In this document: positions 1-64,000 of the stretch, in pieces
How the letters are laid out: the number at the start of each line of letters is the position of its first letter
Numbering within the stretch: position 1 is the first letter of the stretch
From: Escherichia phage JSE
Sequence record: EU863408
DNA length: 64,000 nt
Reading direction: 5' to 3' (one strand)
Made by a program: the position numbers and the translations under genes
Notes under the pieces: model-generated
Seen by the model: only the letters and a program-made list of their open reading frames with translations
Databases searched by the model: none
What the model was told of the DNA's origin: nothing

Positions 1-19
1 GCCGGAAGCACAGGAAAAA

Positions 20-364
20 TTGGACATGTTGGCTATGTTTGAGTCAGAAGAACTATTGAAAATCGTTGAAGGTATCTCCGAGGATGAGCCGGAACTGGCG
101 GTAGCAATGCTGTCTATCATCGACGGAATTACTGTAAATGAAGCAATGGTTAAACATGTAAACGCACGCGGGGAAGTTGAACGTAAGAAAGATCGCAAAA
201 CCCGTGAGCGTAATGCTTACATGACTACTGGCCTAAGCAAAGCTAAACGCCGTCAAATTGCCCGTCGTGCTGCAAAAACCAAACGTGCAAATCCATCTAT
301 CGAACGTCATGCGGAACGTAAGCGCAAAAAAGCAATGCGTAAACGTAAGGCGTTAGGATTATAA
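20..364 (+). CDS. 68: prohead core protein (T4 gp68-like); may be 5'-truncated by the window edge
   Basis: Sits directly upstream of the gp21 homolog as in T4 order 67-68-21-22-23; frame is open back to position 2; very basic C-terminus. Confidence 0.5.
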
Positions 365-375
365 CAGGAAACAAC

Positions 376-1071
376 ATGGAAAAGAACGAATTACTGATCG
401 AACAATGGGGCGTTCCTTGTGCTCGCGGTAGTTCGTCATTGCTTGAATCATTTGATGATAAGGCTACAGGAAATCTCTATATTCAAGGGATTTTCCTGCA
501 AGCCGAAACGGTAAACCGTAATAAACGCTGGTATCCTCGCAGTGTTCTAGAAAATGCGGTTACTAAATACATACATGAACAAGTTGAGACACATCAAGCT
601 CTAGGCGAACTTAATCACCCAGCAAGAGCAATGCCAGATCCATCTAATGCTTGCATCATAATTGAAAAATTGTGGTGGGAAGGTAATAACGTGATGGGTA
701 AAGCCCGTGTTATTGAAGGGGATAAAGGCGCAGGTGATAAACTTGCTGCACTGATTCGCGCTGGCTGGATTCCTGGCGTTTCCTCCCGTGGATTGGGTCG
801 GTTGAAAGACTCTGGTCGCGGATACAATATTGTACAGGAAGGTTTTGTGTTGACGGTTGGTGTTGATGTTGTTTGGGGTCCGAGCGCACCGGATGCGTGG
901 GTAACTCCTGTGGTTGAGTCAACGGATAGCGATTCTAGCGCGTCAGACGCACCAGAAAGCGATAAAACCGAAAAAGTGACTAACCCTACAGCCTCACAAC
1001 AAAACATCGTAGAATCGAATAATAGCGCGTTTATGGCGCTCGCAGAAGCGTTATCTAAACGCTATAAATAA
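376..1071 (+). CDS. 21: prohead core scaffold protein and protease gp21
   Basis: 231 aa; N-terminal LLIEQWG and QAE.VNRNKR.YP segments match my recollection of T4 gp21; synteny before 22-23. Confidence 0.9.
   Translation: MEKNELLIEQWGVPCARGSSSLLESFDDKATGNLYIQGIFLQAETVNRNKRWYPRSVLENAVTKYIHEQVETHQALGELNHPARAMPDPSNACIIIEKLWWEGNNVMGKARVIEGDKGAGDKLAALIRAGWIPGVSSRGLGRLKDSGRGYNIVQEGFVLTVGVDVVWGPSAPDAWVTPVVESTDSDSSASDAPESDKTEKVTNPTASQQNIVESNNSAFMALAEALSKRYK
1063..1070 (+). promoter_or_regulatory. T4-type late promoter TATAAATA upstream of gene 22
   Basis: Exact TATAAATA about 33 nt before the gene 22 ATG. Confidence 0.5.
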
Positions 1072-1102
1072 TAACGTCGTTATCAACAAGAAGGTTATAA
1101 CC

Positions 1103-1897
1103 ATGCTTAAAGAAATGCTGCTCGAAGAAGCAAAACAGATCACCGTAGACGTTGCTCTCGATGACCTGTTTGAATCCGTCGAACTGTCGCCGGAAGTAAA
1201 AGAAAATTTTGGTACTATCTACGCTCAGGCGGTAAAAGCTAATGCTGTTGCTCTGGCAGAAAGCCACATTGAAAAAATCGCCGCTAAAGCCGATGAACTG
1301 GTAGAATCAAAGGTCGAAGAAGCACGCACCGAGATTGAAACCAAACTGTACGAAGATGCAGATAAATTCCTGAATCACTTAGGCGCTAAATGGCTGGCAG
1401 AAAATAAAGAAGCCGTTACCCGTAATATTAAAGCGGATCTGTGCGAATCCCTGATTGGTTCTCTGAAAGATGTTTTCGTTACTCACAATGTTGTAGTGCC
1501 GGAAGAATCTGTAGACGTTGTTGCTGAACTTGACGAAGCACTCAAAGAAGAAAAAGAAAAAACCTCCGAACTCTTTGATGCCAAACTGCAACTTGAAAGC
1601 GAAATTCGTGGTATGAAGCGCGAACAAGCGATCAATGAAAGCACTCGTGATCTTTCCGATACTCAGAAAGAAAAAGTAACCGCGCTGATTGAAGGTCTGG
1701 AATATAGCGAAACTTTCGATAAGAAATTAACTGCAATTGTCGAAATGGTGGCTAAGAAAGAAGACAAACCAGCGAAGATTGAAGAATCACTAAATACTGA
1801 TGCCGACAAGCTGAATGTTATTGCAGAAGCTGTCGAAGAATCAGAGAAAAAAGCAACTGTAGATTCCGGCGTATCTCGCTACCTGAATTTCATCTAA
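1103..1897 (+). CDS. 22: prohead scaffold protein gp22
   Basis: 264 aa acidic, alanine/glutamate-rich helical protein; position between 21 and 23. Confidence 0.85.
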   Translation: MLKEMLLEEAKQITVDVALDDLFESVELSPEVKENFGTIYAQAVKANAVALAESHIEKIAAKADELVESKVEEARTEIETKLYEDADKFLNHLGAKWLAENKEAVTRNIKADLCESLIGSLKDVFVTHNVVVPEESVDVVAELDEALKEEKEKTSELFDAKLQLESEIRGMKREQAINESTRDLSDTQKEKVTALIEGLEYSETFDKKLTAIVEMVAKKEDKPAKIEESLNTDADKLNVIAEAVEESEKKATVDSGVSRYLNFI

Positions 1898-1955
1898 TGC
1901 AATTCAAATCTACTAATAAATACTTTAGGTTAACAACAAACAAGGTTTAAAGAAC

Positions 1956-3542
1956 ATGAAAACTACCAAAGAACTGATGGAAAAATGGTCCCCGCTGCTG
2001 GAGAACGAAAAACTGCCGGAAATCGCAACTGCGTCTAAGCAGAAACTGGTTGCTAAAATTCTGGAATCTCAGGAAGCGGACTTTGCTGTAGATCCGATCT
2101 ATAAGGATGAAAAAGTTGTTGAAGCATTCGGTGGCTTTATCGCAGAAGCCGAAGTTGCTGGCGACCACGGTTATAACGCATCTAATATCGCGTCTGGTCA
2201 GACTACTGGTGCAATCACCAACGTAGGTCCGGCTGTTATCGGTATGGTTCGCCGTGCTATTCCTAACCTGATCGCATTTGATATTTGTGGTGTTCAGCCG
2301 ATGAGCACTCCGACTAGCCAGATCTTTGCAATCCGTTCTGTATACGGTGGCGACCCGCTGGCTGAACACGCTAAAGAAGCATTCCATCCGATGTACTCTC
2401 CGAATGCGTTCCATAGCTCTCTGGCTGCTAAAGATGCAACGACTGTTTCTCCTACTGGCACTGCGTTCCAGAAACTAACTCTCAGTACTCCGATTGCCGC
2501 AGGTGATATTGTACACCACACCTTCGCAGAAACTGGCATCGCATATCTGCAAAACGTTACCGCAGAACAAGTAACCCCGACCAAAGCTGACAGCGAGTCA
2601 GATGATGAAGTTGTCATGAAGCTGATGGAAGAAGGTAAACTGGCTGAAATCGCTTTCGGTATGGCTACTTCCATCGCTGAATTGCAGCAAGGGTTTAATG
2701 GTTCTCAGAATAACCCGTGGAACGAAATGTCAATGCGTATTGACAAACAGGTTGTTGAAGCGAAATCTCGCCAACTGAAAGCCCGTTATTCTATCGAAGT
2801 TGCGCAGGATCTGCGTGCTGTTCACGGTATGGATGCTGATGCTGAACTGAATGCTATCCTGGCTAACGAAGTTCTGCTGGAAATCAACCGTGAAATCGTT
2901 GACGTGATCAACTTTACCGCTCAGGTTGGTAAAACTGGTATGACTCAGACCGTTGGTTCTAAAGCTGGTGTATTTGACCTGCAAGACCCGATTGATACTC
3001 GCGGTGCTCGTTGGGCTGGTGAATCCTTCAAGTCTCTGATCTACCAGATCGACAAAGAAGCTGCTGAAATCGCTCGTCAGACTGGTCGCGGTGCTGGTAA
3101 CTTTGTTATCGCTTCCCGTAACGTTGTAAACATTCTGGCTTCTGCTGATCAGGGTATCAGTCTTGCTATGCAGGGTGCTGCACAGGGTCTGAATACCGAC
3201 ACCACTAAAGCTGTTTTCGCTGGTGTTCTGGCTGGTAAGTACAAAGTATTCATCGACCAGTATGCTCGTCAGGACTACTTCACCGTAGGTTACAAAGGCG
3301 ATAACGAAATGGATGCTGGTATCTACTATGCTCCGTATGTTGCTCTGACTCCGCTGCGTGCAACTGATCCGCAGTCTTTCCACCCGGTTCTGGGCTTCAA
3401 GACTCGCTACGGCATCGGCATCAACCCGTTTGCTGACAGCAAATCCCAGGCGCCGTCCGCTCGCATCACCTCCGGTATGTTGAGCAAAGACAGCGTAGGT
3501 AAAAACGCATACTTCCGTCGTGTATGGGTTAAAGGTTGCTAA
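1956..3542 (+). CDS. 23: major capsid protein gp23
   Basis: 528 aa; long stretches match my recollection of T4 gp23 (VRRAIPNLIAFDICGVQPM, GIYYAPYVALTPLR, NAYFRRV). Confidence 0.97.
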   Translation: MKTTKELMEKWSPLLENEKLPEIATASKQKLVAKILESQEADFAVDPIYKDEKVVEAFGGFIAEAEVAGDHGYNASNIASGQTTGAITNVGPAVIGMVRRAIPNLIAFDICGVQPMSTPTSQIFAIRSVYGGDPLAEHAKEAFHPMYSPNAFHSSLAAKDATTVSPTGTAFQKLTLSTPIAAGDIVHHTFAETGIAYLQNVTAEQVTPTKADSESDDEVVMKLMEEGKLAEIAFGMATSIAELQQGFNGSQNNPWNEMSMRIDKQVVEAKSRQLKARYSIEVAQDLRAVHGMDADAELNAILANEVLLEINREIVDVINFTAQVGKTGMTQTVGSKAGVFDLQDPIDTRGARWAGESFKSLIYQIDKEAAEIARQTGRGAGNFVIASRNVVNILASADQGISLAMQGAAQGLNTDTTKAVFAGVLAGKYKVFIDQYARQDYFTVGYKGDNEMDAGIYYAPYVALTPLRATDPQSFHPVLGFKTRYGIGINPFADSKSQAPSARITSGMLSKDSVGKNAYFRRVWVKGC

Positions 3543-3626
3543 TATAAGCCATTCCTGAAAACTCCGGTCGGGTGCAATACCCGACTTATCATAAACCTTA
3601 TGACAGTGTAAAGTGTTAATTCCAAA

Positions 3627-3655
3627 GGGAAGACTCGAAAGGGTCTTCCCTTTTT
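3627..3655 (+). terminator. rho-independent terminator after gene 23
   Basis: GGGAAGAC-loop-GTCTTCCC followed by TTTTT. Confidence 0.7.
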
Positions 3656-3758
3656 GCGTATTATAACCCGTCATAAATAAGGTTGCAAGCCTATACTCTA
3701 TTGGGAGCTAAAATAGATATACACAACAAACAATTCCACCAATTTTCGTAGTAACTGC

Positions 3759-3932
3759 ATGGCAAAGGGACCAATGAATGAAATGAGCGTTCATGTTGAT
3801 ATTGGGTCGGATAGATTTGGTAGATATACAGATCTGGTGTATGCCGACCTTGTTATGACATTCCAGCGTGACGCTAGCGGTAATTTTGGTTTTGGTACGC
3901 TGTTCCCTGAATTAACCCCAAATTCTCCATAA
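3759..3932 (+). CDS. hypothetical small protein (57 aa)
   Basis: Short ORF between 23 and 24 where T4 carries segD; weak ribosome-binding site. Confidence 0.2.
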   Translation: MAKGPMNEMSVHVDIGSDRFGRYTDLVYADLVMTFQRDASGNFGFGTLFPELTPNSP

Positions 3933-3943
3933 GGAGGAAATGC

Positions 3944-4096
3944 ATGAGTAAGAAAGAAAACAGCTATGTTATGACTCGTAAGGAATACAACGAATTGATG
4001 TTAGCATTAGCTTATGCAATTATTCGTTCTGATCATGCAATTAATCTGGTAAACAAAGTTAACCGTAGCGTTGATAATGTTTCTAGGAAGAAGTAA
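3944..4096 (+). CDS. hypothetical small protein (50 aa)
   Basis: ATG 6 nt downstream of a GGAGG Shine-Dalgarno at 3933-3937; followed by hairpin plus T-run at 4106-4133; not in ORF track (under 60 aa). Confidence 0.4.
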   Translation: MSKKENSYVMTRKEYNELMLALAYAIIRSDHAINLVNKVNRSVDNVSRKK

Positions 4097-4105
4097 GTTT
4101 ATTTT

Positions 4106-4133
4106 GGAATCCTTCGGATTCCTTTTTCTTTTT
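4106..4133 (+). terminator. hairpin terminator before gene 24
   Basis: GGAATCC-TTC-GGATTCC followed by T-run. Confidence 0.5.
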
Positions 4134-4134
4134 G

Positions 4135-4142
4135 TATAAATA
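4135..4142 (+). promoter_or_regulatory. T4-type late promoter TATAAATA upstream of gene 24
   Basis: Exact TATAAATA 38 nt before ATG 4180. Confidence 0.55.
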
Positions 4143-4179
4143 TGATATATCCATTAAGGCAAATACAGGATTCATAAAC

Positions 4180-5421
4180 ATGACTCATATTTTTACTGAA
4201 CTGTTGCGGGAATCTACTTCCTCAGTAGCTAACCAGACAGCGCGACCGCAACTATTATCATTAACTCGCGCGGTAAACAACCTGATTTTCTCTGATCTGG
4301 TAGCAATCCAGCCAACGGATCAACCAGTATCTGCATTGTACGGCCTACGTTATCTTAATCGTGATGGTCAGATGACTTTCCGAACTGCTACAACCTACGG
4401 TGGCGCGGCTGGTGATCGCACAGAGATTGAAGAGTTTTCAAAAGAAAAATCTTATGACGAAGGCGCACTGTTCAAATCAGACAATGTTGTATACGAAGTT
4501 GTGACCGCTGGTACAGTCGGTGCAGATGCCGAAACTCCAGAAGCTGCAATCTTTAAAGGCATAATGACAAACAAAATTCGTTTCTATAGCGATTGTGCAT
4601 CGGTAGAATACTTTGAAGATAAAAACACCGAAATTTCGTCTACCTCTATGCAGTTTGATAAATGGCAGGTTAATGTAGGTTCTCGTAAACTGAAAACCTC
4701 ATTCACGACCGAATTGATGCAGGATCTTGAGGCAAGCCAAATCAACTCTGAAAACTCTGTAATTGATCTTCTGGCTACGATCGCTTCAGAAGAGATCAAC
4801 AAAGATATTATTCAGAAGTTGATCACTGTATCATCTCGCTATAAAATTAAAGGGATCACCCCTGACGGCGTACTTTCTCTCGTTAGCGTTCAGGATGCAC
4901 CAGCACAAGCGCGTGAACTTTACCGCTATGCTTGCGAAATGAGCAATCAAATGTTGCGGACTTCCTCCTTTTCTGGTACATACGTTTTGGCGTCTTCTCG
5001 CGTGGTTGGCCTCCTACAATCTACCGGATGGATGGAAGAAACCGACAATGCTCTAAGCGAAGGTCGTCTACGTTGCGGTCTGGAAGTGTACGCAGACACG
5101 ACAGCACCTTTCGATTATATGCTCGTTGGTTGTAAGCACATGATCGGTGATATGGAGAGTGTAGGTTCTCTGTTCTACTCCCCATATACAGAAGCCGACG
5201 GCGCTGGCGCGTATAAGAGTGTAATTGACCCTAATAGCTTCCAGCATCATGTAGCTATTATGAATCGTTATTCACTCTCTGTCAACCCATATACATCAAA
5301 AGTTGATCAGGAAGAACACCAGGTCATCAAGGGTGACGATTGGGGTAAAATGGCTGGACGTTCAGAAATGTCCTACATTTTAGGAATCGAACTGCCACCG
5401 CTTGAGATTGACAACGCTTAA
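4180..5421 (+). CDS. 24: head vertex protein gp24
   Basis: ELLRESTSS start and overall similarity to T4 gp24 and to gp23; TATAAATA at 4135-4142 lies inside the longer track ORF, so start placed at ATG 4180. Confidence 0.9.
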   Translation: MTHIFTELLRESTSSVANQTARPQLLSLTRAVNNLIFSDLVAIQPTDQPVSALYGLRYLNRDGQMTFRTATTYGGAAGDRTEIEEFSKEKSYDEGALFKSDNVVYEVVTAGTVGADAETPEAAIFKGIMTNKIRFYSDCASVEYFEDKNTEISSTSMQFDKWQVNVGSRKLKTSFTTELMQDLEASQINSENSVIDLLATIASEEINKDIIQKLITVSSRYKIKGITPDGVLSLVSVQDAPAQARELYRYACEMSNQMLRTSSFSGTYVLASSRVVGLLQSTGWMEETDNALSEGRLRCGLEVYADTTAPFDYMLVGCKHMIGDMESVGSLFYSPYTEADGAGAYKSVIDPNSFQHHVAIMNRYSLSVNPYTSKVDQEEHQVIKGDDWGKMAGRSEMSYILGIELPPLEIDNA

Positions 5422-6009
5422 CTAAATATCTAACCAAGACAAGTCAGATCCGCCCAAGATTTTTTCGACGGCGGATCTATTTTCTTGATGATATAAGTTA
5501 AAACATGGTATCCCATGTCTACGGGCAACATAAACAGCAATTCTAGTTCCTCCCGAAACGATTCCATTAACTTCTTTCGCCCAGAATATCACACAATCTA
5601 CAGGATCATCAAGTGTCTCACCTAAGACTTGAGCAACATTTCTAGAAAACAGATTTTGCATGTATAACGGTATAGAACGAGGATTATCATAAACGTGTTC
5701 TAATTCATCCATCGCCAGATTTTTTTGTTCTAAGGTTTGCCATGCAATAACATCATGACCGTTATGCTTGTGGTCATAAAACTTCCAATTTGGAATGAAA
5801 ATTTTTCTATAATCTGGATCGTAATACTTCATGAAAGCATTGTCCATACCGTAAGCCCCTCCAGAATGCGCTACAACGCGATTTTCTGACAATACCCTCC
5901 CAATGGTACTAGCCATTATCAAAATGTCGCTAGGCGCTTTTCTAGAGCCTATTAAAGCACATCTACGAAGTGGTTTTACTCCAAATAGATCTTGTAACTG
6001 GTCAAACAT
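5422..6009 (-). CDS. SLOG-fold (DprA/Smf-like Rossmann) domain protein
   Basis: 195 aa; LIGSRKAPSD and VVAHSGGAYGMDNAF resemble the DprA/SLOG nucleotide-binding core; occupies the variable slot after gene 24 where T4 has rnlB. Confidence 0.45.
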   Translation of the reverse strand: MFDQLQDLFGVKPLRRCALIGSRKAPSDILIMASTIGRVLSENRVVAHSGGAYGMDNAFMKYYDPDYRKIFIPNWKFYDHKHNGHDVIAWQTLEQKNLAMDELEHVYDNPRSIPLYMQNLFSRNVAQVLGETLDDPVDCVIFWAKEVNGIVSGGTRIAVYVARRHGIPCFNLYHQENRSAVEKILGGSDLSWLDI

Positions 6010-6161
6010 AATATTTCCTCCATAGAAAGCAATATCATACTACAAGTTAATAACAAATACAAGTATCCGCGTAGCGGAAGCGAGCACAGCGAGCAATAAA
6101 ACACTTCCAGTAATTGATTAATAAATGTTCGAAACAAATTTTTATTATTCTATAAGATAAG

Positions 6162-6340
6162 TCTTCGTTTTGATCATAATTTAATCACACATGTAAAAAC
6201 TACACAAAAGGATATCGCTTCGCGAACTCCTACGGAGTATAACATTTGTGTTACAATATGTAGTGATTAATAATTAACCAAAGATACATTTTCTATGTTC
6301 TAAAGATCTTTCTTCGTTTTGATCATAATTTAATCAAACA
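6162..6340. repeat. direct repeat of a 26 bp unit TCTTCGTTTTGATCATAATTTAATCA (6162-6187 and 6312-6337)
   Basis: Two exact copies about 150 bp apart in a roughly 400 bp AT-rich non-coding region; related sequence in inverted orientation at 56395-56500. Confidence 0.6.
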
Positions 6341-6390
6341 GTATTAATATTGTGCACATGTAAACTAAAATTATGTTAATAACAGATAAC

Positions 6391-6418
6391 AAAAAACGCC
6401 GACCCGAAGGACGGCTAA
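6391..6418 (-). terminator. rho-independent terminator
   Basis: GCCGTCC-TTCG-GGTCGGC hairpin then T-run on minus strand. Confidence 0.55.
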
Positions 6419-6424
6419 TGTTAA

Positions 6425-6862
6425 TTATTTGTTGATAACGATCTGATTTCGGCGAATGGTAACATTACTCTTAGAGATGATCAGATCATCCGGCACTACG
6501 TTAGTTTTGTATGGCTGGAAGCGAACAAGCATCTGATTGCGTTTAGACCCTTCCTTAATCTTGATTTCCATCTGGATATTGTTGCCTACGTGAGCAACCG
6601 CAATTTCACCTTTATTCTCATAGACCCACTTGCTGGTAACGTCTCCTGCAAAAGCCTTAATAACTTGCAATGCTTCGTCGTATGCGGTAGAGCTGTGAAC
6701 TTTCAGAAGGCCAGCCGTAGCAAGACGGGAGCAGGTGATCGCCGGAGATTGCCAAACATCAACATTAATTTGCTCAATCAGAGTAACACCGCCCTGATCA
6801 ACTGCTTTGAATGCTTCGAACATTGCCTTTTTCATTGCTACGTGGTTTTTACGGAATTTCAT
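6425..6862 (-). CDS. hypothetical protein
   Basis: 145 aa ORF followed by hairpin terminator at 6391-6418. Confidence 0.6.
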   Translation of the reverse strand: MKFRKNHVAMKKAMFEAFKAVDQGGVTLIEQINVDVWQSPAITCSRLATAGLLKVHSSTAYDEALQVIKAFAGDVTSKWVYENKGEIAVAHVGNNIQMEIKIKEGSKRNQMLVRFQPYKTNVVPDDLIISKSNVTIRRNQIVINK

Positions 6863-6908
6863 AATTAGTCACCTCTATTGATTAGTTATTCAGAATATTA
6901 ATTACAAA

Positions 6909-7184
6909 TCAGGACATTGCCCGTTTGAATGCGTCCATTATAACAGTGTTATTTGGCTTGTCAACACGTTTTTGAACTTTATTTTTAAATTTTTTGTTGA
7001 TGTGGTGTTTACGATAAACAACCTTTTCACGGCTGGCGTAAGCCTCGCGTGCATCTTTTACCATCAACCATGCCTTAGCCGCATCTTGTCCGCTGATCCC
7101 GCCAATCTTCTTAGCAATATCAACAAAATTAAGACCGTGGTCTTCGCGTAGCATGTAAACCATTAACGCTGTTTTCTTGTCCAT
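6909..7184 (-). CDS. hypothetical protein, possible helix-turn-helix
   Basis: Start placed at internal ATG that overlaps the upstream stop (ATGA coupling at 7182-7186); track ORF extends to 7292. Confidence 0.45.
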   Translation of the reverse strand: MDKKTALMVYMLREDHGLNFVDIAKKIGGISGQDAAKAWLMVKDAREAYASREKVVYRKHHINKKFKNKVQKRVDKPNNTVIMDAFKRAMS

Positions 7185-7381
7185 CACTTCGCCCCATTGA
7201 CGATTAACAGGATAGTGATCAGTACCGGAAACTGGATCATGACAGTACCAATAAACCGGATAAACGCATTTTCTGACTTCCACACATGACATGCGACTAG
7301 CTGATAGACCATTGTTGCAACCAAAGCCAGAAAATACATCTCGATTGGTGCTTCTTTGATCAATCGTACAATCTCATTCAT
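7184..7381 (-). CDS. small hydrophobic membrane protein
   Basis: 65 aa with predicted transmembrane segments; sigma70-like promoter at 7509-7536 upstream. Confidence 0.45.
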   Translation of the reverse strand: MNEIVRLIKEAPIEMYFLALVATMVYQLVACHVWKSENAFIRFIGTVMIQFPVLITILLIVNGAK

Positions 7382-7508
7382 ACTTCACCTCATACATTCA
7401 TAAACACAACAACGAATAATACAGTAACAGTTATCAACGCCATTTTCAACCCCATATTCATAATATTTTCTTCGCCTCACTATGGACAGTAGCATGTCGA
7501 TGCGTGCC

Positions 7509-7536
7509 ATTATAGGCATCTAAATCGCTCTGTCAA
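7509..7536 (-). promoter_or_regulatory. sigma70-like early promoter (TTGACA-N16-TATAAT)
   Basis: Minus strand reads TTGACA, 16 nt, TATAAT upstream of the 7184..7381 gene block. Confidence 0.5.
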
Positions 7537-7540
7537 GCAC

Positions 7541-7571
7541 AAAAACAAAAAAGCCACCCCGAAGGATGGCT
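7541..7571 (-). terminator. rho-independent terminator after hoc
   Basis: AGCCATCC-TTCG-GGGTGGCT hairpin then T-run on minus strand. Confidence 0.6.
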
Positions 7572-7582
7572 GATAGATTTCA

Positions 7583-8797
7583 TTAAGCAGGATGCGTTTC
7601 ACGAATGCGTAGAACTCGCTCTAACGTATCTCGGTCCAGTTTATGTAAATCTTTGGAATGATACATGAAACCATTGCGAGATTCCATGCAAGTGCAATCA
7701 CTATATTGTTCTTCCGCTGCCGCGATTGTCTCCAGATCTTTGGCGTACTTGCTGGTTGAATAAACTTCTCGATCACGCCACTCTAACCCAGCCTCATTGA
7801 ATTTAACAATCTCGTCAAATACCCACCATCCAATGTAGATAAATGAAGTTTTGCGCCACGGGATCGGGTGTACGTAACGAAACATTTTAACAACTTCCAT
7901 TGAACATTTTCGGCTTGTACTTGCTGCAACTTCTACTGTTTCATCTTCGATCTGTTGATATAGTTTAGCAACACACCAGAATTTGGCTGTGTCATCGTAA
8001 GTAGCACTCTCTTTGAACAGATGACCGTCTGGCATGATAGAAAATCCTTCCAGTGCTTCGCCGTCCTCACTACCGATTAGAGTCGGTGACAGTTGCCCTT
8101 CGCGCTGCAAATACCAGTTATGTTTGATCGTCAATTCAGGCATACCGCTAGAATCGCCTACAATGTCCTCTGACACAACATAATTAAGTAAGATCTCATT
8201 ACCTAGTGCCACGGTCTTTGATTCCACCACATCCTGTTCTACGTTCATTGTTGCCAGCATGATTTTAGTCGATGCGCTATCGGCTGAATTTTCCGACTCA
8301 CCCCACACTTTTACAGTATACACGCCGTTTTTATCTGCTGTAAATTTTTTGATTGTAGTATTCTGTTTTGTGTCTATAACTTCTTCGCCCTTACTCCAAC
8401 TATAATGTAGTTCATAGTTGTCTGCTGGAGTCTTCCCACCCGAAAAATTTACTGTTGCATGTAATTCTACGTCTTTTTGTGATGATACGTAGAAATGCGG
8501 CGGTTCGGTGATATTTACGATTAATTCCGCTTCTTCCATGAGGAAAACTTCAGATTCTACTGATTCCATCGTATCAGTATCTTGTACCTTGACTTTATAG
8601 CTACCCGCATTTTCACTTGTTGCGCCTTCTACAGTTAGCGTAGCTGTGTTATTTTCATGCTGTTGGTCGTCTTTTGTCCATGTATATGTCAAATTGCTTG
8701 GTAATGGTTCGTCACCCGCTAAAGTCGCCGTTAAGGTGAAACCATCTCCAGCAAGAAAACATCTTTTGTTAGATTGTATTGATACTGTGAAAGCCAT
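7583..8797 (-). CDS. hoc: outer capsid decoration protein Hoc (Ig-like domains)
   Basis: 404 aa; repeated Ig-like segments; C-terminal YVHPIPWRK...GWWVFDEI...ESRNG matches the T4 Hoc capsid-binding domain as I recall it. Confidence 0.85.
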   Translation of the reverse strand: MAFTVSIQSNKRCFLAGDGFTLTATLAGDEPLPSNLTYTWTKDDQQHENNTATLTVEGATSENAGSYKVKVQDTDTMESVESEVFLMEEAELIVNITEPPHFYVSSQKDVELHATVNFSGGKTPADNYELHYSWSKGEEVIDTKQNTTIKKFTADKNGVYTVKVWGESENSADSASTKIMLATMNVEQDVVESKTVALGNEILLNYVVSEDIVGDSSGMPELTIKHNWYLQREGQLSPTLIGSEDGEALEGFSIMPDGHLFKESATYDDTAKFWCVAKLYQQIEDETVEVAASTSRKCSMEVVKMFRYVHPIPWRKTSFIYIGWWVFDEIVKFNEAGLEWRDREVYSTSKYAKDLETIAAAEEQYSDCTCMESRNGFMYHSKDLHKLDRDTLERVLRIRETHPA

Positions 8798-8966
8798 ATA
8801 AAGCCACTCCCATAGAAAATCCGAATTTAATTAATTGAAATAGTTGATTGCCATCAACCAGATAACCATTGCGATATTCCAATACATGAGTATTAGAATA
8901 GTGATGCAACGAGGCCGAAATAGTCTCGATCTCGTCTGGGTATTTGTTCTGTTTGATGTAATACAT
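8769..8966 (-). CDS. hypothetical small protein
   Basis: 65 aa ORF overlapping the hoc start by 29 nt. Confidence 0.3.
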   Translation of the reverse strand: MYYIKQNKYPDEIETISASLHHYSNTHVLEYRNGYLVDGNQLFQLIKFGFSMGVALYGFHSINTI

Positions 8967-9062
8967 TGATTTTGTTAGGCATGTAGTATCCTCTTTTTAA
9001 TTGCATAACGGAACTACAATTAAAATTATAACAAATATTTCACAACTTTTATCACCCAAAAA

Positions 9063-9788
9063 TTACTTGAGTGTGTGGAATTGGCTATGTTTAGTCTCTC
9101 GCACCTTGACAGACCCATCGCGTTTGATATAATAGATCAGTGACTTGAGGGTGTCGTGTACATACGCGTGCGGGAAACGTTCTGGATACTTCTTCCAATC
9201 TGGAGTATTAACGATCCAGTCGAAAATCCACCACGGGCAGGAGTAGTAACCACGACCGCCACCGATCAAGCAAATGGTCGGACGGAAGCCAGTAAGATCG
9301 CAAAATGAATCAGTGTCATGTGCTAGGGAACGATGCTCTGCTTCGTCAGAGAAAATGTTTGCTACCGGAGATTTCACTTTAACTTCCGGTGCTTCTTCAA
9401 CATCTGACTTAACTTCTTCGACCACTGGTTCAACTGCTGGAGATTCTTCTTTTGTTTCTTCAATGACGATCTCAGGTTCTTTCATTGCTTCAACCAGAGA
9501 CGGATCAACTTCGTCGAATACTATTTTATCATCTGCGGTGTCTGCTGCCAGAATAAGATCGTTAATACTGGTTCCTTCTGCCGGAGTTTCTTCTTCCATT
9601 TCGGAAGCCAGTTTAGTTAATTCGGTTTCTACGAACTCGATCATGTTCTCTAGTGATAAAGTCTTTTTGACCTTAATATCAAATTGTTTTGCGTAGTCAG
9701 CTAATTCTGTTTTAGCTGTTTTCTGTGCTTCTTTGTCGTCGGACGCCGCAATAGCGCGGAGTTCTTCGAAATATTCTTTATCAAACAT
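9063..9788 (-). CDS. inh: Inh-like capsid-associated protein
   Basis: 241 aa at the T4 inh position between hoc and uvsW; acidic low-complexity N-terminal half; C-terminal WWIFDWIV segment resembles the Hoc capsid-binding domain. Confidence 0.45.
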   Translation of the reverse strand: MFDKEYFEELRAIAASDDKEAQKTAKTELADYAKQFDIKVKKTLSLENMIEFVETELTKLASEMEEETPAEGTSINDLILAADTADDKIVFDEVDPSLVEAMKEPEIVIEETKEESPAVEPVVEEVKSDVEEAPEVKVKSPVANIFSDEAEHRSLAHDTDSFCDLTGFRPTICLIGGGRGYYSCPWWIFDWIVNTPDWKKYPERFPHAYVHDTLKSLIYYIKRDGSVKVRETKHSQFHTLK

Positions 9789-9814
9789 GTTATTCTCCTG
9801 ATTGGGGGTGTTTG

Positions 9815-9822
9815 TATAAATA
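9815..9822 (+). promoter_or_regulatory. T4-type late promoter TATAAATA upstream of uvsW
   Basis: Exact TATAAATA 37 nt before ATG 9859. Confidence 0.45.
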
Positions 9823-9858
9823 TTTGTATACTGTATTTATTGAGTGAGGCTATTCGCT

Positions 9859-11361
9859 ATGCAAGATATTAAAATTCACTTTCTGAACTATTCCCATGTT
9901 CAAATTGAATGTAGCGATTCAATTTTATTAGAAATGCGAGATTATTTTAGTTTTGAAGTCGAGGGAGCGCGGTTTCAAAAACGAGTAAAATACGGAGGCT
10001 GGGATGGGCGTATTCGTCTTTTAGATTACAACGGAAAGCTGCCAATCGGCCTAACTAAAACCGTGGGAATCTTCGCTAAAAATATGGGCTATAGTGTATG
10101 GGTAGATCCTCGCTTATTCGAAAAAGAACAAGTTACAGAAGAAGAAATTACAAAATGGTGTAATGCCTTAGAATTATATTCCGGTGCTAACAGGATCACC
10201 CCGCATTGGTATCAATCAAAGGCTGTCTTTGAAGGTATCCATCATAAACGCCGTATGTTAGTTTTGCCTACGTCCGCTGGTAAATCTGCGATTGCTTGTA
10301 TGTTGTCTCGCTGGTACTTAGAGAACTACGAAGGGAAAGTGCTGATCATCGTTCCTACCACGTCGCTAGTGCTGCAAATGCGTGATGACTTTGTTGATTA
10401 TCGCCAGTTTCCTTATGAAGCAATTCATACTATCATGAGCGGTACTAGTAAACACGTAGGTGATCGCCTGATCGTTGTTAGTACGTGGCAATCTGCATGT
10501 AAACAACCTCGTGAGTGGTTCCAGCAATTTGGGATGGTTATTGTTGACGAATGTCACAAAGCCACTGCTAAAAACCTGCTAAACATCGTTACTGATATGG
10601 ATCATTGCCAGTTTAAGATCGGCATGACTGGTTCCCCTCGTGACGGGAAAGCTAACATGATGCAGTATGTCGGGCTTTTCGGTGATATTTCTAAGATCGT
10701 GAGTATTGACCGCCTGATGGAAGAAGGGCAGGTGACAAAACTGAAAATTAACTGTCTTTTCCTTCGTTATACCGATGAGGAATGTAGCGCGGTTAAGGGG
10801 CGAGAATATGCGGAAGAGATCAAGTATATTACATCTAACCCACGACGAAATAAGTTTGCTTGTAATTTGGCGCTAAAACTCGCTAAGAAGGGCGAAAACG
10901 TATTCCTGATGTTCCGCAACACTAAGCACGGAAAACTTATGTATGACGCGTTACAGAAGGTACACGACAAGGTTTATTATATTGACGGTGGAGTTAAGAC
11001 AGAAGAACGAGACGAGTTCAAAAAATTAGCGGAAGGGGAAACAGGGATCATTTGTGTTGCGTCTTATGGTGTATTCTCTACTGGTGTTTCAATTAAGAAT
11101 TTGCATCATGTTATTTTCGGTCATCCAGTGAAGGAATCAACTATCGTTCGTCAGAGTATCGGTCGTGCATTGCGTAAACATGGTTCTAAGGATATTGCAA
11201 CGGTCTGGGATCTTATCGATCATTTGGCGGTTAAGACAAAGAGCAAGAATGCTAAGAAACAGTTTAGCCACCTTAATTATGCTCTTAAACATGCGCTTGA
11301 AAGAATAAAAATTTACAACACCGATCGATTCGAATATGTCACGAAAACAATCGAGATCTAA
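9859..11361 (+). CDS. uvsW: UvsW DNA/RNA helicase (SF2)
   Basis: Near-colinear match to T4 UvsW (LPTSAGKS Walker A, DECH box); start placed at ATG 9859 (MQDIKIHF); TATAAATA at 9815-9822. Confidence 0.95.
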   Translation: MQDIKIHFLNYSHVQIECSDSILLEMRDYFSFEVEGARFQKRVKYGGWDGRIRLLDYNGKLPIGLTKTVGIFAKNMGYSVWVDPRLFEKEQVTEEEITKWCNALELYSGANRITPHWYQSKAVFEGIHHKRRMLVLPTSAGKSAIACMLSRWYLENYEGKVLIIVPTTSLVLQMRDDFVDYRQFPYEAIHTIMSGTSKHVGDRLIVVSTWQSACKQPREWFQQFGMVIVDECHKATAKNLLNIVTDMDHCQFKIGMTGSPRDGKANMMQYVGLFGDISKIVSIDRLMEEGQVTKLKINCLFLRYTDEECSAVKGREYAEEIKYITSNPRRNKFACNLALKLAKKGENVFLMFRNTKHGKLMYDALQKVHDKVYYIDGGVKTEERDEFKKLAEGETGIICVASYGVFSTGVSIKNLHHVIFGHPVKESTIVRQSIGRALRKHGSKDIATVWDLIDHLAVKTKSKNAKKQFSHLNYALKHALERIKIYNTDRFEYVTKTIEI

Positions 11362-11404
11362 TAAATAGGGGCTTTAATGCCCCTTTATTCTACGGAGATT
11401 AAAA

Positions 11405-11641
11405 ATGATTAGCTTTAAACGTTTTTTGGTTGAGGCCGCTATTGACGGTTTCATGAGTAAGATTTATTCTTGTAATACTATCGAGGGATTAAATGAACTT
11501 GAGGCATATTATGAGAAGCGCAAGAAAGAAACAGAATTGAAACCTGCTGATGACATTTCGATCCGTGATGCTATCGCTGGACGCCGTAAGCAACTGGAAG
11601 CGGACAACGAGCCAGAAGAGGAGCCGGAAGAGGATTTTTAA
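11405..11641 (+). CDS. uvsW.1: UvsW.1 small acidic protein
   Basis: 78 aa ORF immediately after uvsW, as in T4. Confidence 0.65.
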   Translation: MISFKRFLVEAAIDGFMSKIYSCNTIEGLNELEAYYEKRKKETELKPADDISIRDAIAGRRKQLEADNEPEEEPEEDF

Positions 11642-11644
11642 GAT

Positions 11645-11680
11645 ATAAAAAAGCCCCATCAATGATGGGGCAAAATAAAC
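11645..11680 (-). terminator. terminator hairpin between uvsW.1 and the uvsY block
   Basis: GCCCCATC-AATG-ATGGGGC flanked by A/T runs. Confidence 0.5.
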
Positions 11681-11704
11681 CAATTAAAATCGGTTATCAA
11701 CAAA

Positions 11705-11881
11705 TTACATTAACAGCATTGTTTGCTCTACGAGTTGTTCTTGTTCTTCGCCGTTCGCATCTTCACTAATCGAACGTTCTGTTACTAGCTGTAAGCAGTA
11801 GCCAGTGTGAACAACGCCGTTTTCTGTCTGGACTGATAACGCATCCTCGACAGGTTGTTTACAACAAATACAGATTTTCAT
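11705..11881 (-). CDS. hypothetical Cys-rich small protein (58 aa)
   Basis: Starts MKICICCKQP; AGGAGG Shine-Dalgarno 6 nt upstream; sits in the uvsY.-1/-2 slot. Confidence 0.45.
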   Translation of the reverse strand: MKICICCKQPVEDALSVQTENGVVHTGYCLQLVTERSISEDANGEEQEQLVEQTMLLM

Positions 11882-11902
11882 AAAAATTCCTCCTGCATGT
11901 AT

Positions 11903-12310
11903 TTAGCGACCAGATTCCAGCATACGCAATTCTATAGCATTCTTGATCGCAAATCCACGAGATTTAACGATATCAAGTGCGCGACCAGCAAAATCCATTA
12001 CCATCTGGTAATATGCAATTTTCGTATCAAGCGGTAAGATCTCGTCGTCTGCTGCCATGACAACTTTCAATTCTGATTTCTCATATTCAGCACGACACCA
12101 GTCATCACTACGGTTAGTGTAAAAGTCAAGACGATTTTTCATAGCCTTTTTCTTTTTAGCCTCAAGAGCAATCGTCTCTCTTTTCGCCTCGCTGTAAATC
12201 CTTAACCACTTTGAGTATACTACCGGATTATTCAGCGCCTCCCATTGCAACTTAGTCGCATCGATCTTCATGTCAGCTTCTAATTGTTCTTTCAAATCGT
12301 TTAGGTCCAT
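11903..12310 (-). CDS. uvsY: UvsY recombination mediator
   Basis: 135 aa; colinear with T4 UvsY (KSRGFAIK segment conserved). Confidence 0.9.
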   Translation of the reverse strand: MDLNDLKEQLEADMKIDATKLQWEALNNPVVYSKWLRIYSEAKRETIALEAKKKKAMKNRLDFYTNRSDDWCRAEYEKSELKVVMAADDEILPLDTKIAYYQMVMDFAGRALDIVKSRGFAIKNAIELRMLESGR

Positions 12311-12357
12311 AATATCCCCTTATTCACACTAAGACCTATATCATATCACACACAAAA

Positions 12358-12744
12358 TCACTTTGCAAGTCTTATGCGTAGTTGTTCAAGATCATCTGGG
12401 TTATCTATTACTGAAAAGTAGATTGATACTATGATTGAGTTATCGTCGTACTGCGGAGTTACTTCTACTGTCAGGTTTCGGACCCGTGGTTCATAGTTTC
12501 GGATCGCCTCATTGATGTTTTTTGATAAGGTATCCACTGTCAGTGGGTTCATGTTCTCAAACAGTGATTTATTGAGATCGCATCCAAACAGTGGATCAAA
12601 TGGACGAGATCCCTTGCGAGTAGTCACGATCAGTAGAATAGAATCTTTAACCGCTTTAATCCCTATGTTCTTTTTAACGTCGTTATTCCACGATCTGGAT
12701 ATATTGAGATCCAAATCAGTATACATCTGATTAATAGTTGCCAT
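12358..12744 (-). CDS. 25: baseplate wedge protein gp25
   Basis: TTRKGSRPFDP.FGCDL and RNYEPR match T4 gp25; start placed at ATG 12744 with GAGG site. Confidence 0.9.
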   Translation of the reverse strand: MATINQMYTDLDLNISRSWNNDVKKNIGIKAVKDSILLIVTTRKGSRPFDPLFGCDLNKSLFENMNPLTVDTLSKNINEAIRNYEPRVRNLTVEVTPQYDDNSIIVSIYFSVIDNPDDLEQLRIRLAK

Positions 12745-12752
12745 GTTATACC

Positions 12753-13382
12753 TCAAAGAATTTTAAGGAAACTGGATAGACCTGATAATGAATATACACC
12801 AGATTCCCCGCATTCGCACTTGATCGGTACTGCCAGCGTGATTTGATTTCTTGTTAGCTCGTCGATCACTTCTTCCACTTTATCCGTGGTAAGCATATCC
12901 AGCACGCGGTCAAAGTCCTGTGCGTTCAGGTCGTCTATATTGAATTGCTGATCGCCGATCACGATATATTCGATACATGCAATTACCATCTGCATAATAT
13001 CAACATCTTCTGTAAACTTAGGTTGACGAAACTTGATTTTTACTTGTCCTAAGTCCAGAATATACGGTTCAACTTCTGGTATCTGTGTGCGTGAAACATC
13101 AAGAGAGTATACTTTCTCTTTATTGCATACACCACACACCCAAGTAGCATCAATTTTCATCTTATTGAGGCTGTGACACCATAAGAGAAGAAAAATATAT
13201 TCTGCTTCGCATTTCTCTAGCTCTAATGCATTGATCCCCGTACATTCATGTATGATCTCTATAACAACCTCTGACAGCTTGCCAGTCTCTTTTGCTGCTA
13301 CCAGTTTTTGAAATTCGCCGAAGGTGAAAGCACGGGCGTGTATCAACTTTTCGCCTAATTGGATCTTGAAAAAGTATTGCAT
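12753..13382 (-). CDS. 26: baseplate hub subunit gp26
   Basis: 209 aa, T4 gp26 size and position, divergent from gp51. Confidence 0.85.
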   Translation of the reverse strand: MQYFFKIQLGEKLIHARAFTFGEFQKLVAAKETGKLSEVVIEIIHECTGINALELEKCEAEYIFLLLWCHSLNKMKIDATWVCGVCNKEKVYSLDVSRTQIPEVEPYILDLGQVKIKFRQPKFTEDVDIMQMVIACIEYIVIGDQQFNIDDLNAQDFDRVLDMLTTDKVEEVIDELTRNQITLAVPIKCECGESGVYSLSGLSSFLKIL

Positions 13383-13424
13383 AATAAAACACCCTTTATA
13401 AACACATAGAATTATTTAGTATTT

Positions 13425-13432
13425 TATAAATA
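13425..13432 (+). promoter_or_regulatory. T4-type late promoter TATAAATA upstream of gene 51
   Basis: Exact TATAAATA about 20 nt before ATG 13453, in the divergent 26/51 intergenic region. Confidence 0.55.
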
Positions 13433-13452
13433 CCCGAAAGGGGGATTATACC

Positions 13453-14223
13453 ATGAATATTATCCGAATAAAACTGCCGGAAGGTGTGCAGAGATTTAAA
13501 CCATTCACGGTAAAAGATTATAGAGATTTCCTTCTGGTGTCAACTGAAATTAAGATGAATCCAGAAGAAGAACAAACGATTCTGGATGAGCTATTAGAAG
13601 AAATATATCCAGAAGTAGATCCGGCATTTCGTGAATATATTTTCCTGAATGTCTTTACTAGCTCAATTGGTAAAACAAAGATACCGCTTTGTTTTACTTG
13701 CCCGACTTGCAACAAAGAAAGAAAAATGTTGCTTAACTTACAGGTTGAAGCACTAAAACCAATCGTTCTAGAGGCCGCAGGGCTTAAAATAACTTTCCGG
13801 TATGTTAAACCATCAACCGACTATGCAAAAACGTTTCTGGATGCGATAGAGCGTGTATCTGATGGTATTAATGATTATCTATGGACTGAATTACCGGAAG
13901 AAGTTAGAGAACAGGTTATCGATTCAATCTCATTTGCTGAATTTGAAGAAGTTGTTAAGCAGATGCACACAATCAAGATCGAACAAAAGATATCTTGTTG
14001 TGAAAGTCATGACCTGAAATACATAGGTCTTCTTCCATTATTCAAATTGTTGTTGAATCCAGATGAGTTATTCATCTTTTATCGAATAAACCATCTATTG
14101 GCAAAATCAAATTATTCTATCAGTGATCTTATGGATATGTTACCGATTGAGAGAAACATTGCACTGACACTGGTCGAGAAAGACGTAAAAGAGGCAAATA
14201 ATGCAAAGAACGGGGTTTCCTAA
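13453..14223 (+). CDS. 51: baseplate hub assembly catalyst gp51
   Basis: 256 aa, T4 order 26-51-27; TATAAATA late promoter at 13425-13432. Confidence 0.85.
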   Translation: MNIIRIKLPEGVQRFKPFTVKDYRDFLLVSTEIKMNPEEEQTILDELLEEIYPEVDPAFREYIFLNVFTSSIGKTKIPLCFTCPTCNKERKMLLNLQVEALKPIVLEAAGLKITFRYVKPSTDYAKTFLDAIERVSDGINDYLWTELPEEVREQVIDSISFAEFEEVVKQMHTIKIEQKISCCESHDLKYIGLLPLFKLLLNPDELFIFYRINHLLAKSNYSISDLMDMLPIERNIALTLVEKDVKEANNAKNGVS

Positions 14224-15311
14224 TGTCTCAATAAAACTTTATCAGGATTATGAGGCATTTCTAAATCATCGCTTTATAGAGTTGGGTGCTACCTTTGTTA
14301 CAATGACTCTGCGTGATTCGATTCGTGGGGTGAATGAAGGATTGTTGCAATTCTATGATAATAAGGCGATGCATACAAAATTAAACGGGAGAGAGATCAT
14401 TCAGATTTCGCTATCCACTGCTAATACAGATGAAGTGTTTAACCGAATCTATGGGATCTCTCATAGTAATGTAACAATTGACCAAAAATCCGACAACATT
14501 TTAACATTCCAGTTAAAGAGCTATCACGAAACACTAAACCTTAAATTTTCTCGCTCATTGACAAATAACGCGGTTAATAACGTAACTAGCATGATTGATG
14601 CCATCTATAAGGAAGTTCCTTTATGGAAACCTACTATAAAGGGTGATAACGTTGTTATTCCTCGTTGTCCGTGGGTTAGTACCATAAATGACTATATGGA
14701 TTTTGTTAGGGCATACGGGCAAAGCGTAGAAACCGAGTCTTTCGTGTATTGCTGGGAAGATTTTGATGGTATAACGATTGCTGGATACGATACAATATTA
14801 AAAAATGAGCCAATACCAGCTATAATCTGTGAGCCTAGACTCATGGGGCAATTTATTGATATGTCGCCTAATCTGATGGTTTTTAATTTTGAGTGGCAGA
14901 CTAAGAGCAATGCTAAAGTTAAAAAATTCATTTAGCAATGTGACATACACCACTATTGATTTTGTTACTAAGCAGTATAATAAAATTATTGTTGGTAATG
15001 GGGATAATATTGCACACTTTGCTCATGGTGGCGCTTATGGCGATTTAACTTATAAGAATGCGTTTTTGGAAGGTTCTAAACTTGCCACAATAGAACAATA
15101 TGATTCATATGCTACCGCCGTGTGTCACGGTAATTTTTCGTTGCGCCCCGGTATGGTTATTCGATTCTTTGATGAGAAGCAACAAGCACGCAATGATTTT
15201 ATTGTTGACGAAGTGGTGCATGAAATTAGCCGAGAGCAATCATTAACTCACCTGTATATGATCGGTAACAGCGAAGAATTACAGGAAGTCAAATTTGAAG
15301 GTAAGATATAA
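14201..15311 (+). CDS. 27: baseplate hub subunit gp27, split by a frameshift at an A6 tract (14921-14926)
   Basis: Track ORFs 14201..14935 and 14889..15311 are the N- and C-terminal parts of T4 gp27; removing one A makes a single reading frame. Confidence 0.8.
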
Positions 15312-15829
15312 TGACAGAAACTAAACCTATGTTAAAATTTGTTGTTCCTGTAAAAAAATTAGAGATAAACGGGAAACATATTAAGATCCCAAAAATGGGG
15401 ATTAAGCAACATCGATTATTAAAAGATGTTCGTAGCTGTGATGAAACATTAAAGATTCTTCTTGATTCAATCTGTCCTGGGTTAAACGCAGCCGAGTCTG
15501 AGTTGGTTATGCTTAACCTTTGTGCGTTTAATGGTAAGTGTCTGGAAGAAAAAGATGGTCTTAAGTTGTCTGATGTATATATTTGTACAGAGACTGAATT
15601 TACTTTAAATGGTAAAGTCTTTAAATTTAAAAATCCAATGTATACTTCTGACCCCATTATCGATGACGCTGATTTCTTGAGTCATCATTATCACGATCCT
15701 AGCGTAGACTTCCATGATTTCCCAGCTTTTATTATGGATTGGGCTACAGGATTAAGAAAAACTATTGCACTGGATACACCGGAAGGTACTATCTATGGTG
15801 GAATTAACATATTGGATCGCCTATCATGA
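15311..15829 (+). CDS. 28: baseplate hub distal subunit gp28
   Basis: 172 aa, synteny 27-28-29. Confidence 0.85.
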   Translation: MTETKPMLKFVVPVKKLEINGKHIKIPKMGIKQHRLLKDVRSCDETLKILLDSICPGLNAAESELVMLNLCAFNGKCLEEKDGLKLSDVYICTETEFTLNGKVFKFKNPMYTSDPIIDDADFLSHHYHDPSVDFHDFPAFIMDWATGLRKTIALDTPEGTIYGGINILDRLS

Positions 15830-17559
15830 ATGACGCATTAACATCATTTCGCGGGATGCGCAAGGAAGCGGAAGAAAACCCGATTGATAAACTTAACAAA
15901 TTAGATAAACTTAATTCTATTGATAATTTGCAAGCCGCTACCGAATTGGTGGCAGAGACAGTAGAGCAAAAATCTAATGAAGTTGTTGGTGCGGTCGAGG
16001 ATAACACCGCAGCCAATGAATTGACGGCAGAAAATACACAATCTACCGCTGGCAATACCCAAAAAACTTATGAAGAATTGCAAAAACTCAATAATTTCTC
16101 TTCTCAGATGAATGAGAAATTACGTGGTTTTGGTGTTATGATGGAACGTAGATTTGGTGTTGTCAGTAAAATGGCTAGCGGTATTGGTGCGATTGAAGAA
16201 GCATTGAAAAAACCGGAACAACCGCAAACAATGCCATCACCTCAGCCAGTTTTGCCTACTGTACCGGAACAGCCTAACAATGACAACTATCAAGGTCTTC
16301 CAAAGAAAAAACCAGATGCTGATGACCGAAAGAAAAAGAACGCCACAGATAAGCGTAATGCTGATTCTATGGAAAATCTTCTTAAAGTTGTTCGTGGAGG
16401 ATTTAAAGAAACCATAGGTATCTCTAATAAGGTCTTAGGGATGTTATTTAAGATCACTTTGACCGCTATGGCAGAAGCCGCAAAATGGGGTGCTATTTTG
16501 ATGGGTATTGTTTTTGTCATTGATACCCTGATGGTTCATTTCAGATATTGGAGTGATTTATTCGAAACAAAATTCAATGAATTTATGGATAAGGCCGGAG
16601 GATGGGCTGGTCCTATTAGCGATATTTTAACTACTGTTCGTCAGGTTCGAGATTATTGGTCTAAAGGCGAATATGGAGAGTTAATTAAATCTCTTGTTAT
16701 GGGTATTGGTGATGCATTCTATAAAACCTTTATCCAACTTGATCGAATTATCACTACGGGTATTGCTAAAATTCTTCGTATGATCCCTGGCATGGGTGAT
16801 TATGCCGATAAGTTAGAATATGGTGCTTTAAAATCTGCTGTCGCTCAAGGCTATACGCCAAATGAAAGAGAACTCGAATTAATGGATAAGGTCGAGTCTG
16901 AACACGAAGAAGACAAATATGGAGAGCGCACAGGGTGGACCGGAAAAGCCCGTGATATTGGCGAGGCCATAGGCGAATCTATTAAGGATAAAGTTAACGA
17001 AGGTCTTGTTAGTCTGGGCTGGAGAGATCAAAAGGATGTTGACGCAGAGAAACGACAAGAAGAATTAAAACGCGGAGAATATAAGTCTGTTTCTGCTGAA
17101 CAACGATCTGCTAGTCGTAAACTTAGAATTAAAAGCGAGGGCGCGATCAATAATATTAATGAAGTTATGGAGAATTTGAGCGGTGACTATGACAAAGAAA
17201 GAATGGGAGAGTTGAAAAAGGATATTGATGTTTACCGTGAGCAAGTTCAAGATCCTACATTAGTTGAAAGTGATCGTTCTCAGTTAGAGCGTCTTATTGA
17301 AAAATTTGATGAGATGTATGCTGATAAAACTAAGGGTGTGGTTCCAACTAAATCTGTTCCGGCAACTGAAACGGAAACAGCAAAACAAGCGGAACGTACT
17401 GAACAAATGCAGAAACAAGCTGCAATCCAGCAACAAACGACAAATCAGACCTCAAACGTAAATAATACACAAATTGTAACAAACAATAGAACTATTAAAC
17501 AGGGTGCACCAACAACTAGAATTGATGCCCCAGGTACAATTAATATGGGGAACTTTTAA
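15826..17559 (+). CDS. 29: baseplate hub subunit / tail length determinator gp29
   Basis: 577 aa, size and position as T4 gp29. Confidence 0.85.
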   Translation: MNDALTSFRGMRKEAEENPIDKLNKLDKLNSIDNLQAATELVAETVEQKSNEVVGAVEDNTAANELTAENTQSTAGNTQKTYEELQKLNNFSSQMNEKLRGFGVMMERRFGVVSKMASGIGAIEEALKKPEQPQTMPSPQPVLPTVPEQPNNDNYQGLPKKKPDADDRKKKNATDKRNADSMENLLKVVRGGFKETIGISNKVLGMLFKITLTAMAEAAKWGAILMGIVFVIDTLMVHFRYWSDLFETKFNEFMDKAGGWAGPISDILTTVRQVRDYWSKGEYGELIKSLVMGIGDAFYKTFIQLDRIITTGIAKILRMIPGMGDYADKLEYGALKSAVAQGYTPNERELELMDKVESEHEEDKYGERTGWTGKARDIGEAIGESIKDKVNEGLVSLGWRDQKDVDAEKRQEELKRGEYKSVSAEQRSASRKLRIKSEGAINNINEVMENLSGDYDKERMGELKKDIDVYREQVQDPTLVESDRSQLERLIEKFDEMYADKTKGVVPTKSVPATETETAKQAERTEQMQKQAAIQQQTTNQTSNVNNTQIVTNNRTIKQGAPTTRIDAPGTINMGNF

Positions 17560-18617
17560 TGAAAATTAGTGTTATCAATGATGCCGTTGATAGCTTTAAA
17601 GCGGGGGTTAAAACCTCCGCTGGTTTTACCTCAAAAAATAAAGGGAAAACATTAACCGCTCAATTCCCCGCTGAACGTGCTAGCGGTAATGATGCTAGCG
17701 GTTATTATATCAACGACTTATATAATAATGGTCTGTTATTCACTGCATACGATTACACATCCCGTACTACTGGATCGTTGCGTGATTTCAGGAAAAAGAA
17801 AAATGTTGCTAGCGGTTTTGGCGGTAGCGTTAATATCGCTGGTTTTGATTTAAATTTGGGTGGGAGAAATGCTGCATTTGACCGAGAGGCAATTGCTAAT
17901 ATTCTTCTTCCTCGTAGTCAATCTGACGTTGACGCTGCCAGCCATAAGTTTAATGATGTTGGTGAATCTGTTATTTCTCGCGGCGGTGGTACTTTAGGCG
18001 GTGCTCTTTCTAATATGGCATCTACTGCCGTTTTTGGTGGTATCGAAAGTATTACTGGTGGATACCTTGCCGATCACGGTGAACAGATTTATAATACTGC
18101 GCGAAGCATGTATGCGGGTGCTGACGCACGAACGAAAAACTACGTATGGCATCTAACCCCACGTAGTATTGAAGACCTTCGCAATATTCTGATCATATAC
18201 GAAACGTTTTTAGAGTTGTCTTATGGTTCTAGTGGTATTTCCAGCACCGCAAAAGAATTAAAAGCGGAAGTTGATGCGTGGTATAAAAATACACTATTGA
18301 GCAAATCCACTCCAGCCGAGGCAAAGAGAAATGATACGCTGTTTGAAGGGATCACCGATTTTCTATCCAACGTAATTACTGTATCTAACCCGACAATATG
18401 GATGATCTCTAACTTCGGCAAGCGTACATCGTTTGAAGGGCGTAGCGATGCATTTGGTCCCGCTCAGATCTCAAGTGTACGTCTGGACAAGTCGCCTGAT
18501 GGTAAGTTTAATGGCCTTGCTATTTCTCCTAACTTGCCGAGTACCTTTGTTCTGGAAGTATCATTTAGAGAGATCTTGACACTTTCCCGTGGTACTATAT
18601 TTGGGAGTGCGGCATAA
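17559..18617 (+). CDS. 48: baseplate tail tube cap gp48
   Basis: 352 aa, synteny 29-48-54. Confidence 0.85.
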   Translation: MKISVINDAVDSFKAGVKTSAGFTSKNKGKTLTAQFPAERASGNDASGYYINDLYNNGLLFTAYDYTSRTTGSLRDFRKKKNVASGFGGSVNIAGFDLNLGGRNAAFDREAIANILLPRSQSDVDAASHKFNDVGESVISRGGGTLGGALSNMASTAVFGGIESITGGYLADHGEQIYNTARSMYAGADARTKNYVWHLTPRSIEDLRNILIIYETFLELSYGSSGISSTAKELKAEVDAWYKNTLLSKSTPAEAKRNDTLFEGITDFLSNVITVSNPTIWMISNFGKRTSFEGRSDAFGPAQISSVRLDKSPDGKFNGLAISPNLPSTFVLEVSFREILTLSRGTIFGSAA

Positions 18618-19549
18618 TGTTTGATTTAAATGACTTTAACGAACAAGCCGCTAACCTTGACTTTCAGCGATCTAACTTATTCAGCGTGGCATTTGCCACC
18701 ACTCCAAGTAATAAGACACAAGCGATCCTAGAAAGTATGGGTGGTGCGGTATATGATATTATACCAAATGCATTAAATGACTATTTCGGGATTACTCGTG
18801 GTGATTATACTGACGCATTAACAAATCTTGCTGTACAGGGTGTTAGGCGTGCTGTTGATTCATCTGGTGTCAAAAAGTATCTTTTAGGTGCAATGTCATC
18901 CCGCGTAGTTCAATCTCTTCTGGGGCAATTTGATGTTGGTACATATGCGCTTGACTGGTTCAATATGGCATATAAGACAAGCGGTCTTCTGGTGTATGCT
19001 GTTAAGGTTCCAGAAAACAGATTGAATTATGAAATGGACCGTAACCACAATGCGCCAAACATTCGAATTACCGGACGTGATTTTGATCCGCTTGTATTGA
19101 GCTTTAGAATGGACTCTAGCGCATCAAACTATAGAGCAATGCAGGATTGGGTTAACTCAGTAGAAGACCCCGTTACAGGGCTTCGTGCGCTTCCTGTTGA
19201 CGTTGAAGCAGATATTCAGGTCAACTTACATAACCGAATGGGAGTTCCTCACACGATCATGATGTTTAATGGTTGTGTTCCTGTTGGTGTGAGTGCACCG
19301 GAATTAAACTATGAAAACAACAACGAAATCACAACATTCGATGTTACTTTCGCATATCGTTCTATGCAAACTGGTGCTGTAGGAGAGCAAGCCGCGCGAG
19401 AATGGATTGAGGATAAGGCAATAAACGCAATAACAAACACTTTCGGTAATAATTTACTTGATAGTGGGTTATCTGCTGCTGGTAATGCTTTATCGCGTCT
19501 AAATGGCGTTGGTGGGCGTGTGGTGAATACTGTCACTAACTGGTTCTGA
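18617..19549 (+). CDS. 54: baseplate tail tube initiator gp54
   Basis: 310 aa, synteny; followed by terminator hairpin at 19559-19585. Confidence 0.85.
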   Translation: MFDLNDFNEQAANLDFQRSNLFSVAFATTPSNKTQAILESMGGAVYDIIPNALNDYFGITRGDYTDALTNLAVQGVRRAVDSSGVKKYLLGAMSSRVVQSLLGQFDVGTYALDWFNMAYKTSGLLVYAVKVPENRLNYEMDRNHNAPNIRITGRDFDPLVLSFRMDSSASNYRAMQDWVNSVEDPVTGLRALPVDVEADIQVNLHNRMGVPHTIMMFNGCVPVGVSAPELNYENNNEITTFDVTFAYRSMQTGAVGEQAAREWIEDKAINAITNTFGNNLLDSGLSAAGNALSRLNGVGGRVVNTVTNWF

Positions 19550-19558
19550 TAATCGAAA

Positions 19559-19590
19559 GGCGGGGATAATCCCCGCCTTTTTATTTTGCT
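19559..19590 (+). terminator. rho-independent terminator after gene 54
   Basis: GGCGGGG-ATAAT-CCCCGCC then TTTTTATTTT. Confidence 0.7.
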
Positions 19591-20066
19591 AAATCATTGC
19601 AATATTTTAGTGCCTTAGTTTGAAATTCTGCGCTGTTAAGTTCTTCATAACGGTCATAATCACCGTTTAATGCTGCCTTTCTTGCTTCTTGCTCTATCTG
19701 CATGTCAGACATGATAATACAGCGATCCCGTGCTTTCATCTTCTCAAGTTGTATAGACTCTTCTTTCTGTTTGCGCAATTCTTCTTGACGCTTCTTTTCT
19801 TCTCGTGCTTTCTCTTCCCGCGCTTCTTTGATTGCATCCTTGAACATCTGCGTTTGTGGTGCTAAACCAACTTTAACGCGATCCACGTCTCGACGTTCCA
19901 TTTTAGAAATAAAGCATGATTCGATCTGATCATCACTTGCATATGCTGCTTTACATTCACGAAGCAAGAAAACCGGATCTGATTTAGCATTCATCATAGC
20001 TTCCATGTTAGCACAACCAGTAAGAATGAATGCAGCCGCAAGACCAATCAGTTTAATCATTTTCAT
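19581..20066 (-). CDS. putative lipoprotein
   Basis: Signal peptide ending in lipobox LTGC; charged coiled-coil middle region. Confidence 0.5.
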   Translation of the reverse strand: MKMIKLIGLAAAFILTGCANMEAMMNAKSDPVFLLRECKAAYASDDQIESCFISKMERRDVDRVKVGLAPQTQMFKDAIKEAREEKAREEKKRQEELRKQKEESIQLEKMKARDRCIIMSDMQIEQEARKAALNGDYDRYEELNSAEFQTKALKYCNDLAK

Positions 20067-20887
20067 TTAGTCACCTCACCGAAAATTGTAAATTGTCTAC
20101 GATTCTCATCGCCGAAAGATTCTACTACGTCGTTTACCTTGACGCAAGTCCCGCGCGGTAAAATTACTTCACATTCGCAAGGGTTCCATGCAATGGACCC
20201 AACAACAAAACCTTTATGATCTTTTACATCAATCACCCATGATACATTACAAGAATGTTGCATCTTTCCGGTCATTGATTCATATCGATTCTCACAATAA
20301 AGGCTAGTGCTGTTTGATAGCCATCCTCCAAAGATGATCGGTGTCATGCTGGTCGATACAAAGTTTTTAAAGGTAAACTCCTTATCTTCAATGATGCGCT
20401 CTATTGTCTGAATGTCAAGATGTTGACCGCGATAAAGAGTACCGTTTAACTTTTCGGTTTTATCCATGACGCAATCCATCAAATCAACAATCTCTGATAT
20501 CTCATCGGTCATGTCTTCTTCGCCTAAGAGAGCACCATTTACCCATTCGTATTGTTCAGACACATAATCACAGATTGCAGTATATTCTTCTGGGGTTATG
20601 TTGTTATGTTTGTAATGTTTGAATACATTATCTCCAAAGTCTTCGGAGTGTACTTCATACATCACATTAATGATTTTCTTGACAAATCCATAATCTTGTG
20701 TCTCACGCTCAAGGAAGCGGATAACCTTCACATAATCATCAAAGTTAATCTGATCGCTGATCATCTCAGTGATCATGTAACCATTAATCCCCTCAATGTC
20801 ATATGTTTCGATGTAATTATCCATACGTTCCATCATTGATTCGCGTGATTCTTCCGAAAGACGAAAATCCTGTAATTGTTTGAACAT
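20063..20887 (-). CDS. Alt-like ADP-ribosyltransferase (short paralog)
   Basis: R-S-ExE catalytic triad signature (LYRGQ, STS, CECE) parallel to the C-terminus of the adjacent alt gene. Confidence 0.6.
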   Translation of the reverse strand: MFKQLQDFRLSEESRESMMERMDNYIETYDIEGINGYMITEMISDQINFDDYVKVIRFLERETQDYGFVKKIINVMYEVHSEDFGDNVFKHYKHNNITPEEYTAICDYVSEQYEWVNGALLGEEDMTDEISEIVDLMDCVMDKTEKLNGTLYRGQHLDIQTIERIIEDKEFTFKNFVSTSMTPIIFGGWLSNSTSLYCENRYESMTGKMQHSCNVSWVIDVKDHKGFVVGSIAWNPCECEVILPRGTCVKVNDVVESFGDENRRQFTIFGEVTK

Positions 20888-20904
20888 TTTAAACCTCCCA
20901 TATA

Positions 20905-20937
20905 ACAGAAAACGGGGCTAGTATAAAACTAGTCCCC
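20905..20937 (-). terminator. terminator after alt
   Basis: GGGGACTAGT-loop-ACTAGCCCC then T-rich tract on minus strand. Confidence 0.55.
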
Positions 20938-20965
20938 GTTTGAGTCAACCATTATTTCTTAAAAA

Positions 20966-23017
20966 TTACATTTTAAATTTATCTGGCATTGCGTCTACAG
21001 ATACCAGATCAGCGATAAGCTGACGTAGAGTTGCCTTATCTGCTTTCTTACGTTCGGTTTTAGCTTCGCTAATGAAGCTGGAGAAAGACAGGTCAGAAGC
21101 AGGTTTAACAACACCTTCACGGATGAATGCATCACCGTCTGCGATCATCTCGCCAGATTCTTGTAATGCTGCCAGTTCATTTTTGTTCATAATATGTGCC
21201 TCAATGTAATAAGTTTCTTGTGAATCCGTCGATGCCGTAGCACGAGTTACCGTATCAAAGGATAACACAACACCGCGAGGAAGTAAAATCTCGCATTCTT
21301 TGTAAGCAAATGCTTTGTTACCTACTGGCAATACAGGGATGTTTTCCGCGCCAGCAATGGAGAAAGCAACATTAGCGCCACCTTCACCGCGAGAGCCAGC
21401 CATAGAATCAACACCAGCAACGGCACTAGCCACGTTTGCATTCCAGCCGCCAAAAATGTTAGGTGCAAGGGAAGTGCTCACATAGTTTTTAAAGTAAAAC
21501 GCTTTTTGCTTACGTGCAGTTTCCCACATTTGCGACCGGAAGTCCATACCACGATACAGAATAGTACCCGGATCAAGTTTAACGCCATAGTTGGAGAAGG
21601 CATTATCCAGTGCATCGCACATCTTGACCAATTCTTCTGGATCTGAGATTCCTTCAAACTCTTCCAGCTTACGGTCGGTTAGGAAGTTGTTCATATTGAT
21701 GTATGCTGCATCGGCATATTCGCTCAACACAAAACCTTCCGCGCCTGGCAGATCAAGATCAATATTTGCCATCATTTCACCCATGTTGCTAGCAATTGCT
21801 TCAAACATACCGGAAGCAACATTACGTAGGGCATCGGTTTTAATCTGGGTGATATTACTACGCAGCATTTCAGCTTTTACATCTGCTGGCATAGACTGGT
21901 CTACTCGATCCATTGCCAGTGCGGTGATCTTGTTTTCGAATACTTCCTCGCTCATGATTTCTTTTAAGCGTTTGATTGATGCTGCGATAACTTCCGCAGA
22001 CAACGGATCATATTGATCCTGAACTTTTACCAGTTCGCTTACTGCGTATTTTGCATCGGCTTCGCTTTCAAAAATAGTACGCATGAAACCATAGCGAGTG
22101 ATAATATCACTTGTCCAGTCATTCAGAGAACGGGCGGTTGAACGTTCTAAGGCTTGACGATCAATCAGAGTATTAAACTGTTTCTTAGGTTCTGCTTCGG
22201 TGATATCTTCTTCCGGTTTAAGATTAATTTTTTCTGGATGATTCACATAGTCGCTGTTATAGGTCGCTTGAGTTTTCAGCATTTCTTCTTTAGTCAAACG
22301 AGATTTAGCCGCTACGCGTTGTTCCGCTTCCGCGTTTCGTTCTTCTTCTGACACAAGACTAGCCGCATACGCTTCATCTTTAGTCAGAGATTCACCAGTA
22401 GCCTTAGATACCCAGCGATCACCTAAATCACTTTCTACTTTAGTGAACAAGGAATCATCAAGTTTAATCCCTTTAATCTTATCAATCGCCATACCGCGAC
22501 GCTTGACAACAACTAAAGCGATCTTTTTGCTGGTCATTACTTCCTGCTGGAATACTTCAAACTTCGGTGTACGACGCACCAAACGCTCTATAACGCGCTT
22601 AACCAGTTCGGTCTTACCTTTCATGCGGGATACGTTAAAACGGAACATAACAGCGTCTAGTTGCGCTTTACGGGCTGTTTCCATAACCACATCAAAAGCA
22701 CTTGACATAACTGCAATCGGGTTATCGCCTAGACCATTTTTAAGCTGTACAATACGACCGCTTTTGTTCATTTCGCACAGTACAACATGTGCGGTCTTGT
22801 CACCCATACGAATGATTTTAGGTGTTTTGTTGGTGAAGTTACAAAGACGGACAATCACATCTTTATCGCGTGTCTGTACTGCAAAAAGCTGTTTAGGATT
22901 CTGCTTAGGCTTTAAGCACTGTACCGGGGCAATACTACCAAAGTTTTCTTCCTCTTCCGTCAACAGCCATTTCTCGAAAGATTCAATCATTAGATCGTCG
23001 ATTTCTAAGTTAAACAT
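20966..23017 (-). CDS. alt: Alt ADP-ribosyltransferase (packaged)
   Basis: 683 aa (T4 Alt is 682 aa); C-terminal YRG...STS...ECE motifs; position after gene 54. Confidence 0.85.
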   Translation of the reverse strand: MFNLEIDDLMIESFEKWLLTEEEENFGSIAPVQCLKPKQNPKQLFAVQTRDKDVIVRLCNFTNKTPKIIRMGDKTAHVVLCEMNKSGRIVQLKNGLGDNPIAVMSSAFDVVMETARKAQLDAVMFRFNVSRMKGKTELVKRVIERLVRRTPKFEVFQQEVMTSKKIALVVVKRRGMAIDKIKGIKLDDSLFTKVESDLGDRWVSKATGESLTKDEAYAASLVSEEERNAEAEQRVAAKSRLTKEEMLKTQATYNSDYVNHPEKINLKPEEDITEAEPKKQFNTLIDRQALERSTARSLNDWTSDIITRYGFMRTIFESEADAKYAVSELVKVQDQYDPLSAEVIAASIKRLKEIMSEEVFENKITALAMDRVDQSMPADVKAEMLRSNITQIKTDALRNVASGMFEAIASNMGEMMANIDLDLPGAEGFVLSEYADAAYINMNNFLTDRKLEEFEGISDPEELVKMCDALDNAFSNYGVKLDPGTILYRGMDFRSQMWETARKQKAFYFKNYVSTSLAPNIFGGWNANVASAVAGVDSMAGSRGEGGANVAFSIAGAENIPVLPVGNKAFAYKECEILLPRGVVLSFDTVTRATASTDSQETYYIEAHIMNKNELAALQESGEMIADGDAFIREGVVKPASDLSFSSFISEAKTERKKADKATLRQLIADLVSVDAMPDKFKM

Positions 23018-23055
23018 TTTATATCCTCTAGTTGATAACCTATAAACCTATATTT

Positions 23056-23084
23056 ATGAAAACGGGGCTTAACGCCCCTTTTTA
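23056..23084 (-). terminator. hairpin terminator, possibly bidirectional
   Basis: GGGGC-TTAAC-GCCCC with T-runs on both strands. Confidence 0.5.
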
Positions 23085-23297
23085 TTATAATGCACCATCG
23101 AGCAATTGCTCTAAGGTGTATCCTGAATAGTCTTTTTCAATCAGGATATATTTTCCTACTCGTTTAATACAACCGCGCATTTCAACGTATTCTGCGTAGT
23201 TGATGGTACGAGTTGTTCCATCTTCCAGTAATGCAGTACCGATTTCGTTAATGCGGTCATAAGTTACGTCGGTAATGATGATTTCGATGTTAGCCAT
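23085..23297 (-). CDS. hypothetical protein
   Basis: 70 aa ORF with own promoter cassette. Confidence 0.45.
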   Translation of the reverse strand: MANIEIIITDVTYDRINEIGTALLEDGTTRTINYAEYVEMRGCIKRVGKYILIEKDYSGYTLEQLLDGAL

Positions 23298-23333
23298 TTG
23301 ATACTCCTTAGTAGTTCGTTTCTGTATGGGTGT

Positions 23334-23362
23334 ATTATGATATACACCCTCTGTTATGTCAA
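23334..23362 (-). promoter_or_regulatory. early promoter cassette (TTGACA-N17-CATAAT)
   Basis: Precedes ORF 23085..23297; -10 overlaps a GGGTGTAT/ATACACCC palindrome. Confidence 0.5.
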
Positions 23363-23368
23363 CAACTT

Positions 23369-23548
23369 TTAGAACATTTTTGAAATTAATTCTGCTTTGA
23401 TTTCGCAGAGAACATCTAAAGATTTCTCGTCACCCGCTTTTGCTGCTTCTGCTTGCATTTTTGAAATGGCTTCAATCTCAGTGCAATTATAAGCCGCTTG
23501 AACTTTAGCGATTGCGATGATTGCCGATTCGATGGTTAAGTGTTTCAT
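23369..23548 (-). CDS. hypothetical small protein (59 aa)
   Basis: AAGGAG site 8 nt upstream; preceded by promoter cassette at 23581-23609; not in track. Confidence 0.4.
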   Translation of the reverse strand: MKHLTIESAIIAIAKVQAAYNCTEIEAISKMQAEAAKAGDEKSLDVLCEIKAELISKMF

Positions 23549-23580
23549 GTTTGATTCTCCTTTCGTTTCGGTATGTGTGT

Positions 23581-23609
23581 ATTATAGGGGATCGATGATC
23601 CCCTGTCAA
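23581..23609 (-). promoter_or_regulatory. early promoter with stem-loop spacer (PeSL-like)
   Basis: TTGACA, palindromic spacer GGGGATCATCGATCCCC, TATAAT, then AAGGAG site. Confidence 0.6.
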
Positions 23610-23617
23610 CAACTTTT

Positions 23618-24136
23618 TTAGTTATTTTTTAATTGCTCATCTTGCAATAGGGCAATCACATGCTGGCGATGTTCTTCCGATTGAGGCACACCGAAAAAGT
23701 TTGTTTTGTAGAAATACTCTAATCGGTCTTCTCGTGTGCTCTCTTCCATCATGATCGCGGGTAGTCCGAGATTTCGGAAACGTCGCTTTTCTGCTGGCGT
23801 AAAATCACTGTAATACAACATAGAATCATCATTACCAGCAATGCTAAACTCATCCTTCATAAAGGAGAATATTGCGTTTAAACGCTGTTTACCGTCCACG
23901 ATTTCGATCTCATAGCGAGAGCCATCATCAATCTTAGCCATTGCGATAGCACCAACCGGAAAATCATTAATCAGGTTTTCGATAAACATACGTTTGTTTT
24001 CTGTGTCCCATACTAAAGGACGCTGATAATCTGGGTTCATGTTGATATAGCCATCTTCTAACCATGCATCATAAACAGAGATGACAAAGTTTTTAGTATT
24101 GGTATAGTAACGGCGTTTAGGCGTTAAACGGTTCAT
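23618..24136 (-). CDS. DUF262 / ParB-like nuclease-fold domain protein
   Basis: DYQRPLVW and IVDGKQRLNAI motifs typical of DUF262; start placed at ATG 24136 with AGGAG site. Confidence 0.5.
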   Translation of the reverse strand: MNRLTPKRRYYTNTKNFVISVYDAWLEDGYINMNPDYQRPLVWDTENKRMFIENLINDFPVGAIAMAKIDDGSRYEIEIVDGKQRLNAIFSFMKDEFSIAGNDDSMLYYSDFTPAEKRRFRNLGLPAIMMEESTREDRLEYFYKTNFFGVPQSEEHRQHVIALLQDEQLKNN

Positions 24137-24137
24137 G

Positions 24138-24467
24138 TTATAGTCTCCTGAATGGATCATCACGTAAATCAATATCTTTTAAGAACTCATCCCATGAATG
24201 CCGGATATTGTTCTTAATTCTCCAGATAAGCGCAGGGATTGAACGCTCTCCCATCTGGAAGTAAGGATCATATGATCCGTATGCCCAATATGCTACTACA
24301 ATTCCACAATCAGCGCAATAGTATTCTATTTCACTTGCTGGCGACCAAAGTCCATCAATATGATCGGTGATCTTGCTTTCGATGTTATGGCTATGACAAT
24401 CAGGGCAACGGATGCAATGACCTTGTTTATCGTAATTTGACGTTAGCGAATACTTAAACAATCTCAT
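24138..24467 (-). CDS. zinc-ribbon protein
   Basis: Two CxxC pairs (CIRCPDC and CADC). Confidence 0.5.
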   Translation of the reverse strand: MRLFKYSLTSNYDKQGHCIRCPDCHSHNIESKITDHIDGLWSPASEIEYYCADCGIVVAYWAYGSYDPYFQMGERSIPALIWRIKNNIRHSWDEFLKDIDLRDDPFRRL

Positions 24468-25183
24468 TATAGATCCTTATTTGCTTCAAATACTGCCTTT
24501 GCGAATCCTCGCGGGGTAAGTGACCTTATAGTCTTTGTTTTCGTTCCTTTCCCGCCTAGCTTAGAATGCTGTTTACTGTACCCTTTATTAATCTGCAACG
24601 GTTTCTTTTCTGGCATTATAAAGCCTTGTCCGGACCATAAGCAAGTCTTTTTCGGGTACATATCACGGGCGGCAATATACTCAGGAAACGTAGGATGCTT
24701 ATCATCTTCCGGCAAATAACCGCCATATTCCCACGGATGGAACATATAATCAGGCTTACGCCACATGCTAGAGATAACGCTTACAGGATTCTCTATCATG
24801 TAGGGAACTCCTAGCCATTCACCCAAATAAGCGGTTATTTTAGCTGCCCTTACATCATGAACTTGAATCAATGGTCCTTGCTCTCGTTTCTTTCGTTCAA
24901 AGTGTGCAGCGCCACTAACAGCTAAATTGGTGCACGGTGGGAATGCAAAGATAATATCCGGTTTCCCCCATTCAAGGTCCATTGCTCTTTCCAGCCAGTT
25001 CAAATCAATCCAGGTGTTTACATAGGTAATGTTTGGATGTTCAAATCTGGTATTATACTTTTTGTATGTACCGTGGTCGGCGTCATCCGCATTAAAGCAG
25101 ACTACCTTATGACCTGCTTTAGCCCATTCTAGCCCCATTATCCCCGATCCGTCAAAGTTGCAGAATATTAATTTTTGTTTCAC
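24467..25183 (-). CDS. SAM-dependent methyltransferase-like protein (cytosine-5 MTase-like motifs)
   Basis: FxGxG motif I (FDGSGIMG), PC motif IV (FPPCTNLAVSG), ENP in place of ENV; lacks an obvious target-recognition domain. Confidence 0.4.
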   Translation of the reverse strand: MKQKLIFCNFDGSGIMGLEWAKAGHKVVCFNADDADHGTYKKYNTRFEHPNITYVNTWIDLNWLERAMDLEWGKPDIIFAFPPCTNLAVSGAAHFERKKREQGPLIQVHDVRAAKITAYLGEWLGVPYMIENPVSVISSMWRKPDYMFHPWEYGGYLPEDDKHPTFPEYIAARDMYPKKTCLWSGQGFIMPEKKPLQINKGYSKQHSKLGGKGTKTKTIRSLTPRGFAKAVFEANKDL

Positions 25184-25431
25184 GCTGCCCCCATTGGTTT
25201 GATAGTAACAGAATCTAAAAGACCTTTGTTAGCCAGTTCGCGGCAAGTTTTCAGATCCGCAACTTCCCAGCCAGCCGCAATCAGGTTATCAATGAGGCTG
25301 TTAGCAACTTCTTCGCTCATGAAAGAGCACTGTTTGCCGATGGTGTAGCGTACACGCTGTAATTTCAGTTTACGGAAGCCTTTAACGTTCAGGTCTTTAG
25401 CGATTTTCTTTGCGGTTTCGATGTTAGCCAT
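25180..25431 (-). CDS. hypothetical protein, first gene of a four-gene operon
   Basis: 83 aa; overlaps the next start; promoter cassette at 25472-25500. Confidence 0.5.
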   Translation of the reverse strand: MANIETAKKIAKDLNVKGFRKLKLQRVRYTIGKQCSFMSEEVANSLIDNLIAAGWEVADLKTCRELANKGLLDSVTIKPMGAA

Positions 25432-25471
25432 TGTTTGATTCTCCTAAGTGGTATCTCGTCTTGATGGTTGT

Positions 25472-25500
25472 ATTGTAGGGGAGTTATCCTCCCCTGTCAA
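25472..25500 (-). promoter_or_regulatory. early promoter with stem-loop spacer (PeSL-like)
   Basis: TTGACA, spacer GGGGAGGATAACTCCCC, TACAAT; drives the four-gene operon 25431 to 23618. Confidence 0.55.
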
Positions 25501-25514
25501 CACTTTTTATAAAA

Positions 25515-25682
25515 TTATTTGTTAATTTCTGGTGCGTTGCTAGGATAGTAACCTTCTTTAACTCCGAGATATTTCGCAACCATCCCTACAATCTTCTGTG
25601 CTACTACAATGTCAAATTTCAGATAATCTTCGCCGTGGGTTTCAATGATATATGCTTCACATGCTGCTTTAGTCTCGAACAT
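25515..25682 (-). CDS. hypothetical small protein (55 aa), copy A of a duplicated gene
   Basis: About 85 percent nucleotide identity to 28994..29161 by eye; own promoter cassette. Confidence 0.45.
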   Translation of the reverse strand: MFETKAACEAYIIETHGEDYLKFDIVVAQKIVGMVAKYLGVKEGYYPSNAPEINK

Positions 25683-25715
25683 TTTGATTCTCCTATTTCG
25701 TTTCGGTATGTGTGT

Positions 25716-25744
25716 ATTATAGGGGATCGGTGATCCCCTGTCAA
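25716..25744 (-). promoter_or_regulatory. early promoter with stem-loop spacer (PeSL-like)
   Basis: TTGACA, GGGGATCACCGATCCCC, TATAAT. Confidence 0.6.
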
Positions 25745-25750
25745 CAACTT

Positions 25751-26062
25751 TTAGCGACGGCGACGATGTTTTTTGCGAGTTGCCTTTTTGTATGCTTTAT
25801 ATGCCTTTTTACCGTTTTTATATGCTTTTTTGGTATATGATTGATTTTTCTTATTGTTTTTGTATGTTTCCCGGTCAGTATTAATTTCGTTACATTCCAC
25901 GAAACGGTGTCGATGTTCTTGTGGTATGATCAAACATTTATCATAATTAACCATTTCGTTTTTCGTTGTTTGTGGTTTCTTTGGTGTGTTGTTTGCACTA
26001 ACAGACCCAGCAAAGAGAATGAGTATAGCGGTCATTAACGCAAACATTGTTTTCTTAATCAT
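25751..26062 (-). CDS. secreted small basic protein
   Basis: N-terminal signal peptide; lysine/arginine-rich C-terminus. Confidence 0.5.
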   Translation of the reverse strand: MIKKTMFALMTAILILFAGSVSANNTPKKPQTTKNEMVNYDKCLIIPQEHRHRFVECNEINTDRETYKNNKKNQSYTKKAYKNGKKAYKAYKKATRKKHRRRR

Positions 26063-26120
26063 AATATTCTCCTTTAGTTTCTGCGGGAGTGTGAATATAA
26101 CACTCCCTTAATATTTTGTA

Positions 26121-26402
26121 TTATTCGTGATTAGTTTCGATGTTGTGCATTTTGCACCAGTTCAGCCAATCGCCCAGATCTTGATAGTTAATGCTTTTAT
26201 CTGCTGCCATCGTTTTTGTCTTGATACCCATATGTGCGTTATGAGTAAGCATTTTTACAGTGAACTCGATTTTATCGCCTTTAGCTTTAACATCAACCAG
26301 TTTGGTCCACTGGCTACCAGCACCGCGAATGTTCATACCAACGATGTTTCCGATGTATGCTTCTTTGTTTTTCAGGATTTCGGTTGCTTTGATGAATTTC
26401 AT
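26121..26402 (-). CDS. hypothetical protein
   Basis: 93 aa ORF with promoter cassette at 26436-26464. Confidence 0.5.
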   Translation of the reverse strand: MKFIKATEILKNKEAYIGNIVGMNIRGAGSQWTKLVDVKAKGDKIEFTVKMLTHNAHMGIKTKTMAADKSINYQDLGDWLNWCKMHNIETNHE

Positions 26403-26435
26403 TTTTGATTCTCCAGTTCGTTTCGGTATGGGTGT

Positions 26436-26464
26436 ATTATGCTATGTTCTTACTTTGGTGTCAA
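26436..26464 (-). promoter_or_regulatory. early promoter (TTGACA-N17-CATAAT)
   Basis: Cassette without palindromic spacer. Confidence 0.5.
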
Positions 26465-26473
26465 CAACTTTTT

Positions 26474-26743
26474 TTAGATATTTTCAGAAATAAATTTTAA
26501 AACTTGACGTAAATGTTTCTCATCTTTGATGGTAGCCGGAAGTTCTTCTTTTACTTCCTGTGCAAGATAGATATTTCCGTTCCAAGTGAAAGATCCGTCT
26601 TCGTTTACTCGATAGCTGAACATCCACTCGCAATCATTTTCGATTTCATATACACACAGAAGGGTGTAATCGTTAAAGCTATTGATTTCAAGGTCGAAGC
26701 CGTGACGTTTTGCAAAGTTGGTAGTGGTTTTAGTCAGTACCAT
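26474..26743 (-). CDS. hypothetical protein
   Basis: 89 aa ORF with promoter cassette at 26784-26812. Confidence 0.5.
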   Translation of the reverse strand: MVLTKTTTNFAKRHGFDLEINSFNDYTLLCVYEIENDCEWMFSYRVNEDGSFTWNGNIYLAQEVKEELPATIKDEKHLRQVLKFISENI

Positions 26744-26783
26744 TGTTTGATTCTCCTAAGTGGTATCTCGTCTTGATGGGTGT

Positions 26784-26812
26784 ATTATGCTATACACAGG
26801 ATCTGGTGTCAA
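26784..26812 (-). promoter_or_regulatory. early promoter (TTGACA-N17-CATAAT)
   Basis: Same cassette family. Confidence 0.5.
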
Positions 26813-26835
26813 TGCCTTTTTTAAAATTTTATGCA

Positions 26836-26862
26836 ATAAAAAAGCCGACGCTAAGGTCGGCT
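26836..26862 (-). terminator. rho-independent terminator
   Basis: AGCCGACC-TTAG-CGTCGGCT then T7 on minus strand. Confidence 0.6.
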
Positions 26863-26869
26863 AATAAAA

Positions 26870-27177
26870 TCATTTAGACAAATAATCATTCAGTGCAATC
26901 CGGTCGGCGTATGCTGGTGTTACGTCAATCGCAATCACTTTAACGCGTGCTTTCTTGCGACCTGGGTTTTCTCGTAACCAGTGCTCATGACCGTGAACAT
27001 TTTATACTGCGATGCTTCTTCGAAAGTACGGATCGGACAAGGGTAATCAGCGTAAAGGATCTCTAGGTCTTCGGTGATGTAAAAATATACATCATAATTA
27101 CTGTTCTCTAGTTTAAGCAGAGACTTTCGGAACATTGGGAGATTTTCGCGGGTAAATTCAAAGATATTATCTTTCAT
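26870..27177 (-). pseudogene. HxHW-family small protein, frameshifted at an A4/T4 tract (26997-27000)
   Basis: Track ORF 26935..27177 carries the family N-terminus (YFYITEDLEI); the C-terminal HGHEHW...VIAIDVTPAYAD lies in another frame. Confidence 0.4.
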
Positions 27178-27227
27178 AGTATTATCCTCAATAGTTGGAT
27201 GAAAAGGGGGGCTTAATGCCCCGTATA

Positions 27228-27515
27228 TTAAAACAGTCCTTCCTGTACACCGTAGTAGAGTTCATCGCTGATAATTTCATTAATGCGACGGTGTGCATAT
27301 TCCTGATTTGCGAAGTTGTCAGCAAGTTCTACTTTAGTTTCGCCATCATGAGTCCATTTAGTGATAACTTTACCATCGGCAAATTTGAAGTTGAACTCTT
27401 TAGCTACCGCATCGCGTACCAGACGTGCAAACTTATTGTTGCGGATTGCATTGTCGGTTTCGTGTGCAGCGTGAGCGAATTTGTTAACTTTCAGAGTGAT
27501 AGTAATGTATGCCAT
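27228..27515 (-). CDS. hypothetical protein
   Basis: 95 aa; possible paralog of 30649..30960 (shared AKEFN segment). Confidence 0.5.
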   Translation of the reverse strand: MAYITITLKVNKFAHAAHETDNAIRNNKFARLVRDAVAKEFNFKFADGKVITKWTHDGETKVELADNFANQEYAHRRINEIISDELYYGVQEGLF

Positions 27516-27561
27516 AATTTGATTCTCCTAGTTAGAAAGTGTATCTCGTTTCGACGGGTGT

Positions 27562-27590
27562 ATTATGCTATACACCCGATCCATTGTCAA
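27562..27590 (-). promoter_or_regulatory. early promoter (TTGACA-N17-CATAAT)
   Basis: GGGTGTAT/ATACACCC palindrome around the -10. Confidence 0.5.
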
Positions 27591-27922
27591 CGCCTTTTTA
27601 TAAAATAATTTTCGATATCTTTATGATGTTTTTCTCGTGCTTGGTCTGCCTCGGCTGGCGATACGTTGGAAGCGATAATCTTCACTACTGTTGCACCTTT
27701 TTCGGTGTCCGACACCCAATGATTATGGAAACCGCTATTATTAAACACTTGATAAGAAAATGATTTAATGTTAGGGAAATTATAAGTGTAATAACGTACC
27801 CTTAATTCTGAATCTACGTATAGATAGATCACCGCACCTAGATAGACCGTCTCACTCGTTCCGTCAACTAACAGTAGAGTATTTCGCAATTCTTCTAAAT
27901 TGTCTTTTGTAAGAAAAATCAT
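27587..27922 (-). CDS. HxHW-family small protein
   Basis: YLYVDSEL ... HNHW ... IASNVSPAEAD. Confidence 0.55.
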   Translation of the reverse strand: MIFLTKDNLEELRNTLLLVDGTSETVYLGAVIYLYVDSELRVRYYTYNFPNIKSFSYQVFNNSGFHNHWVSDTEKGATVVKIIASNVSPAEADQAREKHHKDIENYFIKRR

Positions 27923-27936
27923 AGTATAATCCTCAA

Positions 27937-28272
27937 TTAAACCAAATTAACTTTGGTGTTGTGGTGGTTTTCTCGTGCGTCGTCCGCTTCTTCCGGTGTC
28001 ACGTTACGAGCGACGACAATAACACTTGCTGCCTCTCCGTGATGATAGATCTCTACCCAATGGTTATGATTTGCGAATCCGTGTTTTATTGCGTAAGCGA
28101 ACGGCTTAGACGTCCAGTAGTAACTATAATATCGTACATTTAGATCGCTATCAATGTACAAATATGTGCTGTCGTTTACATTGCCACTAACAACAAAAAC
28201 AAGACAATTGCGAAGATCTGACAATATTTTGTCTGTCAATTTTATAATGTGACTGTTCATAATTAACACCAC
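27937..28272 (-). CDS. HxHW-family small protein
   Basis: YLYIDSDL ... HNHW ... VARNVTPEEAD; tandem with 27587..27922. Confidence 0.55.
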   Translation of the reverse strand: MVLIMNSHIIKLTDKILSDLRNCLVFVVSGNVNDSTYLYIDSDLNVRYYSYYWTSKPFAYAIKHGFANHNHWVEIYHHGEAASVIVVARNVTPEEADDARENHHNTKVNLV

Positions 28273-28478
28273 TCAAGAGTTTTTGAAAACACATCTATCC
28301 ATTGTTGAGTATATGCGGTTTCTTTCCATGACACAATACCAGTCGAATAATGGTTTTTGTTTCCAGAAAAGGACGGGCATTTTGATGCATCTTCCATCAT
28401 CTTTTCGGCGAACTCTGGTTCGTATACCCGCAGAATCTGTTGATATGCTTTGTATTCTTTAAATTTGCTCATAATCAT
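28263..28478 (-). CDS. hypothetical protein
   Basis: 71 aa ORF. Confidence 0.4.
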   Translation of the reverse strand: MIMSKFKEYKAYQQILRVYEPEFAEKMMEDASKCPSFSGNKNHYSTGIVSWKETAYTQQWIDVFSKTLEWC

Positions 28479-28737
28479 TCACTACCTTATCAGCTTCTTT
28501 TGTTGTTTTTACATCAACTGCGATAACCCGTAAAGGTTCGTCATGGTTCCACCAATGATCGTGAATATCGGCTTGTGATTTATCACCAAAGGAATCACGA
28601 ATATCATTTTTACATTTATAGCTAATGTGACCGTCATAGTCAACATAAAGGTAATTATCGAAAATCGGCGTTTTTAAGATCATACCGAAAAATCTTTCTT
28701 TGTGTGTCTTATCCAGTGTTGCAGTAATTCGCATCAT
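28459..28737 (-). CDS. HxHW-family small protein
   Basis: YLYVDYDG ... HDHWW ... VIAVDVKTTKEAD. Confidence 0.5.
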   Translation of the reverse strand: MMRITATLDKTHKERFFGMILKTPIFDNYLYVDYDGHISYKCKNDIRDSFGDKSQADIHDHWWNHDEPLRVIAVDVKTTKEADKVVNDYEQI

Positions 28738-28749
28738 AATATATTCCTC

Positions 28750-28929
28750 TTAGAAAGGGATGGTCATTTCTTGAGCTTGTACATTCTCGTTAGGATTAAA
28801 CTTCATCCAACCGATATTGTCTACCAGCATATGCACATTTTTATCATATCCTACGTGGGTAGTCAATACTGTATGTGCTTTACCTTCAACGATGATTTCC
28901 ATGTACTTCTGAACTTCGATAGCTTTCAT
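28750..28929 (-). CDS. hypothetical small protein (59 aa)
   Basis: GGAGAATCAAA-ATG start context; promoter cassette at 28962-28990; not in track. Confidence 0.4.
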   Translation of the reverse strand: MKAIEVQKYMEIIVEGKAHTVLTTHVGYDKNVHMLVDNIGWMKFNPNENVQAQEMTIPF

Positions 28930-28961
28930 TTTGATTCTCCGTTTGTTGTCTTGATGGGAGT

Positions 28962-28990
28962 ATCTTACTACTCCCTTTAATCATTGTCAA
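28962..28990 (-). promoter_or_regulatory. early promoter cassette, weak -10 (TAAGAT)
   Basis: TTGACA plus GGGAGTA/TACTCCC palindrome. Confidence 0.4.
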
Positions 28991-28993
28991 CTA

Positions 28994-29161
28994 TTATTTG
29001 TTAATTTCCGGTGCGTTGCTTGGATAGTAGCCTTCTTTAACACCCAGATATTTTGCAACCATTCCGGTGATCTTCTGTGCTACTACGATATCGAATTTCA
29101 GGTAGTCTTCACCGTGGTTTGCTACAATGTATGCTTCGCATTCTGCTTTAGTCTGGAACAT
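28994..29161 (-). CDS. hypothetical small protein (55 aa), copy B of a duplicated gene
   Basis: Paralog of 25515..25682; start placed at ATG 29161 because the longer track ORF would include the promoter. Confidence 0.45.
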   Translation of the reverse strand: MFQTKAECEAYIVANHGEDYLKFDIVVAQKITGMVAKYLGVKEGYYPSNAPEINK

Positions 29162-29195
29162 TTTTGATTCTCCTATATCTCGTTGGTATGTGTGC

Positions 29196-29224
29196 ATTAT
29201 AGGGGATCACCGATCCCCTGTCAA
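29196..29224 (-). promoter_or_regulatory. early promoter with stem-loop spacer (PeSL-like)
   Basis: TTGACA, GGGGATCGGTGATCCCC, TATAAT. Confidence 0.6.
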
Positions 29225-29229
29225 CAACT

Positions 29230-29524
29230 TTATAATGCTTTATATGCGTATTTCATAAATTTGTCTGCCACTTCATTGGCATGTTCAGATTCTACGCCTG
29301 ATTCGAGAACAATAGCTAGGTCGGTTTCGTCATTCCCGCCGTACCAATGATTTGATGTTCGATTTTTTTCAATTGGAAATTGGTCACTTTTATCTGTGCG
29401 ACAAAATACATCTAAATGCTCATCGATGTAAAAGATCCAATCTTCATAAAGAATAACGGGTATTAGCAAGATTTTTATTGCCTTCAACGAAAGGTTCGGC
29501 TACAAACAAATTAGTATGTTCCAT
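29230..29524 (-). pseudogene. HxHW-family small protein, frameshifted at an A5/T5 tract (29472-29476)
   Basis: ATG at 29524 with TATAAT and GAGG upstream reads 26 codons then stops; the family body (IFYIDEHL ... SNHW ...) continues in the +1 frame. Confidence 0.4.
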
Positions 29525-29540
29525 AGTAATTTCCTCAAAA

Positions 29541-29732
29541 TTATACAGCTTCGTAAACTTCCCAATGTCCAACACCAGCACGCTTAACGAAAAGGTTTTC
29601 TTTGATGTTATTCATAAACGTCTGGATGGATTTAATGCGGTTTGAAGGTTTCCATTCTTCGTTGGAATTGCGGCGATACATAATAACATTACCAGTTCGC
29701 TTATATTCAGCAACCATTTTAAGACAACACAT
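29541..29732 (-). CDS. hypothetical protein
   Basis: 63 aa ORF. Confidence 0.35.
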   Translation of the reverse strand: MCCLKMVAEYKRTGNVIMYRRNSNEEWKPSNRIKSIQTFMNNIKENLFVKRAGVGHWEVYEAV

Positions 29733-29788
29733 AATATTATCCTCAATTTGTGGGAGAGTATTACCCCTCCCGATGTTGTTATATTACA

Positions 29789-30109
29789 TTACACAAAATG
29801 GCGTGTCAATGCTTCTTTTGCGGTTCCGCTAAGACTTTCGATCTCGCCTGGCATAACATCAACCGCCAGAACTTCTACAACATCCTCGGACCCTAACCAG
29901 TGAGTATGGCCTTTGTAGAACTTGATAACCAGACTACCTTCCTCGTCCCATTTAACGCTATCGCTAGCCCACCACACATCACCGTCGATAAAGTTGATGT
30001 AAAGCACACTACGCCACATTGAATTAATTACTTTCAATACTGCGCCTTTCATCTCTTCCACGGTATGGTCTTCCATTTTGAAGACCTCACCTACCTGAAC
30101 TTTTGCCAT
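29789..30109 (-). CDS. HxHW-family small protein
   Basis: GHTHW ... VLAVDVMPGE; start placed at ATG 30109 right after the stop of the upstream ORF. Confidence 0.5.
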   Translation of the reverse strand: MAKVQVGEVFKMEDHTVEEMKGAVLKVINSMWRSVLYINFIDGDVWWASDSVKWDEEGSLVIKFYKGHTHWLGSEDVVEVLAVDVMPGEIESLSGTAKEALTRHFV

Positions 30110-30110
30110 G

Positions 30111-30377
30111 TTACATGCTCCGAATATGTTTAGCTGCATCTTCCAGTTCGTCGATAGTGACACTGTGTGCCAGTAAGTGTACTGGTTGTGGTTCTTCACC
30201 TTCCATAGTATTGATCAGATGACCGTTTCCTGGGTGGAATGTATCGTTGCCGTTCCAAATAGCATACACATCATCTTCTGTTACGTAGATAATAAGTCCA
30301 ATCGGTGATTCTGGTAATTGAAAAATTTTACCCACTGCATCTTTGCGATTGTTTACGATATCTTTTACTGTCTTCAT
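30111..30377 (-). CDS. hypothetical protein, divergent relative of the HxHW family
   Basis: IYVTEDDVY and LLAHSVTIDELEDA resemble family blocks. Confidence 0.4.
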   Translation of the reverse strand: MKTVKDIVNNRKDAVGKIFQLPESPIGLIIYVTEDDVYAIWNGNDTFHPGNGHLINTMEGEEPQPVHLLAHSVTIDELEDAAKHIRSM

Positions 30378-30396
30378 TTAGTTACCTCTCGTTAAA

Positions 30397-30576
30397 TTAC
30401 ATCACAATCACGCCAGCCGTTGAAAGTTGATGTTTCAACTGAGCATTTTCTGCTACTGTCAAATCAATGATTTCTTGTGACGCTGCAATCATATAGCCAT
30501 TGGTGATATTGTTTTGCATCAGTTCAATGGTTTCTTCGTTGTAGCGGATTTTAGCGATGATTTCGTTGAAGTTCAT
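30397..30576 (-). CDS. hypothetical small protein (59 aa)
   Basis: Promoter cassette at 30611-30640 and GGAGAATCAAAC-ATG start context; not in track. Confidence 0.4.
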   Translation of the reverse strand: MNFNEIIAKIRYNEETIELMQNNITNGYMIAASQEIIDLTVAENAQLKHQLSTAGVIVM

Positions 30577-30610
30577 GTTTGATTCTCCTAGTTCGTTTCG
30601 GTATGTGTGT

Positions 30611-30640
30611 ATTATAGGGGAGTTTAACCTCCCCTGTCAA
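30611..30640 (-). promoter_or_regulatory. early promoter with stem-loop spacer (PeSL-like)
   Basis: TTGACA, GGGGAGGTTAAACTCCCC, TATAAT. Confidence 0.55.
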
Positions 30641-30648
30641 CAACTTTT

Positions 30649-30960
30649 TTAAAGTTTTTCCATGATAACGGTCATAATTACATCTTCTGCGCGAGCGGTC
30701 AGATTATCAGCGTCAGCATGTGGGCGGTTGGTTGTTACAGAGATAACACCGTTGCGCACTGGTTTGATATTGATATCAAGATGATCCGCGAAACGTTCGC
30801 CAGTTACAGAATGAATTTTGGTGTTAAATTCTTTTGCCAGTGCCTTGCGAACTTCACGAATCAGGATAGCGTTTTTCAGTTGGTTCTCCGCGCTCATGGT
30901 CTTCTGGGTGTTCATGGTTCCGTCGAAGTCAATCATTGGCAGCGTTACGATGTATTTCAT
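30649..30960 (-). CDS. hypothetical protein
   Basis: 103 aa ORF with promoter cassette at 31006-31034. Confidence 0.5.
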   Translation of the reverse strand: MKYIVTLPMIDFDGTMNTQKTMSAENQLKNAILIREVRKALAKEFNTKIHSVTGERFADHLDINIKPVRNGVISVTTNRPHADADNLTARAEDVIMTVIMEKL

Positions 30961-31005
30961 TTTTGATTCTCCGTTTAAGAAAGTGTGTTTCGTTTTGATG
31001 TGTGT

Positions 31006-31034
31006 AGTATAGGGGATACGTGATCCCCTGTCAA
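31006..31034 (-). promoter_or_regulatory. early promoter with stem-loop spacer (PeSL-like)
   Basis: TTGACA, GGGGATCACGTATCCCC, TATACT. Confidence 0.5.
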
Positions 31035-31047
31035 CAACTTTTTTGAA

Positions 31048-31392
31048 TTATTTTTTCATGAGCTTAATGGCTTCTTCCATAGCCAGCACATTTCGATAGT
31101 TAGGGTATCGTGTTAGATCGTCATACATTCGCTTAAGGGTGGAAACTTCCTCAAACTCTGGGTTTTCTAGATACAGTTGAACAAATTGTTTCTCTACCAT
31201 CTCGGCTTTTAGCTTGTCTGCTTGTTCCTGTTCATATGATTTCGTTGGACCCAACACCAACAAAATGATAAAGGTGATCAACGGGCTAATGATCAATGAT
31301 AGGATAACATAACCGATAACGCTACGGTTTAAACGGCTTGCGTACATGCCTACCAGGAAAACAAAAAGGATATAGATAAACAGAAAGAACAT
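31048..31392 (-). CDS. small membrane protein
   Basis: Two hydrophobic helices at the N-terminus. Confidence 0.5.
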   Translation of the reverse strand: MFFLFIYILFVFLVGMYASRLNRSVIGYVILSLIISPLITFIILLVLGPTKSYEQEQADKLKAEMVEKQFVQLYLENPEFEEVSTLKRMYDDLTRYPNYRNVLAMEEAIKLMKK

Positions 31393-31399
31393 ATAATAG

Positions 31400-31873
31400 T
31401 TACTCCTTATTTTCGCGCTCGTACTTTTCGAAATAAAATTCTACTGGCTGGTCATGAATTGACAGCAAGCCAAAGCGTTTAGCCGCTCGCAATCCCATAT
31501 TGCGCTGAATATACTTCTGGAAGTTCTCGCGTATACACTTACGCCAGTATTCTAAGCCCATACAGCTTTTATAAAGATTGCATTGTACACACGCCGGATT
31601 CATGTTATCAAGTATATCATGTTCCGGTTTATGCATTCCTACGACCTTATACTTCCACGATCCATCATCATTACGGGCAATTCGTCCATTTTCATCATAG
31701 ACTACCTTTGAGCGTCGCAATACTGGTTTGATGTGGTCTGCGTGCCAGCGATCCCCTAGTTCCTCGCCACAATAGGCACAACGTCCACCATATTTCATTT
31801 TCAGGATCTGGCGTTGCTCTTTCTTTGACAATTTTTTAGGTTTAGGGGCTTTCGCCCCTTCATTATCACACAT
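31400..31873 (-). CDS. HNH endonuclease
   Basis: CAYCGEEL ... WHADHIKP ... CVQCN HNH zinc-finger motif; overlaps the ligase 3' end. Confidence 0.65.
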   Translation of the reverse strand: MCDNEGAKAPKPKKLSKKEQRQILKMKYGGRCAYCGEELGDRWHADHIKPVLRRSKVVYDENGRIARNDDGSWKYKVVGMHKPEHDILDNMNPACVQCNLYKSCMGLEYWRKCIRENFQKYIQRNMGLRAAKRFGLLSIHDQPVEFYFEKYERENKE

Positions 31874-33368
31874 CGAATACCTCTTTTACTGTATTTGCAG
31901 TGGTCTTGTCGTAGCGAATACGTTTGATGATTGGGAGAAATAAAGAGAACTCCGGTTCATCTTCTTTACGTGATTTGCTGCGGATATACCCGTTGCATGT
32001 CATCTCAATGACTTTTCCAATCAGGTTATGACGGTCAGCCCATAACATTTCTCGGTCGAGTTCATTTCGACGATCGAACGGAATTACACGTTCAGTACCA
32101 TCATCACCTTTTTCGGTTGTAGTGTCGGTTAATCCCGATCCGGTGTTAGTCATCATTCGTCCGCACGCACTACGGACAGTAAAACCGCCTACCTTATTGG
32201 GGTCTTTACTATGCGGATATACATCAACAATTTCCGCGTCGAAGTCAATCACTTCTTTAAATTTAACCTGATCTTTACTACGGCGATCTTCAAATACACC
32301 ATGTAAATTTTTAAGGATAATACCTTCTAAGCCCATGTTTACATAGCGATGATATACTTCGCGAGCTTCATCTATATTGTTAACTACAGTGTTTTCGATT
32401 ATCTGAACACGAGGATCGTTAAGTTCTTCAACAATCTGTTTTAGTTCTTCGAATCGATCTTTATATTGCTTCGTTGCTTTCTCGTTTCCGTAATACACAT
32501 CACGGTCGATAACATCCCAGACAGTGTAAACAATACATTGGGCTTCTTCTTTTGGAATAGTTCCTTTCAGTGATTTGTTGAGGATACCATTTACGGTCTG
32601 ACGATCTGCAACAACGGATTCTTTTACTGCTTCCGCTACTGGCGTTAATGGCATTTCCTCTTCTTCAAATATCCATGACAGAGTACCATCATAAACGCTT
32701 TCAACGAAGTTCTGCGCTGGTGTTTGCGAAAGGGTAGGCATATATACCAATTCCCCATCTAGAACAATTCCACGGCCTCGTAGACGCTCTAAAACAGCAA
32801 ACAAATCATCCAGCCCCTGATAGGTATTACCTGAACGGGTATAGATTGCTAATGTTTCCCCGTCAATATCAGCCATCCCACGAGCGCCATCGCTTTTAAG
32901 TTGTGCATACGCCGGATACTTGATATTAGCAATAGTCTTATCAGAACATGACGATGCAAGGTGACACGGTTGCTGGGGGATCAGTTTCTTCCATACCTTG
33001 TTTGCAGTGGTAGCTGAACAGCCGCATTCCAGATCACGATTCAGGACCATCATTGCAACTTTAGCATCATCCTCTGACAAGCAAGTCAGAGTATCGGTAA
33101 CTAGCTGTAATGCTGCATTACCAGTTACTTGACGCGTGGCAAGTTTATTTTTAAAGACCTGTAATGCACCGGATAAAGACAATACAGACGAATAACGCGA
33201 TGGTTTATCGTATTTCTTTACGCCAAACGTAACCTGTTTGCAATATGCCAGATAAAAACATTCTTTCAGTGTTTCATTGCTTGCAGATTCTTTCAGGATC
33301 TTTTCTTTCAGCGATGTTTTGTCTGTTGCTGCAAGCTGGTTAATGATATTAAGAATTGACATTTTCAC
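31866..33368 (-). CDS. 30: ATP-dependent DNA ligase gp30
   Basis: 500 aa; colinear with T4 DNA ligase, including a lysine-containing YAQLKSDGAR segment and GIILKN. Confidence 0.95.
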   Translation of the reverse strand: MKMSILNIINQLAATDKTSLKEKILKESASNETLKECFYLAYCKQVTFGVKKYDKPSRYSSVLSLSGALQVFKNKLATRQVTGNAALQLVTDTLTCLSEDDAKVAMMVLNRDLECGCSATTANKVWKKLIPQQPCHLASSCSDKTIANIKYPAYAQLKSDGARGMADIDGETLAIYTRSGNTYQGLDDLFAVLERLRGRGIVLDGELVYMPTLSQTPAQNFVESVYDGTLSWIFEEEEMPLTPVAEAVKESVVADRQTVNGILNKSLKGTIPKEEAQCIVYTVWDVIDRDVYYGNEKATKQYKDRFEELKQIVEELNDPRVQIIENTVVNNIDEAREVYHRYVNMGLEGIILKNLHGVFEDRRSKDQVKFKEVIDFDAEIVDVYPHSKDPNKVGGFTVRSACGRMMTNTGSGLTDTTTEKGDDGTERVIPFDRRNELDREMLWADRHNLIGKVIEMTCNGYIRSKSRKEDEPEFSLFLPIIKRIRYDKTTANTVKEVFDV

Positions 33369-33828
33369 CTCGTTTTGTTAAACGTTCACGAATATCATTG
33401 AGGATACTACAAAATTCCGATTCAGTCAATATAGTCTTTAACGGATCAGTTCCACCTATGCTATGACGTAATTTCTTATTTCCTGTAGCGAGTAATGCTT
33501 TACAAAATTCTGGGTTATTCCGTGCCATCGTAACAAATGCCAGATGTACCAGTCTGTAATAATGCTCACTCATTCGATGAATCGGGCGACCCTGAAAATA
33601 TAACATGTGATTCTCAATCTTTTCAGTTCTTCCGGTTCTTTTTGCTTTGCCACCGTGCATCAAAAAGATTTCTCTTTGTCTCTGAGGGTTCTTAAATCTT
33701 AGCCCCTGTAAAAATCCTTCTGTGCTGTTAATATCGCAACCAAATAGACGGAATGGTCTTTTATTGAAATTACTCAATTCACCCGATGGATAAGGTCCAC
33801 CCGCATAGATATCAATTTCAGAAGTCAT
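33349..33828 (-). CDS. NADAR (YbiA-like) domain protein
   Basis: GELSNF...STEGFLQGLRF and ALLATG..KL.H resemble the E. coli YbiA/NADAR family. Confidence 0.5.
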   Translation of the reverse strand: MTSEIDIYAGGPYPSGELSNFNKRPFRLFGCDINSTEGFLQGLRFKNPQRQREIFLMHGGKAKRTGRTEKIENHMLYFQGRPIHRMSEHYYRLVHLAFVTMARNNPEFCKALLATGNKKLRHSIGGTDPLKTILTESEFCSILNDIRERLTKRGENVNS

Positions 33829-33982
33829 TGAAACTAATCTCGCTAATCAGAGAGAACGGATCATAATCGTCATTAGGAATATCGATAGTAATCGAATGAG
33901 GATTTACCCATACACCAAACTGGTCTTCTTCGGTGAATACTTCGGTATGGATTTCGTGGATGTTTACATTCATAGTTTTCAT
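33818..33982 (-). CDS. hypothetical small protein (54 aa)
   Basis: Short ORF overlapping the start of the downstream gene; not in track. Confidence 0.3.
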   Translation of the reverse strand: MKTMNVNIHEIHTEVFTEEDQFGVWVNPHSITIDIPNDDYDPFSLISEISFNDF

Positions 33983-34025
33983 AATAAAATTCCTTAATAA
34001 TCAATAACTTACAAAATCATATAGC

Positions 34026-34054
34026 CAAAATATAGGCGGGATTATTTCCCGCCG
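34026..34054 (-). terminator. terminator after gene 31
   Basis: GGCGGGA-AATAA-TCCCGCC hairpin. Confidence 0.5.
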
Positions 34055-34064
34055 TTTAAAATCA

Positions 34065-34388
34065 TTAACCGTAAACTACCACAATATTCTGTTTGTGTGT
34101 TACAGTCCATTTCAGGTCGATCTCTTCTTCCTTCTTAACGCCGTTAATAACGTCTGGGTGAGGAACTTTATTCATCTTGCCATGTGGCAGTAGAACAGTT
34201 TTACCCAGCAATTCTTTATCTACAGTCTCGCCAATATCAATAATCTTACCTACCAGCGGAATCTCGCCCATAGTGCGCTTTTGCTCAATAATGATCCCCA
34301 TAGAGCTTTTTACTTCGGTCCCTGCGCTTTCTGCTTTAGCTTCGATAATTACATAATCACCAAGTGCTTTAGGAGTTTTAACGGTCAT
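34065..34388 (-). CDS. 31: co-chaperonin gp31 (GroES-like)
   Basis: 107 aa; GDYVIIEAK N-terminus, GroES-like; T4 position after gene 30 region. Confidence 0.8.
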   Translation of the reverse strand: MTVKTPKALGDYVIIEAKAESAGTEVKSSMGIIIEQKRTMGEIPLVGKIIDIGETVDKELLGKTVLLPHGKMNKVPHPDVINGVKKEEEIDLKWTVTHKQNIVVVYG

Positions 34389-34429
34389 AATTTTATTACC
34401 TCTTCAAATCAATACAGTTTAATGATGAA

Positions 34430-34750
34430 TTATTTATAAATTTCGACGATCTGCGCGGGAGTCAGCCCATCTACATTAATCAGACTATCAAGCCCAAAAC
34501 TACGGAAACCTTCAACTGCAATTTCATATACTGGCAAAGATGTTTCTGATTCTTTACGCGGTTTTTCAACATTCGGAACTAACCACTTTTCGTATGTTTC
34601 GAACGGCATCAGTGCCGGATCTCGCGTGGCGATCATCTCACGGACAGTACCATCTTTCTTAGTAAACTGCAAAGAGTGAGTACCGACCGAAAACATTTTC
34701 TTTAGTGCTTCACGAAGTGCGATATTATCAACTTGTTCAGTCATTATCAA
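34430..34750 (-). CDS. hypothetical protein
   Basis: 106 aa ORF between 31 and cd. Confidence 0.5.
   Translation of the reverse strand: MIMTEQVDNIALREALKKMFSVGTHSLQFTKKDGTVREMIATRDPALMPFETYEKWLVPNVEKPRKESETSLPVYEIAVEGFRSFGLDSLINVDGLTPAQIVEIYK
34431..34438 (-). promoter_or_regulatory. possible late promoter for gene 31
   Basis: Plus-strand TATTTATA (TATAAATA on minus) about 43 nt upstream of the gene 31 start. Confidence 0.35.
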
Positions 34751-35243
34751 TACCCTTCAAATCAGTCAATAATGCTTTTGGAATACGCGTGATCGTAATA
34801 TCTGCATTATTCAGAATATCAGCCCAATCACGCCCACCATTTCGATCATATGTGTCGCAATAGTATAGATGTTTAATTCCACTGTTTGCAATTGCTTTAG
34901 CGCAATCTGGACACGGTGAAGCAGTACACCACATACTAGCGCCTTCAATCGATACACCGCTACGGGCAGCAAACAAAATAGCATTTAATTCAGCGTGGAT
35001 CTCGTTTTTCTGTGACCATGCACTATGCTCTGGTCGTTTTTCTGGGATCATTTTGCCGTCATCATCCAGCCAACCGTTTTTATGTGCATGACAGCTACAA
35101 TTTACTTGCCCTGCTGGAGTTCCGTTAAATCCAGTAGAAATGATTCGCCCGTCTTTTTCGATCAGTGCGCCTACCTTCCACGAAACACATTTAGAGTTCT
35201 TTGCGATTAGATAGGCGATCTGCATGTAAGTTTGTGACAACAT
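34737..35243 (-). CDS. cd: dCMP deaminase
   Basis: Cytidine/deoxycytidylate deaminase zinc motifs HAELNAI and PCPDCAKAI. Confidence 0.9.
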   Translation of the reverse strand: MLSQTYMQIAYLIAKNSKCVSWKVGALIEKDGRIISTGFNGTPAGQVNCSCHAHKNGWLDDDGKMIPEKRPEHSAWSQKNEIHAELNAILFAARSGVSIEGASMWCTASPCPDCAKAIANSGIKHLYYCDTYDRNGGRDWADILNNADITITRIPKALLTDLKGIDND

Positions 35244-35264
35244 AATATAATCCTCACATATTAA

Positions 35265-35468
35265 TTAACCGTATACGCGAAAGTATTCTACCGATCCGTC
35301 GCTATACTGTTTTACATTGAATGTATTCACACCATGATCATTGCTCATAATGACATATACACTGCGACGCTCATCACCAAACGGGTTAACTGGTGCGGGT
35401 TCAATTTCAACATTAAAACCACGTTTAGCAAGTGCTTCGCCTAATTGCTTGAGTTTATCGGTAAACAT
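35265..35468 (-). CDS. hypothetical protein
   Basis: 67 aa ORF. Confidence 0.45.
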   Translation of the reverse strand: MFTDKLKQLGEALAKRGFNVEIEPAPVNPFGDERRSVYVIMSNDHGVNTFNVKQYSDGSVEYFRVYG

Positions 35469-36346
35469 TAAAAGTCTCCGTAGTTAACCTGAAAACATTC
35501 TACACCAATTGAGCGGTACATGTCAACCACTTGATCACGGTCATCTACTGCCAAAACAACATGATAACGCGGTGCAATTTCCGAGAAGAAGATCTCTTTC
35601 TTCACTTCATGGTCTGGACGTCGATCATTAGTTTCACGCTGGAAGTGATCGCTAGGTTCAATACCCTGTTCACGCAGCCATTGCAGAGTATCTTCTTCGC
35701 AAACATCCTCACGCCCTGAGCATGTAATGATACGATAACCATTATCACGATACAGTTTAAGCATTTCGATCACTTGCGGACGCGGTTTATCTTCTTTGAC
35801 CTTTGTCCAGTCAAACGGATGACGACCGCCCTTATCCGCTAATGTCCCATCAATATCAAAGATCACCGCTTTCGGTAGCATGGTATTCGGTTTGTATACT
35901 TCTTGACCCATATATTCCTGCATAAGATAAAATTGGTTGCGCAGATGAGAAAGTGGAATTGCTTTCTCGCCGCGATAGAAATTACGTTTCTTTAGTGTCT
36001 CAAATGATTCATTGAACACTTGTTCAGTATACACCGCGTTAAATTCTTTTGCAAGTTCTTTGTAGAATACACGATGTTTTTCTTTCAGGTTGGTATCAGA
36101 GATAATGATACTCAATCCGCGTGATAGAGTCTCGCGAGCAATCATTCTCTGAATAGACTCTACCAGCTTTTCTTTTTCCTTAGTATACTTGTATTTCAAA
36201 AGTGAGTCAACACCAAACAACATAAGACGAAGATCATCACGATTCACATTACGATAATTACTAAACCGTTTACATGTTTCCATAGCCCATGTAGTTTTAC
36301 CGGACCCAGAACAACCAACGGTTAAAATCACTTCACATTTCGGCAT
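35468..36346 (-). CDS. pseT: polynucleotide 5'-kinase / 3'-phosphatase
   Basis: P-loop GCSGSGKTTWA and HAD motif DIDGTL; start placed at MPKCEV overlapping the upstream stop. Confidence 0.9.
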   Translation of the reverse strand: MPKCEVILTVGCSGSGKTTWAMETCKRFSNYRNVNRDDLRLMLFGVDSLLKYKYTKEKEKLVESIQRMIARETLSRGLSIIISDTNLKEKHRVFYKELAKEFNAVYTEQVFNESFETLKKRNFYRGEKAIPLSHLRNQFYLMQEYMGQEVYKPNTMLPKAVIFDIDGTLADKGGRHPFDWTKVKEDKPRPQVIEMLKLYRDNGYRIITCSGREDVCEEDTLQWLREQGIEPSDHFQRETNDRRPDHEVKKEIFFSEIAPRYHVVLAVDDRDQVVDMYRSIGVECFQVNYGDF

Positions 36347-36798
36347 TATTTCTCCTTCGGTTTGCACCGTTCCTCATTAAGTTCTTTGCGATAATAACAC
36401 ATGATCAACTTACTTTCAAGTGTATATCTCTTAATATCAGCCAACCAGACTCTAAATTTTTGGGAGTCCTCCCACGACATAGAAACTCTAGGTTTACCGT
36501 CTATTGTATCCACTTTCAGGTCAATGTCAACTTTTTCTATTGGTGCTGGTAGTGGAGGATGTAATTTCGGTTCCTGTGAATAATGGTCCATTGTACACGA
36601 AGAAAGAGCAAATACAATAGGTACAGCGAAGACATGGATTATGGCGGTCTGAAAATTCTTATGTGCTTTCTTAAACAACCAGTGTATCACGAAAATTGAA
36701 AACACCATAAGGATAATAATGCTTGCACCTATCCCCAGATAATCAACCAGATTAAAATTGCTTATCTGCTCTTGCGTAGGCAATATTTCTATGCTCAT
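36346..36798 (-). CDS. membrane protein
   Basis: N-terminal transmembrane helix. Confidence 0.5.
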   Translation of the reverse strand: MSIEILPTQEQISNFNLVDYLGIGASIIILMVFSIFVIHWLFKKAHKNFQTAIIHVFAVPIVFALSSCTMDHYSQEPKLHPPLPAPIEKVDIDLKVDTIDGKPRVSMSWEDSQKFRVWLADIKRYTLESKLIMCYYRKELNEERCKPKEK

Positions 36799-37118
36799 TT
36801 AGTAGCCTCCTTTAATTCTTCGGTAAACTCCTTAAATGAATCATTAAGCTGTTTCTCTACCAACTTGGGTTTTTGTGCTACTACATAGCCTCGTGTAGCG
36901 TCTTTCATTGCTTTGTTTTGTTCTTCTGCAAACTTAGTTCTTATTCCGTACATCTCCTTTTGTAGTGAGTCTACGACCTTCATCTTTTCATCTGTCTTTT
37001 TCTTATACTCTGTAAATTCCTGATTTAATCGGTCCACCTCCTTTTTATTTTCCCACCACATATTGCCACCTACCCCCAGCAACACAGATATGATAACAAT
37101 GTATATCAGCTTTGACAT
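36795..37118 (-). CDS. membrane-anchored coiled-coil protein
   Basis: Start placed at MSKLIY; the longer track ORF would read through the rnlA terminator hairpin. Confidence 0.45.
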   Translation of the reverse strand: MSKLIYIVIISVLLGVGGNMWWENKKEVDRLNQEFTEYKKKTDEKMKVVDSLQKEMYGIRTKFAEEQNKAMKDATRGYVVAQKPKLVEKQLNDSFKEFTEELKEATK

Positions 37119-37129
37119 ATTACCCCCAA

Positions 37130-37156
37130 CGACAAAAGGCGGGGAACTAGCCCCGC
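37130..37156 (-). terminator. terminator after rnlA
   Basis: GCGGGGC-TAGTT-CCCCGC hairpin then T-run on minus strand. Confidence 0.55.
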
Positions 37157-37162
37157 TTATTA

Positions 37163-38347
37163 TTACCAATCAATCTTATCAGCCGGAATCAGTTTCTTAT
37201 AATTCCGTAGATAGTAAGTTTTCATTGAAGCCAGAATACGGTCATAATCAAGACCATCAAATGCAATCATCAGACACATGAAAATATATGATTGTGCATC
37301 ACCATGTTTACGTGATTCGATAGTCGCATTGGATGCATATGTCTTTCTGTCTTCTCCCGCGTGTGCGTTATAAAATTCTGTTGCTGTCGTAAAGGCATTG
37401 CGAAGAATGGACCTGAATGCTTCCTCGAATAGCTCAATTCGTTCCAGTGCTTCCGGTTCGCCTTCATATGCAGCACGCAAATCATCGGTTTCGCTTTCTA
37501 CGACATAGTAGATCAGGTTATTAGGAAACATCGATGTGTTTTTAATGTTATGCACACCAATATACCATTCACTCTTCACCTTGAACATTTGACCGTCTTT
37601 AGTGCGTGCAACAATTCCTTCGATACCTTCTGCGGTCCGAACTTCATCAAGAATATTGCTAAAACGCGCTGAATCAACCTGTAACGCATTTACCAGATGA
37701 GGACGTAGGATTGCGTCAGCAAATAGCATTTGATGCGGTACGTACTCTCCTGTGACGTTATGGCGTACATTCAGAAGTGTTAGCGACGGTTCAGAATATT
37801 CTACAACAATTCGGTTGCTGGGTGCTGTATATTCAAAGTTGAAAGTATAATCAGACCCAATATCGGCGATCTTAGCGCGTAGATCCGCATACTTCTCTGA
37901 ATACAGAAGACCGTTTGCTCTCTCTGCCTGGCTTGAGTACAAGGCCGCTTTAGACTTCAACTGAACATAGCCGTTATCAATGTATGTGCTTACTAGACTA
38001 CCGTCCATTTTGTCCATGACCATTTCCACATCTTCCGGCTTAAAGCGAGCGCGATCATTCTCACCCAAATTAAAAAACTTCTCCATAGGACGAGATGCAA
38101 TGCGGACAGGTCGGTCTTTATCATCGATTTCAAACATGATCCCGCGACACTCTAACGCATCTGGTTTATTCCACATTTCCGGTTTGCTCAAGTACAGATA
38201 ACTAAAAATGCGCATACGGGTTTGCATCGCCGTAATTTCATCTTTGTAATAGAACGTATCAGATCCGTCACATAGTGCCATCAGATTTTTGAACAATGCT
38301 AAAACTTTTTTTGTTGTTTTCTTTTGTTGACATAATTTGTGTTCCAT
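37163..38347 (-). CDS. rnlA: RNA ligase 1
   Basis: Colinear with T4 Rnl1 (PDALECRGIMFE, RIASRPMEKFFNL). Confidence 0.9.
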   Translation of the reverse strand: MEHKLCQQKKTTKKVLALFKNLMALCDGSDTFYYKDEITAMQTRMRIFSYLYLSKPEMWNKPDALECRGIMFEIDDKDRPVRIASRPMEKFFNLGENDRARFKPEDVEMVMDKMDGSLVSTYIDNGYVQLKSKAALYSSQAERANGLLYSEKYADLRAKIADIGSDYTFNFEYTAPSNRIVVEYSEPSLTLLNVRHNVTGEYVPHQMLFADAILRPHLVNALQVDSARFSNILDEVRTAEGIEGIVARTKDGQMFKVKSEWYIGVHNIKNTSMFPNNLIYYVVESETDDLRAAYEGEPEALERIELFEEAFRSILRNAFTTATEFYNAHAGEDRKTYASNATIESRKHGDAQSYIFMCLMIAFDGLDYDRILASMKTYYLRNYKKLIPADKIDW

Positions 38348-38730
38348 TCTGGTTTAAATTTGGTGATCAAAACAGGTTCTTCGATATCGGCAGTGCTTAT
38401 AATATCTTTACCCGTTGGATTCTCGATGTACAACTCAAAGCATTGGCGGTAATAGAATGTTACTGTCTTACCTTCCTCTAGCGCCTTATGAATATTCTTA
38501 CTCTTGCGAGTATCCGCTGTTGGTGTTTGTCTGTTAATGCTCGTCCGGTAATAATTGATCCGCTTTCTGAGATTAACAGTCTGACCAATGTATACCAGTT
38601 CATCATCAACCACAATAGCGTAAAGAACATTTAAACGGTTTTTCTGAGGCGGTAGAATCACATCACCATCTTTACACTCTAAACATGAATATTTAACGAA
38701 TCCATAGTTTTCTATTAGCTCATTAATCAT
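38299..38730 (-). CDS. GIY-YIG nuclease domain protein
   Basis: VLYAIVVDDELVYIGQTVNLRKRINYY matches the GIY-YIG core; only 143 aa. Confidence 0.55.
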   Translation of the reverse strand: MINELIENYGFVKYSCLECKDGDVILPPQKNRLNVLYAIVVDDELVYIGQTVNLRKRINYYRTSINRQTPTADTRKSKNIHKALEEGKTVTFYYRQCFELYIENPTGKDIISTADIEEPVLITKFKPEWNTNYVNKRKQQKKF

Positions 38731-38749
38731 TATCCTTTCCTCACGTCAC

Positions 38750-38773
38750 AACAAAGGCGGGATTTCTCCCGCC
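38750..38773 (-). terminator. rho-independent terminator
   Basis: GGCGGGA-GAAA-TCCCGCC hairpin then T-run on minus strand. Confidence 0.55.
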
Positions 38774-38780
38774 CACCTTA

Positions 38781-39179
38781 TTAACTTTCCAGAATATCGC
38801 GAGCTTCGTTACGCTCCTTGATGATTTTCAGGACAAATTCCAGTTTTTCTTTGTTCAGTGTTCCGTTTTCCATTGCTTCTTTGACGGTAAACACTCCGCC
38901 ACCTTGCCCGTATACAGTGACAGTGATTTCACCTAACATCGTGGTATGAAAACCGCCAATTTTCGGTGATTCGAAAGAAACAATCACCTCACGGATAGTA
39001 TTGCCATCGTTGATTTCTTCCAGCGTAATATCGCTTTTGTAAGCGGTTGCTTTAACCATACGGATCAGCATAGTCTGATCTGGGGAGATGGTCATTTTGT
39101 CCATTGCATGTTGCAATGCAGCGTAACCGAAAACTTTAACGAAGTCCAGAACGTCTTTGCGAGTTTGAAATTTAATCAT
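38781..39179 (-). CDS. hypothetical protein
   Basis: 132 aa ORF with promoter cassette at 39220-39249. Confidence 0.5.
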   Translation of the reverse strand: MIKFQTRKDVLDFVKVFGYAALQHAMDKMTISPDQTMLIRMVKATAYKSDITLEEINDGNTIREVIVSFESPKIGGFHTTMLGEITVTVYGQGGGVFTVKEAMENGTLNKEKLEFVLKIIKERNEARDILES

Positions 39180-39219
39180 CTTGATACTCCTTAGTAAGTT
39201 AGTTTCGTTTCGATGGGGT

Positions 39220-39249
39220 ATCTTACTACCCCCGTTTCAGGCTGTCAAC
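39220..39249 (-). promoter_or_regulatory. early promoter cassette, weak -10
   Basis: TTGACA plus GGGGGTAGTAAGATACCCC palindrome. Confidence 0.4.
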
Positions 39250-39467
39250 TACTTTTTAATGACAAGTTCGAATTTTGCTACCTTACGTCCTCGTTTATTG
39301 AAAGCAACCCACGGACGGTTTTCAATGTAGAACAATTCTTCGCCAATAATGAATACTGGCTGATTGTAAAGGCGACCCATCAGGTCACGCTGGCGAATGG
39401 TAGTAGATTCGTATACTTCGCCTACTACAAAGTGTTTGCTGATAGAGTCGGTGCAAGTAAATTTCAT
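39249..39467 (-). CDS. hypothetical protein
   Basis: 72 aa ORF with promoter cassette at 39501-39530. Confidence 0.45.
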   Translation of the reverse strand: MKFTCTDSISKHFVVGEVYESTTIRQRDLMGRLYNQPVFIIGEELFYIENRPWVAFNKRGRKVAKFELVIKK

Positions 39468-39500
39468 TTTGATTCTCCTGTGTTTCGTTTCGATGGGGGT

Positions 39501-39530
39501 ATCTTACTACCCCCCGCTATTCAGTGTCAA
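39501..39530 (-). promoter_or_regulatory. early promoter cassette, weak -10
   Basis: TTGACA plus GGGGGGTAGTAAGATACCCCC palindrome. Confidence 0.4.
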
Positions 39531-39537
39531 CTACTTT

Positions 39538-39756
39538 TTACTTGTTGTATTCATTCCACCATTGAGTGAGCTTATCAATTATTTTTGTGTTTCTATCCAA
39601 CTTATCCCACCGTTTTCGAGGGTTTATCAACCGGAATAGGTAAGGTGTACTTGTTAAGTGAACTCGGTCACTGTAGTGATTGATGTACTGCTTTTCAATT
39701 CTAAGTTTCATCTTTTTACGATGAAAATATGCAATGACTTGTTCTTCTGTTTCCAT
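39538..39756 (-). CDS. hypothetical protein
   Basis: 72 aa ORF with promoter cassette at 39781-39809. Confidence 0.45.
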   Translation of the reverse strand: METEEQVIAYFHRKKMKLRIEKQYINHYSDRVHLTSTPYLFRLINPRKRWDKLDRNTKIIDKLTQWWNEYNK

Positions 39757-39780
39757 ATGTTCCTCCGTTTCGATGTGCGT

Positions 39781-39809
39781 ATTATGCTATGGTAAGATCC
39801 GATTGTCAA
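39781..39809 (-). promoter_or_regulatory. early promoter (TTGACA-N17-CATAAT)
   Basis: Precedes ORF 39538..39756. Confidence 0.5.
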
Positions 39810-39857
39810 CACCCAATAACAAAAAAAGTCGCCACTATGGGCGACTTTGAACAAACA

Positions 39858-40334
39858 TTAATCATGACCGTGATTTGCAATATCCGCTCGTGTCGTGTCT
39901 TTGTGATTACCTACGTCAAAGACACGATAACCATTTTCACGAAGAACTTTAATCACTTCTGGGTTATCCTCAAAGACTCCGACAACTTCATCTTTATCAA
40001 AGGATTTAATTACCTCTAATTTGATGTGATAGTCTTTACGGGAATCATTGCGACCTCTCATAAAGATTTTATCGAAACACACATCATTAGCGATCAACCA
40101 TTCCACCGTTTCCATGTAAGCATGTGAACTTCGTCCGGTGAGGATGTAAATCAAATGCCCGTTGTCGGAAAGAGCATTGATAACACGGATTACATCGTAA
40201 ATGGGGGAATCTCCCCCACATGCCTTGTTATATTCGATCCATGACTCGACTTTATCAAGATTTTCGGTTGGCATCTTTGCTAGTCGATGTGTTGGATCTG
40301 TGATCGTAAAATCTAAATCGACAAAATATATCAT
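39858..40334 (-). CDS. HAD-like hydrolase/phosphatase
   Basis: N-terminal VDLDFT resembles HAD motif I; overlaps nrdB 3' end. Confidence 0.4.
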   Translation of the reverse strand: MIYFVDLDFTITDPTHRLAKMPTENLDKVESWIEYNKACGGDSPIYDVIRVINALSDNGHLIYILTGRSSHAYMETVEWLIANDVCFDKIFMRGRNDSRKDYHIKLEVIKSFDKDEVVGVFEDNPEVIKVLRENGYRVFDVGNHKDTTRADIANHGHD

Positions 40335-41497
40335 AGATATTTCCCGAATCGGTTGTAGTCATCGTCTGTTAAATCGGTATTAACCTGAGACACCAGATAC
40401 ATAATCTCTACTTCCTGCGCTGCATTCTGCACTTCGTCAGAGTTTAACCACTTACGCATCCACGGTAAAGGATGACGACGAACACTAAACGGGCTTTTCA
40501 GTCCGGCAGCACGCATACGGGAATCTGCCAGGTATTCTACATAGGTTTTCAGAATTTCCGGTGACAGGTTAGGAATTGCCCCCATTGCGAATAGGTGGTC
40601 TACCCATTCTTTTTCTTGCTCGACAACATCCAGAAAGATTTTCGTTGCTTCGCCTTCAAGTTCTTCCGCAATCTGTTTCCACTCATCACCATCAACCCCC
40701 GTTTGCCATTGACGAATAATGTATTGTGTGCCTTTTAAGTGAAGTTGTTCATCACGCGCAATAAATTTCATGATCTTCGCGTTACCTTCCAGTAAACCAC
40801 GTTCGGCAAAGCTGAAAGTACATGCAAAGGACACATAAAAACGAATTGCTTCCAGTGCGTTGACGCAGTGTGCACACAGATAAATCGAAGCCATCAGATC
40901 TCGTTTTGTATCTTCAAAAAATCTTCTTGCATCATCTAATGCTGTCTGGTCGTCTCGTTCTTCCCAATAGCGGAGATCTTCTTTTGCATTCTCATACTTA
41001 CGAATCCAATAAAGAACATCATCATAATATTTCCCGATAGATTCCGCTCGCTTCATGATAGCAGGGTTATCGATGATCTGGTCGAACTCACTAGCCGGAT
41101 CAATGAAACAGTTACGCATAATGTGTGTATAGCTTCGGCTATGAATCGTTTCGCTGAATGTCCATGTTTGCAACCATGTATCGAGAGTTGGATCAGATAC
41201 AATTGGACCAAATGCTGCGGACGGTGCGCGACCTTGAATAGAATCAAGTAATGTCTGATACTTCAAGTTTTCAGTAAAGAAACGCTTTTCAACGTCACCC
41301 ATATTAAGATATTGAATGCGGTCGGTTGCAAGTGAAATTTCTTCTGGACGCCAGAAAAATGACAGAGATTTTTCAATTAATTCTTCAAATACTTGATGAC
41401 GCTGAATGTCATAACGAGCGATACCTAAACCGCTACCCAGAAACATCGGTTCATTCATAATATCAACGTGTTCACGATTAAATACCGTATTTCCCAT
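40331..41497 (-). CDS. nrdB: ribonucleotide reductase beta subunit
   Basis: 388 aa as T4 NrdB; uninterrupted, so no intron. Confidence 0.9.
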   Translation of the reverse strand: MGNTVFNREHVDIMNEPMFLGSGLGIARYDIQRHQVFEELIEKSLSFFWRPEEISLATDRIQYLNMGDVEKRFFTENLKYQTLLDSIQGRAPSAAFGPIVSDPTLDTWLQTWTFSETIHSRSYTHIMRNCFIDPASEFDQIIDNPAIMKRAESIGKYYDDVLYWIRKYENAKEDLRYWEERDDQTALDDARRFFEDTKRDLMASIYLCAHCVNALEAIRFYVSFACTFSFAERGLLEGNAKIMKFIARDEQLHLKGTQYIIRQWQTGVDGDEWKQIAEELEGEATKIFLDVVEQEKEWVDHLFAMGAIPNLSPEILKTYVEYLADSRMRAAGLKSPFSVRRHPLPWMRKWLNSDEVQNAAQEVEIMYLVSQVNTDLTDDDYNRFGKYL

Positions 41498-42145
41498 TCA
41501 CATATTCCTCATTTTACAGTTATCAAAGTGCCATCGTAGAGCATTGCCTTTATTGGTAATTTTACCGCAATGCGGACAAGGATCTGCCATTGTTGCTTCC
41601 TTTGTCCGTTGTGAAATCAGCTTTCTCATTTCCTCGCTATGTGGTATTCCTTTAGTTGGCGATGGTTTCCCAAACATAGGATTTTTACTTCCCATTCTAG
41701 CTTTTGAAATGTTTAACGCGTGCTCCTTTGTTTTTGGCTTACGCATTTTAGCTTTTGTCTCTTCTGATTTCAATACACCTTTCGAAGATTCGCTAATCTT
41801 TCTTCGCGTTTCTTCTTTCATCGGCTTGCCCTTTCTTTGTTCAGAGATAAGTACCCTAGCTTGTTCATATACCCTAGACGAAACAATATAATCTCTTTTA
41901 TTGGTCTTCGCATTTTTTGCTAAACACATCATACCAAATGCTTGTGCCATAGGTCCACCATGAATTTTGGCCAGCAGATGATGAATCACGAAATGTTCTT
42001 TTGCTGTCAACTCAATCAGGTTATCAACTTCATCACCGCCACCCATAGATCGCGGTAAAATATGATGTGTTTCCTTATATCCTTCAACGGTTCCTCTGAT
42101 CTTTGCTTTTTCTATGATTGCGTCATGTAGTTTTTGTAAGTTCAT
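41498..42145 (-). CDS. mobE: HNH homing endonuclease (MobE-like) with NUMOD3-type repeats
   Basis: HHILPRSMGGGDEVDNLIELTAKEHFVIHH HNH motif; repeated K.S.E..KG tracts; lies between nrdA and nrdB as T4 mobE. Confidence 0.65.
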   Translation of the reverse strand: MNLQKLHDAIIEKAKIRGTVEGYKETHHILPRSMGGGDEVDNLIELTAKEHFVIHHLLAKIHGGPMAQAFGMMCLAKNAKTNKRDYIVSSRVYEQARVLISEQRKGKPMKEETRRKISESSKGVLKSEETKAKMRKPKTKEHALNISKARMGSKNPMFGKPSPTKGIPHSEEMRKLISQRTKEATMADPCPHCGKITNKGNALRWHFDNCKMRNM

Positions 42146-42214
42146 GAATTAATCCTCTTTTCTGTATACCATTATTTATCAGGTATCCAGAAGAAGGATT
42201 AATTCACCTCACTA

Positions 42215-42382
42215 TTATCCGACAACCTCAAAACATTTATCATCAGGAAGAATAGCCCATTCTACGCCGTATTCATCCTCAACGTAGTAGCAAGTCCCAT
42301 CATGTCGAGCATCATATTCATCACCGACAACAAAGCTATCAGCTAGCTCAAAATCTACAGCAACACATTTTAATTTGGTCAT
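42215..42382 (-). CDS. hypothetical small protein (55 aa)
   Basis: Start placed at internal ATG 42382 with GAGG site; promoter cassette at 42414-42442. Confidence 0.4.
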   Translation of the reverse strand: MTKLKCVAVDFELADSFVVGDEYDARHDGTCYYVEDEYGVEWAILPDDKCFEVVG

Positions 42383-42413
42383 AATAAAATCCTCACTTGT
42401 TTTTGATGGTTGT

Positions 42414-42442
42414 ATTATAGCGGGGATTTCTCCCCGCGTCAA
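42414..42442 (-). promoter_or_regulatory. early promoter with stem-loop spacer (TTGACG-N17-TATAAT)
   Basis: Spacer GCGGGGAGAAATCCCCGC. Confidence 0.5.
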
Positions 42443-42450
42443 CACTTATT

Positions 42451-44694
42451 TTACAGCTTGCAAGATGAGCACTCGCTAGCGTCTTCCGTACCATCTGCAC
42501 CGTCGCGAACGTTCGCATAATACAGGGTTTTCAGACCGTAATATTGAGCAAACAACATATCATCTAACACATCAGCAATATCGACTTTACCAGTCTTATA
42601 AGTGCTTGGATCGTATGATGTATTGGAACTAATCGCCTGATCCACAAACTTCTGCATGATCGCTGCCAGTGTGAGATAAGGCTTGTTACCTTTCTTGATC
42701 AGTGTCCAAAGCAGGTCAATAACATCAGCATTATTCTCTACGTTCGGAATAACCTGATTAAATTGCCCTTCTTTCGATCCTTTAACCGATACAATCCCGC
42801 GAGGCGGTTCAATACCGTTTGTGCTGTTAGATACCTGAGAAGACGACTCACAAGGCATCAGCGCCGACAGTGTACTGTTACGAATGCCATATTTTTTCAG
42901 GTCTTCGCGCAGTTCTTCCCAATCCATCTCATACACCGGATCAACCAGTTCATCTACTGTCTTTTTGTACCAGTCGATAGGAAGTTCACCGCGACCATAG
43001 CGTGTTTCGTGCATCAGTTCGCAAGCACCCTTCTCTTTAGCCAGTCGCACACTAGCCTTAATCAGAGCATATTGCAAGCGTTCAAACGTTTTATGCGTAA
43101 ACTCGTTAGCGTCTTCATATGTGAAGAAATTATCTGCTAGATATGATGCAAAGTTAGTCACACCAACACCCAGAGAGCGACGTTTTTTGGCTGTCAGAGC
43201 TTGTTCTACAGGATAATCCTGATAATCTAACAGGTTGTCAAGTGCACGCACCATAACCATAGCAATGCGTTCTACTTCTTCCATATTTTCGATATCGAAA
43301 TTACCTAAAACATATGCTGCCAAAGTACATAGGCTAATTTCTGAATCATCACGACCCATCGGTTTTGTAGGCAGAGCAATTTCACAACACAGGTTAGATT
43401 GTTTAATCGGTGCTACATTACGAATAAACGCCCCGTGATTGTTCATGTTGTCTGTGAACGTTGGGTAGATTCGACCAGTGTTAAAACGTTCAATTGCCAC
43501 CGCTAAAAACAGGTCTTCGGCTTTAACACGAGTTTTACGAACACTCGGATCTTTTTCCAGTTTTTCGTAAAGCTGGCGGAAACCTTCCTCGTCTCGGAAG
43601 TACAGATCCCACAACAAGCCACCCGCAACATCTGGACTAAACAGAGTAATGTAATCCCGTTTAAGGAATCGCTCTACCATCAGGTTATTAATCTGTACGC
43701 CGTAATCAAGATGACGAATGCGGTTATCTTCCACCCCCTTATTGTTCTTTAACACAATCAGACTTTCAAACTCTAAATGCCATATTGGGTAATAGAGAGT
43801 CGCCGCCCCGCCACGAATGCCGCCTTGTGAGCATGACTTAACGGCCGTCTGAAAATGTTTCCAGAATGGGATAACGCCAGTATGACGAACTTCACCATGC
43901 CCGATCTTAGATCCTTCCGCGCGAATCATGCCAGCGTTGATACCGATACCAGCACGCTTGCTAATATACTTGATGATTGCATTTGCTGTTTCGTTGATGC
44001 CCTGCAATGAGTCATCACTTTCGATCACCACACACGAACTAAATTGGCGTGTTGGGGTACGCACACCTGCCATAATCGGAGTAGGTAGAGAGATTTGCTT
44101 ATTCGCAACAGCATTATAAAAATCAATCACATGTTCAAGTCGATTTTCTGTCTCTTCTTGATGCAAGCACATACCGATCAGCATATACGCAAATTGTGGT
44201 GTTTCGATGATTTTCTTAGTGCTGCGATCCTGAACAAGATATTTCTCTTTTAACTGCATCGCACCAGCATAGGTCATTTTAAAATCAAGTTTATGGTCGA
44301 TGAATTTCTCCAGATATTCCACTTCTTCATGGGAATACTTTTGCAGAATTTCGCGATCATATTTTCCGGTTGCAATATTACGCTCAATATGGCTGTAAAA
44401 ATCAATCGGTTGGAATTGACCGTATACTGATTTGCGAAGCGCGAACATTGCAAGGTTACTTGCTACATATTGATAATCGGGTGTTTCTACAGTAATGTTA
44501 TCTGCTGCGACCTTAATCAATACTTTCTGGATATCGTTGGTAGACATACCTTCTGTCAGAAGTGGTTCAACCATATCAAACAATTCATATGGATCAACGT
44601 TATGACCTTCGGCTGCCGCTTCCAGAATTTTCATTACTTTTTCTTTTTCAAACGGAACAGTCAGACCGGAAGACTTAACAACATTTTTAATCAT
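42451..44694 (-). CDS. nrdA: ribonucleotide reductase alpha subunit
   Basis: 747 aa; ATP-cone N-terminus; class I RNR large-subunit size, adjacent to nrdB. Confidence 0.95.
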   Translation of the reverse strand: MIKNVVKSSGLTVPFEKEKVMKILEAAAEGHNVDPYELFDMVEPLLTEGMSTNDIQKVLIKVAADNITVETPDYQYVASNLAMFALRKSVYGQFQPIDFYSHIERNIATGKYDREILQKYSHEEVEYLEKFIDHKLDFKMTYAGAMQLKEKYLVQDRSTKKIIETPQFAYMLIGMCLHQEETENRLEHVIDFYNAVANKQISLPTPIMAGVRTPTRQFSSCVVIESDDSLQGINETANAIIKYISKRAGIGINAGMIRAEGSKIGHGEVRHTGVIPFWKHFQTAVKSCSQGGIRGGAATLYYPIWHLEFESLIVLKNNKGVEDNRIRHLDYGVQINNLMVERFLKRDYITLFSPDVAGGLLWDLYFRDEEGFRQLYEKLEKDPSVRKTRVKAEDLFLAVAIERFNTGRIYPTFTDNMNNHGAFIRNVAPIKQSNLCCEIALPTKPMGRDDSEISLCTLAAYVLGNFDIENMEEVERIAMVMVRALDNLLDYQDYPVEQALTAKKRRSLGVGVTNFASYLADNFFTYEDANEFTHKTFERLQYALIKASVRLAKEKGACELMHETRYGRGELPIDWYKKTVDELVDPVYEMDWEELREDLKKYGIRNSTLSALMPCESSSQVSNSTNGIEPPRGIVSVKGSKEGQFNQVIPNVENNADVIDLLWTLIKKGNKPYLTLAAIMQKFVDQAISSNTSYDPSTYKTGKVDIADVLDDMLFAQYYGLKTLYYANVRDGADGTEDASECSSCKL

Positions 44695-44761
44695 ATTACC
44701 TCACTTCATATTTTAGCAGGAACAAGTTTATCCTCCATATTGGGGGCTTTCGCCCCCTTTG

Positions 44762-45985
44762 TTATACTGCCATTTGAGCGGTGATCGCTGGATGGCTTTG
44801 ATAGTTGTGAATTTTAAAATCTTTCGGAGTCTTTGTCAATACCTCATCTAAAGATTTAAATTCCGGCAACTCAATTATTGGTTTATCAAACGGAACACGG
44901 CTTAACTGTTCCATAACTTGATCAAAATGGTTTTTGTAAATGTGGCAATCCCCACACTGATAAACCAGTTCGCCAACTTCTAATCCGCAAATCTTCGCGA
45001 TGATATGCGTTAACAGTGCATAGCTCGCTACGTTGAACGGATTCCCTAAAAAGAGATCATTCGAACGCATGAAAAATAAACAACTCAATTTGTTGTCGTT
45101 GGAAACATAAAACTGTACCATCGGATGACATACACCTAACACAGCATTATGCGTTTCCTGTACGTTCCATGAATCAATGATAATACGACGACTATATGGA
45201 TCATTCTTGATCATGTCAATAACTTTTTGTAACTGGTCTTCCCAAATCTTCGGGCGATAGACATATTCTTCATCGTCTTTAGTGCTTGATGTGTCTACGT
45301 CCATACTAACAAACATCGTGGTATCCGGTGCTATAATATCCCCACCCAGATAATCACTATCAAGCAGATAACCGAAATAACCATCATCTACCCATTCCTG
45401 GAATCCCCACAAGCAATATGCATCATTAACAAAATTAGATTGAGTCTTCCAGTGGTCTGCTACCAGAATATAATCAAACTCTTCATAACGCATACCACGC
45501 CAGATAGCACATAAACGGTCTTCTGTTTCATTGGTTGGTGTAAAGTCTTCTACCCACGGGTGCTTAAATGTATGTGTATATTTGCTCTTAACGCGCTTAA
45601 TTTTGATTTCACCGTGTGGATGAATCGGTTTTCGTCGCCATGCCATACCATACATATTACCGACATTATAACCATTGAATCGCAAGGGATTCTTTTCTTT
45701 CATATCAAGACAGTTGCCGCGCCAAATATCAAAGGCTTCCTCGTCAAACTTGCCGCGTGTAATTTCCTGTAAGCGACGGCGGTCAAGTGATCCCTCCATA
45801 AACCATAGCAATTCGCCAATTACAGAGGCTGTAGCCATCTTTTTAGTGGTCAGTAAGGGGAAACCCTTGCTTAAATCAATTCGCATTTCTGCACCGAATT
45901 TAGAGAGCGTACCTACCCCAGTTCGGTCTTCACGAGGCCAGCCATTATCAAGAACATCACGCAATAGTTTCAAATATTCTTTCAT
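44762..45985 (-). CDS. td: thymidylate synthase with roughly 120 aa internal insertion
   Basis: ThyA motifs (RTGVGT, VCHPMVQFYV, DPYSRRIII); 407 aa versus about 264-290 aa for typical ThyA/Td. Confidence 0.85.
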   Translation of the reverse strand: MKEYLKLLRDVLDNGWPREDRTGVGTLSKFGAEMRIDLSKGFPLLTTKKMATASVIGELLWFMEGSLDRRRLQEITRGKFDEEAFDIWRGNCLDMKEKNPLRFNGYNVGNMYGMAWRRKPIHPHGEIKIKRVKSKYTHTFKHPWVEDFTPTNETEDRLCAIWRGMRYEEFDYILVADHWKTQSNFVNDAYCLWGFQEWVDDGYFGYLLDSDYLGGDIIAPDTTMFVSMDVDTSSTKDDEEYVYRPKIWEDQLQKVIDMIKNDPYSRRIIIDSWNVQETHNAVLGVCHPMVQFYVSNDNKLSCLFFMRSNDLFLGNPFNVASYALLTHIIAKICGLEVGELVYQCGDCHIYKNHFDQVMEQLSRVPFDKPIIELPEFKSLDEVLTKTPKDFKIHNYQSHPAITAQMAV

Positions 45986-46226
45986 CCCACACCACCTTTT
46001 TCTTATTGATTGCTTTCTTACGCAGTTTTGCTACTGTCTCGTCAATGTCTATAAAGATAACACCACGGTCGAATACAGTTGCAGGTCTTGAGATATCGCT
46101 ATTTTCTTGCACAGGAAGCCATGATGCGCTCGCTTCATCATAGAGATATTGTAAACCGTAATAATCTACGGCTACTGCGTAGTTTTCACTGGTAGCCGTC
46201 CATAATTGAATAATACCGACTTTCAT
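45957..46226 (-). CDS. hypothetical protein
   Basis: Start placed at MKVGIIQLW, overlapping the stop of the upstream small ORF (TAATG). Confidence 0.4.
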   Translation of the reverse strand: MKVGIIQLWTATSENYAVAVDYYGLQYLYDEASASWLPVQENSDISRPATVFDRGVIFIDIDETVAKLRKKAINKKKVVWDERIFETIA

Positions 46227-46318
46227 TATTGTTCCCGTCCACAATGTAAACACCGACTACCAGCAAACATCAAAGATTCACCACAATGTTTGCACTCATA
46301 ATCTGTCAGAATTTTCAT
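46226..46318 (-). CDS. hypothetical zinc-ribbon mini-protein (30 aa)
   Basis: MKILTDYECKHCGESLMFAGSRCLHCGREQ; packed between frd stop and next start; not in track. Confidence 0.3.
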   Translation of the reverse strand: MKILTDYECKHCGESLMFAGSRCLHCGREQ

Positions 46319-46319
46319 G

Positions 46320-46901
46320 TTACGCCTTCTTACGTTCTAAAATTTGTTCGCTGATCAGGTAATCATCAAGGAAGTAATTATGTTCTTCTTTTGTTGCAAA
46401 ATCAAAATATAATTCCTGAATCATTTCCTTAGAGATACCAACATCATATTCGAACGGATCATTAATTCCTGCTCGTTGAACATATGTTAACACAATACGG
46501 TCCGCAAAGTCAACCGCTTTTTCAATCAGGGAAGGTCCACCAATAACGCTTACCAAACCTTGCAATTTCTCTATGACTTCTAATAATTCCTTCAATCCAC
46601 CATCATTAGTAATCGCGGTATACACATCTGGTTGGTCGCCGTTTTTTGCTTTCGGTGCTGGCTTACTGGTATCGGTGCTAACAACCACATTCACACGACC
46701 TTCCAGTGCTTTAGGAAGACTTTCAAAGGTATTACGTCCCATTACCACCGCCGCAAGATCAACATCTCCCATAGTGCGCATTTTAAAGTTTTCCATGTCC
46801 TTTTTGATTGGACGACCCCACGGTAAACCGCCTTTAAAACCAAAAGCCCAATTTTCATCCGACATTTTAGTGTCACCAATCGCAAATACACATTGAATCA
46901 T
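46320..46901 (-). CDS. frd: dihydrofolate reductase
   Basis: 193 aa as T4 Frd; DHFR motifs (GLPW, VVMGR.TFESL). Confidence 0.9.
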   Translation of the reverse strand: MIQCVFAIGDTKMSDENWAFGFKGGLPWGRPIKKDMENFKMRTMGDVDLAAVVMGRNTFESLPKALEGRVNVVVSTDTSKPAPKAKNGDQPDVYTAITNDGGLKELLEVIEKLQGLVSVIGGPSLIEKAVDFADRIVLTYVQRAGINDPFEYDVGISKEMIQELYFDFATKEEHNYFLDDYLISEQILERKKA

Positions 46902-46916
46902 AATATAAATCTCCTA

Positions 46917-47246
46917 TCAAACCAGCTTGAGATAGTTTTCGTTAACGTTTTCTTCTGTGATCTCGGTTTTAAACTCATTACCAACATCAGGAGAAACATA
47001 ATAGCGTTCGGAATAATCACGCCACATTTTCAGTAGGCTGACACCAACATTAACACCATTTTCCCAGAAACGGAAGATAATTTTATTTGCGGTGTAGCGG
47101 TAATCGCTTTGAATCAAGCTGCCATCACCGCGACGTGATTCATAAACCGTAATACATTCACGGTTAGCGGCTTTAAGACATTCTTCAATAGTGCCGCATG
47201 AGATAATTTCGGTTGAGTCGTTTACGATTTGTTCTACAGTCCACAT
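46917..47246 (-). CDS. hypothetical protein
   Basis: 109 aa ORF with promoter cassette at 47278-47305. Confidence 0.5.
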   Translation of the reverse strand: MWTVEQIVNDSTEIISCGTIEECLKAANRECITVYESRRGDGSLIQSDYRYTANKIIFRFWENGVNVGVSLLKMWRDYSERYYVSPDVGNEFKTEITEENVNENYLKLV

Positions 47247-47277
47247 AATATAATCCTCTCTTTGTTTCGATGTGTGT

Positions 47278-47305
47278 ATTATACATTACCACATAAGCAT
47301 GTCAA
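47278..47305 (-). promoter_or_regulatory. early promoter (TTGACA-N16-TATAAT)
   Basis: Precedes ORF 46917..47246. Confidence 0.5.
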
Positions 47306-47332
47306 CACCTTTTTCATAAATTTTTAGGCAAT

Positions 47333-47360
47333 AAAAAAGCCTCCCCGAAGGAAGGCTTTA
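47333..47360 (-). terminator. terminator after gene 32
   Basis: AGCCTTCC-TTCG-GGGAGGCT hairpin then T-run on minus strand. Confidence 0.6.
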
Positions 47361-47367
47361 AAATTCA

Positions 47368-48342
47368 TTACATCCCTAACAGAGCGTCAAGATCATCCAG
47401 ATCAGAAGCGGAGGAAGTACCGCCACCCAGATCCAGCGATGCCATCAGGTCATCAGCGGAAGAATCTAACGCCGTGCTAGCTGCGTTAATACCAACTACA
47501 GTGCTAGCTGCGTTAATACCAGCATCGAATGCATTCATCTGTGCGTCAAAATCGTCAAGCTGGCTGTTAATCGCTGCCGCAGCACTGGAAGCCGCAGCAC
47601 CAGCTACCATAGAAACGCCCATAGTTTTCTTAAATTTGGTTTCCAGTTCATCGAACGGTTTAAACTGGCTAGGCGCTACAATCTCACTCAGGTCAACCAT
47701 GTTTTCCATCAGATATTTCTGATATGCTTCGTCTTCAATTTTCGGAAGCTGTGATTGCTGCATGAAACGAGAATCATCATAGTTCTGGTGTTTATCAACC
47801 TTCTTAGCTTTCAGGAGGAAGTTAGCACCGGAGAACACACAAGTTACATCTACCGGAACTTCGCCCATATCGGTATTCACGTTCACCATTGCAACGATCT
47901 TATCATAAATTTTCTGACCGAAGCGGAATTTGAATACCTTACCTTCATTTTCTGGTGCTTGAGGATCTTTCAGTACCAGAATATTTGCGTAGTAAGAGGC
48001 TTTACGCTTAATCAGTTGCCATTCGGTTTTATCGGTATTGTACAGATCTTTTTCGTTAATATATTTGCACACAGGGCAAGAATCAAAATCACCGTGGGTG
48101 CTGGAGCAGTTTTCCCAATACCATTTGCCATTAACTTTGAAGGAATGGTTTACCAGTTTCACAATCGGCAGACCGTCTTCTGTCTTAGACGGCAGGAAGC
48201 GAATCAGGGCTTCACCGTTACCTGCTGCATCAGTCTTAATCTTCCACTCTTTCGGATCTTCTTTGGAGAAACCGTTGCCACCTTTCAGTGCGGCCAGTTG
48301 AGCTTGCAGTTTGGAAGAATCTTGGCGTTTAAACATATTCAC
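47368..48342 (-). CDS. 32: single-stranded DNA-binding protein gp32
   Basis: Colinear with T4 gp32 (AVIRFLPSK, NEGKVFK.RFG.KI.DKI); Ser/Asp-rich acidic tail. Confidence 0.95.
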
Positions 48343-48372
48343 TATTCCTTCTTTTGATTAATTTACTAGACT

Positions 48373-48400
48373 ATTATACAGATTTAAATTTACTTGTCAA
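48373..48400 (-). promoter_or_regulatory. sigma70-like promoter for gene 32 (TTGACA-N16-TATAAT)
   Basis: Canonical hexamers about 30 nt upstream of the gene 32 start. Confidence 0.55.
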
Positions 48401-49077
48401 CTATTTGTTTCTGTTTTTAATTGAGATATTTCTTTACACTCTTTAACTACTTTAACAAATAATGCTCTTGCTTTTGCGGCGTCAATAACAAGTAGTTTCT
48501 TGTACGCCTTCATTTTAACACTATAAGTTTGCCAAATCAAGTCTTTGGCTACCTTGTCGTGTTCGTCGATTATATTTAGAAAGCTATCTAACAACATAAA
48601 CGACTCAAACGATATAATCCGATTTTGCAGTAGTTTAAAGATACCGCTAGTTTCGGTTGCGGGATTGTATGTAATTAGCTCTTTAAGAGTAACCCCGCGT
48701 TTCTCGGAGAAGTATACCAGACTTTTAATGTCATCGTCAAATCGTGTTGCTGCATCGGTTATCTTTCCTATGTATTCCATATAAAAGCCGTATGCGTCAA
48801 CATCAGTGATTTCACCTACCCATGCATCGGTATTAGCTACCAGATTGCTTAGGAATAGGAAGTATAATTCTCTTAGATTGTACTTTTCCGCTAATTTTGC
48901 GAAATAATACTTATCTCTGCGTTTATTGAATGCGGCATCAGACAACCGCATCCTCCAATTGTATTTTACGCAATCATAACGCCCGTTCATGTGAGCTTTC
49001 ATCATGCAATATAACATATACACAGATTTAGCATTAATTCGCATATCTGGATCTGGAGGAAGACGGTTTCTGATCAT
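48397..49077 (-). CDS. 59: helicase loader gp59
   Basis: Colinear with T4 gp59 (NGKYD.IKYNW.MR.SDAA..KRRDKY, IFKLLQ..IISFE.F.LLDSFLNIID). Confidence 0.9.
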   Translation of the reverse strand: MIRNRLPPDPDMRINAKSVYMLYCMMKAHMNGRYDCVKYNWRMRLSDAAFNKRRDKYYFAKLAEKYNLRELYFLFLSNLVANTDAWVGEITDVDAYGFYMEYIGKITDAATRFDDDIKSLVYFSEKRGVTLKELITYNPATETSGIFKLLQNRIISFESFMLLDSFLNIIDEHDKVAKDLIWQTYSVKMKAYKKLLVIDAAKARALFVKVVKECKEISQLKTETNS

Positions 49078-49086
49078 ACATACCCC

Positions 49087-49356
49087 TTAAATATCGAGAG
49101 TGTTGGTCGGTTCGTCGATCACTCCCTTCCTGAGCGTTCTATTTACTATACATTCTTGTGTGATCTTGTCAATAATGGACACCGGAATATACTTCTGATA
49201 GTGACCATATTCGATAGAGTTTTCCTCTACAAACTGCGTTGTCGCTTCAAGATAAGTCAATCCCTCTTCAACAACCAGTTTTTCGATTGCAAGACCGTTT
49301 GCTGTTTTGTTCGCGGCTTTTACCGCATGTTCATTAAGCATTGAACACCCGATCAT
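49087..49356 (-). CDS. 33: late transcription accessory protein gp33
   Basis: Y/SYLEATT.F.EENSI segment as in T4 gp33; start uncertain. Confidence 0.75.
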   Translation of the reverse strand: MIGCSMLNEHAVKAANKTANGLAIEKLVVEEGLTYLEATTQFVEENSIEYGHYQKYIPVSIIDKITQECIVNRTLRKGVIDEPTNTLDI

Positions 49357-49609
49357 AGAGTTCTACCGCTTCGTCGCGTTCTGCTTCGAAGGTTTCGCGC
49401 TGTTGCTGGTGATACAGTTTAAACAGAATGCCCCACATTTTACCATCGACGCCTAATTCTTCTTTAGCACGCTGTTTGATCTCTTTGATCTTATCGCCGT
49501 ATGCTTCTTGAATGGTTTTCTGATCGCTGGCTTCTTTAATCAGTTGTGCCAGGGTATTTCCGTGCACTGCTTCGTCAAATACTACTTTTTCTTTTTTCTG
49601 TTCAGTCAT
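49334..49609 (-). CDS. dsbA: double-stranded DNA-binding protein DsbA
   Basis: 91 aa; FDEA.HG...A..IKEASD and ELGVDGKM segments as in T4 DsbA. Confidence 0.7.
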   Translation of the reverse strand: MTEQKKEKVVFDEAVHGNTLAQLIKEASDQKTIQEAYGDKIKEIKQRAKEELGVDGKMWGILFKLYHQQQRETFEAERDEAVELYDRVFNA

Positions 49610-49613
49610 AATA

Positions 49614-50210
49614 TTAACCCTCTTTCGTCATTAATTGAAAACCACGTTCAGCTTTTGAAATTTCGCTAGGACTTAAATCGTCACCAACATATTCTAGCAT
49701 CATTTCTCGGATAATGTCAAGTGCTTTTTCATCACCTGATTTTAACTCGAACTCAAGTTCATAGTGAGCCTCTCCCATTCTTTCGCCGACTTTGCAATAA
49801 TAGAAAGTGTCTTTGCACATTTCCACTATAGCACCCTCAAGGTCAAGTGTCAATGACTTGCGGTATGTCATTACTTGCAATAAAGGAACGATAAGGTCGG
49901 AGTTTACGCCTAGACTATCAACATAATGATAGAAATCATCCATTGTTGAAAAAGTGATTTCTTCTCGGTTGAATAGTCCAGATTCACTATCACCTATTTT
50001 GACCATAATCAATGATCTATTAACGTCAAGTCGAGCATAAATTCCTTTTCGACGCATTGCATGATCTTCGGTATCATAATAAAATTCGTGTTTTAGAGTG
50101 TTAGCACGATCTACTAGATTGTACCCGTCATACATTGCTACCCACAAATCACAGATTGTTTCGACGCCAATTTGTGAGTGTGCATAGTATTTTAATTCAA
50201 GTTCTTTCAT
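49614..50210 (-). CDS. CYTH-domain (triphosphate tunnel metalloenzyme) protein
   Basis: N-terminal ExExK (KELELK), central RRKG, C-terminal YELEFELK; lies between dsbA and rnh where T4 has no gene. Confidence 0.5.
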   Translation of the reverse strand: MKELELKYYAHSQIGVETICDLWVAMYDGYNLVDRANTLKHEFYYDTEDHAMRRKGIYARLDVNRSLIMVKIGDSESGLFNREEITFSTMDDFYHYVDSLGVNSDLIVPLLQVMTYRKSLTLDLEGAIVEMCKDTFYYCKVGERMGEAHYELEFELKSGDEKALDIIREMMLEYVGDDLSPSEISKAERGFQLMTKEG

Positions 50211-50220
50211 ATGTCAACCC

Positions 50221-51168
50221 TTAGAACTCACCAATTTTCTGCAACATTTTAACTAACGCATTGGTTACAAAATAGTTATAAATTTTACCGCGTGGTGCTG
50301 GTTTAGATTTCTCCCATGCTAACAAAATTTCATATTCGATGTTATCAGGAATAAATTCAAAATCAATAAGTTCGCGGTTTTCGTCAAAGCGTAGTGCTTC
50401 TTCCTCTGTCATCAAAGACTTTGGATCTTCGGCATCGAAAATTTGCTCTAACCATTTGGTTGCAATTGGTTTAGCTCGTTCCCCTTCCAGTCGTGAGATA
50501 ATGAAATCACTACGGCACTTGATAGAAGCTACACCGTCTTTTGCGTCACCCTTAACACATTTTACCATAAGGTCTTTGTAAGGGCTACCATATTTGCATT
50601 TCTTCCATGCTTTCTGTACTGGCGCCCACTGTTTCACGTTTTTGTATTTGTGCAACTGTGTGTAGTCACCATCGCCGGAGTTGATTAGCACCTGGCGACC
50701 TTCTACAGAAAACTTTTTAGTTAACACAGCGATTATATCATCTGCTTCAACTTTGTCAACCTTAATAACGTGATAAGGCATGTTCTCTTTAAACTCTTCG
50801 GTGATCTTATTGATCGCAGCAAAGATCATCTCCCAATCACGCGGATCTGCGTCTCGTTTTTCCTTACGGTTGCGTTTATAGTAAGGGGCGATATCACGTC
50901 GCCAGTAACCTTTACTTGAATCAAAGGCAAGTACCGTAATTGGGTATTGCTCTTTGAATTTTGTCATATTATAACGCATGGTGTCAAGGATAAGATGACG
51001 AATCATGCCTTCATTAATAGGATCTTCCGGTTTAAAGGTATGCGAGATAGTAGCAATCATAAGCTGCGACATATCAATCAAATGCACACCTTCCGGCAGT
51101 TTATCTTCTGGATCATCGAAGAAATCATTAAGTGTAGCGGTAGTTTTTGTAAACGGGTTATACGTCAT
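50221..51168 (-). CDS. rnh: RNase H / FEN-type 5'-3' exonuclease
   Basis: Colinear with T4 RNase H (GYWRRD, MPY.V...DK.EADD.IAVL, GDGD.TQLHKY.NVKQW). Confidence 0.9.
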   Translation of the reverse strand: MTYNPFTKTTATLNDFFDDPEDKLPEGVHLIDMSQLMIATISHTFKPEDPINEGMIRHLILDTMRYNMTKFKEQYPITVLAFDSSKGYWRRDIAPYYKRNRKEKRDADPRDWEMIFAAINKITEEFKENMPYHVIKVDKVEADDIIAVLTKKFSVEGRQVLINSGDGDYTQLHKYKNVKQWAPVQKAWKKCKYGSPYKDLMVKCVKGDAKDGVASIKCRSDFIISRLEGERAKPIATKWLEQIFDAEDPKSLMTEEEALRFDENRELIDFEFIPDNIEYEILLAWEKSKPAPRGKIYNYFVTNALVKMLQKIGEF

Positions 51169-51170
51169 AA

Positions 51171-51356
51171 TTAAGTTCTCTCCACTCTCACAACAACATA
51201 TTCGCCAAACGAGTTAGATACTTCACGATCATACCCGTATTTCTCCATAACTCGCAGAATTGCATTGTTTAATTCGGCACGGAAATAATTATAATCCTTA
51301 TCAGGGATTCTGTCAACTACCCATTTTGCACCTTCTGACAAATCAACTTTAACCAT
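51171..51356 (-). CDS. hypothetical small protein
   Basis: 61 aa ORF between rnh and gene 34. Confidence 0.4.
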   Translation of the reverse strand: MVKVDLSEGAKWVVDRIPDKDYNYFRAELNNAILRVMEKYGYDREVSNSFGEYVVVRVERT

Positions 51357-51394
51357 AATATATCATCCTCTTTTGTTTCTATCAAGCCTCATTT

Positions 51395-51402
51395 TATAAA
51401 TA
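51395..51402 (+). promoter_or_regulatory. T4-type late promoter TATAAATA upstream of gene 34
   Basis: Exact TATAAATA about 29 nt before ATG 51431. Confidence 0.55.
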
Positions 51403-51430
51403 TGAACATACTATAAAAGGAGACCCAATA

Positions 51431-54400
51431 ATGGCAGATTTTTCTCAACATTTCAAGGCCACATTTGGCTTTGACGCTGGTAATGAAAAGGTCGTCAATG
51501 TAGCATACGCAGATAAAAACACATCAACGGATGCGGTCAACGTTGAATTTTTCAATTACCATAATGGTATTACTCAGTATGACACAACTCGCGGTTATGA
51601 TCAATACGGAACTACAATCTATCAAAACCGTCCGTATTATGCAAAAGAAGATATCACAAAGCCAGCAGGTGATTTTGACCCGACTAAATGGCAAGCACTG
51701 CGCACGGACCCACGTTGGGATTATATTGCAGCAACTTCCAGTGATACTCCTTTAAAGTCTGGTGATTATATCGCAGCAGATGGTCAATTTGCAAACTTGA
51801 CTTTCTCTATGCCAACTAAACCAGCAGAGGGAGACACTATAACAGTAAAAGATATCGGTGGCAAGTGTGGTGTTAACGAATTATCGTTCTTGAGTTCAGG
51901 ACATGAGTTTTACCATAACGGTAATGTGTATAACCGAAAATGGTATTGCACTACCCCGTATGCAATGAACTATTTCATCTTTGTTCGGAATCGTTGGCAT
52001 GTTTATCAGACGGGAACAGAGCCGCGCGGTGTATACGCACAGCCAGCGATTGATGCTATTCAAATGCAGAATGGTGATCAGGTATTTCGTCGTAGTTCGT
52101 TGGGTAATATTACCTTAGTGCTTCCTAAGTTTGCCAACAATGGCGACATGATCCAGACTACAGACCTTGACGGATTAACCGCAACCAACCACGTTACGGT
52201 TAAAGTTCATGAGCACGCAGAAGAACAATCAATTGGCACGTCCGGTCTAAAAGAGATTATCGGTAAGCGTAGCGGTCATGGTGTATTCATCTTTGACAAG
52301 ACGGAAAACTTATGGCGTTTGTGGGATGGTGATCAGTCTGTTCGTCTTAAACCGATCATCGATGACACTCGCTTGCAACCTAATAGCTATGTTGCTGTAT
52401 TTGGTGGTCGTGATGTTACTCTGACGCTGCCGACCAATGTCGAGCCGGGTGATCGTATTCAAGTTTCTATGCAGTATATGCAAGGAAACCAGAATTGCCG
52501 TATTATCACCGCCACAGAGGATACAAAAATCCTTATGCAGAAAAACATGGTTCAGTTTCCTAAGCGTAGCGAGTACCCATTCAATGGGACTGATACATGG
52601 ACTGGAGTGTCTGAATTGTCTTTCAACGCTGCAAATGATTATGTACCTTATCTGGAGTTCTCTTATTCAGAAGGTGATGATGGTAAGAAATACTGGTTGG
52701 TGGCACATGCTCACCCGATTGTAGAACGAGTAGATCCGACTCGTAAAGATCGTGTTGGTGTAATTGCACTGGCTACCCAAACTGAAACGAATAAAAACCA
52801 TGAAGAGAATCCTAGCGACGAAGTTGCAGTAACACCAAAAATGCTGGCTAATAAAACCGCCAACGAAACTCGACGCGGTATTGCTCGCATTGCGACTCAA
52901 GCGGAAACGCATCAAGATACTGGTTCCAACTTCCTGGATGATGTTATCGTTACGCCTAAAAAGTTAAATGACTGTGTTGCTACCGAAGCCCGTCGTGGTG
53001 TGATGGAAATTGCAACCCAGCACGAAACCAATGAAGGTTTAGACGATACCCGCGCTATTACTCCTAAGAAATTAGAAGAACGTCGCGCTTCCGAAGATCT
53101 CGCTGGTATTGCTGAAATTGTTCAGGCTGGCGGCAGTGCTGCCGCTCGACGTGGCGAAGCTGGTACAGGGATCTATAACATCAATGACCATGCTAAAATT
53201 GTTACGCCAAAAAACATCAACGAAGTCAAGGCGACCGAAACTTCCCGTGGTGTTGGCTATCTGGCAACTGACGCGGAAGTGCAAGGGGCTACAGAATCAA
53301 CCCCGCAAGATGCTTTACTCATCACGACTCGCACGCTAACGAAACGTACTGCTACCGAATCGCGCACTGGTATCGCTGAAATTGCAACTCAGGAAGAAAC
53401 AAACTTAGGTCAAAGTGATAACCATATCATCACGCCTAAAAAGTTGCATACTCGCCGCGCAACGGAAACTTTACACGGTTTAGCAGAAATTGCAACTCAG
53501 CCGGAATTTGACGCAGGTCTTGACGATGCTCGCATTTCTACCCCATTGAAGATTAAAACCTTCTTTGAGAATGCACAGCGTTTGAAAGTCGATCCGACTC
53601 AGGGGCTTAACCTTACTGGTGATTTGTGGCAAGGTATCACGATTCGCGGTTTGGATGCAACCGAAGATACAAAAGGTGTCGCTAAAGTTGCTACTACTCA
53701 GCTTACGGATGCTGGTCAAGATGATACTACAATCATCACGCCTAAAAAGCTGCAAGGCAAAAAGGCCACCGAAGGTAAAGAAGGTATTATCCGAGTTGGT
53801 ACTCAAGCCGAAACCGTGGCTGGTGCACTGGCTAATGTAGCAATTTCTCCGAAGAACTTCAAATATGTTGTTCAGACAGAGGATACATGGAAAGCAACCG
53901 AAGCGCGTCGTGGTTTCTTGAAAGTTGCTACTCAGGAAAACTGTTTTGTTGGTGATAATCTGCAAGGTTCTACTCAAGAACTAGGAAACTACCAGCATGA
54001 CGGAATTGCTGTTACCCCTAAAGGATTAAACTACGCACTTGCTAATTTCTTACCTAAGATGGCAACCGCTCAGAATAGTTTGAAATTGGGTAACGTAGAG
54101 GCCGCTAAATGGGCGCGTAGAGACATTGACCAGACCATAGAGAGCAATTACACGTTTAATAAAAACGTTAACGTGAAGGGCGATTTAGAGTGCTTAAAAT
54201 CAGGTTCCTTTGAAACTCTGTCTGTGACTAAGAACTCAACCGACGATCCGAGTAATGGTCATCTGGTGTTGGGTGAGCGTGGAGTTGACGGTCACACCGG
54301 AATTACTCTGCATGGCACAACCGCATCGGAAGGCATGAAAAACTCGTGGTCTATTATCGTTGGTGGTACTGGAACAGCGCAAGTTGTTGATAGTGATGCT

Positions 54401-55171
54401 ATCGCTTTCGGTAAAATCAATGATGGTGGAGTCGTCGAGCATTACGCCTTTGCTATGGAACACAATGGCGACGCGACAGCATATAGAGACTTTATTGCAG
54501 GTCGTAACCTGTATGCGAAACAAGGCGGTTTATACATTGTTGACCAGTCTAATCCGGCAATGACTCGTTCCCCAGATGGTATGCTGAATATCGGTCACGG
54601 TGGAAGTGTTAACATCAAGGCAGGTCATCAAACGTTAACTACAGAGATCGCCGGACAGAAATATCAGATCGTACACGCAGGAAACGCTGATGAAGTTCTT
54701 AACCGTCAGTTTGTTAAGAATGCTGGCGATACAATGGTCGGTAAGCTGACTATGGATAATGCGCCTATTGTTTCTGTTAAGCATGAAGCTAGCGCGGCAA
54801 CCGCTCCGGCAATCAGCAACATCGGTTTCTGGAATATGCGCGTTACTACCCAGAACATCAAAGAAACTTATCCAGAGAAGAAAAACGGTACTCTGATGCA
54901 ATGGGGTACTGACGCGGACGGGCTTACCCAGCTTTGGTCCCCAGATGGTACTCATAAACATTATATCCGTTCCGGTACTGGTGGTCAATGGACCGCATGG
55001 GGTGAAATTTACACCAAACAGAATAAGCCTACCGCTCAGGAAATCGGGGCAGTAGTTGCAGAAGGTGGTTTAATGAACTCTATGACGGTGCGTGACTGGA
55101 TCAAAGTTGGTAATGTTAAAATCATCGCCAATAATCTGACTCGTACCGTAGACTTTATCTGGGAAGACTAA
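51431..55171 (+). CDS. 34: long tail fibre proximal subunit gp34
   Basis: 1246 aa; repeated ATE.R.G.AEIATQ-type motifs; TATAAATA at 51395-51402. Confidence 0.9.
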   Translation: MADFSQHFKATFGFDAGNEKVVNVAYADKNTSTDAVNVEFFNYHNGITQYDTTRGYDQYGTTIYQNRPYYAKEDITKPAGDFDPTKWQALRTDPRWDYIAATSSDTPLKSGDYIAADGQFANLTFSMPTKPAEGDTITVKDIGGKCGVNELSFLSSGHEFYHNGNVYNRKWYCTTPYAMNYFIFVRNRWHVYQTGTEPRGVYAQPAIDAIQMQNGDQVFRRSSLGNITLVLPKFANNGDMIQTTDLDGLTATNHVTVKVHEHAEEQSIGTSGLKEIIGKRSGHGVFIFDKTENLWRLWDGDQSVRLKPIIDDTRLQPNSYVAVFGGRDVTLTLPTNVEPGDRIQVSMQYMQGNQNCRIITATEDTKILMQKNMVQFPKRSEYPFNGTDTWTGVSELSFNAANDYVPYLEFSYSEGDDGKKYWLVAHAHPIVERVDPTRKDRVGVIALATQTETNKNHEENPSDEVAVTPKMLANKTANETRRGIARIATQAETHQDTGSNFLDDVIVTPKKLNDCVATEARRGVMEIATQHETNEGLDDTRAITPKKLEERRASEDLAGIAEIVQAGGSAAARRGEAGTGIYNINDHAKIVTPKNINEVKATETSRGVGYLATDAEVQGATESTPQDALLITTRTLTKRTATESRTGIAEIATQEETNLGQSDNHIITPKKLHTRRATETLHGLAEIATQPEFDAGLDDARISTPLKIKTFFENAQRLKVDPTQGLNLTGDLWQGITIRGLDATEDTKGVAKVATTQLTDAGQDDTTIITPKKLQGKKATEGKEGIIRVGTQAETVAGALANVAISPKNFKYVVQTEDTWKATEARRGFLKVATQENCFVGDNLQGSTQELGNYQHDGIAVTPKGLNYALANFLPKMATAQNSLKLGNVEAAKWARRDIDQTIESNYTFNKNVNVKGDLECLKSGSFETLSVTKNSTDDPSNGHLVLGERGVDGHTGITLHGTTASEGMKNSWSIIVGGTGTAQVVDSDAIAFGKINDGGVVEHYAFAMEHNGDATAYRDFIAGRNLYAKQGGLYIVDQSNPAMTRSPDGMLNIGHGGSVNIKAGHQTLTTEIAGQKYQIVHAGNADEVLNRQFVKNAGDTMVGKLTMDNAPIVSVKHEASAATAPAISNIGFWNMRVTTQNIKETYPEKKNGTLMQWGTDADGLTQLWSPDGTHKHYIRSGTGGQWTAWGEIYTKQNKPTAQEIGAVVAEGGLMNSMTVRDWIKVGNVKIIANNLTRTVDFIWED

Positions 55172-55178
55172 TTAAAGG

Positions 55179-55194
55179 GGGCGAAAGCCCCCTA
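55179..55194 (+). other. GNRA-tetraloop RNA hairpin GGGGGC-GAAA-GCCCCC between genes 34 and 35
   Basis: Perfect 6 bp GC stem with GAAA loop, no T-run; same hairpin recurs on the minus strand at 44748-44763 upstream of nrdA. Confidence 0.45.
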
Positions 55195-55204
55195 TGGGGT
55201 TATT

Positions 55205-56344
55205 ATGACACAAGATATAGAATTACGCAACACTGGAATTAGGTTTGCGCATTTCGACGAAGACTCTGCGACATTTACCAGCATTTCAGAAAATAACTCT
55301 GTGATGTATAAGCTGGAAGTGCGCGGATCTAATGCGGATTCGACCAAACCAGCAAGGATTAGATTTAATGGAGTGGAGATCGTTGGCACTGGCTATGAAA
55401 ATGGCCTAAATTTTAAAGTTCTTACTCCAACTGGACAACTACACGAAGAAAAGGTATTCTATGGTCGCGGTGCTGTTTTGGCAATGCGTGATTATCTTTA
55501 TTTGCTGAAAGGTGACTATATCATTGCGATGGCAACACATGGAGAATTGTTTGCAGATCCGATAAGTGATGATATATTTTCTAAGCTGGGATCTGTATCA
55601 TTCCCGAATCACATTTTGTTACAGCAAATGCCTCGTGTATCCTATGCAGCAATTTATTCTACTAAAATGGGTAAAATTGTGTGCGAAGGGATGCAAGCAA
55701 CGCACGGAGAAGGTCAAGATTCGTCTATACAAATTGAGAAAGTTTATGATACTATAGACGATCTTGCAATAACAGGAACACCACAACGATTTTTAGATTA
55801 TCCGGTTGAATATGTTAGCGAAGATGCCGAACATTTCGAGCTAATACAATGGCCTCATGATGAGATCAGCGCACCACTTGAATATTTTAACATAAAGGCA
55901 GGTGACAAACTATCAATATCCTTTGAATTGTTCCGTGATAGTGCCGCAGCCGCAGCCAACGTAACAGCGCGTTTCTATCACAACTACTTCACTGATGGAC
56001 AATATCAAACTGGCGTTCGTTATAATACCAGCCAGAAGGATCAATGGGAAAAGTTTGAAGCCGTCTATACCGTACCGGAAGGAGTTGATAGTGTTACCAC
56101 TGGTTGTATCAGATATCCAACCAACTCAAATGAAGGTATTGTTAAAATTAGAAACATACTAATAACGCCGATCAGCGGAGTCGTCAAAACTACTGGTCCG
56201 ACTTCATTTGGTGTTAATGGTGTTAGAACAACTCATATTCAGGATAACGGTGATTTTACTAACCCTGTAATGAGTCTTCTTAAACTGCCTAGAGATAATA
56301 AACACATCACATCCAACAACTTTAAAGAGTTCGATGTTGATTAA
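55205..56344 (+). CDS. 35: long tail fibre hinge connector gp35
   Basis: 379 aa, position between 34 and 36. Confidence 0.85.
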   Translation: MTQDIELRNTGIRFAHFDEDSATFTSISENNSVMYKLEVRGSNADSTKPARIRFNGVEIVGTGYENGLNFKVLTPTGQLHEEKVFYGRGAVLAMRDYLYLLKGDYIIAMATHGELFADPISDDIFSKLGSVSFPNHILLQQMPRVSYAAIYSTKMGKIVCEGMQATHGEGQDSSIQIEKVYDTIDDLAITGTPQRFLDYPVEYVSEDAEHFELIQWPHDEISAPLEYFNIKAGDKLSISFELFRDSAAAAANVTARFYHNYFTDGQYQTGVRYNTSQKDQWEKFEAVYTVPEGVDSVTTGCIRYPTNSNEGIVKIRNILITPISGVVKTTGPTSFGVNGVRTTHIQDNGDFTNPVMSLLKLPRDNKHITSNNFKEFDVD

Positions 56345-56356
56345 CATTTTTAACAA

Positions 56357-56386
56357 GCCGATCCTCGTGGTCGGCTTTATTTTTAT
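56357..56386 (+). terminator. terminator after gene 35
   Basis: AGCCGATC-CTCGTG-GTCGGCT then TTATTTTT. Confidence 0.6.
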
Positions 56387-56505
56387 ACAGTTGGTTAAAA
56401 CATAACCGAAACGAAGAAAGATCTTTAGAATAATAGAAAATTTGTTTCGGTTAAAAAATAGTCAGTGCCTACGGCACGTCGCGAAGCGATATTTTGTTAA
56501 CATTC

Positions 56506-56513
56506 TATAAATA
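56506..56513 (+). promoter_or_regulatory. T4-type late promoter TATAAATA upstream of gene 36
   Basis: Exact TATAAATA about 34 nt before ATG 56547. Confidence 0.55.
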
Positions 56514-56546
56514 CTCGGAACTATAACTAATTTTTGAGGTTACTTT

Positions 56547-58037
56547 ATGGCAGATTTGAAACATGGATCTACTGTAGGCGGATCTCCCATTTGGACGCAA
56601 GGAAACTTGACGATCCAGCCAGCGGGGGATCAGCTTTTCTACAAAGGTCATAAAATCTATACCGCTTTTGATAAACCTTCGGCTGCCGATTTTGATGCTG
56701 TTAGTGCTAAAGACGGTGGCACATTTCAAAAGCAGGTCCATTTTGAGGAAGGTTTAAGCGTAGGTAGCGCATCGGCTGGAGAAACCAAAAAGAACGGGAT
56801 CTTTAAAGGAAATAGTGATGCGGCTAACTTTGATGGTGTAAGTTGGGGTTTGCATTCGTGGAAATCTATTGGTTTTGTTAATGCCCGTGATGGCGTTATC
56901 ATGGCTTATATTGACACTACCACAGGTGATTTTAAAACTAAAGGGACTATCGAAGGGACAACCATTAAAGACACAGGTCAACGCGTCTATAGCCCTGTTA
57001 ATAAACCAACGAATAATGATTTAGATTTGGTGTCTCGTCGCGGTGATACCCTCACAGGAACATATAATTTAAACACTGTCACTGTTAAACTATCGGTTGA
57101 TTCGAAATTAATTGCAAGGGAACGTGATTTAATTAATTTTGATGCGACTAAGATCTATTATGGTAACGTTCTTGATACGTTGGTCTTCCGAAGTAAAGAT
57201 GAGCCTACCATTTTTGTTAATGGCAGAGAAGGTCGTTTTTATCACACCAACAATAAACCAACTAAAGCCGATGTTGGGCTAGGCAATGTCACCAATGATG
57301 CACAGGTTAAACGTGCTGGTGATATTATGGAAGGTAACTTGCAAGCGCCTAGAATGTTGGCGACAAACGATCCGGCTGGTCCTAATGAATTGGTTCGTTT
57401 GAGCTACTTTGAGAGAAAATCAATGGTAGCAAATCCAACCATCATTGGAAACGTTGATTGGAACACTCTTATTAATCGCGGTATCTATCGTGTGGAAAAT
57501 GCTGGGTCAGGTACTAATAAACCGTCTGATAGCTATTATAACGGCGTTTTGATGGTATATCGCCCAGAAGATGCGGTCGGTACTCGTCGAATTGTTCAGG
57601 TGTATTATCCTGAATCTATTGACCATCCGATGTGCTGGCGTTCGTGTTCTAATGAATCATGGACTGCATGGAACTATGTAGATCACCGTAAATTAGCCGA
57701 TATTCGCTATGTTAACGTAACTGGCGATACCATGACAGGACCGTTAACTGTTCCGGCTGCAAACGGTGTTAGAACAGCTAGAGGTGCATATAATGGTGAT
57801 AACTACTATGCTGGGTTAAATAGTGCCGATGGCACGGCTATGATTCACCGTATCAGCGATATTAAAGCCACTGAAAAATTGGGTATTACACATGATTCGA
57901 AAGCTGTTTTCGTTAAATCGCGTGGAAATACTCAAGCCACAGACCGCTATGAACTTTACCACGAAGGGCATAAACCTACCCCTGCCGAAGTTGGCGCGGT
58001 TCCACTTAATGCGGTGATTGATTTTGGTACTTTCTAA
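56547..58037 (+). CDS. 36: long tail fibre distal-half proximal subunit gp36 (enlarged)
   Basis: N-terminus MADLKHGSTVGGSPIWTQGN ... PAGD..FYK matches T4 gp36; 496 aa versus 221 aa in T4; TATAAATA at 56506-56513. Confidence 0.8.
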   Translation: MADLKHGSTVGGSPIWTQGNLTIQPAGDQLFYKGHKIYTAFDKPSAADFDAVSAKDGGTFQKQVHFEEGLSVGSASAGETKKNGIFKGNSDAANFDGVSWGLHSWKSIGFVNARDGVIMAYIDTTTGDFKTKGTIEGTTIKDTGQRVYSPVNKPTNNDLDLVSRRGDTLTGTYNLNTVTVKLSVDSKLIARERDLINFDATKIYYGNVLDTLVFRSKDEPTIFVNGREGRFYHTNNKPTKADVGLGNVTNDAQVKRAGDIMEGNLQAPRMLATNDPAGPNELVRLSYFERKSMVANPTIIGNVDWNTLINRGIYRVENAGSGTNKPSDSYYNGVLMVYRPEDAVGTRRIVQVYYPESIDHPMCWRSCSNESWTAWNYVDHRKLADIRYVNVTGDTMTGPLTVPAANGVRTARGAYNGDNYYAGLNSADGTAMIHRISDIKATEKLGITHDSKAVFVKSRGNTQATDRYELYHEGHKPTPAEVGAVPLNAVIDFGTF

Positions 58038-58041
58038 TTTT

Positions 58042-58066
58042 AGCGGGGATTATCTCCCCGCTTTTC
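58042..58066 (+). terminator. terminator after gene 36
   Basis: AGCGGGGA-TTAT-CTCCCCGCT then TTTT. Confidence 0.6.
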
Positions 58067-58107
58067 TAAATAATATTATTCTAATAACCGTTTAAGGATT
58101 TTATAAA

Positions 58108-61017
58108 ATGGCAGATTTAAACAGAATCCAATTTAAACGTACTAGCACGAAAGGTCGTAAACCTGATGCTACTACAATGACGCAAGGTGAACTTGCTATC
58201 AACCTGCATGATTATTATTTGTTTACAAAAAATGACTCTGGTTCTATTATTAACTTAAGCTGTCCTCCGATCTATGACCGCGATGTTATCATGGCTGGTA
58301 AAGTAAAGGGAGATTATTACATTTTAGGTAAAACCGCCAATTATCTTGAAGATCAGACAGCGAGAGACCTTAACCGTTTTGGAGCATTCCGTACCAACGG
58401 TCTAGATGGATTTTTAGATTTGACCTTGCATGTTCCTCATTCTGCTGGCGTTCAACATGGTCGAGGATTTACTTTCCGTTATGCGACTGGCGGATCTCGT
58501 GTTGAAACATATGGGTATAATGCACAGGGACAAAAAGCATTTAGCTATAAAATGTATCATGAAGGTGATAAACCAACTCCAGGAGAACTGAACGTTTATA
58601 GCAAACAAGAAGTAGATAGAATGTTTGTTAAAAACGTTAAACTTTCTACAGGTTCTGGTGATATCGTTGACGGTTATTTTAAATTAGCGACTGCGATGAT
58701 TCCACAAGACGGTCGTAGTGTATTTTTCCGTATTCATGGTGGTAACGGATATAACATTACTGCATACGATCAAGTTGATATTGTAGAAATTGTTATTCGC
58801 AGTGGAAATAATCGTCCTAAAGGTGTTAACGTTATTGCATACCGCCGAAATACAAACAAAGCATTTGATGTTTTGGCTGTTAATACTTCTGGTGATAACT
58901 ATGATATCTACGTGAAATATCAGCGTTACACTGATAACGTTATTGTTGAATTTGGTAAAAGTGTTGATGTTAATCTGGTAGTCCATGACGTTCCAGACTT
59001 TGTTGTTGATCGTCCTGTTGGCGATAATGTTATTGGCGGTCGCGCGGTAACTCTTTTCAACACCGAAAACAAACGAGGTGTGTTGAGTTTTGACGACAAT
59101 ACACAAAACAGCTATGATATTGTTCACATGAGTAATGATAAAGGTACTGGACGAAAATATATTCGTAAATTCCGTAGTAACTATAATGAAATGATCTGGC
59201 ATGAGACGGTTCAAGGTAACGTATATCGTTTAGCTACTGGAACTACCGACGCAAACGAAGTTCTCAAAATTACCGACCGCACGTTGCAAACTGGCAATGC
59301 TGTTTTTGACGGTGGTAATAATAATGTTCGTTTACATCGTAAAACCGGAAAAAGTAACTATCTGGAATATTATGATGCCCGTGACGGAGCAAATAAACGT
59401 CAGGGATATATTGGGTATGGCGATGCCACAACTAACCAGTTGTCAATTATTAACGAACTCTCCGAAGGTAATAACTCGATTTTCTTTAACGAGACAGGTC
59501 AAATTTCACTTAACGTAGGAAAGACAAAAATTGTTCATAGCAACGGACAATATATTTCTACCAACGCCGATAACTATCGTATAATTTATGGTAATTATGG
59601 AACATTCTGGCGAAATGATAGCGTTAAACTTTATCTCATGTCCACTGCCGAAAATGATAAATGGGGTACTTGGAATAGCTATCGACCATTCATTTACAAC
59701 CTAACCAGCGGCGATGTTCAATTGGGTGGTGATGGTAACGAATCGGCATTAACGTTAGAATGTGCTTCTCGTGCCGCTCGCTTTAGTAATGACGTTTACA
59801 TTAAGAAAGGGCTTTTGACTTTCGACGCTGGGCGATTAGGATCTCGCGATTATATTAGATTTAATCATTGGGGCGATAGCAATAACGGTCGCGATAACAT
59901 CCTACAGATTGAAGACAGTCAGGGCGCACATTTTACCACTGAACGTGCTATGGGTACTGGTAACATAACAGCACGTTTTAAAGGCTTTGTTCGTGTTGAG
60001 TCTGGTGAGATTGCATTTGATGCTAATCGGGGGTCGCAGTCTCAATTTACCTTACACACATGGGGTAACGAGCAACGCAAACAGGTTTTTGAATGTAAGG
60101 ATGCTACAAGTTATCACTGGTATACTGAACGTACTCAGGGTGGCACTGGACCTATTCTGTTCGTTATGGCGGGTAGTCTAAACGTTGGTAGCAATATCAC
60201 AACAACTGGTCCGGATATTACGTTTAAACGCGCTGGCAATAAGCACATCTGGTTTAGAGATCCAAACGGCTTAGAGTTAGGCTTGATGTACTGCGATGAT
60301 GCTGGTGCTATTCGCTTCCGTGGTCAGAAACAAGCCCAGGCGTGGAAATTTGCAGATAAAATGATCCAGTTGGAATCTGGCACTGTATCCGGTGGCGGTA
60401 ATGGCCTGATTCGTGGTGAAGTTGCTGGCGGTAGTTGGGCTAGCTGGCGTGACCGTGCTGCTGGCCTTATGGTTGGGTGTCCTCAATCAACCAATTCCGC
60501 TCATAACATCTGGAAAGCTACTCATTGGGGTCAATATCACATTGCAGCAATGGGTGTACATGTTCCTAACGGTACTATCGGTGATGCTATAGCTCGCCTA
60601 AACGTTCATGACGCCAACTTTGACTTTAGCGCCTCCGGTGACATGTCGGCAGGGCGTAACGGTTCGTTTAACGATGTTTATATTCGTTCTGATGCTCGCC
60701 TTAAAATCAATAAGGAAGAGTATAAGGAGAATGCCACTGATAAAGTTAATCGCTTGACTGTGTACACCTACGATAAGGTTAAATCTTTAACTGACCGTAG
60801 TGTTATCGCCCATGAAGTTGGTATTATTGCTCAGGATCTTGAGAAAGAATTGCCGGAAGCAGTAACAACTTCTAAGGTCGGCGACCCAGATAAACCAGAA
60901 GAGATCTTAACAATTTCTAACTCTGCTGTCAACGCTCTTTTAATTAAGGCGTTTCAGGAAATGAGCGAAGAATTGAAAGCCGTTAAAGCTGAACTAGCGG
61001 AACTTAAAAAGAATTAA
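58108..61017 (+). CDS. 37: long tail fibre distal subunit gp37 with C-terminal intramolecular chaperone (peptidase S74-like) domain
   Basis: N-terminus MADLNRIQFKRTS ... GELAINL matches T4 gp37; C-terminus SDARLK...GIIAQDLEKELPEAV...coiled coil matches the endosialidase-type chaperone domain. Confidence 0.85.
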   Translation: MADLNRIQFKRTSTKGRKPDATTMTQGELAINLHDYYLFTKNDSGSIINLSCPPIYDRDVIMAGKVKGDYYILGKTANYLEDQTARDLNRFGAFRTNGLDGFLDLTLHVPHSAGVQHGRGFTFRYATGGSRVETYGYNAQGQKAFSYKMYHEGDKPTPGELNVYSKQEVDRMFVKNVKLSTGSGDIVDGYFKLATAMIPQDGRSVFFRIHGGNGYNITAYDQVDIVEIVIRSGNNRPKGVNVIAYRRNTNKAFDVLAVNTSGDNYDIYVKYQRYTDNVIVEFGKSVDVNLVVHDVPDFVVDRPVGDNVIGGRAVTLFNTENKRGVLSFDDNTQNSYDIVHMSNDKGTGRKYIRKFRSNYNEMIWHETVQGNVYRLATGTTDANEVLKITDRTLQTGNAVFDGGNNNVRLHRKTGKSNYLEYYDARDGANKRQGYIGYGDATTNQLSIINELSEGNNSIFFNETGQISLNVGKTKIVHSNGQYISTNADNYRIIYGNYGTFWRNDSVKLYLMSTAENDKWGTWNSYRPFIYNLTSGDVQLGGDGNESALTLECASRAARFSNDVYIKKGLLTFDAGRLGSRDYIRFNHWGDSNNGRDNILQIEDSQGAHFTTERAMGTGNITARFKGFVRVESGEIAFDANRGSQSQFTLHTWGNEQRKQVFECKDATSYHWYTERTQGGTGPILFVMAGSLNVGSNITTTGPDITFKRAGNKHIWFRDPNGLELGLMYCDDAGAIRFRGQKQAQAWKFADKMIQLESGTVSGGGNGLIRGEVAGGSWASWRDRAAGLMVGCPQSTNSAHNIWKATHWGQYHIAAMGVHVPNGTIGDAIARLNVHDANFDFSASGDMSAGRNGSFNDVYIRSDARLKINKEEYKENATDKVNRLTVYTYDKVKSLTDRSVIAHEVGIIAQDLEKELPEAVTTSKVGDPDKPEEILTISNSAVNALLIKAFQEMSEELKAVKAELAELKKN

Positions 61018-61057
61018 GGAAACTCCCAGGGAAGGGAACTACTAAGGAGAAACGGCT

Positions 61058-61297
61058 ATGGTCTATAATATCGTCATTGGTGCTTTGTCTAATTTCGGAA
61101 TGAAATTATTGTCAAAGTTAATTAGTGAAAAGATGCTCACTAAAATTTTCTTCTATTGCGCTCGTCGTCTTGCGGCTTATACCAATACGCCAATTGATGA
61201 TCGTTTTGTGGAAGAACTTTATAAGGAGTTTAATAAAGATCAGTCAGAAGATAGTAACGAGCAAGATAAACCTAGTGATAGTCAACTACCTAAATAA
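61058..61297 (+). CDS. hypothetical small protein in the gp38 slot
   Basis: 79 aa; strong AAGGAGA site; amphipathic N-terminus, acidic tail; no similarity to gp38 recognised. Confidence 0.4.
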   Translation: MVYNIVIGALSNFGMKLLSKLISEKMLTKIFFYCARRLAAYTNTPIDDRFVEELYKEFNKDQSEDSNEQDKPSDSQLPK

Positions 61298-61330
61298 GAG
61301 TACACTGTCATAGTTATCTTAGGGCATTAT

Positions 61331-61987
61331 ATGCAAGTTTCTGAAAAAGGGAAAGACTTTGCTATCTCAAATGTCCTGCGCGCTATTTTCACAACTAAAA
61401 GCACGGAGTTGCTCGTACTTCGTGTTTTTGCTGCCGTCGTGTTGTCCATATTGGCATTTGTCGTTTATAGTAAAAACGAGTTATTTGCGCTTTATAAAGA
61501 GACTCGTTATGAGACTTATGCTCACATTCTCCAGGTAGAGAAAGACCGCAATTTTGATAATGCAGCACAGGAGCAGTTACAGATAGTTCATGTATCGGCT
61601 GATGCCGATTTTTCTGCTGTTTTTAGTTTTCGTCCGAAAAACCTAAACTATTTTGTTGATTTGGTGGCATATGAAGGAAAGCTACCGCATACAATCGATG
61701 AAAAGAATTTAGGCGGATTCCCTATCAATAAAACGAGTGAAGAATATCGTAGGCATCTTTTAGGTAAATCATATTTTACCGATAAAGATTTCCAGTATAT
61801 TCCATCAAGAGAAAAGAAATTAGAGAGTATCGATATAGGGGTTATGTATTCTTGTCCTATATTCAATCTCGACAATGTCTATTCTGGTAGTATCTCCATT
61901 GCATGGAAGAATAAACCGGATATTGACATTGAGAATTTAGATACTCTTTGCAATCAATCTGCCAGAATCCTCGGAAGGATTAGATAA
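61331..61987 (+). CDS. t: holin
   Basis: 218 aa; colinear with T4 holin T (LEQLQIVH.S.EADFSAV.SFRPKNLNYFVD..AYEGKLP, ARILGR). Confidence 0.9.
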   Translation: MQVSEKGKDFAISNVLRAIFTTKSTELLVLRVFAAVVLSILAFVVYSKNELFALYKETRYETYAHILQVEKDRNFDNAAQEQLQIVHVSADADFSAVFSFRPKNLNYFVDLVAYEGKLPHTIDEKNLGGFPINKTSEEYRRHLLGKSYFTDKDFQYIPSREKKLESIDIGVMYSCPIFNLDNVYSGSISIAWKNKPDIDIENLDTLCNQSARILGRIR

Positions 61988-61993
61988 CTTAAA

Positions 61994-62024
61994 GGGGAAG
62001 CCTTTAGGCCTCCCCTTCTTTTTA
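61994..62024 (+). terminator. terminator after holin t, possibly bidirectional
   Basis: GGGGAAGCC-TTTA-GGCCTCCCC then TTCTTTTTAT. Confidence 0.6.
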
Positions 62025-62270
62025 TTGGCGCATAGAAGCCCCTGAATCACATTTTGACGCTGTATGATGAAAACAGGTAGCGTACCAGTCATCGGCTTGT
62101 TTGTCTTCGTCAGAAAACGCGTAATTGCGTTGTATACCGTTTTCTACTTTGACCAGTGCAATAGCTGTTTCTGGAAGATCAATCAATCGGACAAAATCAC
62201 CATCTTCCCACTCTACACGAGCAATATCATAGCCCATCTCAAAGTATACAATCGCTTGTTCTAATTTCAT
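62022..62270 (-). CDS. hypothetical protein
   Basis: 82 aa ORF; no similarity to T4 AsiA recognised. Confidence 0.4.
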   Translation of the reverse strand: MKLEQAIVYFEMGYDIARVEWEDGDFVRLIDLPETAIALVKVENGIQRNYAFSDEDKQADDWYATCFHHTASKCDSGASMRQ

Positions 62271-62596
62271 TCTGGAAACTTCCCGTAAACATTCTCTGCC
62301 AACTTACGTGCATCTTTTACAATATCTTTCATGTAATGACTATAATTTTTAGCTAGATCAATGATGCAATCAACAAAGAAGTAATAGCGTCGCAGTGCTA
62401 CCAGCTCAACATCTTCAAGATGACCATTTTCTCCAATCGCTGAAATGTGTTTAAATTCCTTTCGGATCGCGTCCATCGCTACATTAACTTCTTTTATAAT
62501 ATCTTTCGTATTATATGCACCTCGACTAATCAAAATTTTGGTTAGGTCTTCTGCTTTTTCTTGAAAGTTGTCAATTTCAAACTCGATCATAATCAC
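62267..62596 (-). CDS. hypothetical protein (paralog of 62705..63037)
   Basis: Shared C-terminal ...AENVYGKF / ...TENIFGKF. Confidence 0.45.
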   Translation of the reverse strand: MIMIEFEIDNFQEKAEDLTKILISRGAYNTKDIIKEVNVAMDAIRKEFKHISAIGENGHLEDVELVALRRYYFFVDCIIDLAKNYSHYMKDIVKDARKLAENVYGKFPE

Positions 62597-62704
62597 CTCT
62601 CATAATTTCACGCTGTTGTTTCAACATTTTTTCGTGGTTTGCTAATTCTATACCTTGTAATAGCATAACCAGTGCAATTTTCAATGATTCATCATCTTTC
62701 ATAA

Positions 62705-63037
62705 TCAAAATTTACCGAAAATATTCTCTGTCATAATTCTTGCTTCGTCGATTATTTTCGTCATGTTCATGGTGTAGTTATGATCATTTAGTGCTTTAAT
62801 AACAACGAGCAAGGAATCTAAAAACACTCGATACCGGGTATATTCTACGCTATTTGTGAATACCGATGTTTTCTCGACTTTATCGATCAGATAGCCTAAA
62901 ACCGATAGCGCCTCGTTTACTTCCCTTGTTACTTTATCGGCGCTAAACAACACCGGATAAAGACGCGGTGTGATTAACCGCGCTGCCTCTTTCAATTCGG
63001 TCGCTTTCCATGATTCATATTTGTCATAGTTAAACAT
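62705..63037 (-). CDS. hypothetical protein (paralog of 62267..62596)
   Basis: 110 aa. Confidence 0.45.
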   Translation of the reverse strand: MFNYDKYESWKATELKEAARLITPRLYPVLFSADKVTREVNEALSVLGYLIDKVEKTSVFTNSVEYTRYRVFLDSLLVVIKALNDHNYTMNMTKIIDEARIMTENIFGKF

Positions 63038-63049
63038 TATATAATCCTC

Positions 63050-63382
63050 TTACAGATGAAAACCTGTTACGATCACCGCATCGATCATACCGCTAGGAAT
63101 AAACGGTTCGCCCTCTTTTATTTCAACTTTGAATTGATGCCATTTCGCTAATACTTCTTCCGGTACACCCAGCGATTCGGCGTCTGCTTTAGTTTCATCC
63201 ATAATCCAACTAGGCTGCATGAGCGCATAGTTTACATAGTCCATTTCTGGGGTCATGTCATCAATGTTAATATATTTGCAGTTGACGCGTTTCAGAATTT
63301 CAAATTCTTTATTATCAACCTGTACCATGTATAATTCAGTAGTTTCTGGGATCAGTTCCCACACAATCAGTACATTTTTCAT
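63050..63382 (-). CDS. hypothetical protein
   Basis: 110 aa ORF. Confidence 0.45.
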   Translation of the reverse strand: MKNVLIVWELIPETTELYMVQVDNKEFEILKRVNCKYINIDDMTPEMDYVNYALMQPSWIMDETKADAESLGVPEEVLAKWHQFKVEIKEGEPFIPSGMIDAVIVTGFHL

Positions 63383-63390
63383 AGTTCACC

Positions 63391-63759
63391 TCACTTAACA
63401 AAGATTTTCTTTAATGCTTTCAGGATCGTTGCTTCCGGCGCTTCTTCCGGTGGAGGAAGCAATTCTACCACTTCCTCTTCCAACTCGATATAGTCTACCA
63501 GATATTCTACATAGAATGCAAGTGCTTCCATGAAATTAGATGCTACATCCGATTCACCACAAGCGCCTACATGCATTGTATAAACATCACTGCGATCAAG
63601 TTTGTGGATGCTTCCCAGATAGTTTCGGTTATACCAGACTTCCCACACTTTCAGCTTTCCGGTTTTGGTTGCTGTTTTATAATCGGTTTCGTAATGATGC
63701 AATTGACGTTGCAAATCATTGATAATAACACATTTTTCGTAATTGTTTTGAATTTCCAT
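63391..63759 (-). CDS. hypothetical protein
   Basis: 122 aa ORF. Confidence 0.45.
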   Translation of the reverse strand: MEIQNNYEKCVIINDLQRQLHHYETDYKTATKTGKLKVWEVWYNRNYLGSIHKLDRSDVYTMHVGACGESDVASNFMEALAFYVEYLVDYIELEEEVVELLPPPEEAPEATILKALKKIFVK

Positions 63760-63769
63760 GATGTAATCC

Positions 63770-63961
63770 TCACTTATCGTTAAGAAGTTCTAAAACTTTC
63801 TGTCGTACTTTGTCAATATTAGTTGATTCAAAAACTGTACGGTATCCCCAGCTTTGACCGTATGATCGCGAGCAATCCCCATATCCCCATTGTTCAACCT
63901 GATAGTATTCAAGGAATGGGTGCTGCCGAACTATGATACCATCGCGATTAAAAATTACCAT
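63770..63961 (-). CDS. hypothetical protein
   Basis: 63 aa ORF. Confidence 0.35.
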   Translation of the reverse strand: MVIFNRDGIIVRQHPFLEYYQVEQWGYGDCSRSYGQSWGYRTVFESTNIDKVRQKVLELLNDK

Positions 63962-64000
63962 AATATAATCCTCACGTCAACAACTTATTTTCGGTTGTAC

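What the first reader, a model, noticed from the sequence alone, without database searches (positions are those of the whole stretch)
19581..23017. Expanded alt locus: two ADP-ribosyltransferase paralogs plus a lipoprotein
Besides the full-length Alt (683 aa) there is a second 274 aa ORF with the same R-S-ExE catalytic signature (LYRGQ, STS, CECE) but a different N-terminus, and a lipoprotein with an LTGC lipobox next to it. Different N-terminal domains on the same toxin-like catalytic core suggest different targets or packaging.
Basis: partly seen in the sequence, partly recalled or inferred. Interest (0 to 1): 0.4.

Follow-up and report, generated by a model that had tools for sequence, protein, structure and literature searches.

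The report
RB49-type phage alt locus: two ADP-ribosyltransferases
This stretch of an RB49-like (Krischvirus) T4-type coliphage really does encode a full-length Alt ADP-ribosyltransferase, a second short but catalytically intact Alt-like enzyme and a lipoprotein, but the arrangement has been annotated and published since 2003-2006, so it is an ordinary, known feature with some modest new detail about how it is organised.

Summary
Three minus-strand genes lie between gene 54 and the early-gene region: alt (683 aa), a 274-aa Alt-like ADP-ribosyltransferase (sART) and a 161-aa lipoprotein. The window is 98-99% identical to RB49-like Krischvirus phages. RefSeq already calls the short gene [quoted passage not shown]. 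Nolan et al. 2006 list it as a paralogue of alt.

Both enzymes keep R / S-T-S / E-x-E. These residues are invariant in sART relatives down to 42% identity.

sART residues 65-273 match Alt 395-610. sART lacks Alt's first ~390 and last ~70 residues; only ~64 N-terminal residues are unmatched.

Added here:
- alt follows a terminator and a late-promoter-like motif.
- sART has its own sigma-70 promoter/hairpin cassette, conserved in four diverged lineages.
- sART is start/stop-overlapped with the lipoprotein in all four lineages.
- The lipoprotein's mature domain is a swappable cassette (~30% identity) between phages otherwise ~95% identical.

Best reading: Alt is late, packaged and injected, while sART is an early cytoplasmic enzyme, timed like T4 ModA/ModB. 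The lipoprotein is an early outer-membrane protein of unknown, probably conflict-related, function. Novelty: already known. Interest is low.

The parts
23064..23078 (.). GC-rich hairpin (GGGGCGTTAAGCCCC + T-run on both strands), a terminator ending the upstream early transcription unit just before alt
   Evidence: Found by the terminator scan and visible in the sequence. An equivalent hairpin sits at the same place in L006 and L015. Nolan 2006 notes a terminator upstream of alt in 5 of 6 T4-like genomes.
23051..23058 (-). Late-promoter-like motif CATAAATA, 33 nt before the alt ATG
   Evidence: The same position holds AATAAATA in L006, CATAAATA in L015 and TCTAAATA in L022. RB49's annotated late promoters read TGTAAATA and TCTAAATA. 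Function is inferred, not shown.
20966..23017 (-). alt: 683-aa full-length Alt orthologue. Catalytic R489 is at 21551-21553, S514-T-S516 at 21470-21478 and E574-x-E576 at 21290-21298.
   Evidence: phrog_802 E 1.6e-179. PF03496 37.9 bits. 27% identity to T4 Alt over 695 aa, E 1e-61. Annotated alt in RB49.
20907..20948 (-). Composite promoter/terminator cassette (PeSL-like). TTGACT (20948-20943), 17 nt, TATACT (20925-20920). A hairpin GGGG(A)CTAGT...ACTAGCCCC (20937-20914) spans the spacer and -10 and is followed by a T-run.
   Evidence: The region is 85% identical to L006 while flanking coding DNA is 65-67% identical. The architecture is kept with different stem sequences in L006, L024 and L022. 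The PeSL definition comes from PMC2839356.
20063..20887 (-). sART: 274-aa stand-alone Alt-like ADP-ribosyltransferase (= RB49p183). R153 is at 20429-20431, S178-T-S180 at 20348-20356 and E238-x-E240 at 20168-20176.
   Evidence: PF03496 58.2 bits. phrog_15144 E 2e-197. hhalign to Alt 395-610 at probability 99.9%. AF2 pLDDT 81.8. Foldseek hits to C3, Vis, iota, CDTa and Certhrax at E ~1e-10.
20063..20066 (-). ATGA start/stop overlap between sART and the lipoprotein gene (translational coupling)
   Evidence: Sequence. Overlaps of 1-8 nt are kept in L006, L022 and L024.
19581..20066 (-). 161-aa lipoprotein (= RB49p182). Signal peptide and lipobox LTG|C, with Cys18 at 20013-20015. Residue +2 is Ala. 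The mature part has four conserved Cys and is all-helical.
   Evidence: AF2 pLDDT 88.2. Annotated 'putative lipoprotein' in phage W115. phrog_16112, function unknown.
19598..20004 (-). Replaceable cassette: the mature domain of the lipoprotein
   Evidence: L014 and L015 are ~95% identical to the window on both sides but show no blastn match across this stretch. The proteins are ~30% identical there, with an identical signal peptide. 7 of 56 sequenced Krischviruses carry such variants.
19555..19581 (.). Bidirectional terminator between the lipoprotein gene and the convergent gene 54
   Evidence: 12-bp stem with 7 GC pairs and T-runs on both sides.

Best explanation
The locus belongs to an RB49-like (Krischvirus) T4-type coliphage and holds two transcription units.

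(1) alt encodes the orthologue of T4 Alt, an arginine-specific mono-ADP-ribosyltransferase. Shown: sequence orthology, synteny and intact catalytic residues. It sits behind a terminator and a late-promoter-like motif. By analogy with T4 it is inferred to be made late, packed into the head and injected with the DNA to modify host proteins immediately.

(2) A two-gene early unit starts at a sigma-70 promoter/hairpin cassette of the PeSL type. Shown: motif and conservation. Inferred: promoter activity.

Its first gene is a stand-alone C3-like ADP-ribosyltransferase of the Alt clade. It lacks Alt's ~390-residue N-terminal region and ~70-residue C-terminal tail, but keeps R153, S178-T-S180 and E238-x-E240. 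It also carries its own invariant loop after the STS motif (NSTSLYCEN). It is inferred to be synthesised de novo early in infection, to stay in the cytoplasm, and to ADP-ribosylate arginines on a target set different from Alt's. In timing it would resemble T4 ModA/ModB. RB49 has one mod gene where T4 has two.

Its second gene, translationally coupled to the first, is a small all-helical lipoprotein with four conserved cysteines and Ala at +2. The outer-membrane destination is inferred from the +2 rule. Its mature domain is exchanged as a cassette between otherwise near-identical phages. That pattern suggests a role in an envelope-level conflict such as superinfection exclusion or receptor masking. 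Its actual function is unknown.
For: Identity of the phage and prior annotation:
- The region is 98-99% identical to 57 Krischvirus genomes.
- RefSeq names RB49p182-184.

Enzyme family and catalytic residues:
-.
- L022's 264-aa homologue still has R, STS and ECE.
- Domain correspondence is sART 65-273 = Alt 395-610.
- The predicted fold is C3/Vis/iota-like.

Placement among phage enzymes:
- sART falls in the Alt clade and not in the Mod clade.
- RB49 has a single mod next to srd, where T4 has modA and modB.

Transcription signals:
- Terminator plus CATAAATA before alt.
- TTGACT-17-TATACT plus hairpin before sART.
- Both are conserved in diverged lineages, with changed stem sequences.
- In T4, alt is late and ModA/ModB are early proteins (PMC9697503).
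- PeSLs were shown experimentally in RB49/phi1 to be promoters and terminators (PMC2839356).

Conservation of the gene pair:
- The order Alt - sART - lipoprotein - convergent gp54, with start/stop overlap, is found in the window, L006/7, L014, L015, L022/23 and L024.

Lipoprotein:
- Lipobox and four Cys are conserved.
- Cassette replacement is shown.
Against: - No expression, proteomic or enzymatic data exist for either gene in any Krischvirus; literature searches found none.
- The promoter before sART is only a 10/12 match. The region as a whole has no more promoter-like hits than shuffled sequence (16 found against 14 +/- 3.8 expected). The claim therefore rests on position and conservation.
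- The hairpin may let late alt transcripts read through, so sART could also be made late.
- The sART N-terminus (MFKQLQDFRLSE) loosely resembles the Alt N-terminus and the T4 capsid-targeting sequence, and it contains an (L/I)xE protease-type site. Packaging is therefore not excluded.
- The lipoprotein has no informative homologue by sequence or fold.
- Its alleles do not obviously track the tail-fibre tip alleles.
Confidence: 0.6

Rival explanations
1. The short enzyme is also a virion protein. It would keep an Alt-like or capsid-targeting N-terminal peptide, be made late by read-through from the alt late promoter, be cleaved by the prohead protease at an (L/I)xE site, and be injected together with Alt. 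The two paralogues would then differ in targets, not in timing.
For: - The N-terminus MFKQLQDFRLSE|ES resembles the T4 IPII/IPIII targeting sequence MKTYQEFIAE| and the Alt N-termini (MFNLEIDDLMIES in the window, MFDPQLLETLLES in L006).
- 5 of 6 family members have an (L/I)xE within the first ~15 residues.
- The gene lies directly downstream of alt on the same strand.
- Comparative surveys find that phage ARTs in this genomic context are often head-packaged (PMC9503650).
Against: - The resemblance is weak and the motif is short enough to arise by chance. The exact N-terminal sequence is not conserved in the more distant family members.
- sART lacks the ~390-residue N-terminal region that distinguishes packaged Alt.
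- A conserved hairpin with a T-run and its own sigma-70-type promoter separate it from alt in four lineages.
- No TATAAATA-type motif lies before it.
Confidence: 0.2
2. The short enzyme and the lipoprotein form a functional pair rather than two independent accessory genes. For example, the enzyme might modify a host envelope-biogenesis or secretion factor that the lipoprotein depends on. Or both might act in the same exclusion or anti-defence pathway.
For: - The pair is kept together, in the same order and with overlapping stop and start codons, in every lineage examined, even where the proteins have diverged to 42-45% (enzyme) and ~30% (lipoprotein) identity.
- The lipoprotein family is tiny, about 10 true clusters in 1.84 billion representatives.
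- In every context fetched, the lipoprotein sits after a short ART.
Against: - The two products are predicted to be in different compartments, cytoplasm and outer membrane.
- The lipoprotein's mature domain is swapped while the enzyme stays ~95% identical. This argues against tight co-adaptation.
- Linkage in a small clade of related phages can be simple inheritance.
Confidence: 0.12
3. The short gene is a decaying remnant of an alt duplication, like T4 alt.-1/alt.-2, with no enzymatic role.
For: - T4 carries non-catalytic fragments of a duplicated alt at the same site.
- Other phages show a second alt copy split into two ORFs.
Against: - The ORF is full length in all 57 Krischvirus genomes.
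- The family forms a clade with 100% bootstrap support and 75 invariant positions among 6 sequences at 42-84% identity.
- All catalytic residues are invariant.
- The predicted fold is confident.
- The gene has its own conserved promoter cassette.
Confidence: 0.03

Closest known systems
Bacteriophage T4 Alt (gpAlt; head-packaged NAD+:arginine mono-ADP-ribosyltransferase)
   Same: The 683-aa protein aligns end to end with T4 Alt (27% identity, E 1e-61). It occupies the same site next to the convergent gene 54. It has R/STS/ExE and a late-type motif upstream, as expected for a late gene. The 274-aa protein matches the catalytic part (31% over 181 aa to T4 Alt; hhalign 99.9%).
   Different: The long protein is strongly diverged from T4 Alt and has ~16 extra N-terminal residues. 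The short protein lacks the N-terminal ~390 and C-terminal ~70 residues. It forms its own clade outside all full-length Alts sampled, though with only 65% support. It also has its own early-type promoter.
T4 ModA / ModB (small early ADP-ribosyltransferases of 200 and 207 aa; ModB also RNAylates)
   Same: Like them, sART is a small stand-alone R-S-E enzyme without a packaging region and is apparently transcribed from a sigma-70-type promoter. T4 has three ARTs (Alt, ModA, ModB). RB49 also has three (Alt, sART and one Mod).
   Different: There is no significant sequence similarity (BLASTP E 0.66-4). The tree places sART with Alt and not with Mod. It is not at the srd-mod locus. ModA, ModB and the RB49 Mod showed no S-[TS]-[ST] match in a simple motif scan, whereas sART has STS. 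This is a functional analogy only.
Other alt-locus duplications in T4-like phages: T4 alt.-1/alt.-2, Aeromonas phage 44RR ORF187c/188c, phage 25 ORF178c, JS10 altb
   Same: All are extra alt-derived ORFs next to alt. Nolan et al. 2006 group RB49ORF183c with them.
   Different: T4's copies are non-catalytic N-terminal fragments. L009's is a split full-length copy. The Aeromonas short form branches separately. The Krischvirus form is a distinct, conserved, catalytically intact subfamily coupled to a lipoprotein.
C3-like / Vis / iota-CDTa-C2 / Certhrax bacterial ADP-ribosylating toxins (R-S-E clade, Pfam PF03496)
   Same: They share the predicted fold (Foldseek E ~1e-10, TM ~0.6 on the target), the Pfam family, and the R, STS and ExE motifs.
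   Different: Sequence identity is 13-19% only. sART has no translocation or binding component, and it acts inside the phage-infected cell.
PeSL promoter-early/stem-loop cassettes of RB49 and phi1 (Arbiol et al. 2010; Comeau et al. 2014)
   Same: An AT-rich stretch, a near-consensus sigma-70 promoter and a G-run/C-run stem-loop lie in an intergenic spacer in front of accessory genes.
   Different: Whether this particular cassette is in the published PeSL list was not checked. ORF183 is not mentioned in the main text. The -10 is TATACT rather than consensus.
Phage-encoded exclusion lipoproteins (T5 Llp, phi80/N15 Cor)
   Same: Small early phage lipoproteins with disulfides, expected at the outer membrane. 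Allelic replacement is compatible with a receptor-linked conflict. The properties of Llp and Cor are stated from general knowledge and were not tested here.
   Different: No sequence or fold similarity was detected. There is no clear covariation with tail-fibre tip alleles. The resemblance is a hypothesis only.

Membership tests
R-S-E clade ADP-ribosyltransferases (Pfam PF03496, Alt/VIP2 type) | Profile match above the curated threshold | tested here: met
   Alt scores 37.9 bits and sART 58.2 bits against a cut-off of 23.4.
R-S-E clade ADP-ribosyltransferases (Pfam PF03496, Alt/VIP2 type) | Catalytic Arg, Ser-Thr-Ser and Glu-x-Glu in register | tested here: met
   R489/STS514-516/E574xE576 and R153/STS178-180/E238xE240 are aligned. 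They are invariant in the families.
R-S-E clade ADP-ribosyltransferases (Pfam PF03496, Alt/VIP2 type) | C3-like mixed alpha/beta fold | tested here: met
   The AF2 model of sART has pLDDT 81.8. Best PDB matches are Certhrax, C3bot, Vis, CDTa and iota Ia at E ~1e-10. This rests on a predicted structure; Alt itself was not modelled.
R-S-E clade ADP-ribosyltransferases (Pfam PF03496, Alt/VIP2 type) | NAD+-dependent ADP-ribosyl transfer to arginine | not testable with these tools
   Needs an enzyme assay.
T4 Alt orthologues (applies to the 683-aa protein) | Full-length similarity, including the N-terminal Tevenvirinae-type region, and position beside the convergent gene 54 | tested here: met
   E 1e-61 over 695 aa to T4 Alt. 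phrog_802 covers 16-683. Synteny is shown.
T4 Alt orthologues (applies to the 683-aa protein) | Late expression, packaging into the head and processing by the prohead protease | tested here: inconclusive
   A late-like nnTAAATA motif is conserved 33 nt upstream. An LTE site at residues 19-21 lines up by offset with T4's ITE at 4-6. No proteomic data are available.
T4 Alt orthologues (applies to the 274-aa protein) | Presence of the N-terminal ~390-residue region | tested here: not met
   hhalign covers only Alt 395-610. The protein is 274 aa.
T4 ModA/ModB family (applies to the 274-aa protein) | Sequence relationship to ModA/ModB and location next to srd | tested here: not met
   BLASTP E 0.66-4. 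The tree groups it with Alt at 82-87% support. RB49's mod gene is elsewhere.
T4 ModA/ModB family (applies to the 274-aa protein) | Early expression without packaging | tested here: inconclusive
   A conserved sigma-70-type promoter cassette lies upstream. There are no expression data.
Bacterial-type lipoproteins | Positively charged n-region, hydrophobic h-region and lipobox [LVI][ASTVI][GAS]C | tested here: met
   MKMIK-LIGLAAAFI-LTG|C. The Cys is invariant and the lipobox is kept in all family members. The AF2 model has low confidence only for residues 1-15.
Bacterial-type lipoproteins | Lgt/LspA/Lnt processing and Lol sorting to the outer membrane | not testable with these tools
   Residue +2 is Ala, and it is A or S across the family. 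This predicts outer-membrane sorting by the textbook +2 rule only.
PeSL cassettes (Arbiol et al. 2010) | Sigma-70 promoter consensus, AT-rich upstream region and a stable stem-loop in an intergenic spacer | tested here: met
   TTGACT-17-TATACT, AT-rich 5' flank and GGGG...CCCC hairpin. The architecture is conserved with altered stems in L006, L024 and L022. Definition.
PeSL cassettes (Arbiol et al. 2010) | Demonstrated promoter and terminator activity | not testable with these tools
   Reporter assays exist for other PeSLs only.
Superinfection-exclusion lipoproteins (Llp/Cor type) | Homology to a known exclusion lipoprotein, or blocking of the phage's own receptor | tested here: not met

The most novel reading that the evidence does not exclude
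The short Alt-like enzyme and the lipoprotein may constitute a conserved early two-gene module specific to the Krischvirus lineage. The enzyme would be a third, previously uncharacterised functional class of T4-type ART: Alt-derived but Mod-like in timing, with its own substrate loop and hence new host targets. The lipoprotein would be a hypervariable outer-membrane exclusion or anti-defence factor whose mature domain is shuffled by recombination. The recombination anchors would be the invariant signal-peptide coding sequence and the terminator.
Probability: 0.3. Interest if true: 0.45.

Novelty: already known. Interest (0 to 1): 0.22.

Why it matters
T4's three ADP-ribosyltransferases are the classic example of a phage chemically reprogramming its host, and ModB's RNAylation has renewed interest in them. 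Krischviruses are common therapeutic-candidate coliphages, and they carry a different complement: Alt, an Alt-derived short enzyme and one Mod. Knowing the targets of the short enzyme would broaden the catalogue of host-takeover modifications. The swappable lipoprotein could affect superinfection and host-range behaviour in phage cocktails. The existence of the genes is not new, however, and nothing here overturns current understanding.

Tried and rejected
1. ModA/ModB membership for the short enzyme was rejected (BLASTP and tree).

2. A recent tandem duplication of the resident alt is not supported. The short family is about equally distant from all Alts (31-37% identity) and branches outside them. 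The tree is only neighbour-joining, and that node has 65% support.

3. The capsid-targeting-sequence idea was explored. T4 IPII/IPIII N-termini were fetched and RB49 and the window were scanned for similar N-termini. Only the short enzyme itself matched my loose pattern, RB49 has no annotated internal proteins to calibrate against, and the motif is too degenerate. It is kept only as a rival.

5. A spanin role was rejected. RB49 has pseT.2/pseT.3 spanins, and the protein has no C-terminal membrane anchor.

6. Covariation of lipoprotein allele with the gp37 tip allele shows no clear pattern.

7. The AFDB Foldseek library was unavailable.

8. Solved structures of Alt or Mod: the sequence search and the fold search of the PDB returned only other ART toxins.

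9. Literature on Krischvirus virion proteomics or ART function: nothing relevant was found. The Koch 1995 paper on gpAlt is not held.

Full report
**What the window is.** The 3.8 kb around the finding is 98.4-98.9% identical to 57 complete genomes of RB49-like coliphages (genus Krischvirus, Straboviridae). In the RB49 RefSeq record the three genes are:
- RB49p184, "alt";
- RB49p183, [quoted passage not shown];
- RB49p182, hypothetical.

Phage W115 annotates the third gene as "putative lipoprotein". Nolan et al. 2006 (PMC1524935) state that RB49ORF183c, like 44RRORF188c and T4 alt.-1/alt.-2, appears to be a paralogous duplication of the adjacent alt gene. The finding as written is therefore already in the public record.

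**Checking the observation.** The ORF coordinates and lengths are exact. Both enzymes match Pfam PF03496 above threshold, and both match PHROG families annotated as Alt-like ADP-ribosyltransferases. Pairwise BLASTP aligns LYRG, STS and ECE (37% identity over 109 aa, E 9e-17).

I collected relatives of the short enzyme (here sART) from metagenomes, at 84-42% identity and 272-288 aa. R153, S178-T179-S180 and E238-x-E240 are invariant in them. A still more distant 264-aa homologue (L022) keeps R, STS and ECE.

The third ORF has a textbook lipoprotein signal. Its lipobox Cys is invariant across a small family.

**Anatomy of the short enzyme.** Profile-profile comparison equates sART 65-273 with Alt 395-610 at 99.9% probability. 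An AlphaFold model built on 10 sequences has mean pLDDT 81.8. It has helices up to residue 143, followed by the beta core. Its best PDB matches are Certhrax, C3 exoenzymes, Vis, CDTa and iota-toxin Ia at E ~1e-10, over about 210-220 aligned columns.

sART is thus a complete C3-like ART domain with about 64 extra N-terminal helical residues. It lacks Alt's first ~390 residues and last ~70.

"Same core, different N-terminal domain" is therefore not accurate; "core without the Alt N-terminal region" is. The loop after STS (PIIFGGW-x-x-NSTSLYCEN) is invariant within the sART family but differs from Alt after the shared IFGGW. It is also the least confidently modelled part. I take this as a hint of different substrate recognition; that is inference.

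**Origin.** sART is 31% identical to T4 Alt over 181 aa and 37% identical to its own neighbour over 109 aa. In a neighbour-joining tree of the catalytic region, the sART family is monophyletic with 100% bootstrap support. It lies inside the Alt group rather than with ModA, ModB or the RB49 Mod (82-87%). It lies outside all full-length Alts sampled, but with only 65% support. It is therefore an old or fast-evolving Alt derivative, not a recent copy.

Its N-terminal 110 residues are found by tblastn only in Krischviruses, and in all 57 of them.

Alt duplications at this site are common:
- T4's alt.-1/alt.-2 are fragments of the alt N-terminus (56-62% identity).
- One metagenomic T4-like phage has a second alt split into 273-aa and 415-aa ORFs.
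- Aeromonas phage 25 has a 301-aa Alt-like ORF.

**Transcription signals.** Reading the minus strand:

*Upstream of alt.* The early gene upstream ends in a GC hairpin with a T-run at 23064-23078. CATAAATA follows at 23058-23051, 33 nt before the alt ATG.
- TATAAATA occurs six times on the plus strand of the window. Two of these sites lie ~30-35 nt before tail-fibre ORF starts.
- RB49's annotated late promoters include TGTAAATA and TCTAAATA.
- The equivalent position in three diverged relatives reads AATAAATA, CATAAATA and TCTAAATA.

*Between alt and sART.* This spacer holds TTGACT-17-TATACT (10/12). A GGGG...CCCC hairpin overlaps the spacer and the -10 and is followed by a T-run.
- This 85-nt spacer is 85% identical to L006, where the flanking genes are only 65-67% identical at the DNA level.
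- L006, L024 and L022 keep TTGACA-17-TATACT (L006, L024) or TTGACA-17-TAGAAT (L022), plus a hairpin whose stem sequence differs.
- The design matches the promoter-early/stem-loop (PeSL) cassettes described, and shown to act as promoter and terminator, in RB49 and phi1 (PMC2839356).

*Downstream.* sART's stop codon overlaps the lipoprotein's start codon (ATGA). Overlaps of 1-8 nt are kept in all four lineages. A strong bidirectional terminator at 19555-19581 closes the unit against the convergent gene 54.

In T4, alt is a late gene whose product is part of the virion, whereas ModA and ModB are early proteins (PMC9697503). RB49 has one mod gene beside srd where T4 has two.

Taken together, the best reading is that Alt is late, packaged and injected, while sART plus the lipoprotein form an early operon. 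The signals are sequence-level inference. No expression or proteomic data for any Krischvirus were found.

**A rival I could not exclude.** The sART N-terminus MFKQLQDFRLSE loosely resembles T4's capsid-targeting sequence MKTYQEFIAE and the N-termini of the Krischvirus Alts. Most family members have an (L/I)xE site near the N-terminus. The resemblance is weak and not conserved in detail, so I give packaging about 0.2.

**The lipoprotein.** It is a 161-aa protein. Ala at +2 predicts outer-membrane sorting by the standard rule. The confident AlphaFold model (pLDDT 88) is all-helical, with a 62-residue helix. Four cysteines are conserved.

No family, fold or literature match gives a function. An exhaustive profile search of 1.84 billion representatives returned only about ten true relatives. 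All are 155-174 aa with a lipobox. Every genomic context I could fetch shows Alt - short ART - lipoprotein - convergent gp54.

The most interesting detail is mosaicism:
- Contigs L014 and L015 are ~95% identical to the window through alt, sART and the first 60 nt of the lipoprotein gene.
- They are again 92-96% identical from its last 17 nt onward.
- They have no detectable DNA similarity over 19598-20004.
- The encoded proteins share an identical 20-residue signal peptide but only ~30% identity in the mature part.

Seven of 56 sequenced Krischviruses carry such variant alleles. This is the signature of cassette replacement at a conflict-related gene. An exclusion or receptor-masking role is plausible, but the alleles do not obviously track gp37 tip alleles. 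The function remains open.

**Verdict.** The interpretation needs correcting on the N-terminus. What I add is not surprising for a T4-type hyperplastic region:
- the regulatory split between a late alt and an early sART-lipoprotein unit;
- the conserved coupling of the short enzyme to the lipoprotein;
- the lipoprotein cassette.

Interest is low, at about 0.2.

Noticed in passing
window 19598-20004 (compare L014 4155-4582 and L015 3584-4023): The mature domain of the lipoprotein is replaced as a cassette between phages that are ~95% identical on both sides. The 20-residue signal peptide and the last few codons plus the terminator are the conserved borders. 7 of 56 Krischvirus genomes carry ~28%-identity variants.
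   Followed up: partly
window 23581-23609 and 23334-23362 (minus strand): Two near-perfect sigma-70 promoters (12/12 and 11/12), each preceded by AAAAGTTG. In the first, a GGGG...CCCC hairpin fills the spacer. In the second, a hairpin overlaps the -10. They sit in front of 59-aa and 70-aa ORFs and look like typical PeSL cassettes of the RB49 hyperplastic region.
   Followed up: partly
window 23618-24172 (-): A 184-aa ORF equivalent to RB49p187. It is annotated as a DUF262 domain protein in W115 and hits PF03235 (GmrSD_N) in contig L014. This is a phage-encoded relative of the N-terminal domain of GmrSD-type restriction enzymes, lying just upstream of alt.
   Followed up: no
window 24467-25183 (-): A 238-aa ORF annotated as DNA methyltransferase in RB49 (RB49p189), in the same early cluster.
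   Followed up: no
window 59815-61014 (+), C-terminal 400 aa of the gp37-like distal tail fibre (ORF 58108-61017): The receptor-binding end of the long tail fibre is highly polymorphic among Krischviruses. Only 3 genomes are >=95% identical to the window. RB49 itself is 77% identical, and others are 58-80%.
   Followed up: partly
window 25751-26062 (-): A 103-aa ORF with a cleavable-looking signal peptide (MIKKTMFALMTAILILFAGSVSAN) and an extremely basic C-terminus (…KKATRKKHRRRR). It may be a secreted or periplasmic early protein.
   Followed up: no
L005 5066-5451 (T4 alt.-1 and alt.-2) and L009 5183-7248: T4's alt.-1 and alt.-2 are 56-62% identical to Alt residues 1-117. A metagenomic T4-like phage carries a second alt split into a 273-aa N-terminal ORF and a 415-aa catalytic ORF. 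The site downstream of alt is a recurrent duplication hotspot.
   Followed up: partly
L004 8917-9420 (RB49 genome, outside the window): RB49 has a single 167-aa Mod homologue next to srd. It is closer to T4 ModB (33% identity, E 1e-9) than to ModA (23%, E 2e-5). T4 has both genes.
   Followed up: partly
window 22955-22966 (Alt residues 18-21, LLTE): The window Alt has ~16 more N-terminal residues than T4 Alt. By the offset of the BLASTP alignment, its LLTE motif corresponds to T4's LITE (residues 3-6). It may be a conserved prohead-protease (L/I)xE site, which would imply a longer propeptide here. The motif positions themselves lie just outside the aligned segment.
   Followed up: no

What the first reader, a model, noticed from the sequence alone, without database searches (positions are those of the whole stretch)
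23298..31040. Hyperplastic region of small genes, each with a promoter-stem-loop cassette
Over about 8 kb nearly every small minus-strand ORF is preceded by the same roughly 70 bp module: A-tract, TTGACA, a 16-18 bp spacer that is usually a perfect GC palindrome (for example GGGGATCATCGATCCCC), a TATAAT-like -10, a conserved leader and a GGAG Shine-Dalgarno site. I count at least 17 copies across the window, including 39180-39820, 42395-42455 and 47255-47320. This matches the PeSL (promoter early stem-loop) cassettes that I recall being proposed as drivers of modular gene shuffling in RB49-type phages. The palindrome sitting inside the promoter spacer is unusual and could also act as a protein-binding or recombination site.
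Basis: partly seen in the sequence, partly recalled or inferred. Interest (0 to 1): 0.6.

Follow-up and report, generated by a model that had tools for sequence, protein, structure and literature searches.

The report
Known PeSL promoter cassettes, RB49-like phage
The repeated promoter-plus-hairpin modules are real, but they are the already published "PeSL" early-promoter/terminator cassettes of RB49-type coliphages, and two copies here are letter-for-letter identical to the elements tested in the 2010 paper, so the finding is correct but ordinary.

Summary
The window is a Krischvirus, an RB49-like T4-type coliphage. Positions 23298-31040 are the hyperplastic region between alt and the HNH/DNA-ligase genes, corresponding to RB49 ORFs 185-211. 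PeSLs were defined and tested in this region by Arbiol et al. 2010.

A profile finds 16 strong cassette copies in the window, all on the minus strand, plus 2 weak ones. Eleven lie in the finding region.

- Only 11 of 25 genes in the region have their own cassette; the rest sit in operons of 2-5 genes.
- The hairpin lies in the spacer in 7 of 16 copies and over the -10 in 5. In 3 copies it is replaced by a canonical terminator just upstream, and 1 copy has neither.

Cassettes c29224 and c31034 are 100% identical to RB49 PeSL206/205 (tested promoter) and PeSL211/210 (tested terminator).

Comparison with 14 relatives gave 14 structural events. Six left chimeric cassettes, with crossovers between the -10 and the Shine-Dalgarno site and none in the palindrome. 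Four events have nothing to do with cassettes. Cassette junctions are no more plastic than other gene junctions.

Verdict: already known.

The parts
30945..31049 (-). Cassette c31034, equal to RB49 PeSL211/210. -35 TTGACA at 31029-31034, spacer hairpin GGGGATCACGTATCCCC at 31012-31028, -10 TATACT at 31006-31011, leader, GGAG, then the ATG of gene 30649-30960.
   Evidence: nhmmer E 2e-19; 11/12 promoter match; hairpin of -11 kcal/mol; 100% identical over 121 nt to RB49.
30560..30657 (-). Cassette c30640. TTGACA, 18-nt spacer hairpin GGGGAGGTTAAACTCCCC, TATAAT. It leads the operon 30397-30576 / 30111-30377 / 29789-30106.
   Evidence: 12/12; -15 kcal/mol; 3/200 shuffles fold as well.
29144..29240 (-). 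Cassette c29224, equal to RB49 PeSL206/205. Spacer hairpin GGGGATCGGTGATCCCC, TATAAT. It leads gene 28994-29161.
   Evidence: (12/12); 100% identical over 106 nt to RB49. [quoted passage not shown]
28913..29005 (-). Cassette c28990. The stem GGGAGTA/TACTCCC overlaps the -10 TAAGAT. It leads a five-gene operon, 28750-28929 through 27587-27922.
   Evidence: -12.2 kcal/mol, z -3.3.
27503..27607 (-). Cassette c27590. The stem GGGTGTAT/ATACACCC overlaps the -10 CATAAT. It leads gene 27228-27515.
   Evidence: -17 kcal/mol; 0/200 shuffles. Relatives carry the compensated allele GGGGATAT/ATATCCCC at the same slot.
26727..26862 (-). Cassette c26812 with only a weak 6-bp stem, preceded by a canonical terminator at 26843-26862 (AGCCGAC...GTCGGCT followed by TTTTTT). 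It leads gene 26474-26743.
   Evidence: z -0.8. In 8 relatives a 97-bp copy of this unit flanks a 406-bp insertion.
26386..26480 (-). Cassette c26464. The promoter and leader are intact, but there is no hairpin and no upstream terminator. It leads gene 26121-26402.
   Evidence: -2 kcal/mol, z +0.1.
25666..25756 (-). Cassette c25744. Spacer hairpin GGGGATCACCGATCCCC, TATAAT. It leads gene 25515-25682.
   Evidence: 12/12; 0/200 shuffles.
25413..25518 (-). Cassette c25500. Spacer hairpin GGGGAGGATAACTCCCC, TACAAT. It leads the operon 25180-25431 / methyltransferase 24467-25183 / 24138-24467 / DUF262 protein 23618-24136.
   Evidence: -19.4 kcal/mol, z -4.4; for the GmrSD_N domain.
23537..23621 (-). 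Cassette c23609. It leads gene 23369-23548.
   Evidence: 12/12; 1/200 shuffles.
23280..23379 (-). Cassette c23362. The stem GGGTGTAT/ATACACCC overlaps the -10 CATAAT. It leads gene 23085-23297, which is followed by a canonical terminator at 23064-23078.
   Evidence: 0/200 shuffles.
39725..39848 (-). Cassette c39809, without an embedded stem, preceded by a canonical terminator at 39825-39848.
39450..39542 (-). Cassette c39530. The stem GGGGGTA/TACCCCC lies over the -10 TAAGAT.
39164..39264 (-). Cassette c39248. The stem GGGGTA/TACCCC lies over the -10 TAAGAT.
42380..42455 (-). Cassette c42455. TTGACG, spacer hairpin CGGGGAGAAATCCCCG, TATAAT, then the alternative ribosome-binding motif GTGAGGATTTTATTATG.
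   Evidence: It was not a seed for the profile, yet scores E 2e-5. Sequence; -19 kcal/mol, z -5.4.
47215..47359 (-). Cassette c47305, without an embedded stem, preceded by a canonical terminator at 47336-47359.
29745..29815 (-). Weak variant. TTGACA-17-TAATAT lies inside the 3' end of gene 29789-30106, followed by the hairpin GGGAGGG/CTCTCCC, which contains one G-U pair and lies downstream of the -10. It precedes gene 29541-29732.
   Evidence: nhmmer E 0.31; 10/12 promoter match; -20.6 kcal/mol, z -3.5.
25751..26125 (-). A module absent from all 14 relatives compared, at the RB49 ORF192 slot. It consists of the hairpin GGGAGTGT/ACACTCCC (26085-26107), with a TGnTATATT-like -10 in its loop, plus a 103-aa ORFan with a signal peptide (25751-26062).
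   Evidence: Absent from the 14 relatives and from 50,697 phage records. Present in the same slot in 3 short assemblies. Hairpin z -3.8.

Best explanation
These are PeSLs (promoter-early stem-loops), the composite regulatory cassettes of RB49-type phages.

Each cassette has four parts:
- an A-rich tract that also holds the stop codon of the upstream gene;
- a near-consensus sigma-70 promoter (TTGACA, 17 nt, TATAAT/CATAAT/TAAGAT), read by unmodified host RNA polymerase straight after infection;
- a conserved, unstructured A/C-rich leader of about 30-45 nt ending in GGAGAATCAAA-ATG, for efficient translation;
- a hairpin with a G-run 5' arm and a C-run 3' arm, placed in the spacer or over the -10.

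The hairpin is not part of the cassette's own transcript. It forms in RNA that reads through from the upstream unit and stops or attenuates that transcript. Each small gene or short operon is therefore an insulated, self-sufficient expression module.

Because about 70-100 bp are shared between cassettes that head unrelated genes, homologous recombination between two cassettes deletes, inserts or swaps whole modules without breaking expression. The crossovers fall in the shared leader between the -10 and the Shine-Dalgarno site.

Shown here: the anatomy, the identity with the tested RB49 elements, the chimeric cassettes and the crossover positions. Shown in the literature for RB49/phi1 elements, two of which have identical copies in this window: promoter strength, termination by the stem-loop, and mini-circles. 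Inferred: early timing, the transcription start site, and that every copy works like the two that were tested.
For: - Identity of the phage and the region.
- Definition and experiments: PMC2839356.
- 16 copies, all on the strand of the genes. Consensus promoters occur about 100-fold above chance.
- c29224 and c31034 are 100% identical to RB49 PeSL206/205 and PeSL211/210.
- 12 of 16 copies carry a 6-9 bp hairpin of -10 to -19 kcal/mol. At least 8 different stem sequences occur in 3 different registers, always with the G-rich arm 5' on the sense strand, and one includes a G-U pair.
- Three of the four copies without an embedded stem have a canonical GC-stem plus T-run terminator 10-35 nt upstream of the -35. 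None of the 12 stem-bearing copies has one. The chance that all 3 terminators fall among the 4 stemless copies is 4/560 = 0.007.
- At one orthologous slot both arms changed together: GGGTGTAT/ATACACCC versus GGGGATAT/ATATCCCC.
- Only one pair among the 16 cassette-led genes is paralogous, so cassette similarity stops at the ATG and is not a by-product of gene duplication.
- Six of 14 structural differences from 14 relatives are cassette-by-cassette events: five leave a chimeric cassette and one leaves a duplicated cassette unit flanking an insertion, with junction homology of up to 97 bp. The five chimeras have their crossover between the -10 and the Shine-Dalgarno site. This is the same zone as the sequenced mini-circle junctions.
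Against: - No embedded hairpin is followed by a U-tract, so none is called by a standard terminator scan. Termination rests on one published reporter experiment with one element.
- Column-wise covariation is weak: 70.5% of cells are paired, and about half of the unique -10-overlapping variants across 15 genomes lack a full stem.
- One cassette (c26464) has neither a hairpin nor a terminator.
- Cassette junctions are not more often broken than other gene junctions: 10 of 20 junction breakpoints against 11 of 25 junctions. Four of 14 events use 3-17 bp microhomology at cassette-free junctions.
- No expression data exist for this phage.
Confidence: 0.9

Rival explanations
1. The palindrome acts at the DNA level. 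It would extrude as a hairpin or cruciform and be the actual recombination or cleavage hotspot, for example as a substrate for a T4-type endonuclease VII, or it would mediate template switching.
For: - The commonest spacer element is a perfect 7+7 palindrome.
- Its two commonest loops, ACC and GGT, are reverse complements of each other, and both occur at 4 orthologous slots. That is what an inversion of the hairpin would produce.
- The paper reports that the stems block sequencing polymerase on single-stranded DNA.
Against: - In all five chimeric cassettes the palindrome travels intact with the upstream parent, and the crossover lies 3' of the -10.
- The stemless or weak-stem unit c26812 also recombined, leaving a 97-bp repeat around a 406-bp insertion.
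- All 14 stems have the same strand polarity and one uses a G-U pair. Both point to a strand-specific RNA role.
- Stems of 6-8 bp are short for cruciform extrusion (own knowledge).
- Only one reverse-complement loop pair is seen, with a chance probability of about 0.02-0.09. Patchy gene conversion between cassettes explains the allele swapping equally well.
Confidence: 0.1
2. The palindrome is an operator for a dimeric phage or host protein that regulates the early promoters, for example to shut them off.
For: - It is a perfect inverted repeat located inside the promoter, which is the classic operator position.
- The GGGGATC...GATCCCC subfamily is conserved in many copies and contains two GATC sites.
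Against: - At least 8 unrelated stem sequences occur in three registers relative to the promoter. In 3 copies the hairpin is replaced by an ordinary terminator outside the promoter.
- At a single orthologous slot, completely different palindromes alternate between phages.
- What is conserved is the pairing and its polarity, not the sequence.
Confidence: 0.05
3. The repeats are passive. Strong promoters and leaders look alike because of selection for the sigma-70 consensus and because of ancient tandem duplication. Gene-content differences arise at any gene boundary, and the 'mobile cassette' role is over-read.
For: - Breakpoints are not enriched at cassette junctions relative to other gene junctions.
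- Four of 14 events occur at cassette-free junctions with 3-17 bp microhomology. One lies between two copies of a second ribosome-binding motif.
- The window's unique ORFan is found only in the same slot elsewhere, so no movement between slots was seen.
Against: - The similarity extends over about 70-100 nt, including non-consensus leader positions, and links genes that are not paralogous.
- Six independent events left chimeric or duplicated cassettes.
- Inverse-PCR mini-circles with the same junction zone are published.
Confidence: 0.15

Closest known systems
PeSL (promoter-early stem-loop) cassettes of coliphages RB49 and phi1 (Arbiol, Comeau, Kutateladze, Adamia, Krisch 2010, Genome Biol Evol 2:140; PMC2839356)
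   Same: It is the same phage genus, the same hyperplastic region (RB49 ORFs 185-211) and the same architecture: A-rich tract holding the upstream stop codon, consensus -35/-10, polyG/polyC stem-loop in several positions, Shine-Dalgarno site and ATG. Two copies are 100% identical to the published PeSL206/205 and PeSL211/210. The crossover zone between the -10 and the Shine-Dalgarno site is also the same.
   Different: Nothing differs in kind. This phage has its own mix of modules. It carries a third allele at the ORF192 slot, a 103-aa ORFan. It lacks RB49p189.1 and RB49p195-196. It has an extra gene at 30111-30377. With 14 genomes rather than 2, about half of the events do not involve cassettes.
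PeSL-like promoter-terminator motifs in T4/PST and KVP40/nt-1 (Comeau, Arbiol, Krisch 2014; PMC4122927)
   Same: The concept is the same: a composite terminator/promoter at the boundaries of variable genes in hyperplastic regions of T4-like phages.
   Different: Those motifs have different sequences. The exact spacer palindrome of this window occurs in only two Krischvirus-sized contigs of IMG/VR, so this sequence family appears to be specific to the genus.
Canonical intrinsic (Rho-independent) terminators
   Same: Both have a GC-rich hairpin with the G-rich arm 5', placed at the end of a gene. In this window the two are interchangeable: cassettes without an embedded hairpin have a canonical terminator instead.
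   Different: The embedded hairpins are followed by the -10 hexamer (UAUAAU) or by AUCGAAAC, not by a U-tract, and they fail a standard terminator scan.

Membership tests
PeSL (Arbiol et al. 2010) | Located in a hyperplastic region of a T4-type phage genome, mostly directly upstream of small genes of unknown function. | tested here: met
   The window is a Krischvirus and the region maps to RB49 ORFs 185-211 between alt and HNH/gp30. Of 20 proteins scanned against Pfam, 18 have no hit above the curated cut-off. The outlying copies precede small hypothetical genes near denA, nrdA/B and frd.
PeSL (Arbiol et al. 2010) | Sequence identical or close to the E. coli sigma-70 consensus (-35 and -10), with an AT-rich region upstream that holds the stop codon of the upstream gene. 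| tested here: met
   In the finding region, 10 sites match 11-12 of 12 consensus positions, all on the minus strand. GTTGACA-N15-19-TANAAT occurs 14 times against 0.13 expected. A-tracts with the upstream TAA are visible.
PeSL (Arbiol et al. 2010) | A stable stem-loop, often polyG followed by polyC, in one of five positions: in the spacer, over the -10, over the -35, upstream in the AT-rich region, or downstream of the -10. | tested here: met
   Seven copies have it in the spacer, 5 over the -10 and 3 upstream (as canonical terminators). One variant has it downstream of the -10, and relatives have a form overlapping the -35 (TTGACGGGGATC...). One copy (c26464) has none.
PeSL (Arbiol et al. 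2010) | A Shine-Dalgarno sequence and the start codon of the downstream gene at the 3' end. | tested here: met
   GGAGAATCAA followed by ATG occurs in 11 exact copies on the minus strand, with near-matches in most other cassettes. Two outlying copies use GAGGATTnTATTATG instead.
PeSL (Arbiol et al. 2010) | Promoter activity: strong and sigma-70-dependent, expected to be early. | not testable with these tools
   [quoted passage not shown] The window copy is 100% identical over 106 nt to the RB49 element of that name.
PeSL (Arbiol et al. 2010) | The stem-loop terminates or attenuates upstream transcription. | tested here: inconclusive
   No U-tract follows the embedded stems. However, the stems and canonical terminators are distributed in a complementary way (p about 0.007), and the stem polarity is strand-specific. 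The published reporter test used the stem-loop of PeSL211/210, which is 100% identical here.
PeSL (Arbiol et al. 2010) | Recombination between cassettes creates indels and replacements of the flanked genes. | tested here: met
   Six of 14 events against 14 relatives are cassette-by-cassette, leaving chimeric or duplicated cassettes. The mapped crossovers lie between the -10 and the Shine-Dalgarno site. Two more events end at the A-rich 5' edge of a cassette.
PeSL (Arbiol et al. 2010) | Formation of excised mini-circles during infection. | not testable with these tools
   This needs inverse PCR on infected cells or phage stocks.
Intrinsic terminator | A GC-rich hairpin immediately followed by a run of U. 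| tested here: not met
   In the two regions scanned (22900-31500 and 38900-47600), the convincing minus-strand terminator-like sites are those at 23064-23078, 26843-26862, 27208-27222, 39825-39848 and 47336-47359. None of the 12 embedded hairpins passes.

The most novel reading that the evidence does not exclude
The hairpin may be an independently evolving DNA element inside the cassette, not only an RNA attenuator. At a single orthologous slot, closely related phages alternate between a handful of stem-loop alleles while both flanks stay the same. The two commonest loops, ACC and GGT, are exact reverse complements. This could mean that the palindrome inverts or is rewritten through hairpin-templated switching in vivo. 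That would give an observable flip-flop marker of DNA secondary structure forming during T4-type replication or recombination.
Probability: 0.1. Interest if true: 0.45.

Novelty: already known. Interest (0 to 1): 0.15.

Why it matters
PeSLs are one of the few concrete sequence-level explanations for how T4-like phages gain and lose small accessory genes without breaking their expression. This window adds no new kind of element.

It does extend the two-genome study in four useful ways:
- Natural chimeric cassettes in 14 further genomes have the same crossover zone as the experimental mini-circles.
- Embedded hairpins and ordinary terminators are interchangeable, which supports the insulator role from sequence alone.
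- The palindrome is not the crossover site.
- Roughly half of the gene-content changes in this region do not need cassettes at all, which tempers the claim that cassettes are the 'driver of plasticity'.

Tried and rejected
- Rfam at a permissive threshold gave only one sub-threshold snoRNA chance hit and no curated family.
- Formal covariation on 28 unique -10-overlapping variants was weak: 70.5% of cells paired, 3 pairs with changes on both sides, and a covariation score reached by 6/500 shuffles. I do not rest the structural claim on it.
- A scan of IMG/VR for the exact spacer palindrome found only two Krischvirus-sized contigs. That was too few to test the loop flip-flop idea.
- I searched for the window's unique ORFan to see whether the module sits in other slots or genomes. 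There is no match in 50,697 phage records by DNA or protein. Two near-identical proteins turned up in short assemblies, but in the same slot, so there is no evidence of movement between slots.
- Per-segment diversity across orthologous slots shows an invariant -35 and 2-3 spacer alleles per slot. The -10 and leader values are inflated by one slot with an 18-nt spacer, so I did not use the numbers.
- My first chaining of BLAST segments was misled by the repeated cassettes. I redid it with a 150-bp minimum segment length.
- The breakpoint enrichment looked significant against a uniform null (p 0.003) but vanished against a gene-junction null. I report both.
- The idea that cassettes are repeated only because gene-plus-promoter units were duplicated is rejected: just one paralogous pair exists among the 16 cassette-led genes.

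Full report
**What the window is.** The 8.3 kb around the finding matches 62 phage records, almost all Krischvirus (RB49-like T4-type coliphages), mostly at 90-99% identity. The best single record, vB_EcoM_G37-3, covers only 83%. In RB49 the region corresponds to ORFs 185-211, between the alt ADP-ribosyltransferase gene (window 20966-23017) and the HNH endonuclease/gp30 ligase genes (window 31400-33368). PeSL193/192, PeSL206/205 and PeSL211/210 were defined and tested in this hyperplastic region (PMC2839356).

- GTTGACA-N15-19-TANAAT occurs 14 times against 0.13 expected by shuffling.
- GGAGAATCAA with up to 1 mismatch occurs 16 times against 5.2 expected.
- A profile built from 15 copies I picked by eye recovers them at E 1e-12 to 1e-20. 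It also finds a 16th copy that was not a seed, at 42400-42455 (E 2e-5), and two weak matches at 6918-6978 and 29766-29817.
- All copies lie on the minus strand, the strand of the genes. The same profile finds 141 further copies in the homologous regions of 14 relatives, all on the gene strand.

Two statements are too strong.
- Of 25 genes between 23018 and 31399, only 11 have their own cassette. The others sit in operons of 2-5 genes and use a second conserved translation-initiation motif, TTGAGGATAATAYTATG, which has 10 matches against 0.6 expected.
- The hairpin lies inside the spacer in 7 of 16 copies and over the -10 hexamer in 5. It is not embedded at all in 4.

**Anatomy.** Reading 5' to 3' on the gene strand, each cassette contains:
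- the last codons and stop codon of the upstream gene inside an A-rich tract (AAAAAGTTG);
- TTGACA, which is invariant within orthologous slots;
- a 17-nt spacer (18 nt in two copies);
- TATAAT, TATACT, TACAAT, CATAAT or TAAGAT;
- ACACACAT or ACACCCAT;
- one of three or four leader variants, such as ACCGAAACGAA or CAAGACGAGATACCACTT;
- GGAGAATCAAA and then ATG.

Twelve copies contain a clean 6-9 bp hairpin of -10 to -19 kcal/mol. Several are matched by 0-3 of 200 shuffles. At least eight unrelated stem sequences are used:
- GGGGATC/GATCCCC
- GGGGAG/CTCCCC
- CGGGGA/TCCCCG
- GGGTGTAT/ATACACCC
- GGGGATAT/ATATCCCC
- GGGAGTA/TACTCCC
- GGGGGTA/TACCCCC
- GGGAGTGT/ACACTCCC

These occur in three registers relative to the promoter. 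Every stem has the G-rich arm 5' on the sense strand, and one includes a G-U pair.

**What the hairpin is for.** The published view is that it terminates or attenuates transcription coming from upstream.

From sequence alone the embedded stems are not canonical terminators. None is followed by a T-run, and a standard scan does not call any of them.

A different test supports the published view. Three of the four cassettes without an embedded stem (c26812, c39809, c47305) have an ordinary GC-stem plus T-run terminator 10-35 nt upstream of their -35, at 26843-26862, 39825-39848 and 47336-47359. None of the 12 stem-bearing cassettes has one. The probability that all three terminators fall among the four stemless copies is 4/560 = 0.007. 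The embedded hairpin and an ordinary terminator are therefore interchangeable. Only c26464 has neither.

The constant strand polarity and the G-U pair also point to a role in the sense-strand RNA rather than in duplex DNA.

Column-wise covariation is weak (70.5% of cells paired). At the slot upstream of gene 27228-27515, however, related phages carry either GGGTGTAT/ATACACCC or GGGGATAT/ATATCCCC, a double compensatory change in both arms.

**Membership.** c29224 is 100% identical over 106 nt to RB49 PeSL206/205, for which the paper measured about 13,000 Miller units. c31034 is 100% identical over 121 nt to RB49 PeSL211/210, whose stem-loop cut reporter expression about as much as the rrnB T1 terminator. 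This is membership by identity with the type elements, not by resemblance.

**Do the cassettes mediate shuffling?** I compared window 20900-33400 with 14 relatives and reduced the differences to 14 distinct structural events.

Six events are recombination between two cassettes:
- Loss of gene 23369-23548 in five phages.
- Loss of the ORF191 homologue in three phages.
- A 406-bp insertion in eight phages, flanked by a 97-bp repeat of cassette c26812 with its terminator.
- Loss of ORF210 in Whisky and, independently, in four phages that also lack ORF211.
- A 2.8-kb deletion in MIZ4.

In the five events that leave a chimeric cassette, the upstream parent supplies the A-tract, the -35, the hairpin and the -10. 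The downstream parent supplies the leader and the ribosome-binding site. [quoted passage not shown] The palindrome is never the crossover point.

The other eight events are as follows.
- Two end exactly at the A-rich 5' edge of a cassette: the ORFan module at 25752|26120, and ORF211 at 31055|31413.
- One is a 3.8-kb deletion in Cognac between the paralogous genes 25515-25682 and 28994-29161.
- One is an allelic replacement at 27631-28257.
- Four have no cassette at either end and show 3-17 bp microhomology: 24133, 25167-25182, 29538|29730 and 30109|30375. One of these lies between two copies of the second ribosome-binding motif.

Breakpoint ends are enriched in cassette footprints against a uniform null (9 of 21 against 15.5%, p 0.003). 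They are not enriched against a null that allows only gene junctions (10 of 20 against 11 of 25). Cassette recombination is therefore real and frequent. It is one mechanism among several, and on this sample cassette junctions are not more plastic than other gene junctions.

**Rival readings.**
- Simple duplication of gene-plus-promoter units is excluded. Only one pair among the 16 cassette-led genes is paralogous, and the similarity stops at the ATG.
- A sequence-specific operator is unlikely, because sequence and register vary while pairing and polarity are kept.
- A DNA-level role for the palindrome is not excluded. At four orthologous slots the loop alternates between ACC and GGT, which are exact reverse complements, while both flanks are unchanged. 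This is what an inversion of the hairpin would give. It is a single loop pair, with a chance probability of roughly 0.02-0.09, and gene conversion between cassettes explains it equally well.

**Comparison with what is known, and verdict.** Everything essential was published in 2010 for RB49 and phi1, and extended to other T4-like phages in 2014 (PMC4122927). No Rfam family exists. The exact spacer palindrome occurs in only two Krischvirus-sized contigs of IMG/VR, so this sequence family appears to be specific to the genus. Interest is low. The small additions are the complementary distribution of hairpins and terminators, the confirmation of the crossover zone in natural genomes, and the parity with cassette-free junctions.

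Noticed in passing
window 26870-27177 and 29225-29530 (minus strand): There are two single-base homopolymer frameshifts relative to every relative examined. The ORF197-like gene has A4 instead of A5, and the ORF206-like gene has one extra C. They are either real pseudogenes of dispensable genes or sequencing errors. The first gene also sits between two canonical terminators (27208-27222 and 26843-26862) with no promoter of its own.
   Followed up: partly
window 27175-27191, 27920-27936, 29522-29538, 29730-29746, 35241-35257, 42380-42396, 47244-47260, 63959-63975 (minus strand): A second conserved translation-initiation motif, TTGAGGATAATAYTATG, is used by genes inside operons and by two outlying cassettes. 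It has 10 matches against 0.6 expected. Two copies provide the 17-bp homology at the 191-bp deletion of gene 29541-29732 in phage UPWr_E1.
   Followed up: partly
window 25751-26125 (minus strand): A 103-aa ORFan with a signal peptide and a very basic C-terminus, together with its own hairpin, occupies the slot where RB49 has ORF192 and phi1-like phages have nothing. It is absent from 50,697 GenBank phage records. It is present at 91-97% identity, in the same slot, in three short assemblies (ERR13956019, ERR13253407, ERR2029780).
   Followed up: yes
cassette spacers, e.g. window 25722-25738 (ACC loop) and 29202-29218 (GGT loop); loci L001-L014: The loop alleles ACC and GGT of GGGGATC-NNN-GATCCCC are exact reverse complements. 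Both occur at four orthologous slots whose flanks are otherwise identical. This suggests hairpin inversion or very short conversion tracts.
   Followed up: partly
window 23618-25183 (minus strand): One operon, driven by cassette c25500, holds a small protein with a GmrSD N-terminal (DUF262) domain (E 5e-20), a zinc-ribbon protein, and a 238-aa protein that relatives annotate as a DNA methyltransferase (Dcm-like) but which has no Pfam hit at E 0.01. This may be a small defence or counter-defence module. MIZ4 lacks the whole block.
   Followed up: no
window 25167-25182 and 30110-30374: There are gene-precise indels without cassettes. The window lacks RB49p189.1 (226 bp, with a 16-bp junction homology). 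It carries an 88-aa gene (30111-30377) that is absent from 12 of the 14 relatives and present in G37-3 and UPWr_E1.
   Followed up: partly
window 27587-28251 and 26870-27177 (minus strand): This is a small paralogous family: genes 27587-27922, 27937-28251 and the frameshifted 26870-27177 share 29-43% identity. The 27631-28257 segment is an allele shared only with phage KMB43; the other relatives that retain this part of the region carry a different segment of about 770 bp.
   Followed up: partly

What the first reader, a model, noticed from the sequence alone, without database searches (positions are those of the whole stretch)
23618..25500. Early four-gene operon: small protein, cytosine-5 MTase-like protein, zinc ribbon, DUF262/ParB-like protein
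Four tightly coupled minus-strand genes (25180..25431, 24467..25183, 24138..24467, 23618..24136) with overlapping stop/start codons sit behind one early promoter next to the alt locus. The 238 aa protein has Rossmann MTase motif I (FDGSGIMG) and a PC-type motif IV (FPPCTNLAVSG) plus ENP, like a minimal cytosine-5 methyltransferase without a recognition domain. The last gene has DUF262/ParB-like motifs (DYQRPLVW, DGKQR). ParB-like NTP-binding domains combined with methyltransferases occur in anti-restriction and DNA-modification systems, so this may be a DNA-modification or anti-defence module not present in T4.
Basis: inference. Interest (0 to 1): 0.65.

Follow-up and report, generated by a model that had tools for sequence, protein, structure and literature searches.

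The report
Early accessory operon with phage Dcm
This is a real early operon of an RB49-like (Krischvirus) phage that holds a compact cytosine-5 DNA methyltransferase of an already characterised phage family, a nuclease-less DUF262 protein and two small proteins, but comparison with other phages shows a shuffled set of independent accessory genes, not a dedicated DNA-modification module.

Summary
Four tightly packed minus-strand genes (83, 238, 109 and 172 aa) lie between two copies of the repeated early promoter/stem-loop cassette (PeSL) of RB49-like phages. The window is a Krischvirus, 99% identical to vB_EcoM_011D4.

- **172-aa protein:** it is a true DUF262/ParB-Srx domain (Pfam 4.8e-20) with no nuclease domain.
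- **"Module" idea:** not supported. Most Krischviruses carry a fifth gene that is deleted here. A roughly 70%-identical metagenomic relative has the operon without the methyltransferase. Homologues of the methyltransferase, zinc-ribbon and DUF262 proteins in other phages have unrelated neighbours.

The methylation site and the role of the DUF262 protein remain unknown. The finding is ordinary to mildly interesting.

The parts
25452..25508 (-). PeSL-type early promoter cassette that drives the operon. The -35 TTGACA starts at 25500 and the -10 TACAAT ends at 25472. The 17-nt spacer is itself a G/C stem-loop (GGGGAGGATAACTCCCC).
   Evidence: repeat family D1; sequence identical in GEC-3S, where it is annotated as a promoter. 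PeSLs are defined in PMC2839356.
25180..25431 (-). Gene A, 83 aa, function unknown. It is restricted to Krischvirus and one diverged relative.
   Evidence: phrog_14908 at 5e-59; tblastn finds it only in 55 Krischvirus records; 72% identical copy in L008; weak PADLOC hit to the C-terminal part of RT_UG35, E 2.6e-5.
24467..25183 (-). Gene B, 238 aa: a compact phage Dcm-like cytosine-5 DNA methyltransferase. Its motifs are F10-x-G12-S-G14, P82-P83-C84, E131-N-P133 and K178-K179. The GTG start was created by deletion of the upstream 81-aa gene.
   Evidence: experimental data on the K42 homologue.
24138..24467 (-). Gene C, 109 aa, a putative zinc-ribbon protein (C21xxC24 ... C51xxC54).
   Evidence: Pfam Zn_Ribbon_TF E 5.6e-4, below its cut-off; phrog_2993 at 5e-34; homologues in Nonagvirus, Felixounavirus and Proteus phages with different neighbours.
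23618..24136 (-). Gene D, 172 aa: a stand-alone DUF262 (GmrSD_N, ParB/Srx fold) domain with YQRxxVW, DGKQR and GVPQSEEH motifs and no nuclease domain.
23561..23617 (-). PeSL cassette immediately after the D stop codon. The stem-loop GGGGATCATCGATCCCC sits between a consensus TTGACA and TATAAT. It is the promoter of the next gene (23548..23369) and a likely attenuator of operon read-through.
   Evidence: PMC2839356.

Best explanation
The region is a PeSL-bounded early transcription unit in the hyperplastic, accessory-gene region next to alt in a Krischvirus (RB49-like phage). Host sigma-70 RNA polymerase should transcribe it straight after infection, and the close or overlapping stop and start codons suggest translational coupling.

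- **Gene B** encodes an autonomous, compact AdoMet-dependent cytosine-5 DNA methyltransferase of the widespread phage "Dcm-like" family. Cys84 would attack C6 of a flipped cytosine, Glu131 would protonate N3, and the conserved stretch of about 75 residues after the ENP motif would act as a small recognition region, comparable to the small one of DNMT3. The likely benefit is protection of replicating phage DNA from some host restriction enzymes. The known cost is that such enzymes trigger retron Ec86/Eco1.
- **Gene D** encodes a nuclease-less ParB/Srx-type nucleotide-binding domain of unknown target.
- **Gene C** encodes a small zinc-ribbon protein, and **gene A** a lineage-specific small protein.

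The genes are independent accessory cargo brought together and reshuffled by recombination. They are not parts of one machine.

Shown here: the gene structure, the promoter consensus, the fold and motifs, the family membership and the variable gene content. Inferred: methyltransferase activity of this particular protein, its target site, its anti-restriction benefit, and nucleotide binding by D.
For: - **B, link to experiment:** 55% identity over the full length to KarlJaspers bas06_0055. C84, E131, K178 and K179 match the C82, E128, K175 and K176 mutated in the K42 Dcm. That enzyme alone raised 5mC on msDNA (LC-MS) and triggered retron Ec86.
- **Independence of the genes:** there are 1,520 phage records with B homologues, and the sampled neighbourhoods lack DUF262 and zinc-ribbon genes. 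L008, about 70% identical, has A-X81-C-D without B. The X81 gene is deleted here by recombination between similar 5' gene ends. An extra small ORF lies between C and D in kaaroe and L008. D homologues in other T4-like and metagenomic phages have unrelated neighbours.
- **PeSL framing:**
Against: - This protein itself scores below Pfam's cut-off for PF00145 (15.7 against 22 bits).
- Motif VIII (QxRxR) is not recognisable.
- Krischvirus TB34, which carries an identical operon, had no detectable modified nucleosides by HPLC/MS. Any methylation must therefore be rare, below detection, or absent from virion DNA.
- CCWGG is 3.4-fold depleted in the window. That is not expected if the enzyme fully protected this site.
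- The loop at residues about 186-215 differs between the RB49 type (YSxQHxKLGG) and the K42 type (DNPGWAKxGG), so the target site may differ.
- The CCWGG specificity of the K42 enzyme was assumed from host Dcm and not mapped.
- Tight coupling of C and D, and their co-occurrence in L008, leaves open a C-D functional pair.
Confidence: 0.7

Rival explanations
1. One reading: the methyltransferase and the DUF262/ParB-like protein, with the zinc ribbon, work together as one DNA-modification or anti-defence module. D or C would load or target a methyltransferase that lacks its own recognition domain.
For: The genes are co-transcribed with close or overlapping stop and start codons, and the arrangement is kept in about 55 Krischvirus genomes. 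In Mydovirus and Henunavirus an unrelated NPPY amino-methyltransferase lies about 1 kb upstream of a short DUF262 gene. Fusions of ParB-like domains with methyltransferases exist on plasmids and phages (my own knowledge, not tested here).
Against: The K42 homologue works alone in E. coli. L008 keeps A-X81-C-D without the methyltransferase. No DUF262 or zinc-ribbon gene lies next to B homologues in four other phage groups. No methyltransferase lies next to D homologues in RB43, Slopekvirus, phiM12 or three metagenomic phages. The Krischvirus genomes are 97-99% identical, so their shared gene order is a single observation.
Confidence: 0.1
2. D, possibly with C, is an anti-defence decoy. As a nuclease-less copy of the N-terminal sensor/NTPase domain of host DUF262 nucleases (GmrSD/BrxU, SspE-like, NsnA, PD-T4-2), it would form dead heterodimers with them or titrate their nucleotide or DNA ligand. 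It would act independently of the methyltransferase.
For: PADLOC NsnA E 1.9e-20 and PD-T4-2_A E 4.9e-12 over the domain. The exhaustive search shows that the closest 150 relatives are all short (92-344 aa), a distinct clade of nuclease-less proteins. The gene is expressed early. It is present in several T4-like lineages. Hosts do use GmrS-only partners together with GmrSD (PMC12373910). BrxU restricts at least one Krischvirus isolate.
Against: There is no close host counterpart: no DNA-level match in 5,426 E. coli genomes, and the plasmid hits at 38% identity lie in phage-like segments. RB49 is not restricted by CT596 GmrSD because it has ordinary cytosine, so the need for such a decoy is unclear. 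There is no experimental hint.
Confidence: 0.12
3. B is not an ordinary DNA 5mC methyltransferase. It would either be inactive on phage DNA or take part in the unexplained cytosine hypermodification reported for the Krischvirus SAP, for example by transferring a group other than methyl.
Against: TB34 (unmodified) and SAP (modified) have identical operon coding sequences. In this locus they differ only by a 79-bp extra PeSL copy and single-base indels. The 55%-identical K42 enzyme makes 5mC. The same family occurs in more than 1,500 phages of many groups.
Confidence: 0.03

Closest known systems
Phage Dcm-like C5-cytosine methyltransferase of Hanrivervirus K42 / KarlJaspers (bas06_0055), the trigger of retron Ec86/Eco1 (bioRxiv 10.1101/2023.08.16.553469)
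   Same: Same length class (236 against 238 aa), 55% identity end to end, and the same catalytic and binding residues (C, E, KK). Both belong to phrog_757 and are single-domain enzymes.
   Different: The loop before the LGGK motif differs (YSKQHSKLGG here, DNPGWAKTGG in K42), so the target site may differ. The genomic setting also differs: an early hyperplastic region of a T4-like phage here, a replication module of a siphovirus there. No experiment exists on the Krischvirus protein.
Classical C5-cytosine DNA methyltransferases (Pfam PF00145: M.HhaI, E. coli Dcm, DNMT3A/B catalytic domain)
   Different: About 90-240 residues shorter than bacterial enzymes. It scores below the Pfam gathering cut-off. 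Motif VIII is not recognisable, and motifs IX and X are compressed into RSLTPRGFAKAVFEAN. Only a region of about 75 residues stands where a target-recognition domain would be.
GmrSD / BrxU type IV restriction enzymes
   Same: Protein D has their N-terminal DUF262 domain with the QR and DGxQR motifs.
   Different: D has no DUF1524/HNH nuclease domain and ends at residue 172. It is phage-encoded and expressed early, and its closest relatives are all short proteins.
PeSL (promoter-early stem-loop) ORFan cassettes of RB49/phi1 (PMC2839356, PMC4122927)
   Same: Repeated sigma-70 consensus promoter plus G/C stem-loop elements flank the unit. Gene content varies between close relatives.
   Different: The cassette carries four or five genes, whereas the PeSL cassettes studied were single ORFans. 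The X81 deletion seen here used similar 5' gene ends and not the PeSLs.

Membership tests
C5-cytosine DNA methyltransferase (PF00145 / phage Dcm-like phrog_757) | Motif I FxGxG (AdoMet binding) | tested here: met
   F10-D-G12-S13-G14, invariant in 26 family members.
C5-cytosine DNA methyltransferase (PF00145 / phage Dcm-like phrog_757) | Motif IV Pro-Cys with the catalytic cysteine | tested here: met
   P82-P83-C84 is invariant and aligns with C82 of the K42 Dcm, which was mutated in the inactive variant.
C5-cytosine DNA methyltransferase (PF00145 / phage Dcm-like phrog_757) | Motif VI ENV glutamate | tested here: met
   E131-N132-P133 is invariant and aligns with E128 of the K42 Dcm.
C5-cytosine DNA methyltransferase (PF00145 / phage Dcm-like phrog_757) | Motif VIII QxRxR, and a target-recognition domain between motifs VIII and IX | tested here: inconclusive
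   Only W141-R142-K143-P144 is present, followed by a conserved stretch of about 75 residues (150-218). The Pfam match covers only residues 10-100.
C5-cytosine DNA methyltransferase (PF00145 / phage Dcm-like phrog_757) | Score above the curated Pfam cut-off | tested here: not met
   15.7 bits against a cut-off of 22 for this protein. At family level, 16 of 26 members hit at E<0.1, best 1.3e-6. The phrog_757 profile matches at 2.8e-90.
C5-cytosine DNA methyltransferase (PF00145 / phage Dcm-like phrog_757) | Catalytic-domain fold | tested here: met
C5-cytosine DNA methyltransferase (PF00145 / phage Dcm-like phrog_757) | Transfer of methyl to C5 of cytosine in DNA | not testable with these tools
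   Reported for the 55%-identical K42 enzyme (LC-MS of msDNA). TB34 virion DNA showed no detectable modified nucleoside.
[quoted passage not shown] | N-terminal DUF262 domain | tested here: met
   PF03235 E 4.8e-20, residues 28-122.
[quoted passage not shown] | C-terminal DUF1524 / His-Me nuclease domain | tested here: not met
   The protein is 172 aa and ends with the DUF262 core, with no second Pfam domain. The closest 150 relatives are 92-344 aa.
ParB/Srx nucleotide-binding fold | ParB N-terminal fold with a GxxR-type phosphate-binding motif | tested here: met
   DGKQR is invariant. Foldseek top hits are PadC, Noc, ParB and BrxU, at marginal E-values of about 1e-3. Only one of the five AlphaFold models was confident.
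ParB/Srx nucleotide-binding fold | Helix-turn-helix DNA-binding and C-terminal dimerisation domains of true ParB | tested here: not met
   The model shows a single domain of 172 aa.
Coupled ParB-like + methyltransferase anti-restriction module | Fusion or conserved adjacency of the two components across lineages | tested here: not met
   Adjacency is seen only in Krischvirus. L008 lacks the methyltransferase. Other lineages carry one gene or the other with unrelated neighbours.
PeSL-bounded cassette of RB49-like phages | Flanking repeated sigma-70 promoter plus stem-loop elements, with variable gene content | tested here: met

The most novel reading that the evidence does not exclude
The stand-alone, nuclease-less DUF262 protein D, perhaps together with the zinc-ribbon protein C that also accompanies it in the methyltransferase-free relative L008, is a new kind of phage counter-defence. 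It would be a mimic of the sensor/NTPase domain of host DUF262 nucleases (GmrSD/BrxU, Nsn, PD-T4-2, Ssp) that poisons their dimers or ligand binding.
Probability: 0.1. Interest if true: 0.6.

Novelty: new member of a known kind. Interest (0 to 1): 0.25.

Why it matters
The practical value is modest.

- **Methyltransferase:** the window's methyltransferase belongs to the phage Dcm-like family now known to trigger retron Ec86/Eco1. This predicts that Krischviruses may be sensed by that retron, and that they may carry sparse 5mC that bulk HPLC misses.
- **Gene shuffling:** the locus is a clear example of gene-by-gene shuffling in a T4-type hyperplastic region. At least four operon versions are seen.
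- **Open question:** short nuclease-less DUF262 proteins recur in T4-like and other phages, and nobody knows what they do. A knockout and plating study would be cheap.
- **Krischvirus modification puzzle:** this operon is identical in the reportedly modified (SAP) and unmodified (TB34) Krischvirus isolates, so it is not the explanation for that difference.

Tried and rejected
- Single-sequence and profile HMM searches of PDB sequences with B found nothing. The same search with D gave only chance sliding-clamp hits.
- NCBIfam has no model for A, B or D.
- I tested whether RB43 ORF183c, which lies upstream of its DUF262 gene, is a zinc-ribbon homologue of C. It is not (E 0.4).
- I tested whether the methyltransferase near the DUF262 gene in Mydovirus DP is a B homologue. 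It is not; it is an NPPY amino-methyltransferase.
- I looked for differences between TB34 and SAP in this locus that might explain their reported modification difference. The only differences are an extra 79-bp PeSL copy and homopolymer indels, and the coding sequences are identical.
- I looked for a host copy of D. There is no DNA-level match in E. coli genomes, and the two best full-length plasmid hits inspected lie in phage-like segments, not in recognisable leading-region anti-defence islands.
- I tried to infer B's target from site statistics. CCWGG is depleted, as are many other restriction sites, so no conclusion was possible.
- I did not verify directly that T4 lacks these genes.

Full report
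**What the window is.** The stretch 23500-25600 matches 62 phage records. Nearly all are Krischvirus (RB49, Phi1, GEC-3S, TB34 and others) at 97-99% identity, with vB_EcoM_011D4 the best at 99.1%. The region lies beside the alt gene (20966..23017), in a block of small early genes separated by annotated sigma-70 promoters.

**Check of the observation.**
- A/B overlap as GTGA. B/C overlap as TAATG. C and D are separated by one base, with an AGGAG ribosome-binding site inside the end of C.
- A promoter, TTGACA-17-TACAAT (25500..25472), precedes A. A perfect TTGACA-17-TATAAT (23609..23581) starts just after the stop codon of D.
- Both promoters belong to a 57-nt repeat with five copies in 4.7 kb, in which the 17-nt spacer is a G/C stem-loop.
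- These repeats are the PeSL cassettes (promoter-early stem-loop) described for RB49 and phi1, which act as strong early promoters, terminators and recombination sites (PMC2839356).

The operon is therefore real and early. It is also a PeSL-bounded cassette in a hyperplastic region.

**Gene content is not fixed.**
- RB49, Phi1, GEC-3S, TB34 and most others carry a fifth gene, X81 (81 aa), between A and B.
- In this window, and in G2248 and E26, X81 is precisely deleted. The junction shows recombination between the similar 5' ends of the two genes (GTGAAAAGAAAATTAAT and ATGAAACAAAAATTAAT). This is why B has a GTG start here.
- Phage kaaroe has an extra small ORF between C and D.
- A metagenomic contig, L008, matches only Krischviruses, at about 70% nucleotide identity. 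It carries A (72% aa identity), X81 (68%), C (67%), a 46-aa ORF and D (56%), in that order. X81 and C overlap, so there is no room for a methyltransferase.

B is therefore a facultative insert in this operon.

**The 238-aa protein B.**
- *Profile matches.* Pfam DNA_methylase is only a sub-threshold hit for this protein (E 0.01, 15.7 bits against 22, residues 10-100). The PHROG family "DNA methyltransferase" phrog_757 matches at 2.8e-90. Sixteen of 26 diverse family members hit PF00145, best E 1.3e-6.
- *Family size.* tblastn finds 1,520 phage records (Dhillonvirus, Drexlerviridae including Webervirus and Hanrivervirus, Vequintavirinae and others). The large protein collection holds more than 5,700 clusters at 90% identity, almost all 225-250 aa.
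- *Conserved residues.* FxGxG, PPC, ENP, WR, KK, LGG and IRSLxxRG are invariant.
- *Experimental link.* Wang et al. (bioRxiv 10.1101/2023.08.16.553469) found that escape mutants of Hanrivervirus K42 from retron Ec86 all disrupt a 711-bp dcm gene. Expression of that Dcm alone raises 5mC in msDNA, and a C82A/E128A/K175A/K176A mutant is inactive. K42 is 95.4% identical to KarlJaspers. The 711-bp KarlJaspers gene bas06_0055 encodes a protein 55% identical to B over its whole length, and those four residues align with C84, E131, K178 and K179.

B is thus a member of an experimentally supported family of compact, autonomous phage C5 methyltransferases. The description "without a recognition domain" does not fit. 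Residues 141-218 are strongly conserved, and the homologue needs no partner.

**What stays open for B.**
- Its target site is unknown. The K42 study took CCWGG from host Dcm by analogy. It also worked in dcm-plus MG1655, where msDNA 5mC was nevertheless low without the phage enzyme.
- The loop before LGGK differs between the RB49 type and the K42 type.
- In this window CCWGG is 3.4-fold depleted (23 observed, 78 expected). Many other restriction sites are depleted too, and twelve six-base palindromes expected 6-17 times are absent.
- HPLC/MS of Krischvirus TB34, whose operon coding sequence is identical to that of SAP, found no modified nucleoside. This fits sparse site-specific 5mC, roughly 0.2% of cytosines if the site were CCWGG (my estimate from the site count). 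It would also fit inactivity on virion DNA.

**The 172-aa protein D.**
- Pfam GmrSD_N (DUF262) matches at 4.8e-20. PADLOC models of DUF262-containing defence proteins also match (NsnA 1.9e-20, PD-T4-2_A 4.9e-12).
- The motifs YQRxxVW, DGKQR and GVPQSEEH are invariant among its relatives.
- The one confident AlphaFold model (pLDDT 87.9; the other four scored 50-62) resembles the ParB/Noc/PadC/BrxU N-terminal domains, at marginal E-values of about 1e-3.
- There is no nuclease domain.
- An exhaustive profile search finds 17,153 relatives. The closest 150 are all short: a class of about 165-185 aa and a class of about 270-290 aa with an N-terminal extension that matches no Pfam family.
- Homologues at 35-38% identity occur in RB43, Slopekvirus, Mydovirus, Henunavirus, phiM12 and some phage-like plasmid segments.
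- Their neighbours are unrelated to A, B or C. The one exception is an unrelated NPPY methyltransferase about 1 kb upstream in Mydovirus and Henunavirus.

**Proteins C and A.**
- C has the Cys pattern of a zinc ribbon. Its homologues in Nonagvirus, Felixounavirus and Proteus phages lie among other small early or replication-region genes.
- A is confined to Krischvirus and L008.

**Interpretation.** The best-supported reading is a shuffled early accessory operon. Its only assignable enzyme is a Dcm-like C5 methyltransferase acting on its own. It probably protects against some restriction systems, at the known price of triggering retron Eco1. The idea of a methyltransferase/ParB-like module fails the test of conserved association. 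A decoy role for the nuclease-less DUF262 protein is the most interesting reading left open, and nothing here supports it beyond domain similarity and early expression.

**Verdict.** The finding is a new member of known kinds, of low to moderate interest.

Noticed in passing
window 1-64000: Restriction-site avoidance is extreme. Twelve six-base palindromes expected 6-17 times each are completely absent (AAGCTT, ACCGGT, AGCGCT, CAGCTG, CCATGG, CCGCGG, CTGCAG, GAATTC, GCATGC, GGATCC, GGTACC, GTCGAC). RCCGGY is 0 observed against 25 expected, CCWGG 23 against 78, and GGCC 26 against 75. GATC is not depleted.
   Followed up: partly
window 25181-25183 (A/B junction); L001 5680-5925: An 81-aa gene present in most Krischviruses is precisely deleted here by recombination between the similar 5' ends of that gene and of the methyltransferase gene. 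This leaves the methyltransferase with a GTG start. G2248 and E26 share the deletion.
   Followed up: yes
L008 1-1605 (ENA ERZ27254724 k141_110561): An uncultured Krischvirus-like contig, about 70% nucleotide identity, carries the operon as A-X81-C-(46 aa ORF)-D with no methyltransferase. A PeSL-like element appears to follow D, judged only from a reverse-frame ORF resembling those over the window's PeSLs.
   Followed up: yes
L003 3051-3129 (phage SAP) compared with L002 3050 (phage TB34): SAP is reported to carry hmC/glucosyl-hmC and TB34 is unmodified (PMC13390438). Within this 8-kb locus they differ only by a 79-bp extra PeSL copy just downstream of the DUF262 gene, plus single-base indels. 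The coding sequences of the operon are identical.
   Followed up: partly
window 25183-25431 (protein A, residues 12-75): The 83-aa protein A matches the C-terminal part (positions 722-785 of 938) of the PADLOC model for the defence reverse transcriptase RT_UG35, E 2.6e-5. The meaning is unknown.
   Followed up: no
L018 7303-9513 (Klebsiella phage DP) and L020 1896-4016 (Erwinia phage pEa_SNUABM_56): In these Vequintavirinae an NPPY-type amino-methyltransferase, unrelated to B, lies about 1 kb upstream of a short DUF262 gene in the same orientation. This could be coincidence or a weak hint of an association.
   Followed up: partly
proteins P0127, P0144, P0147, P0150, P0156 and others: The closest relatives of D include a second size class of about 270-290 aa. 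These carry an N-terminal extension of about 110-140 residues that matches no Pfam family.
   Followed up: partly
L022 936-1115 (phage kaaroe); L008 841-981: Some relatives have an additional small ORF (59 or 46 aa) inserted between the zinc-ribbon and DUF262 genes.
   Followed up: no
L011 2962-4366 (Salmonella phage PVP-SE1 gp009, gp010): Two adjacent genes are both annotated as similar to RB49p189, the methyltransferase, which suggests a tandem pair of paralogues. I did not verify this.
   Followed up: no
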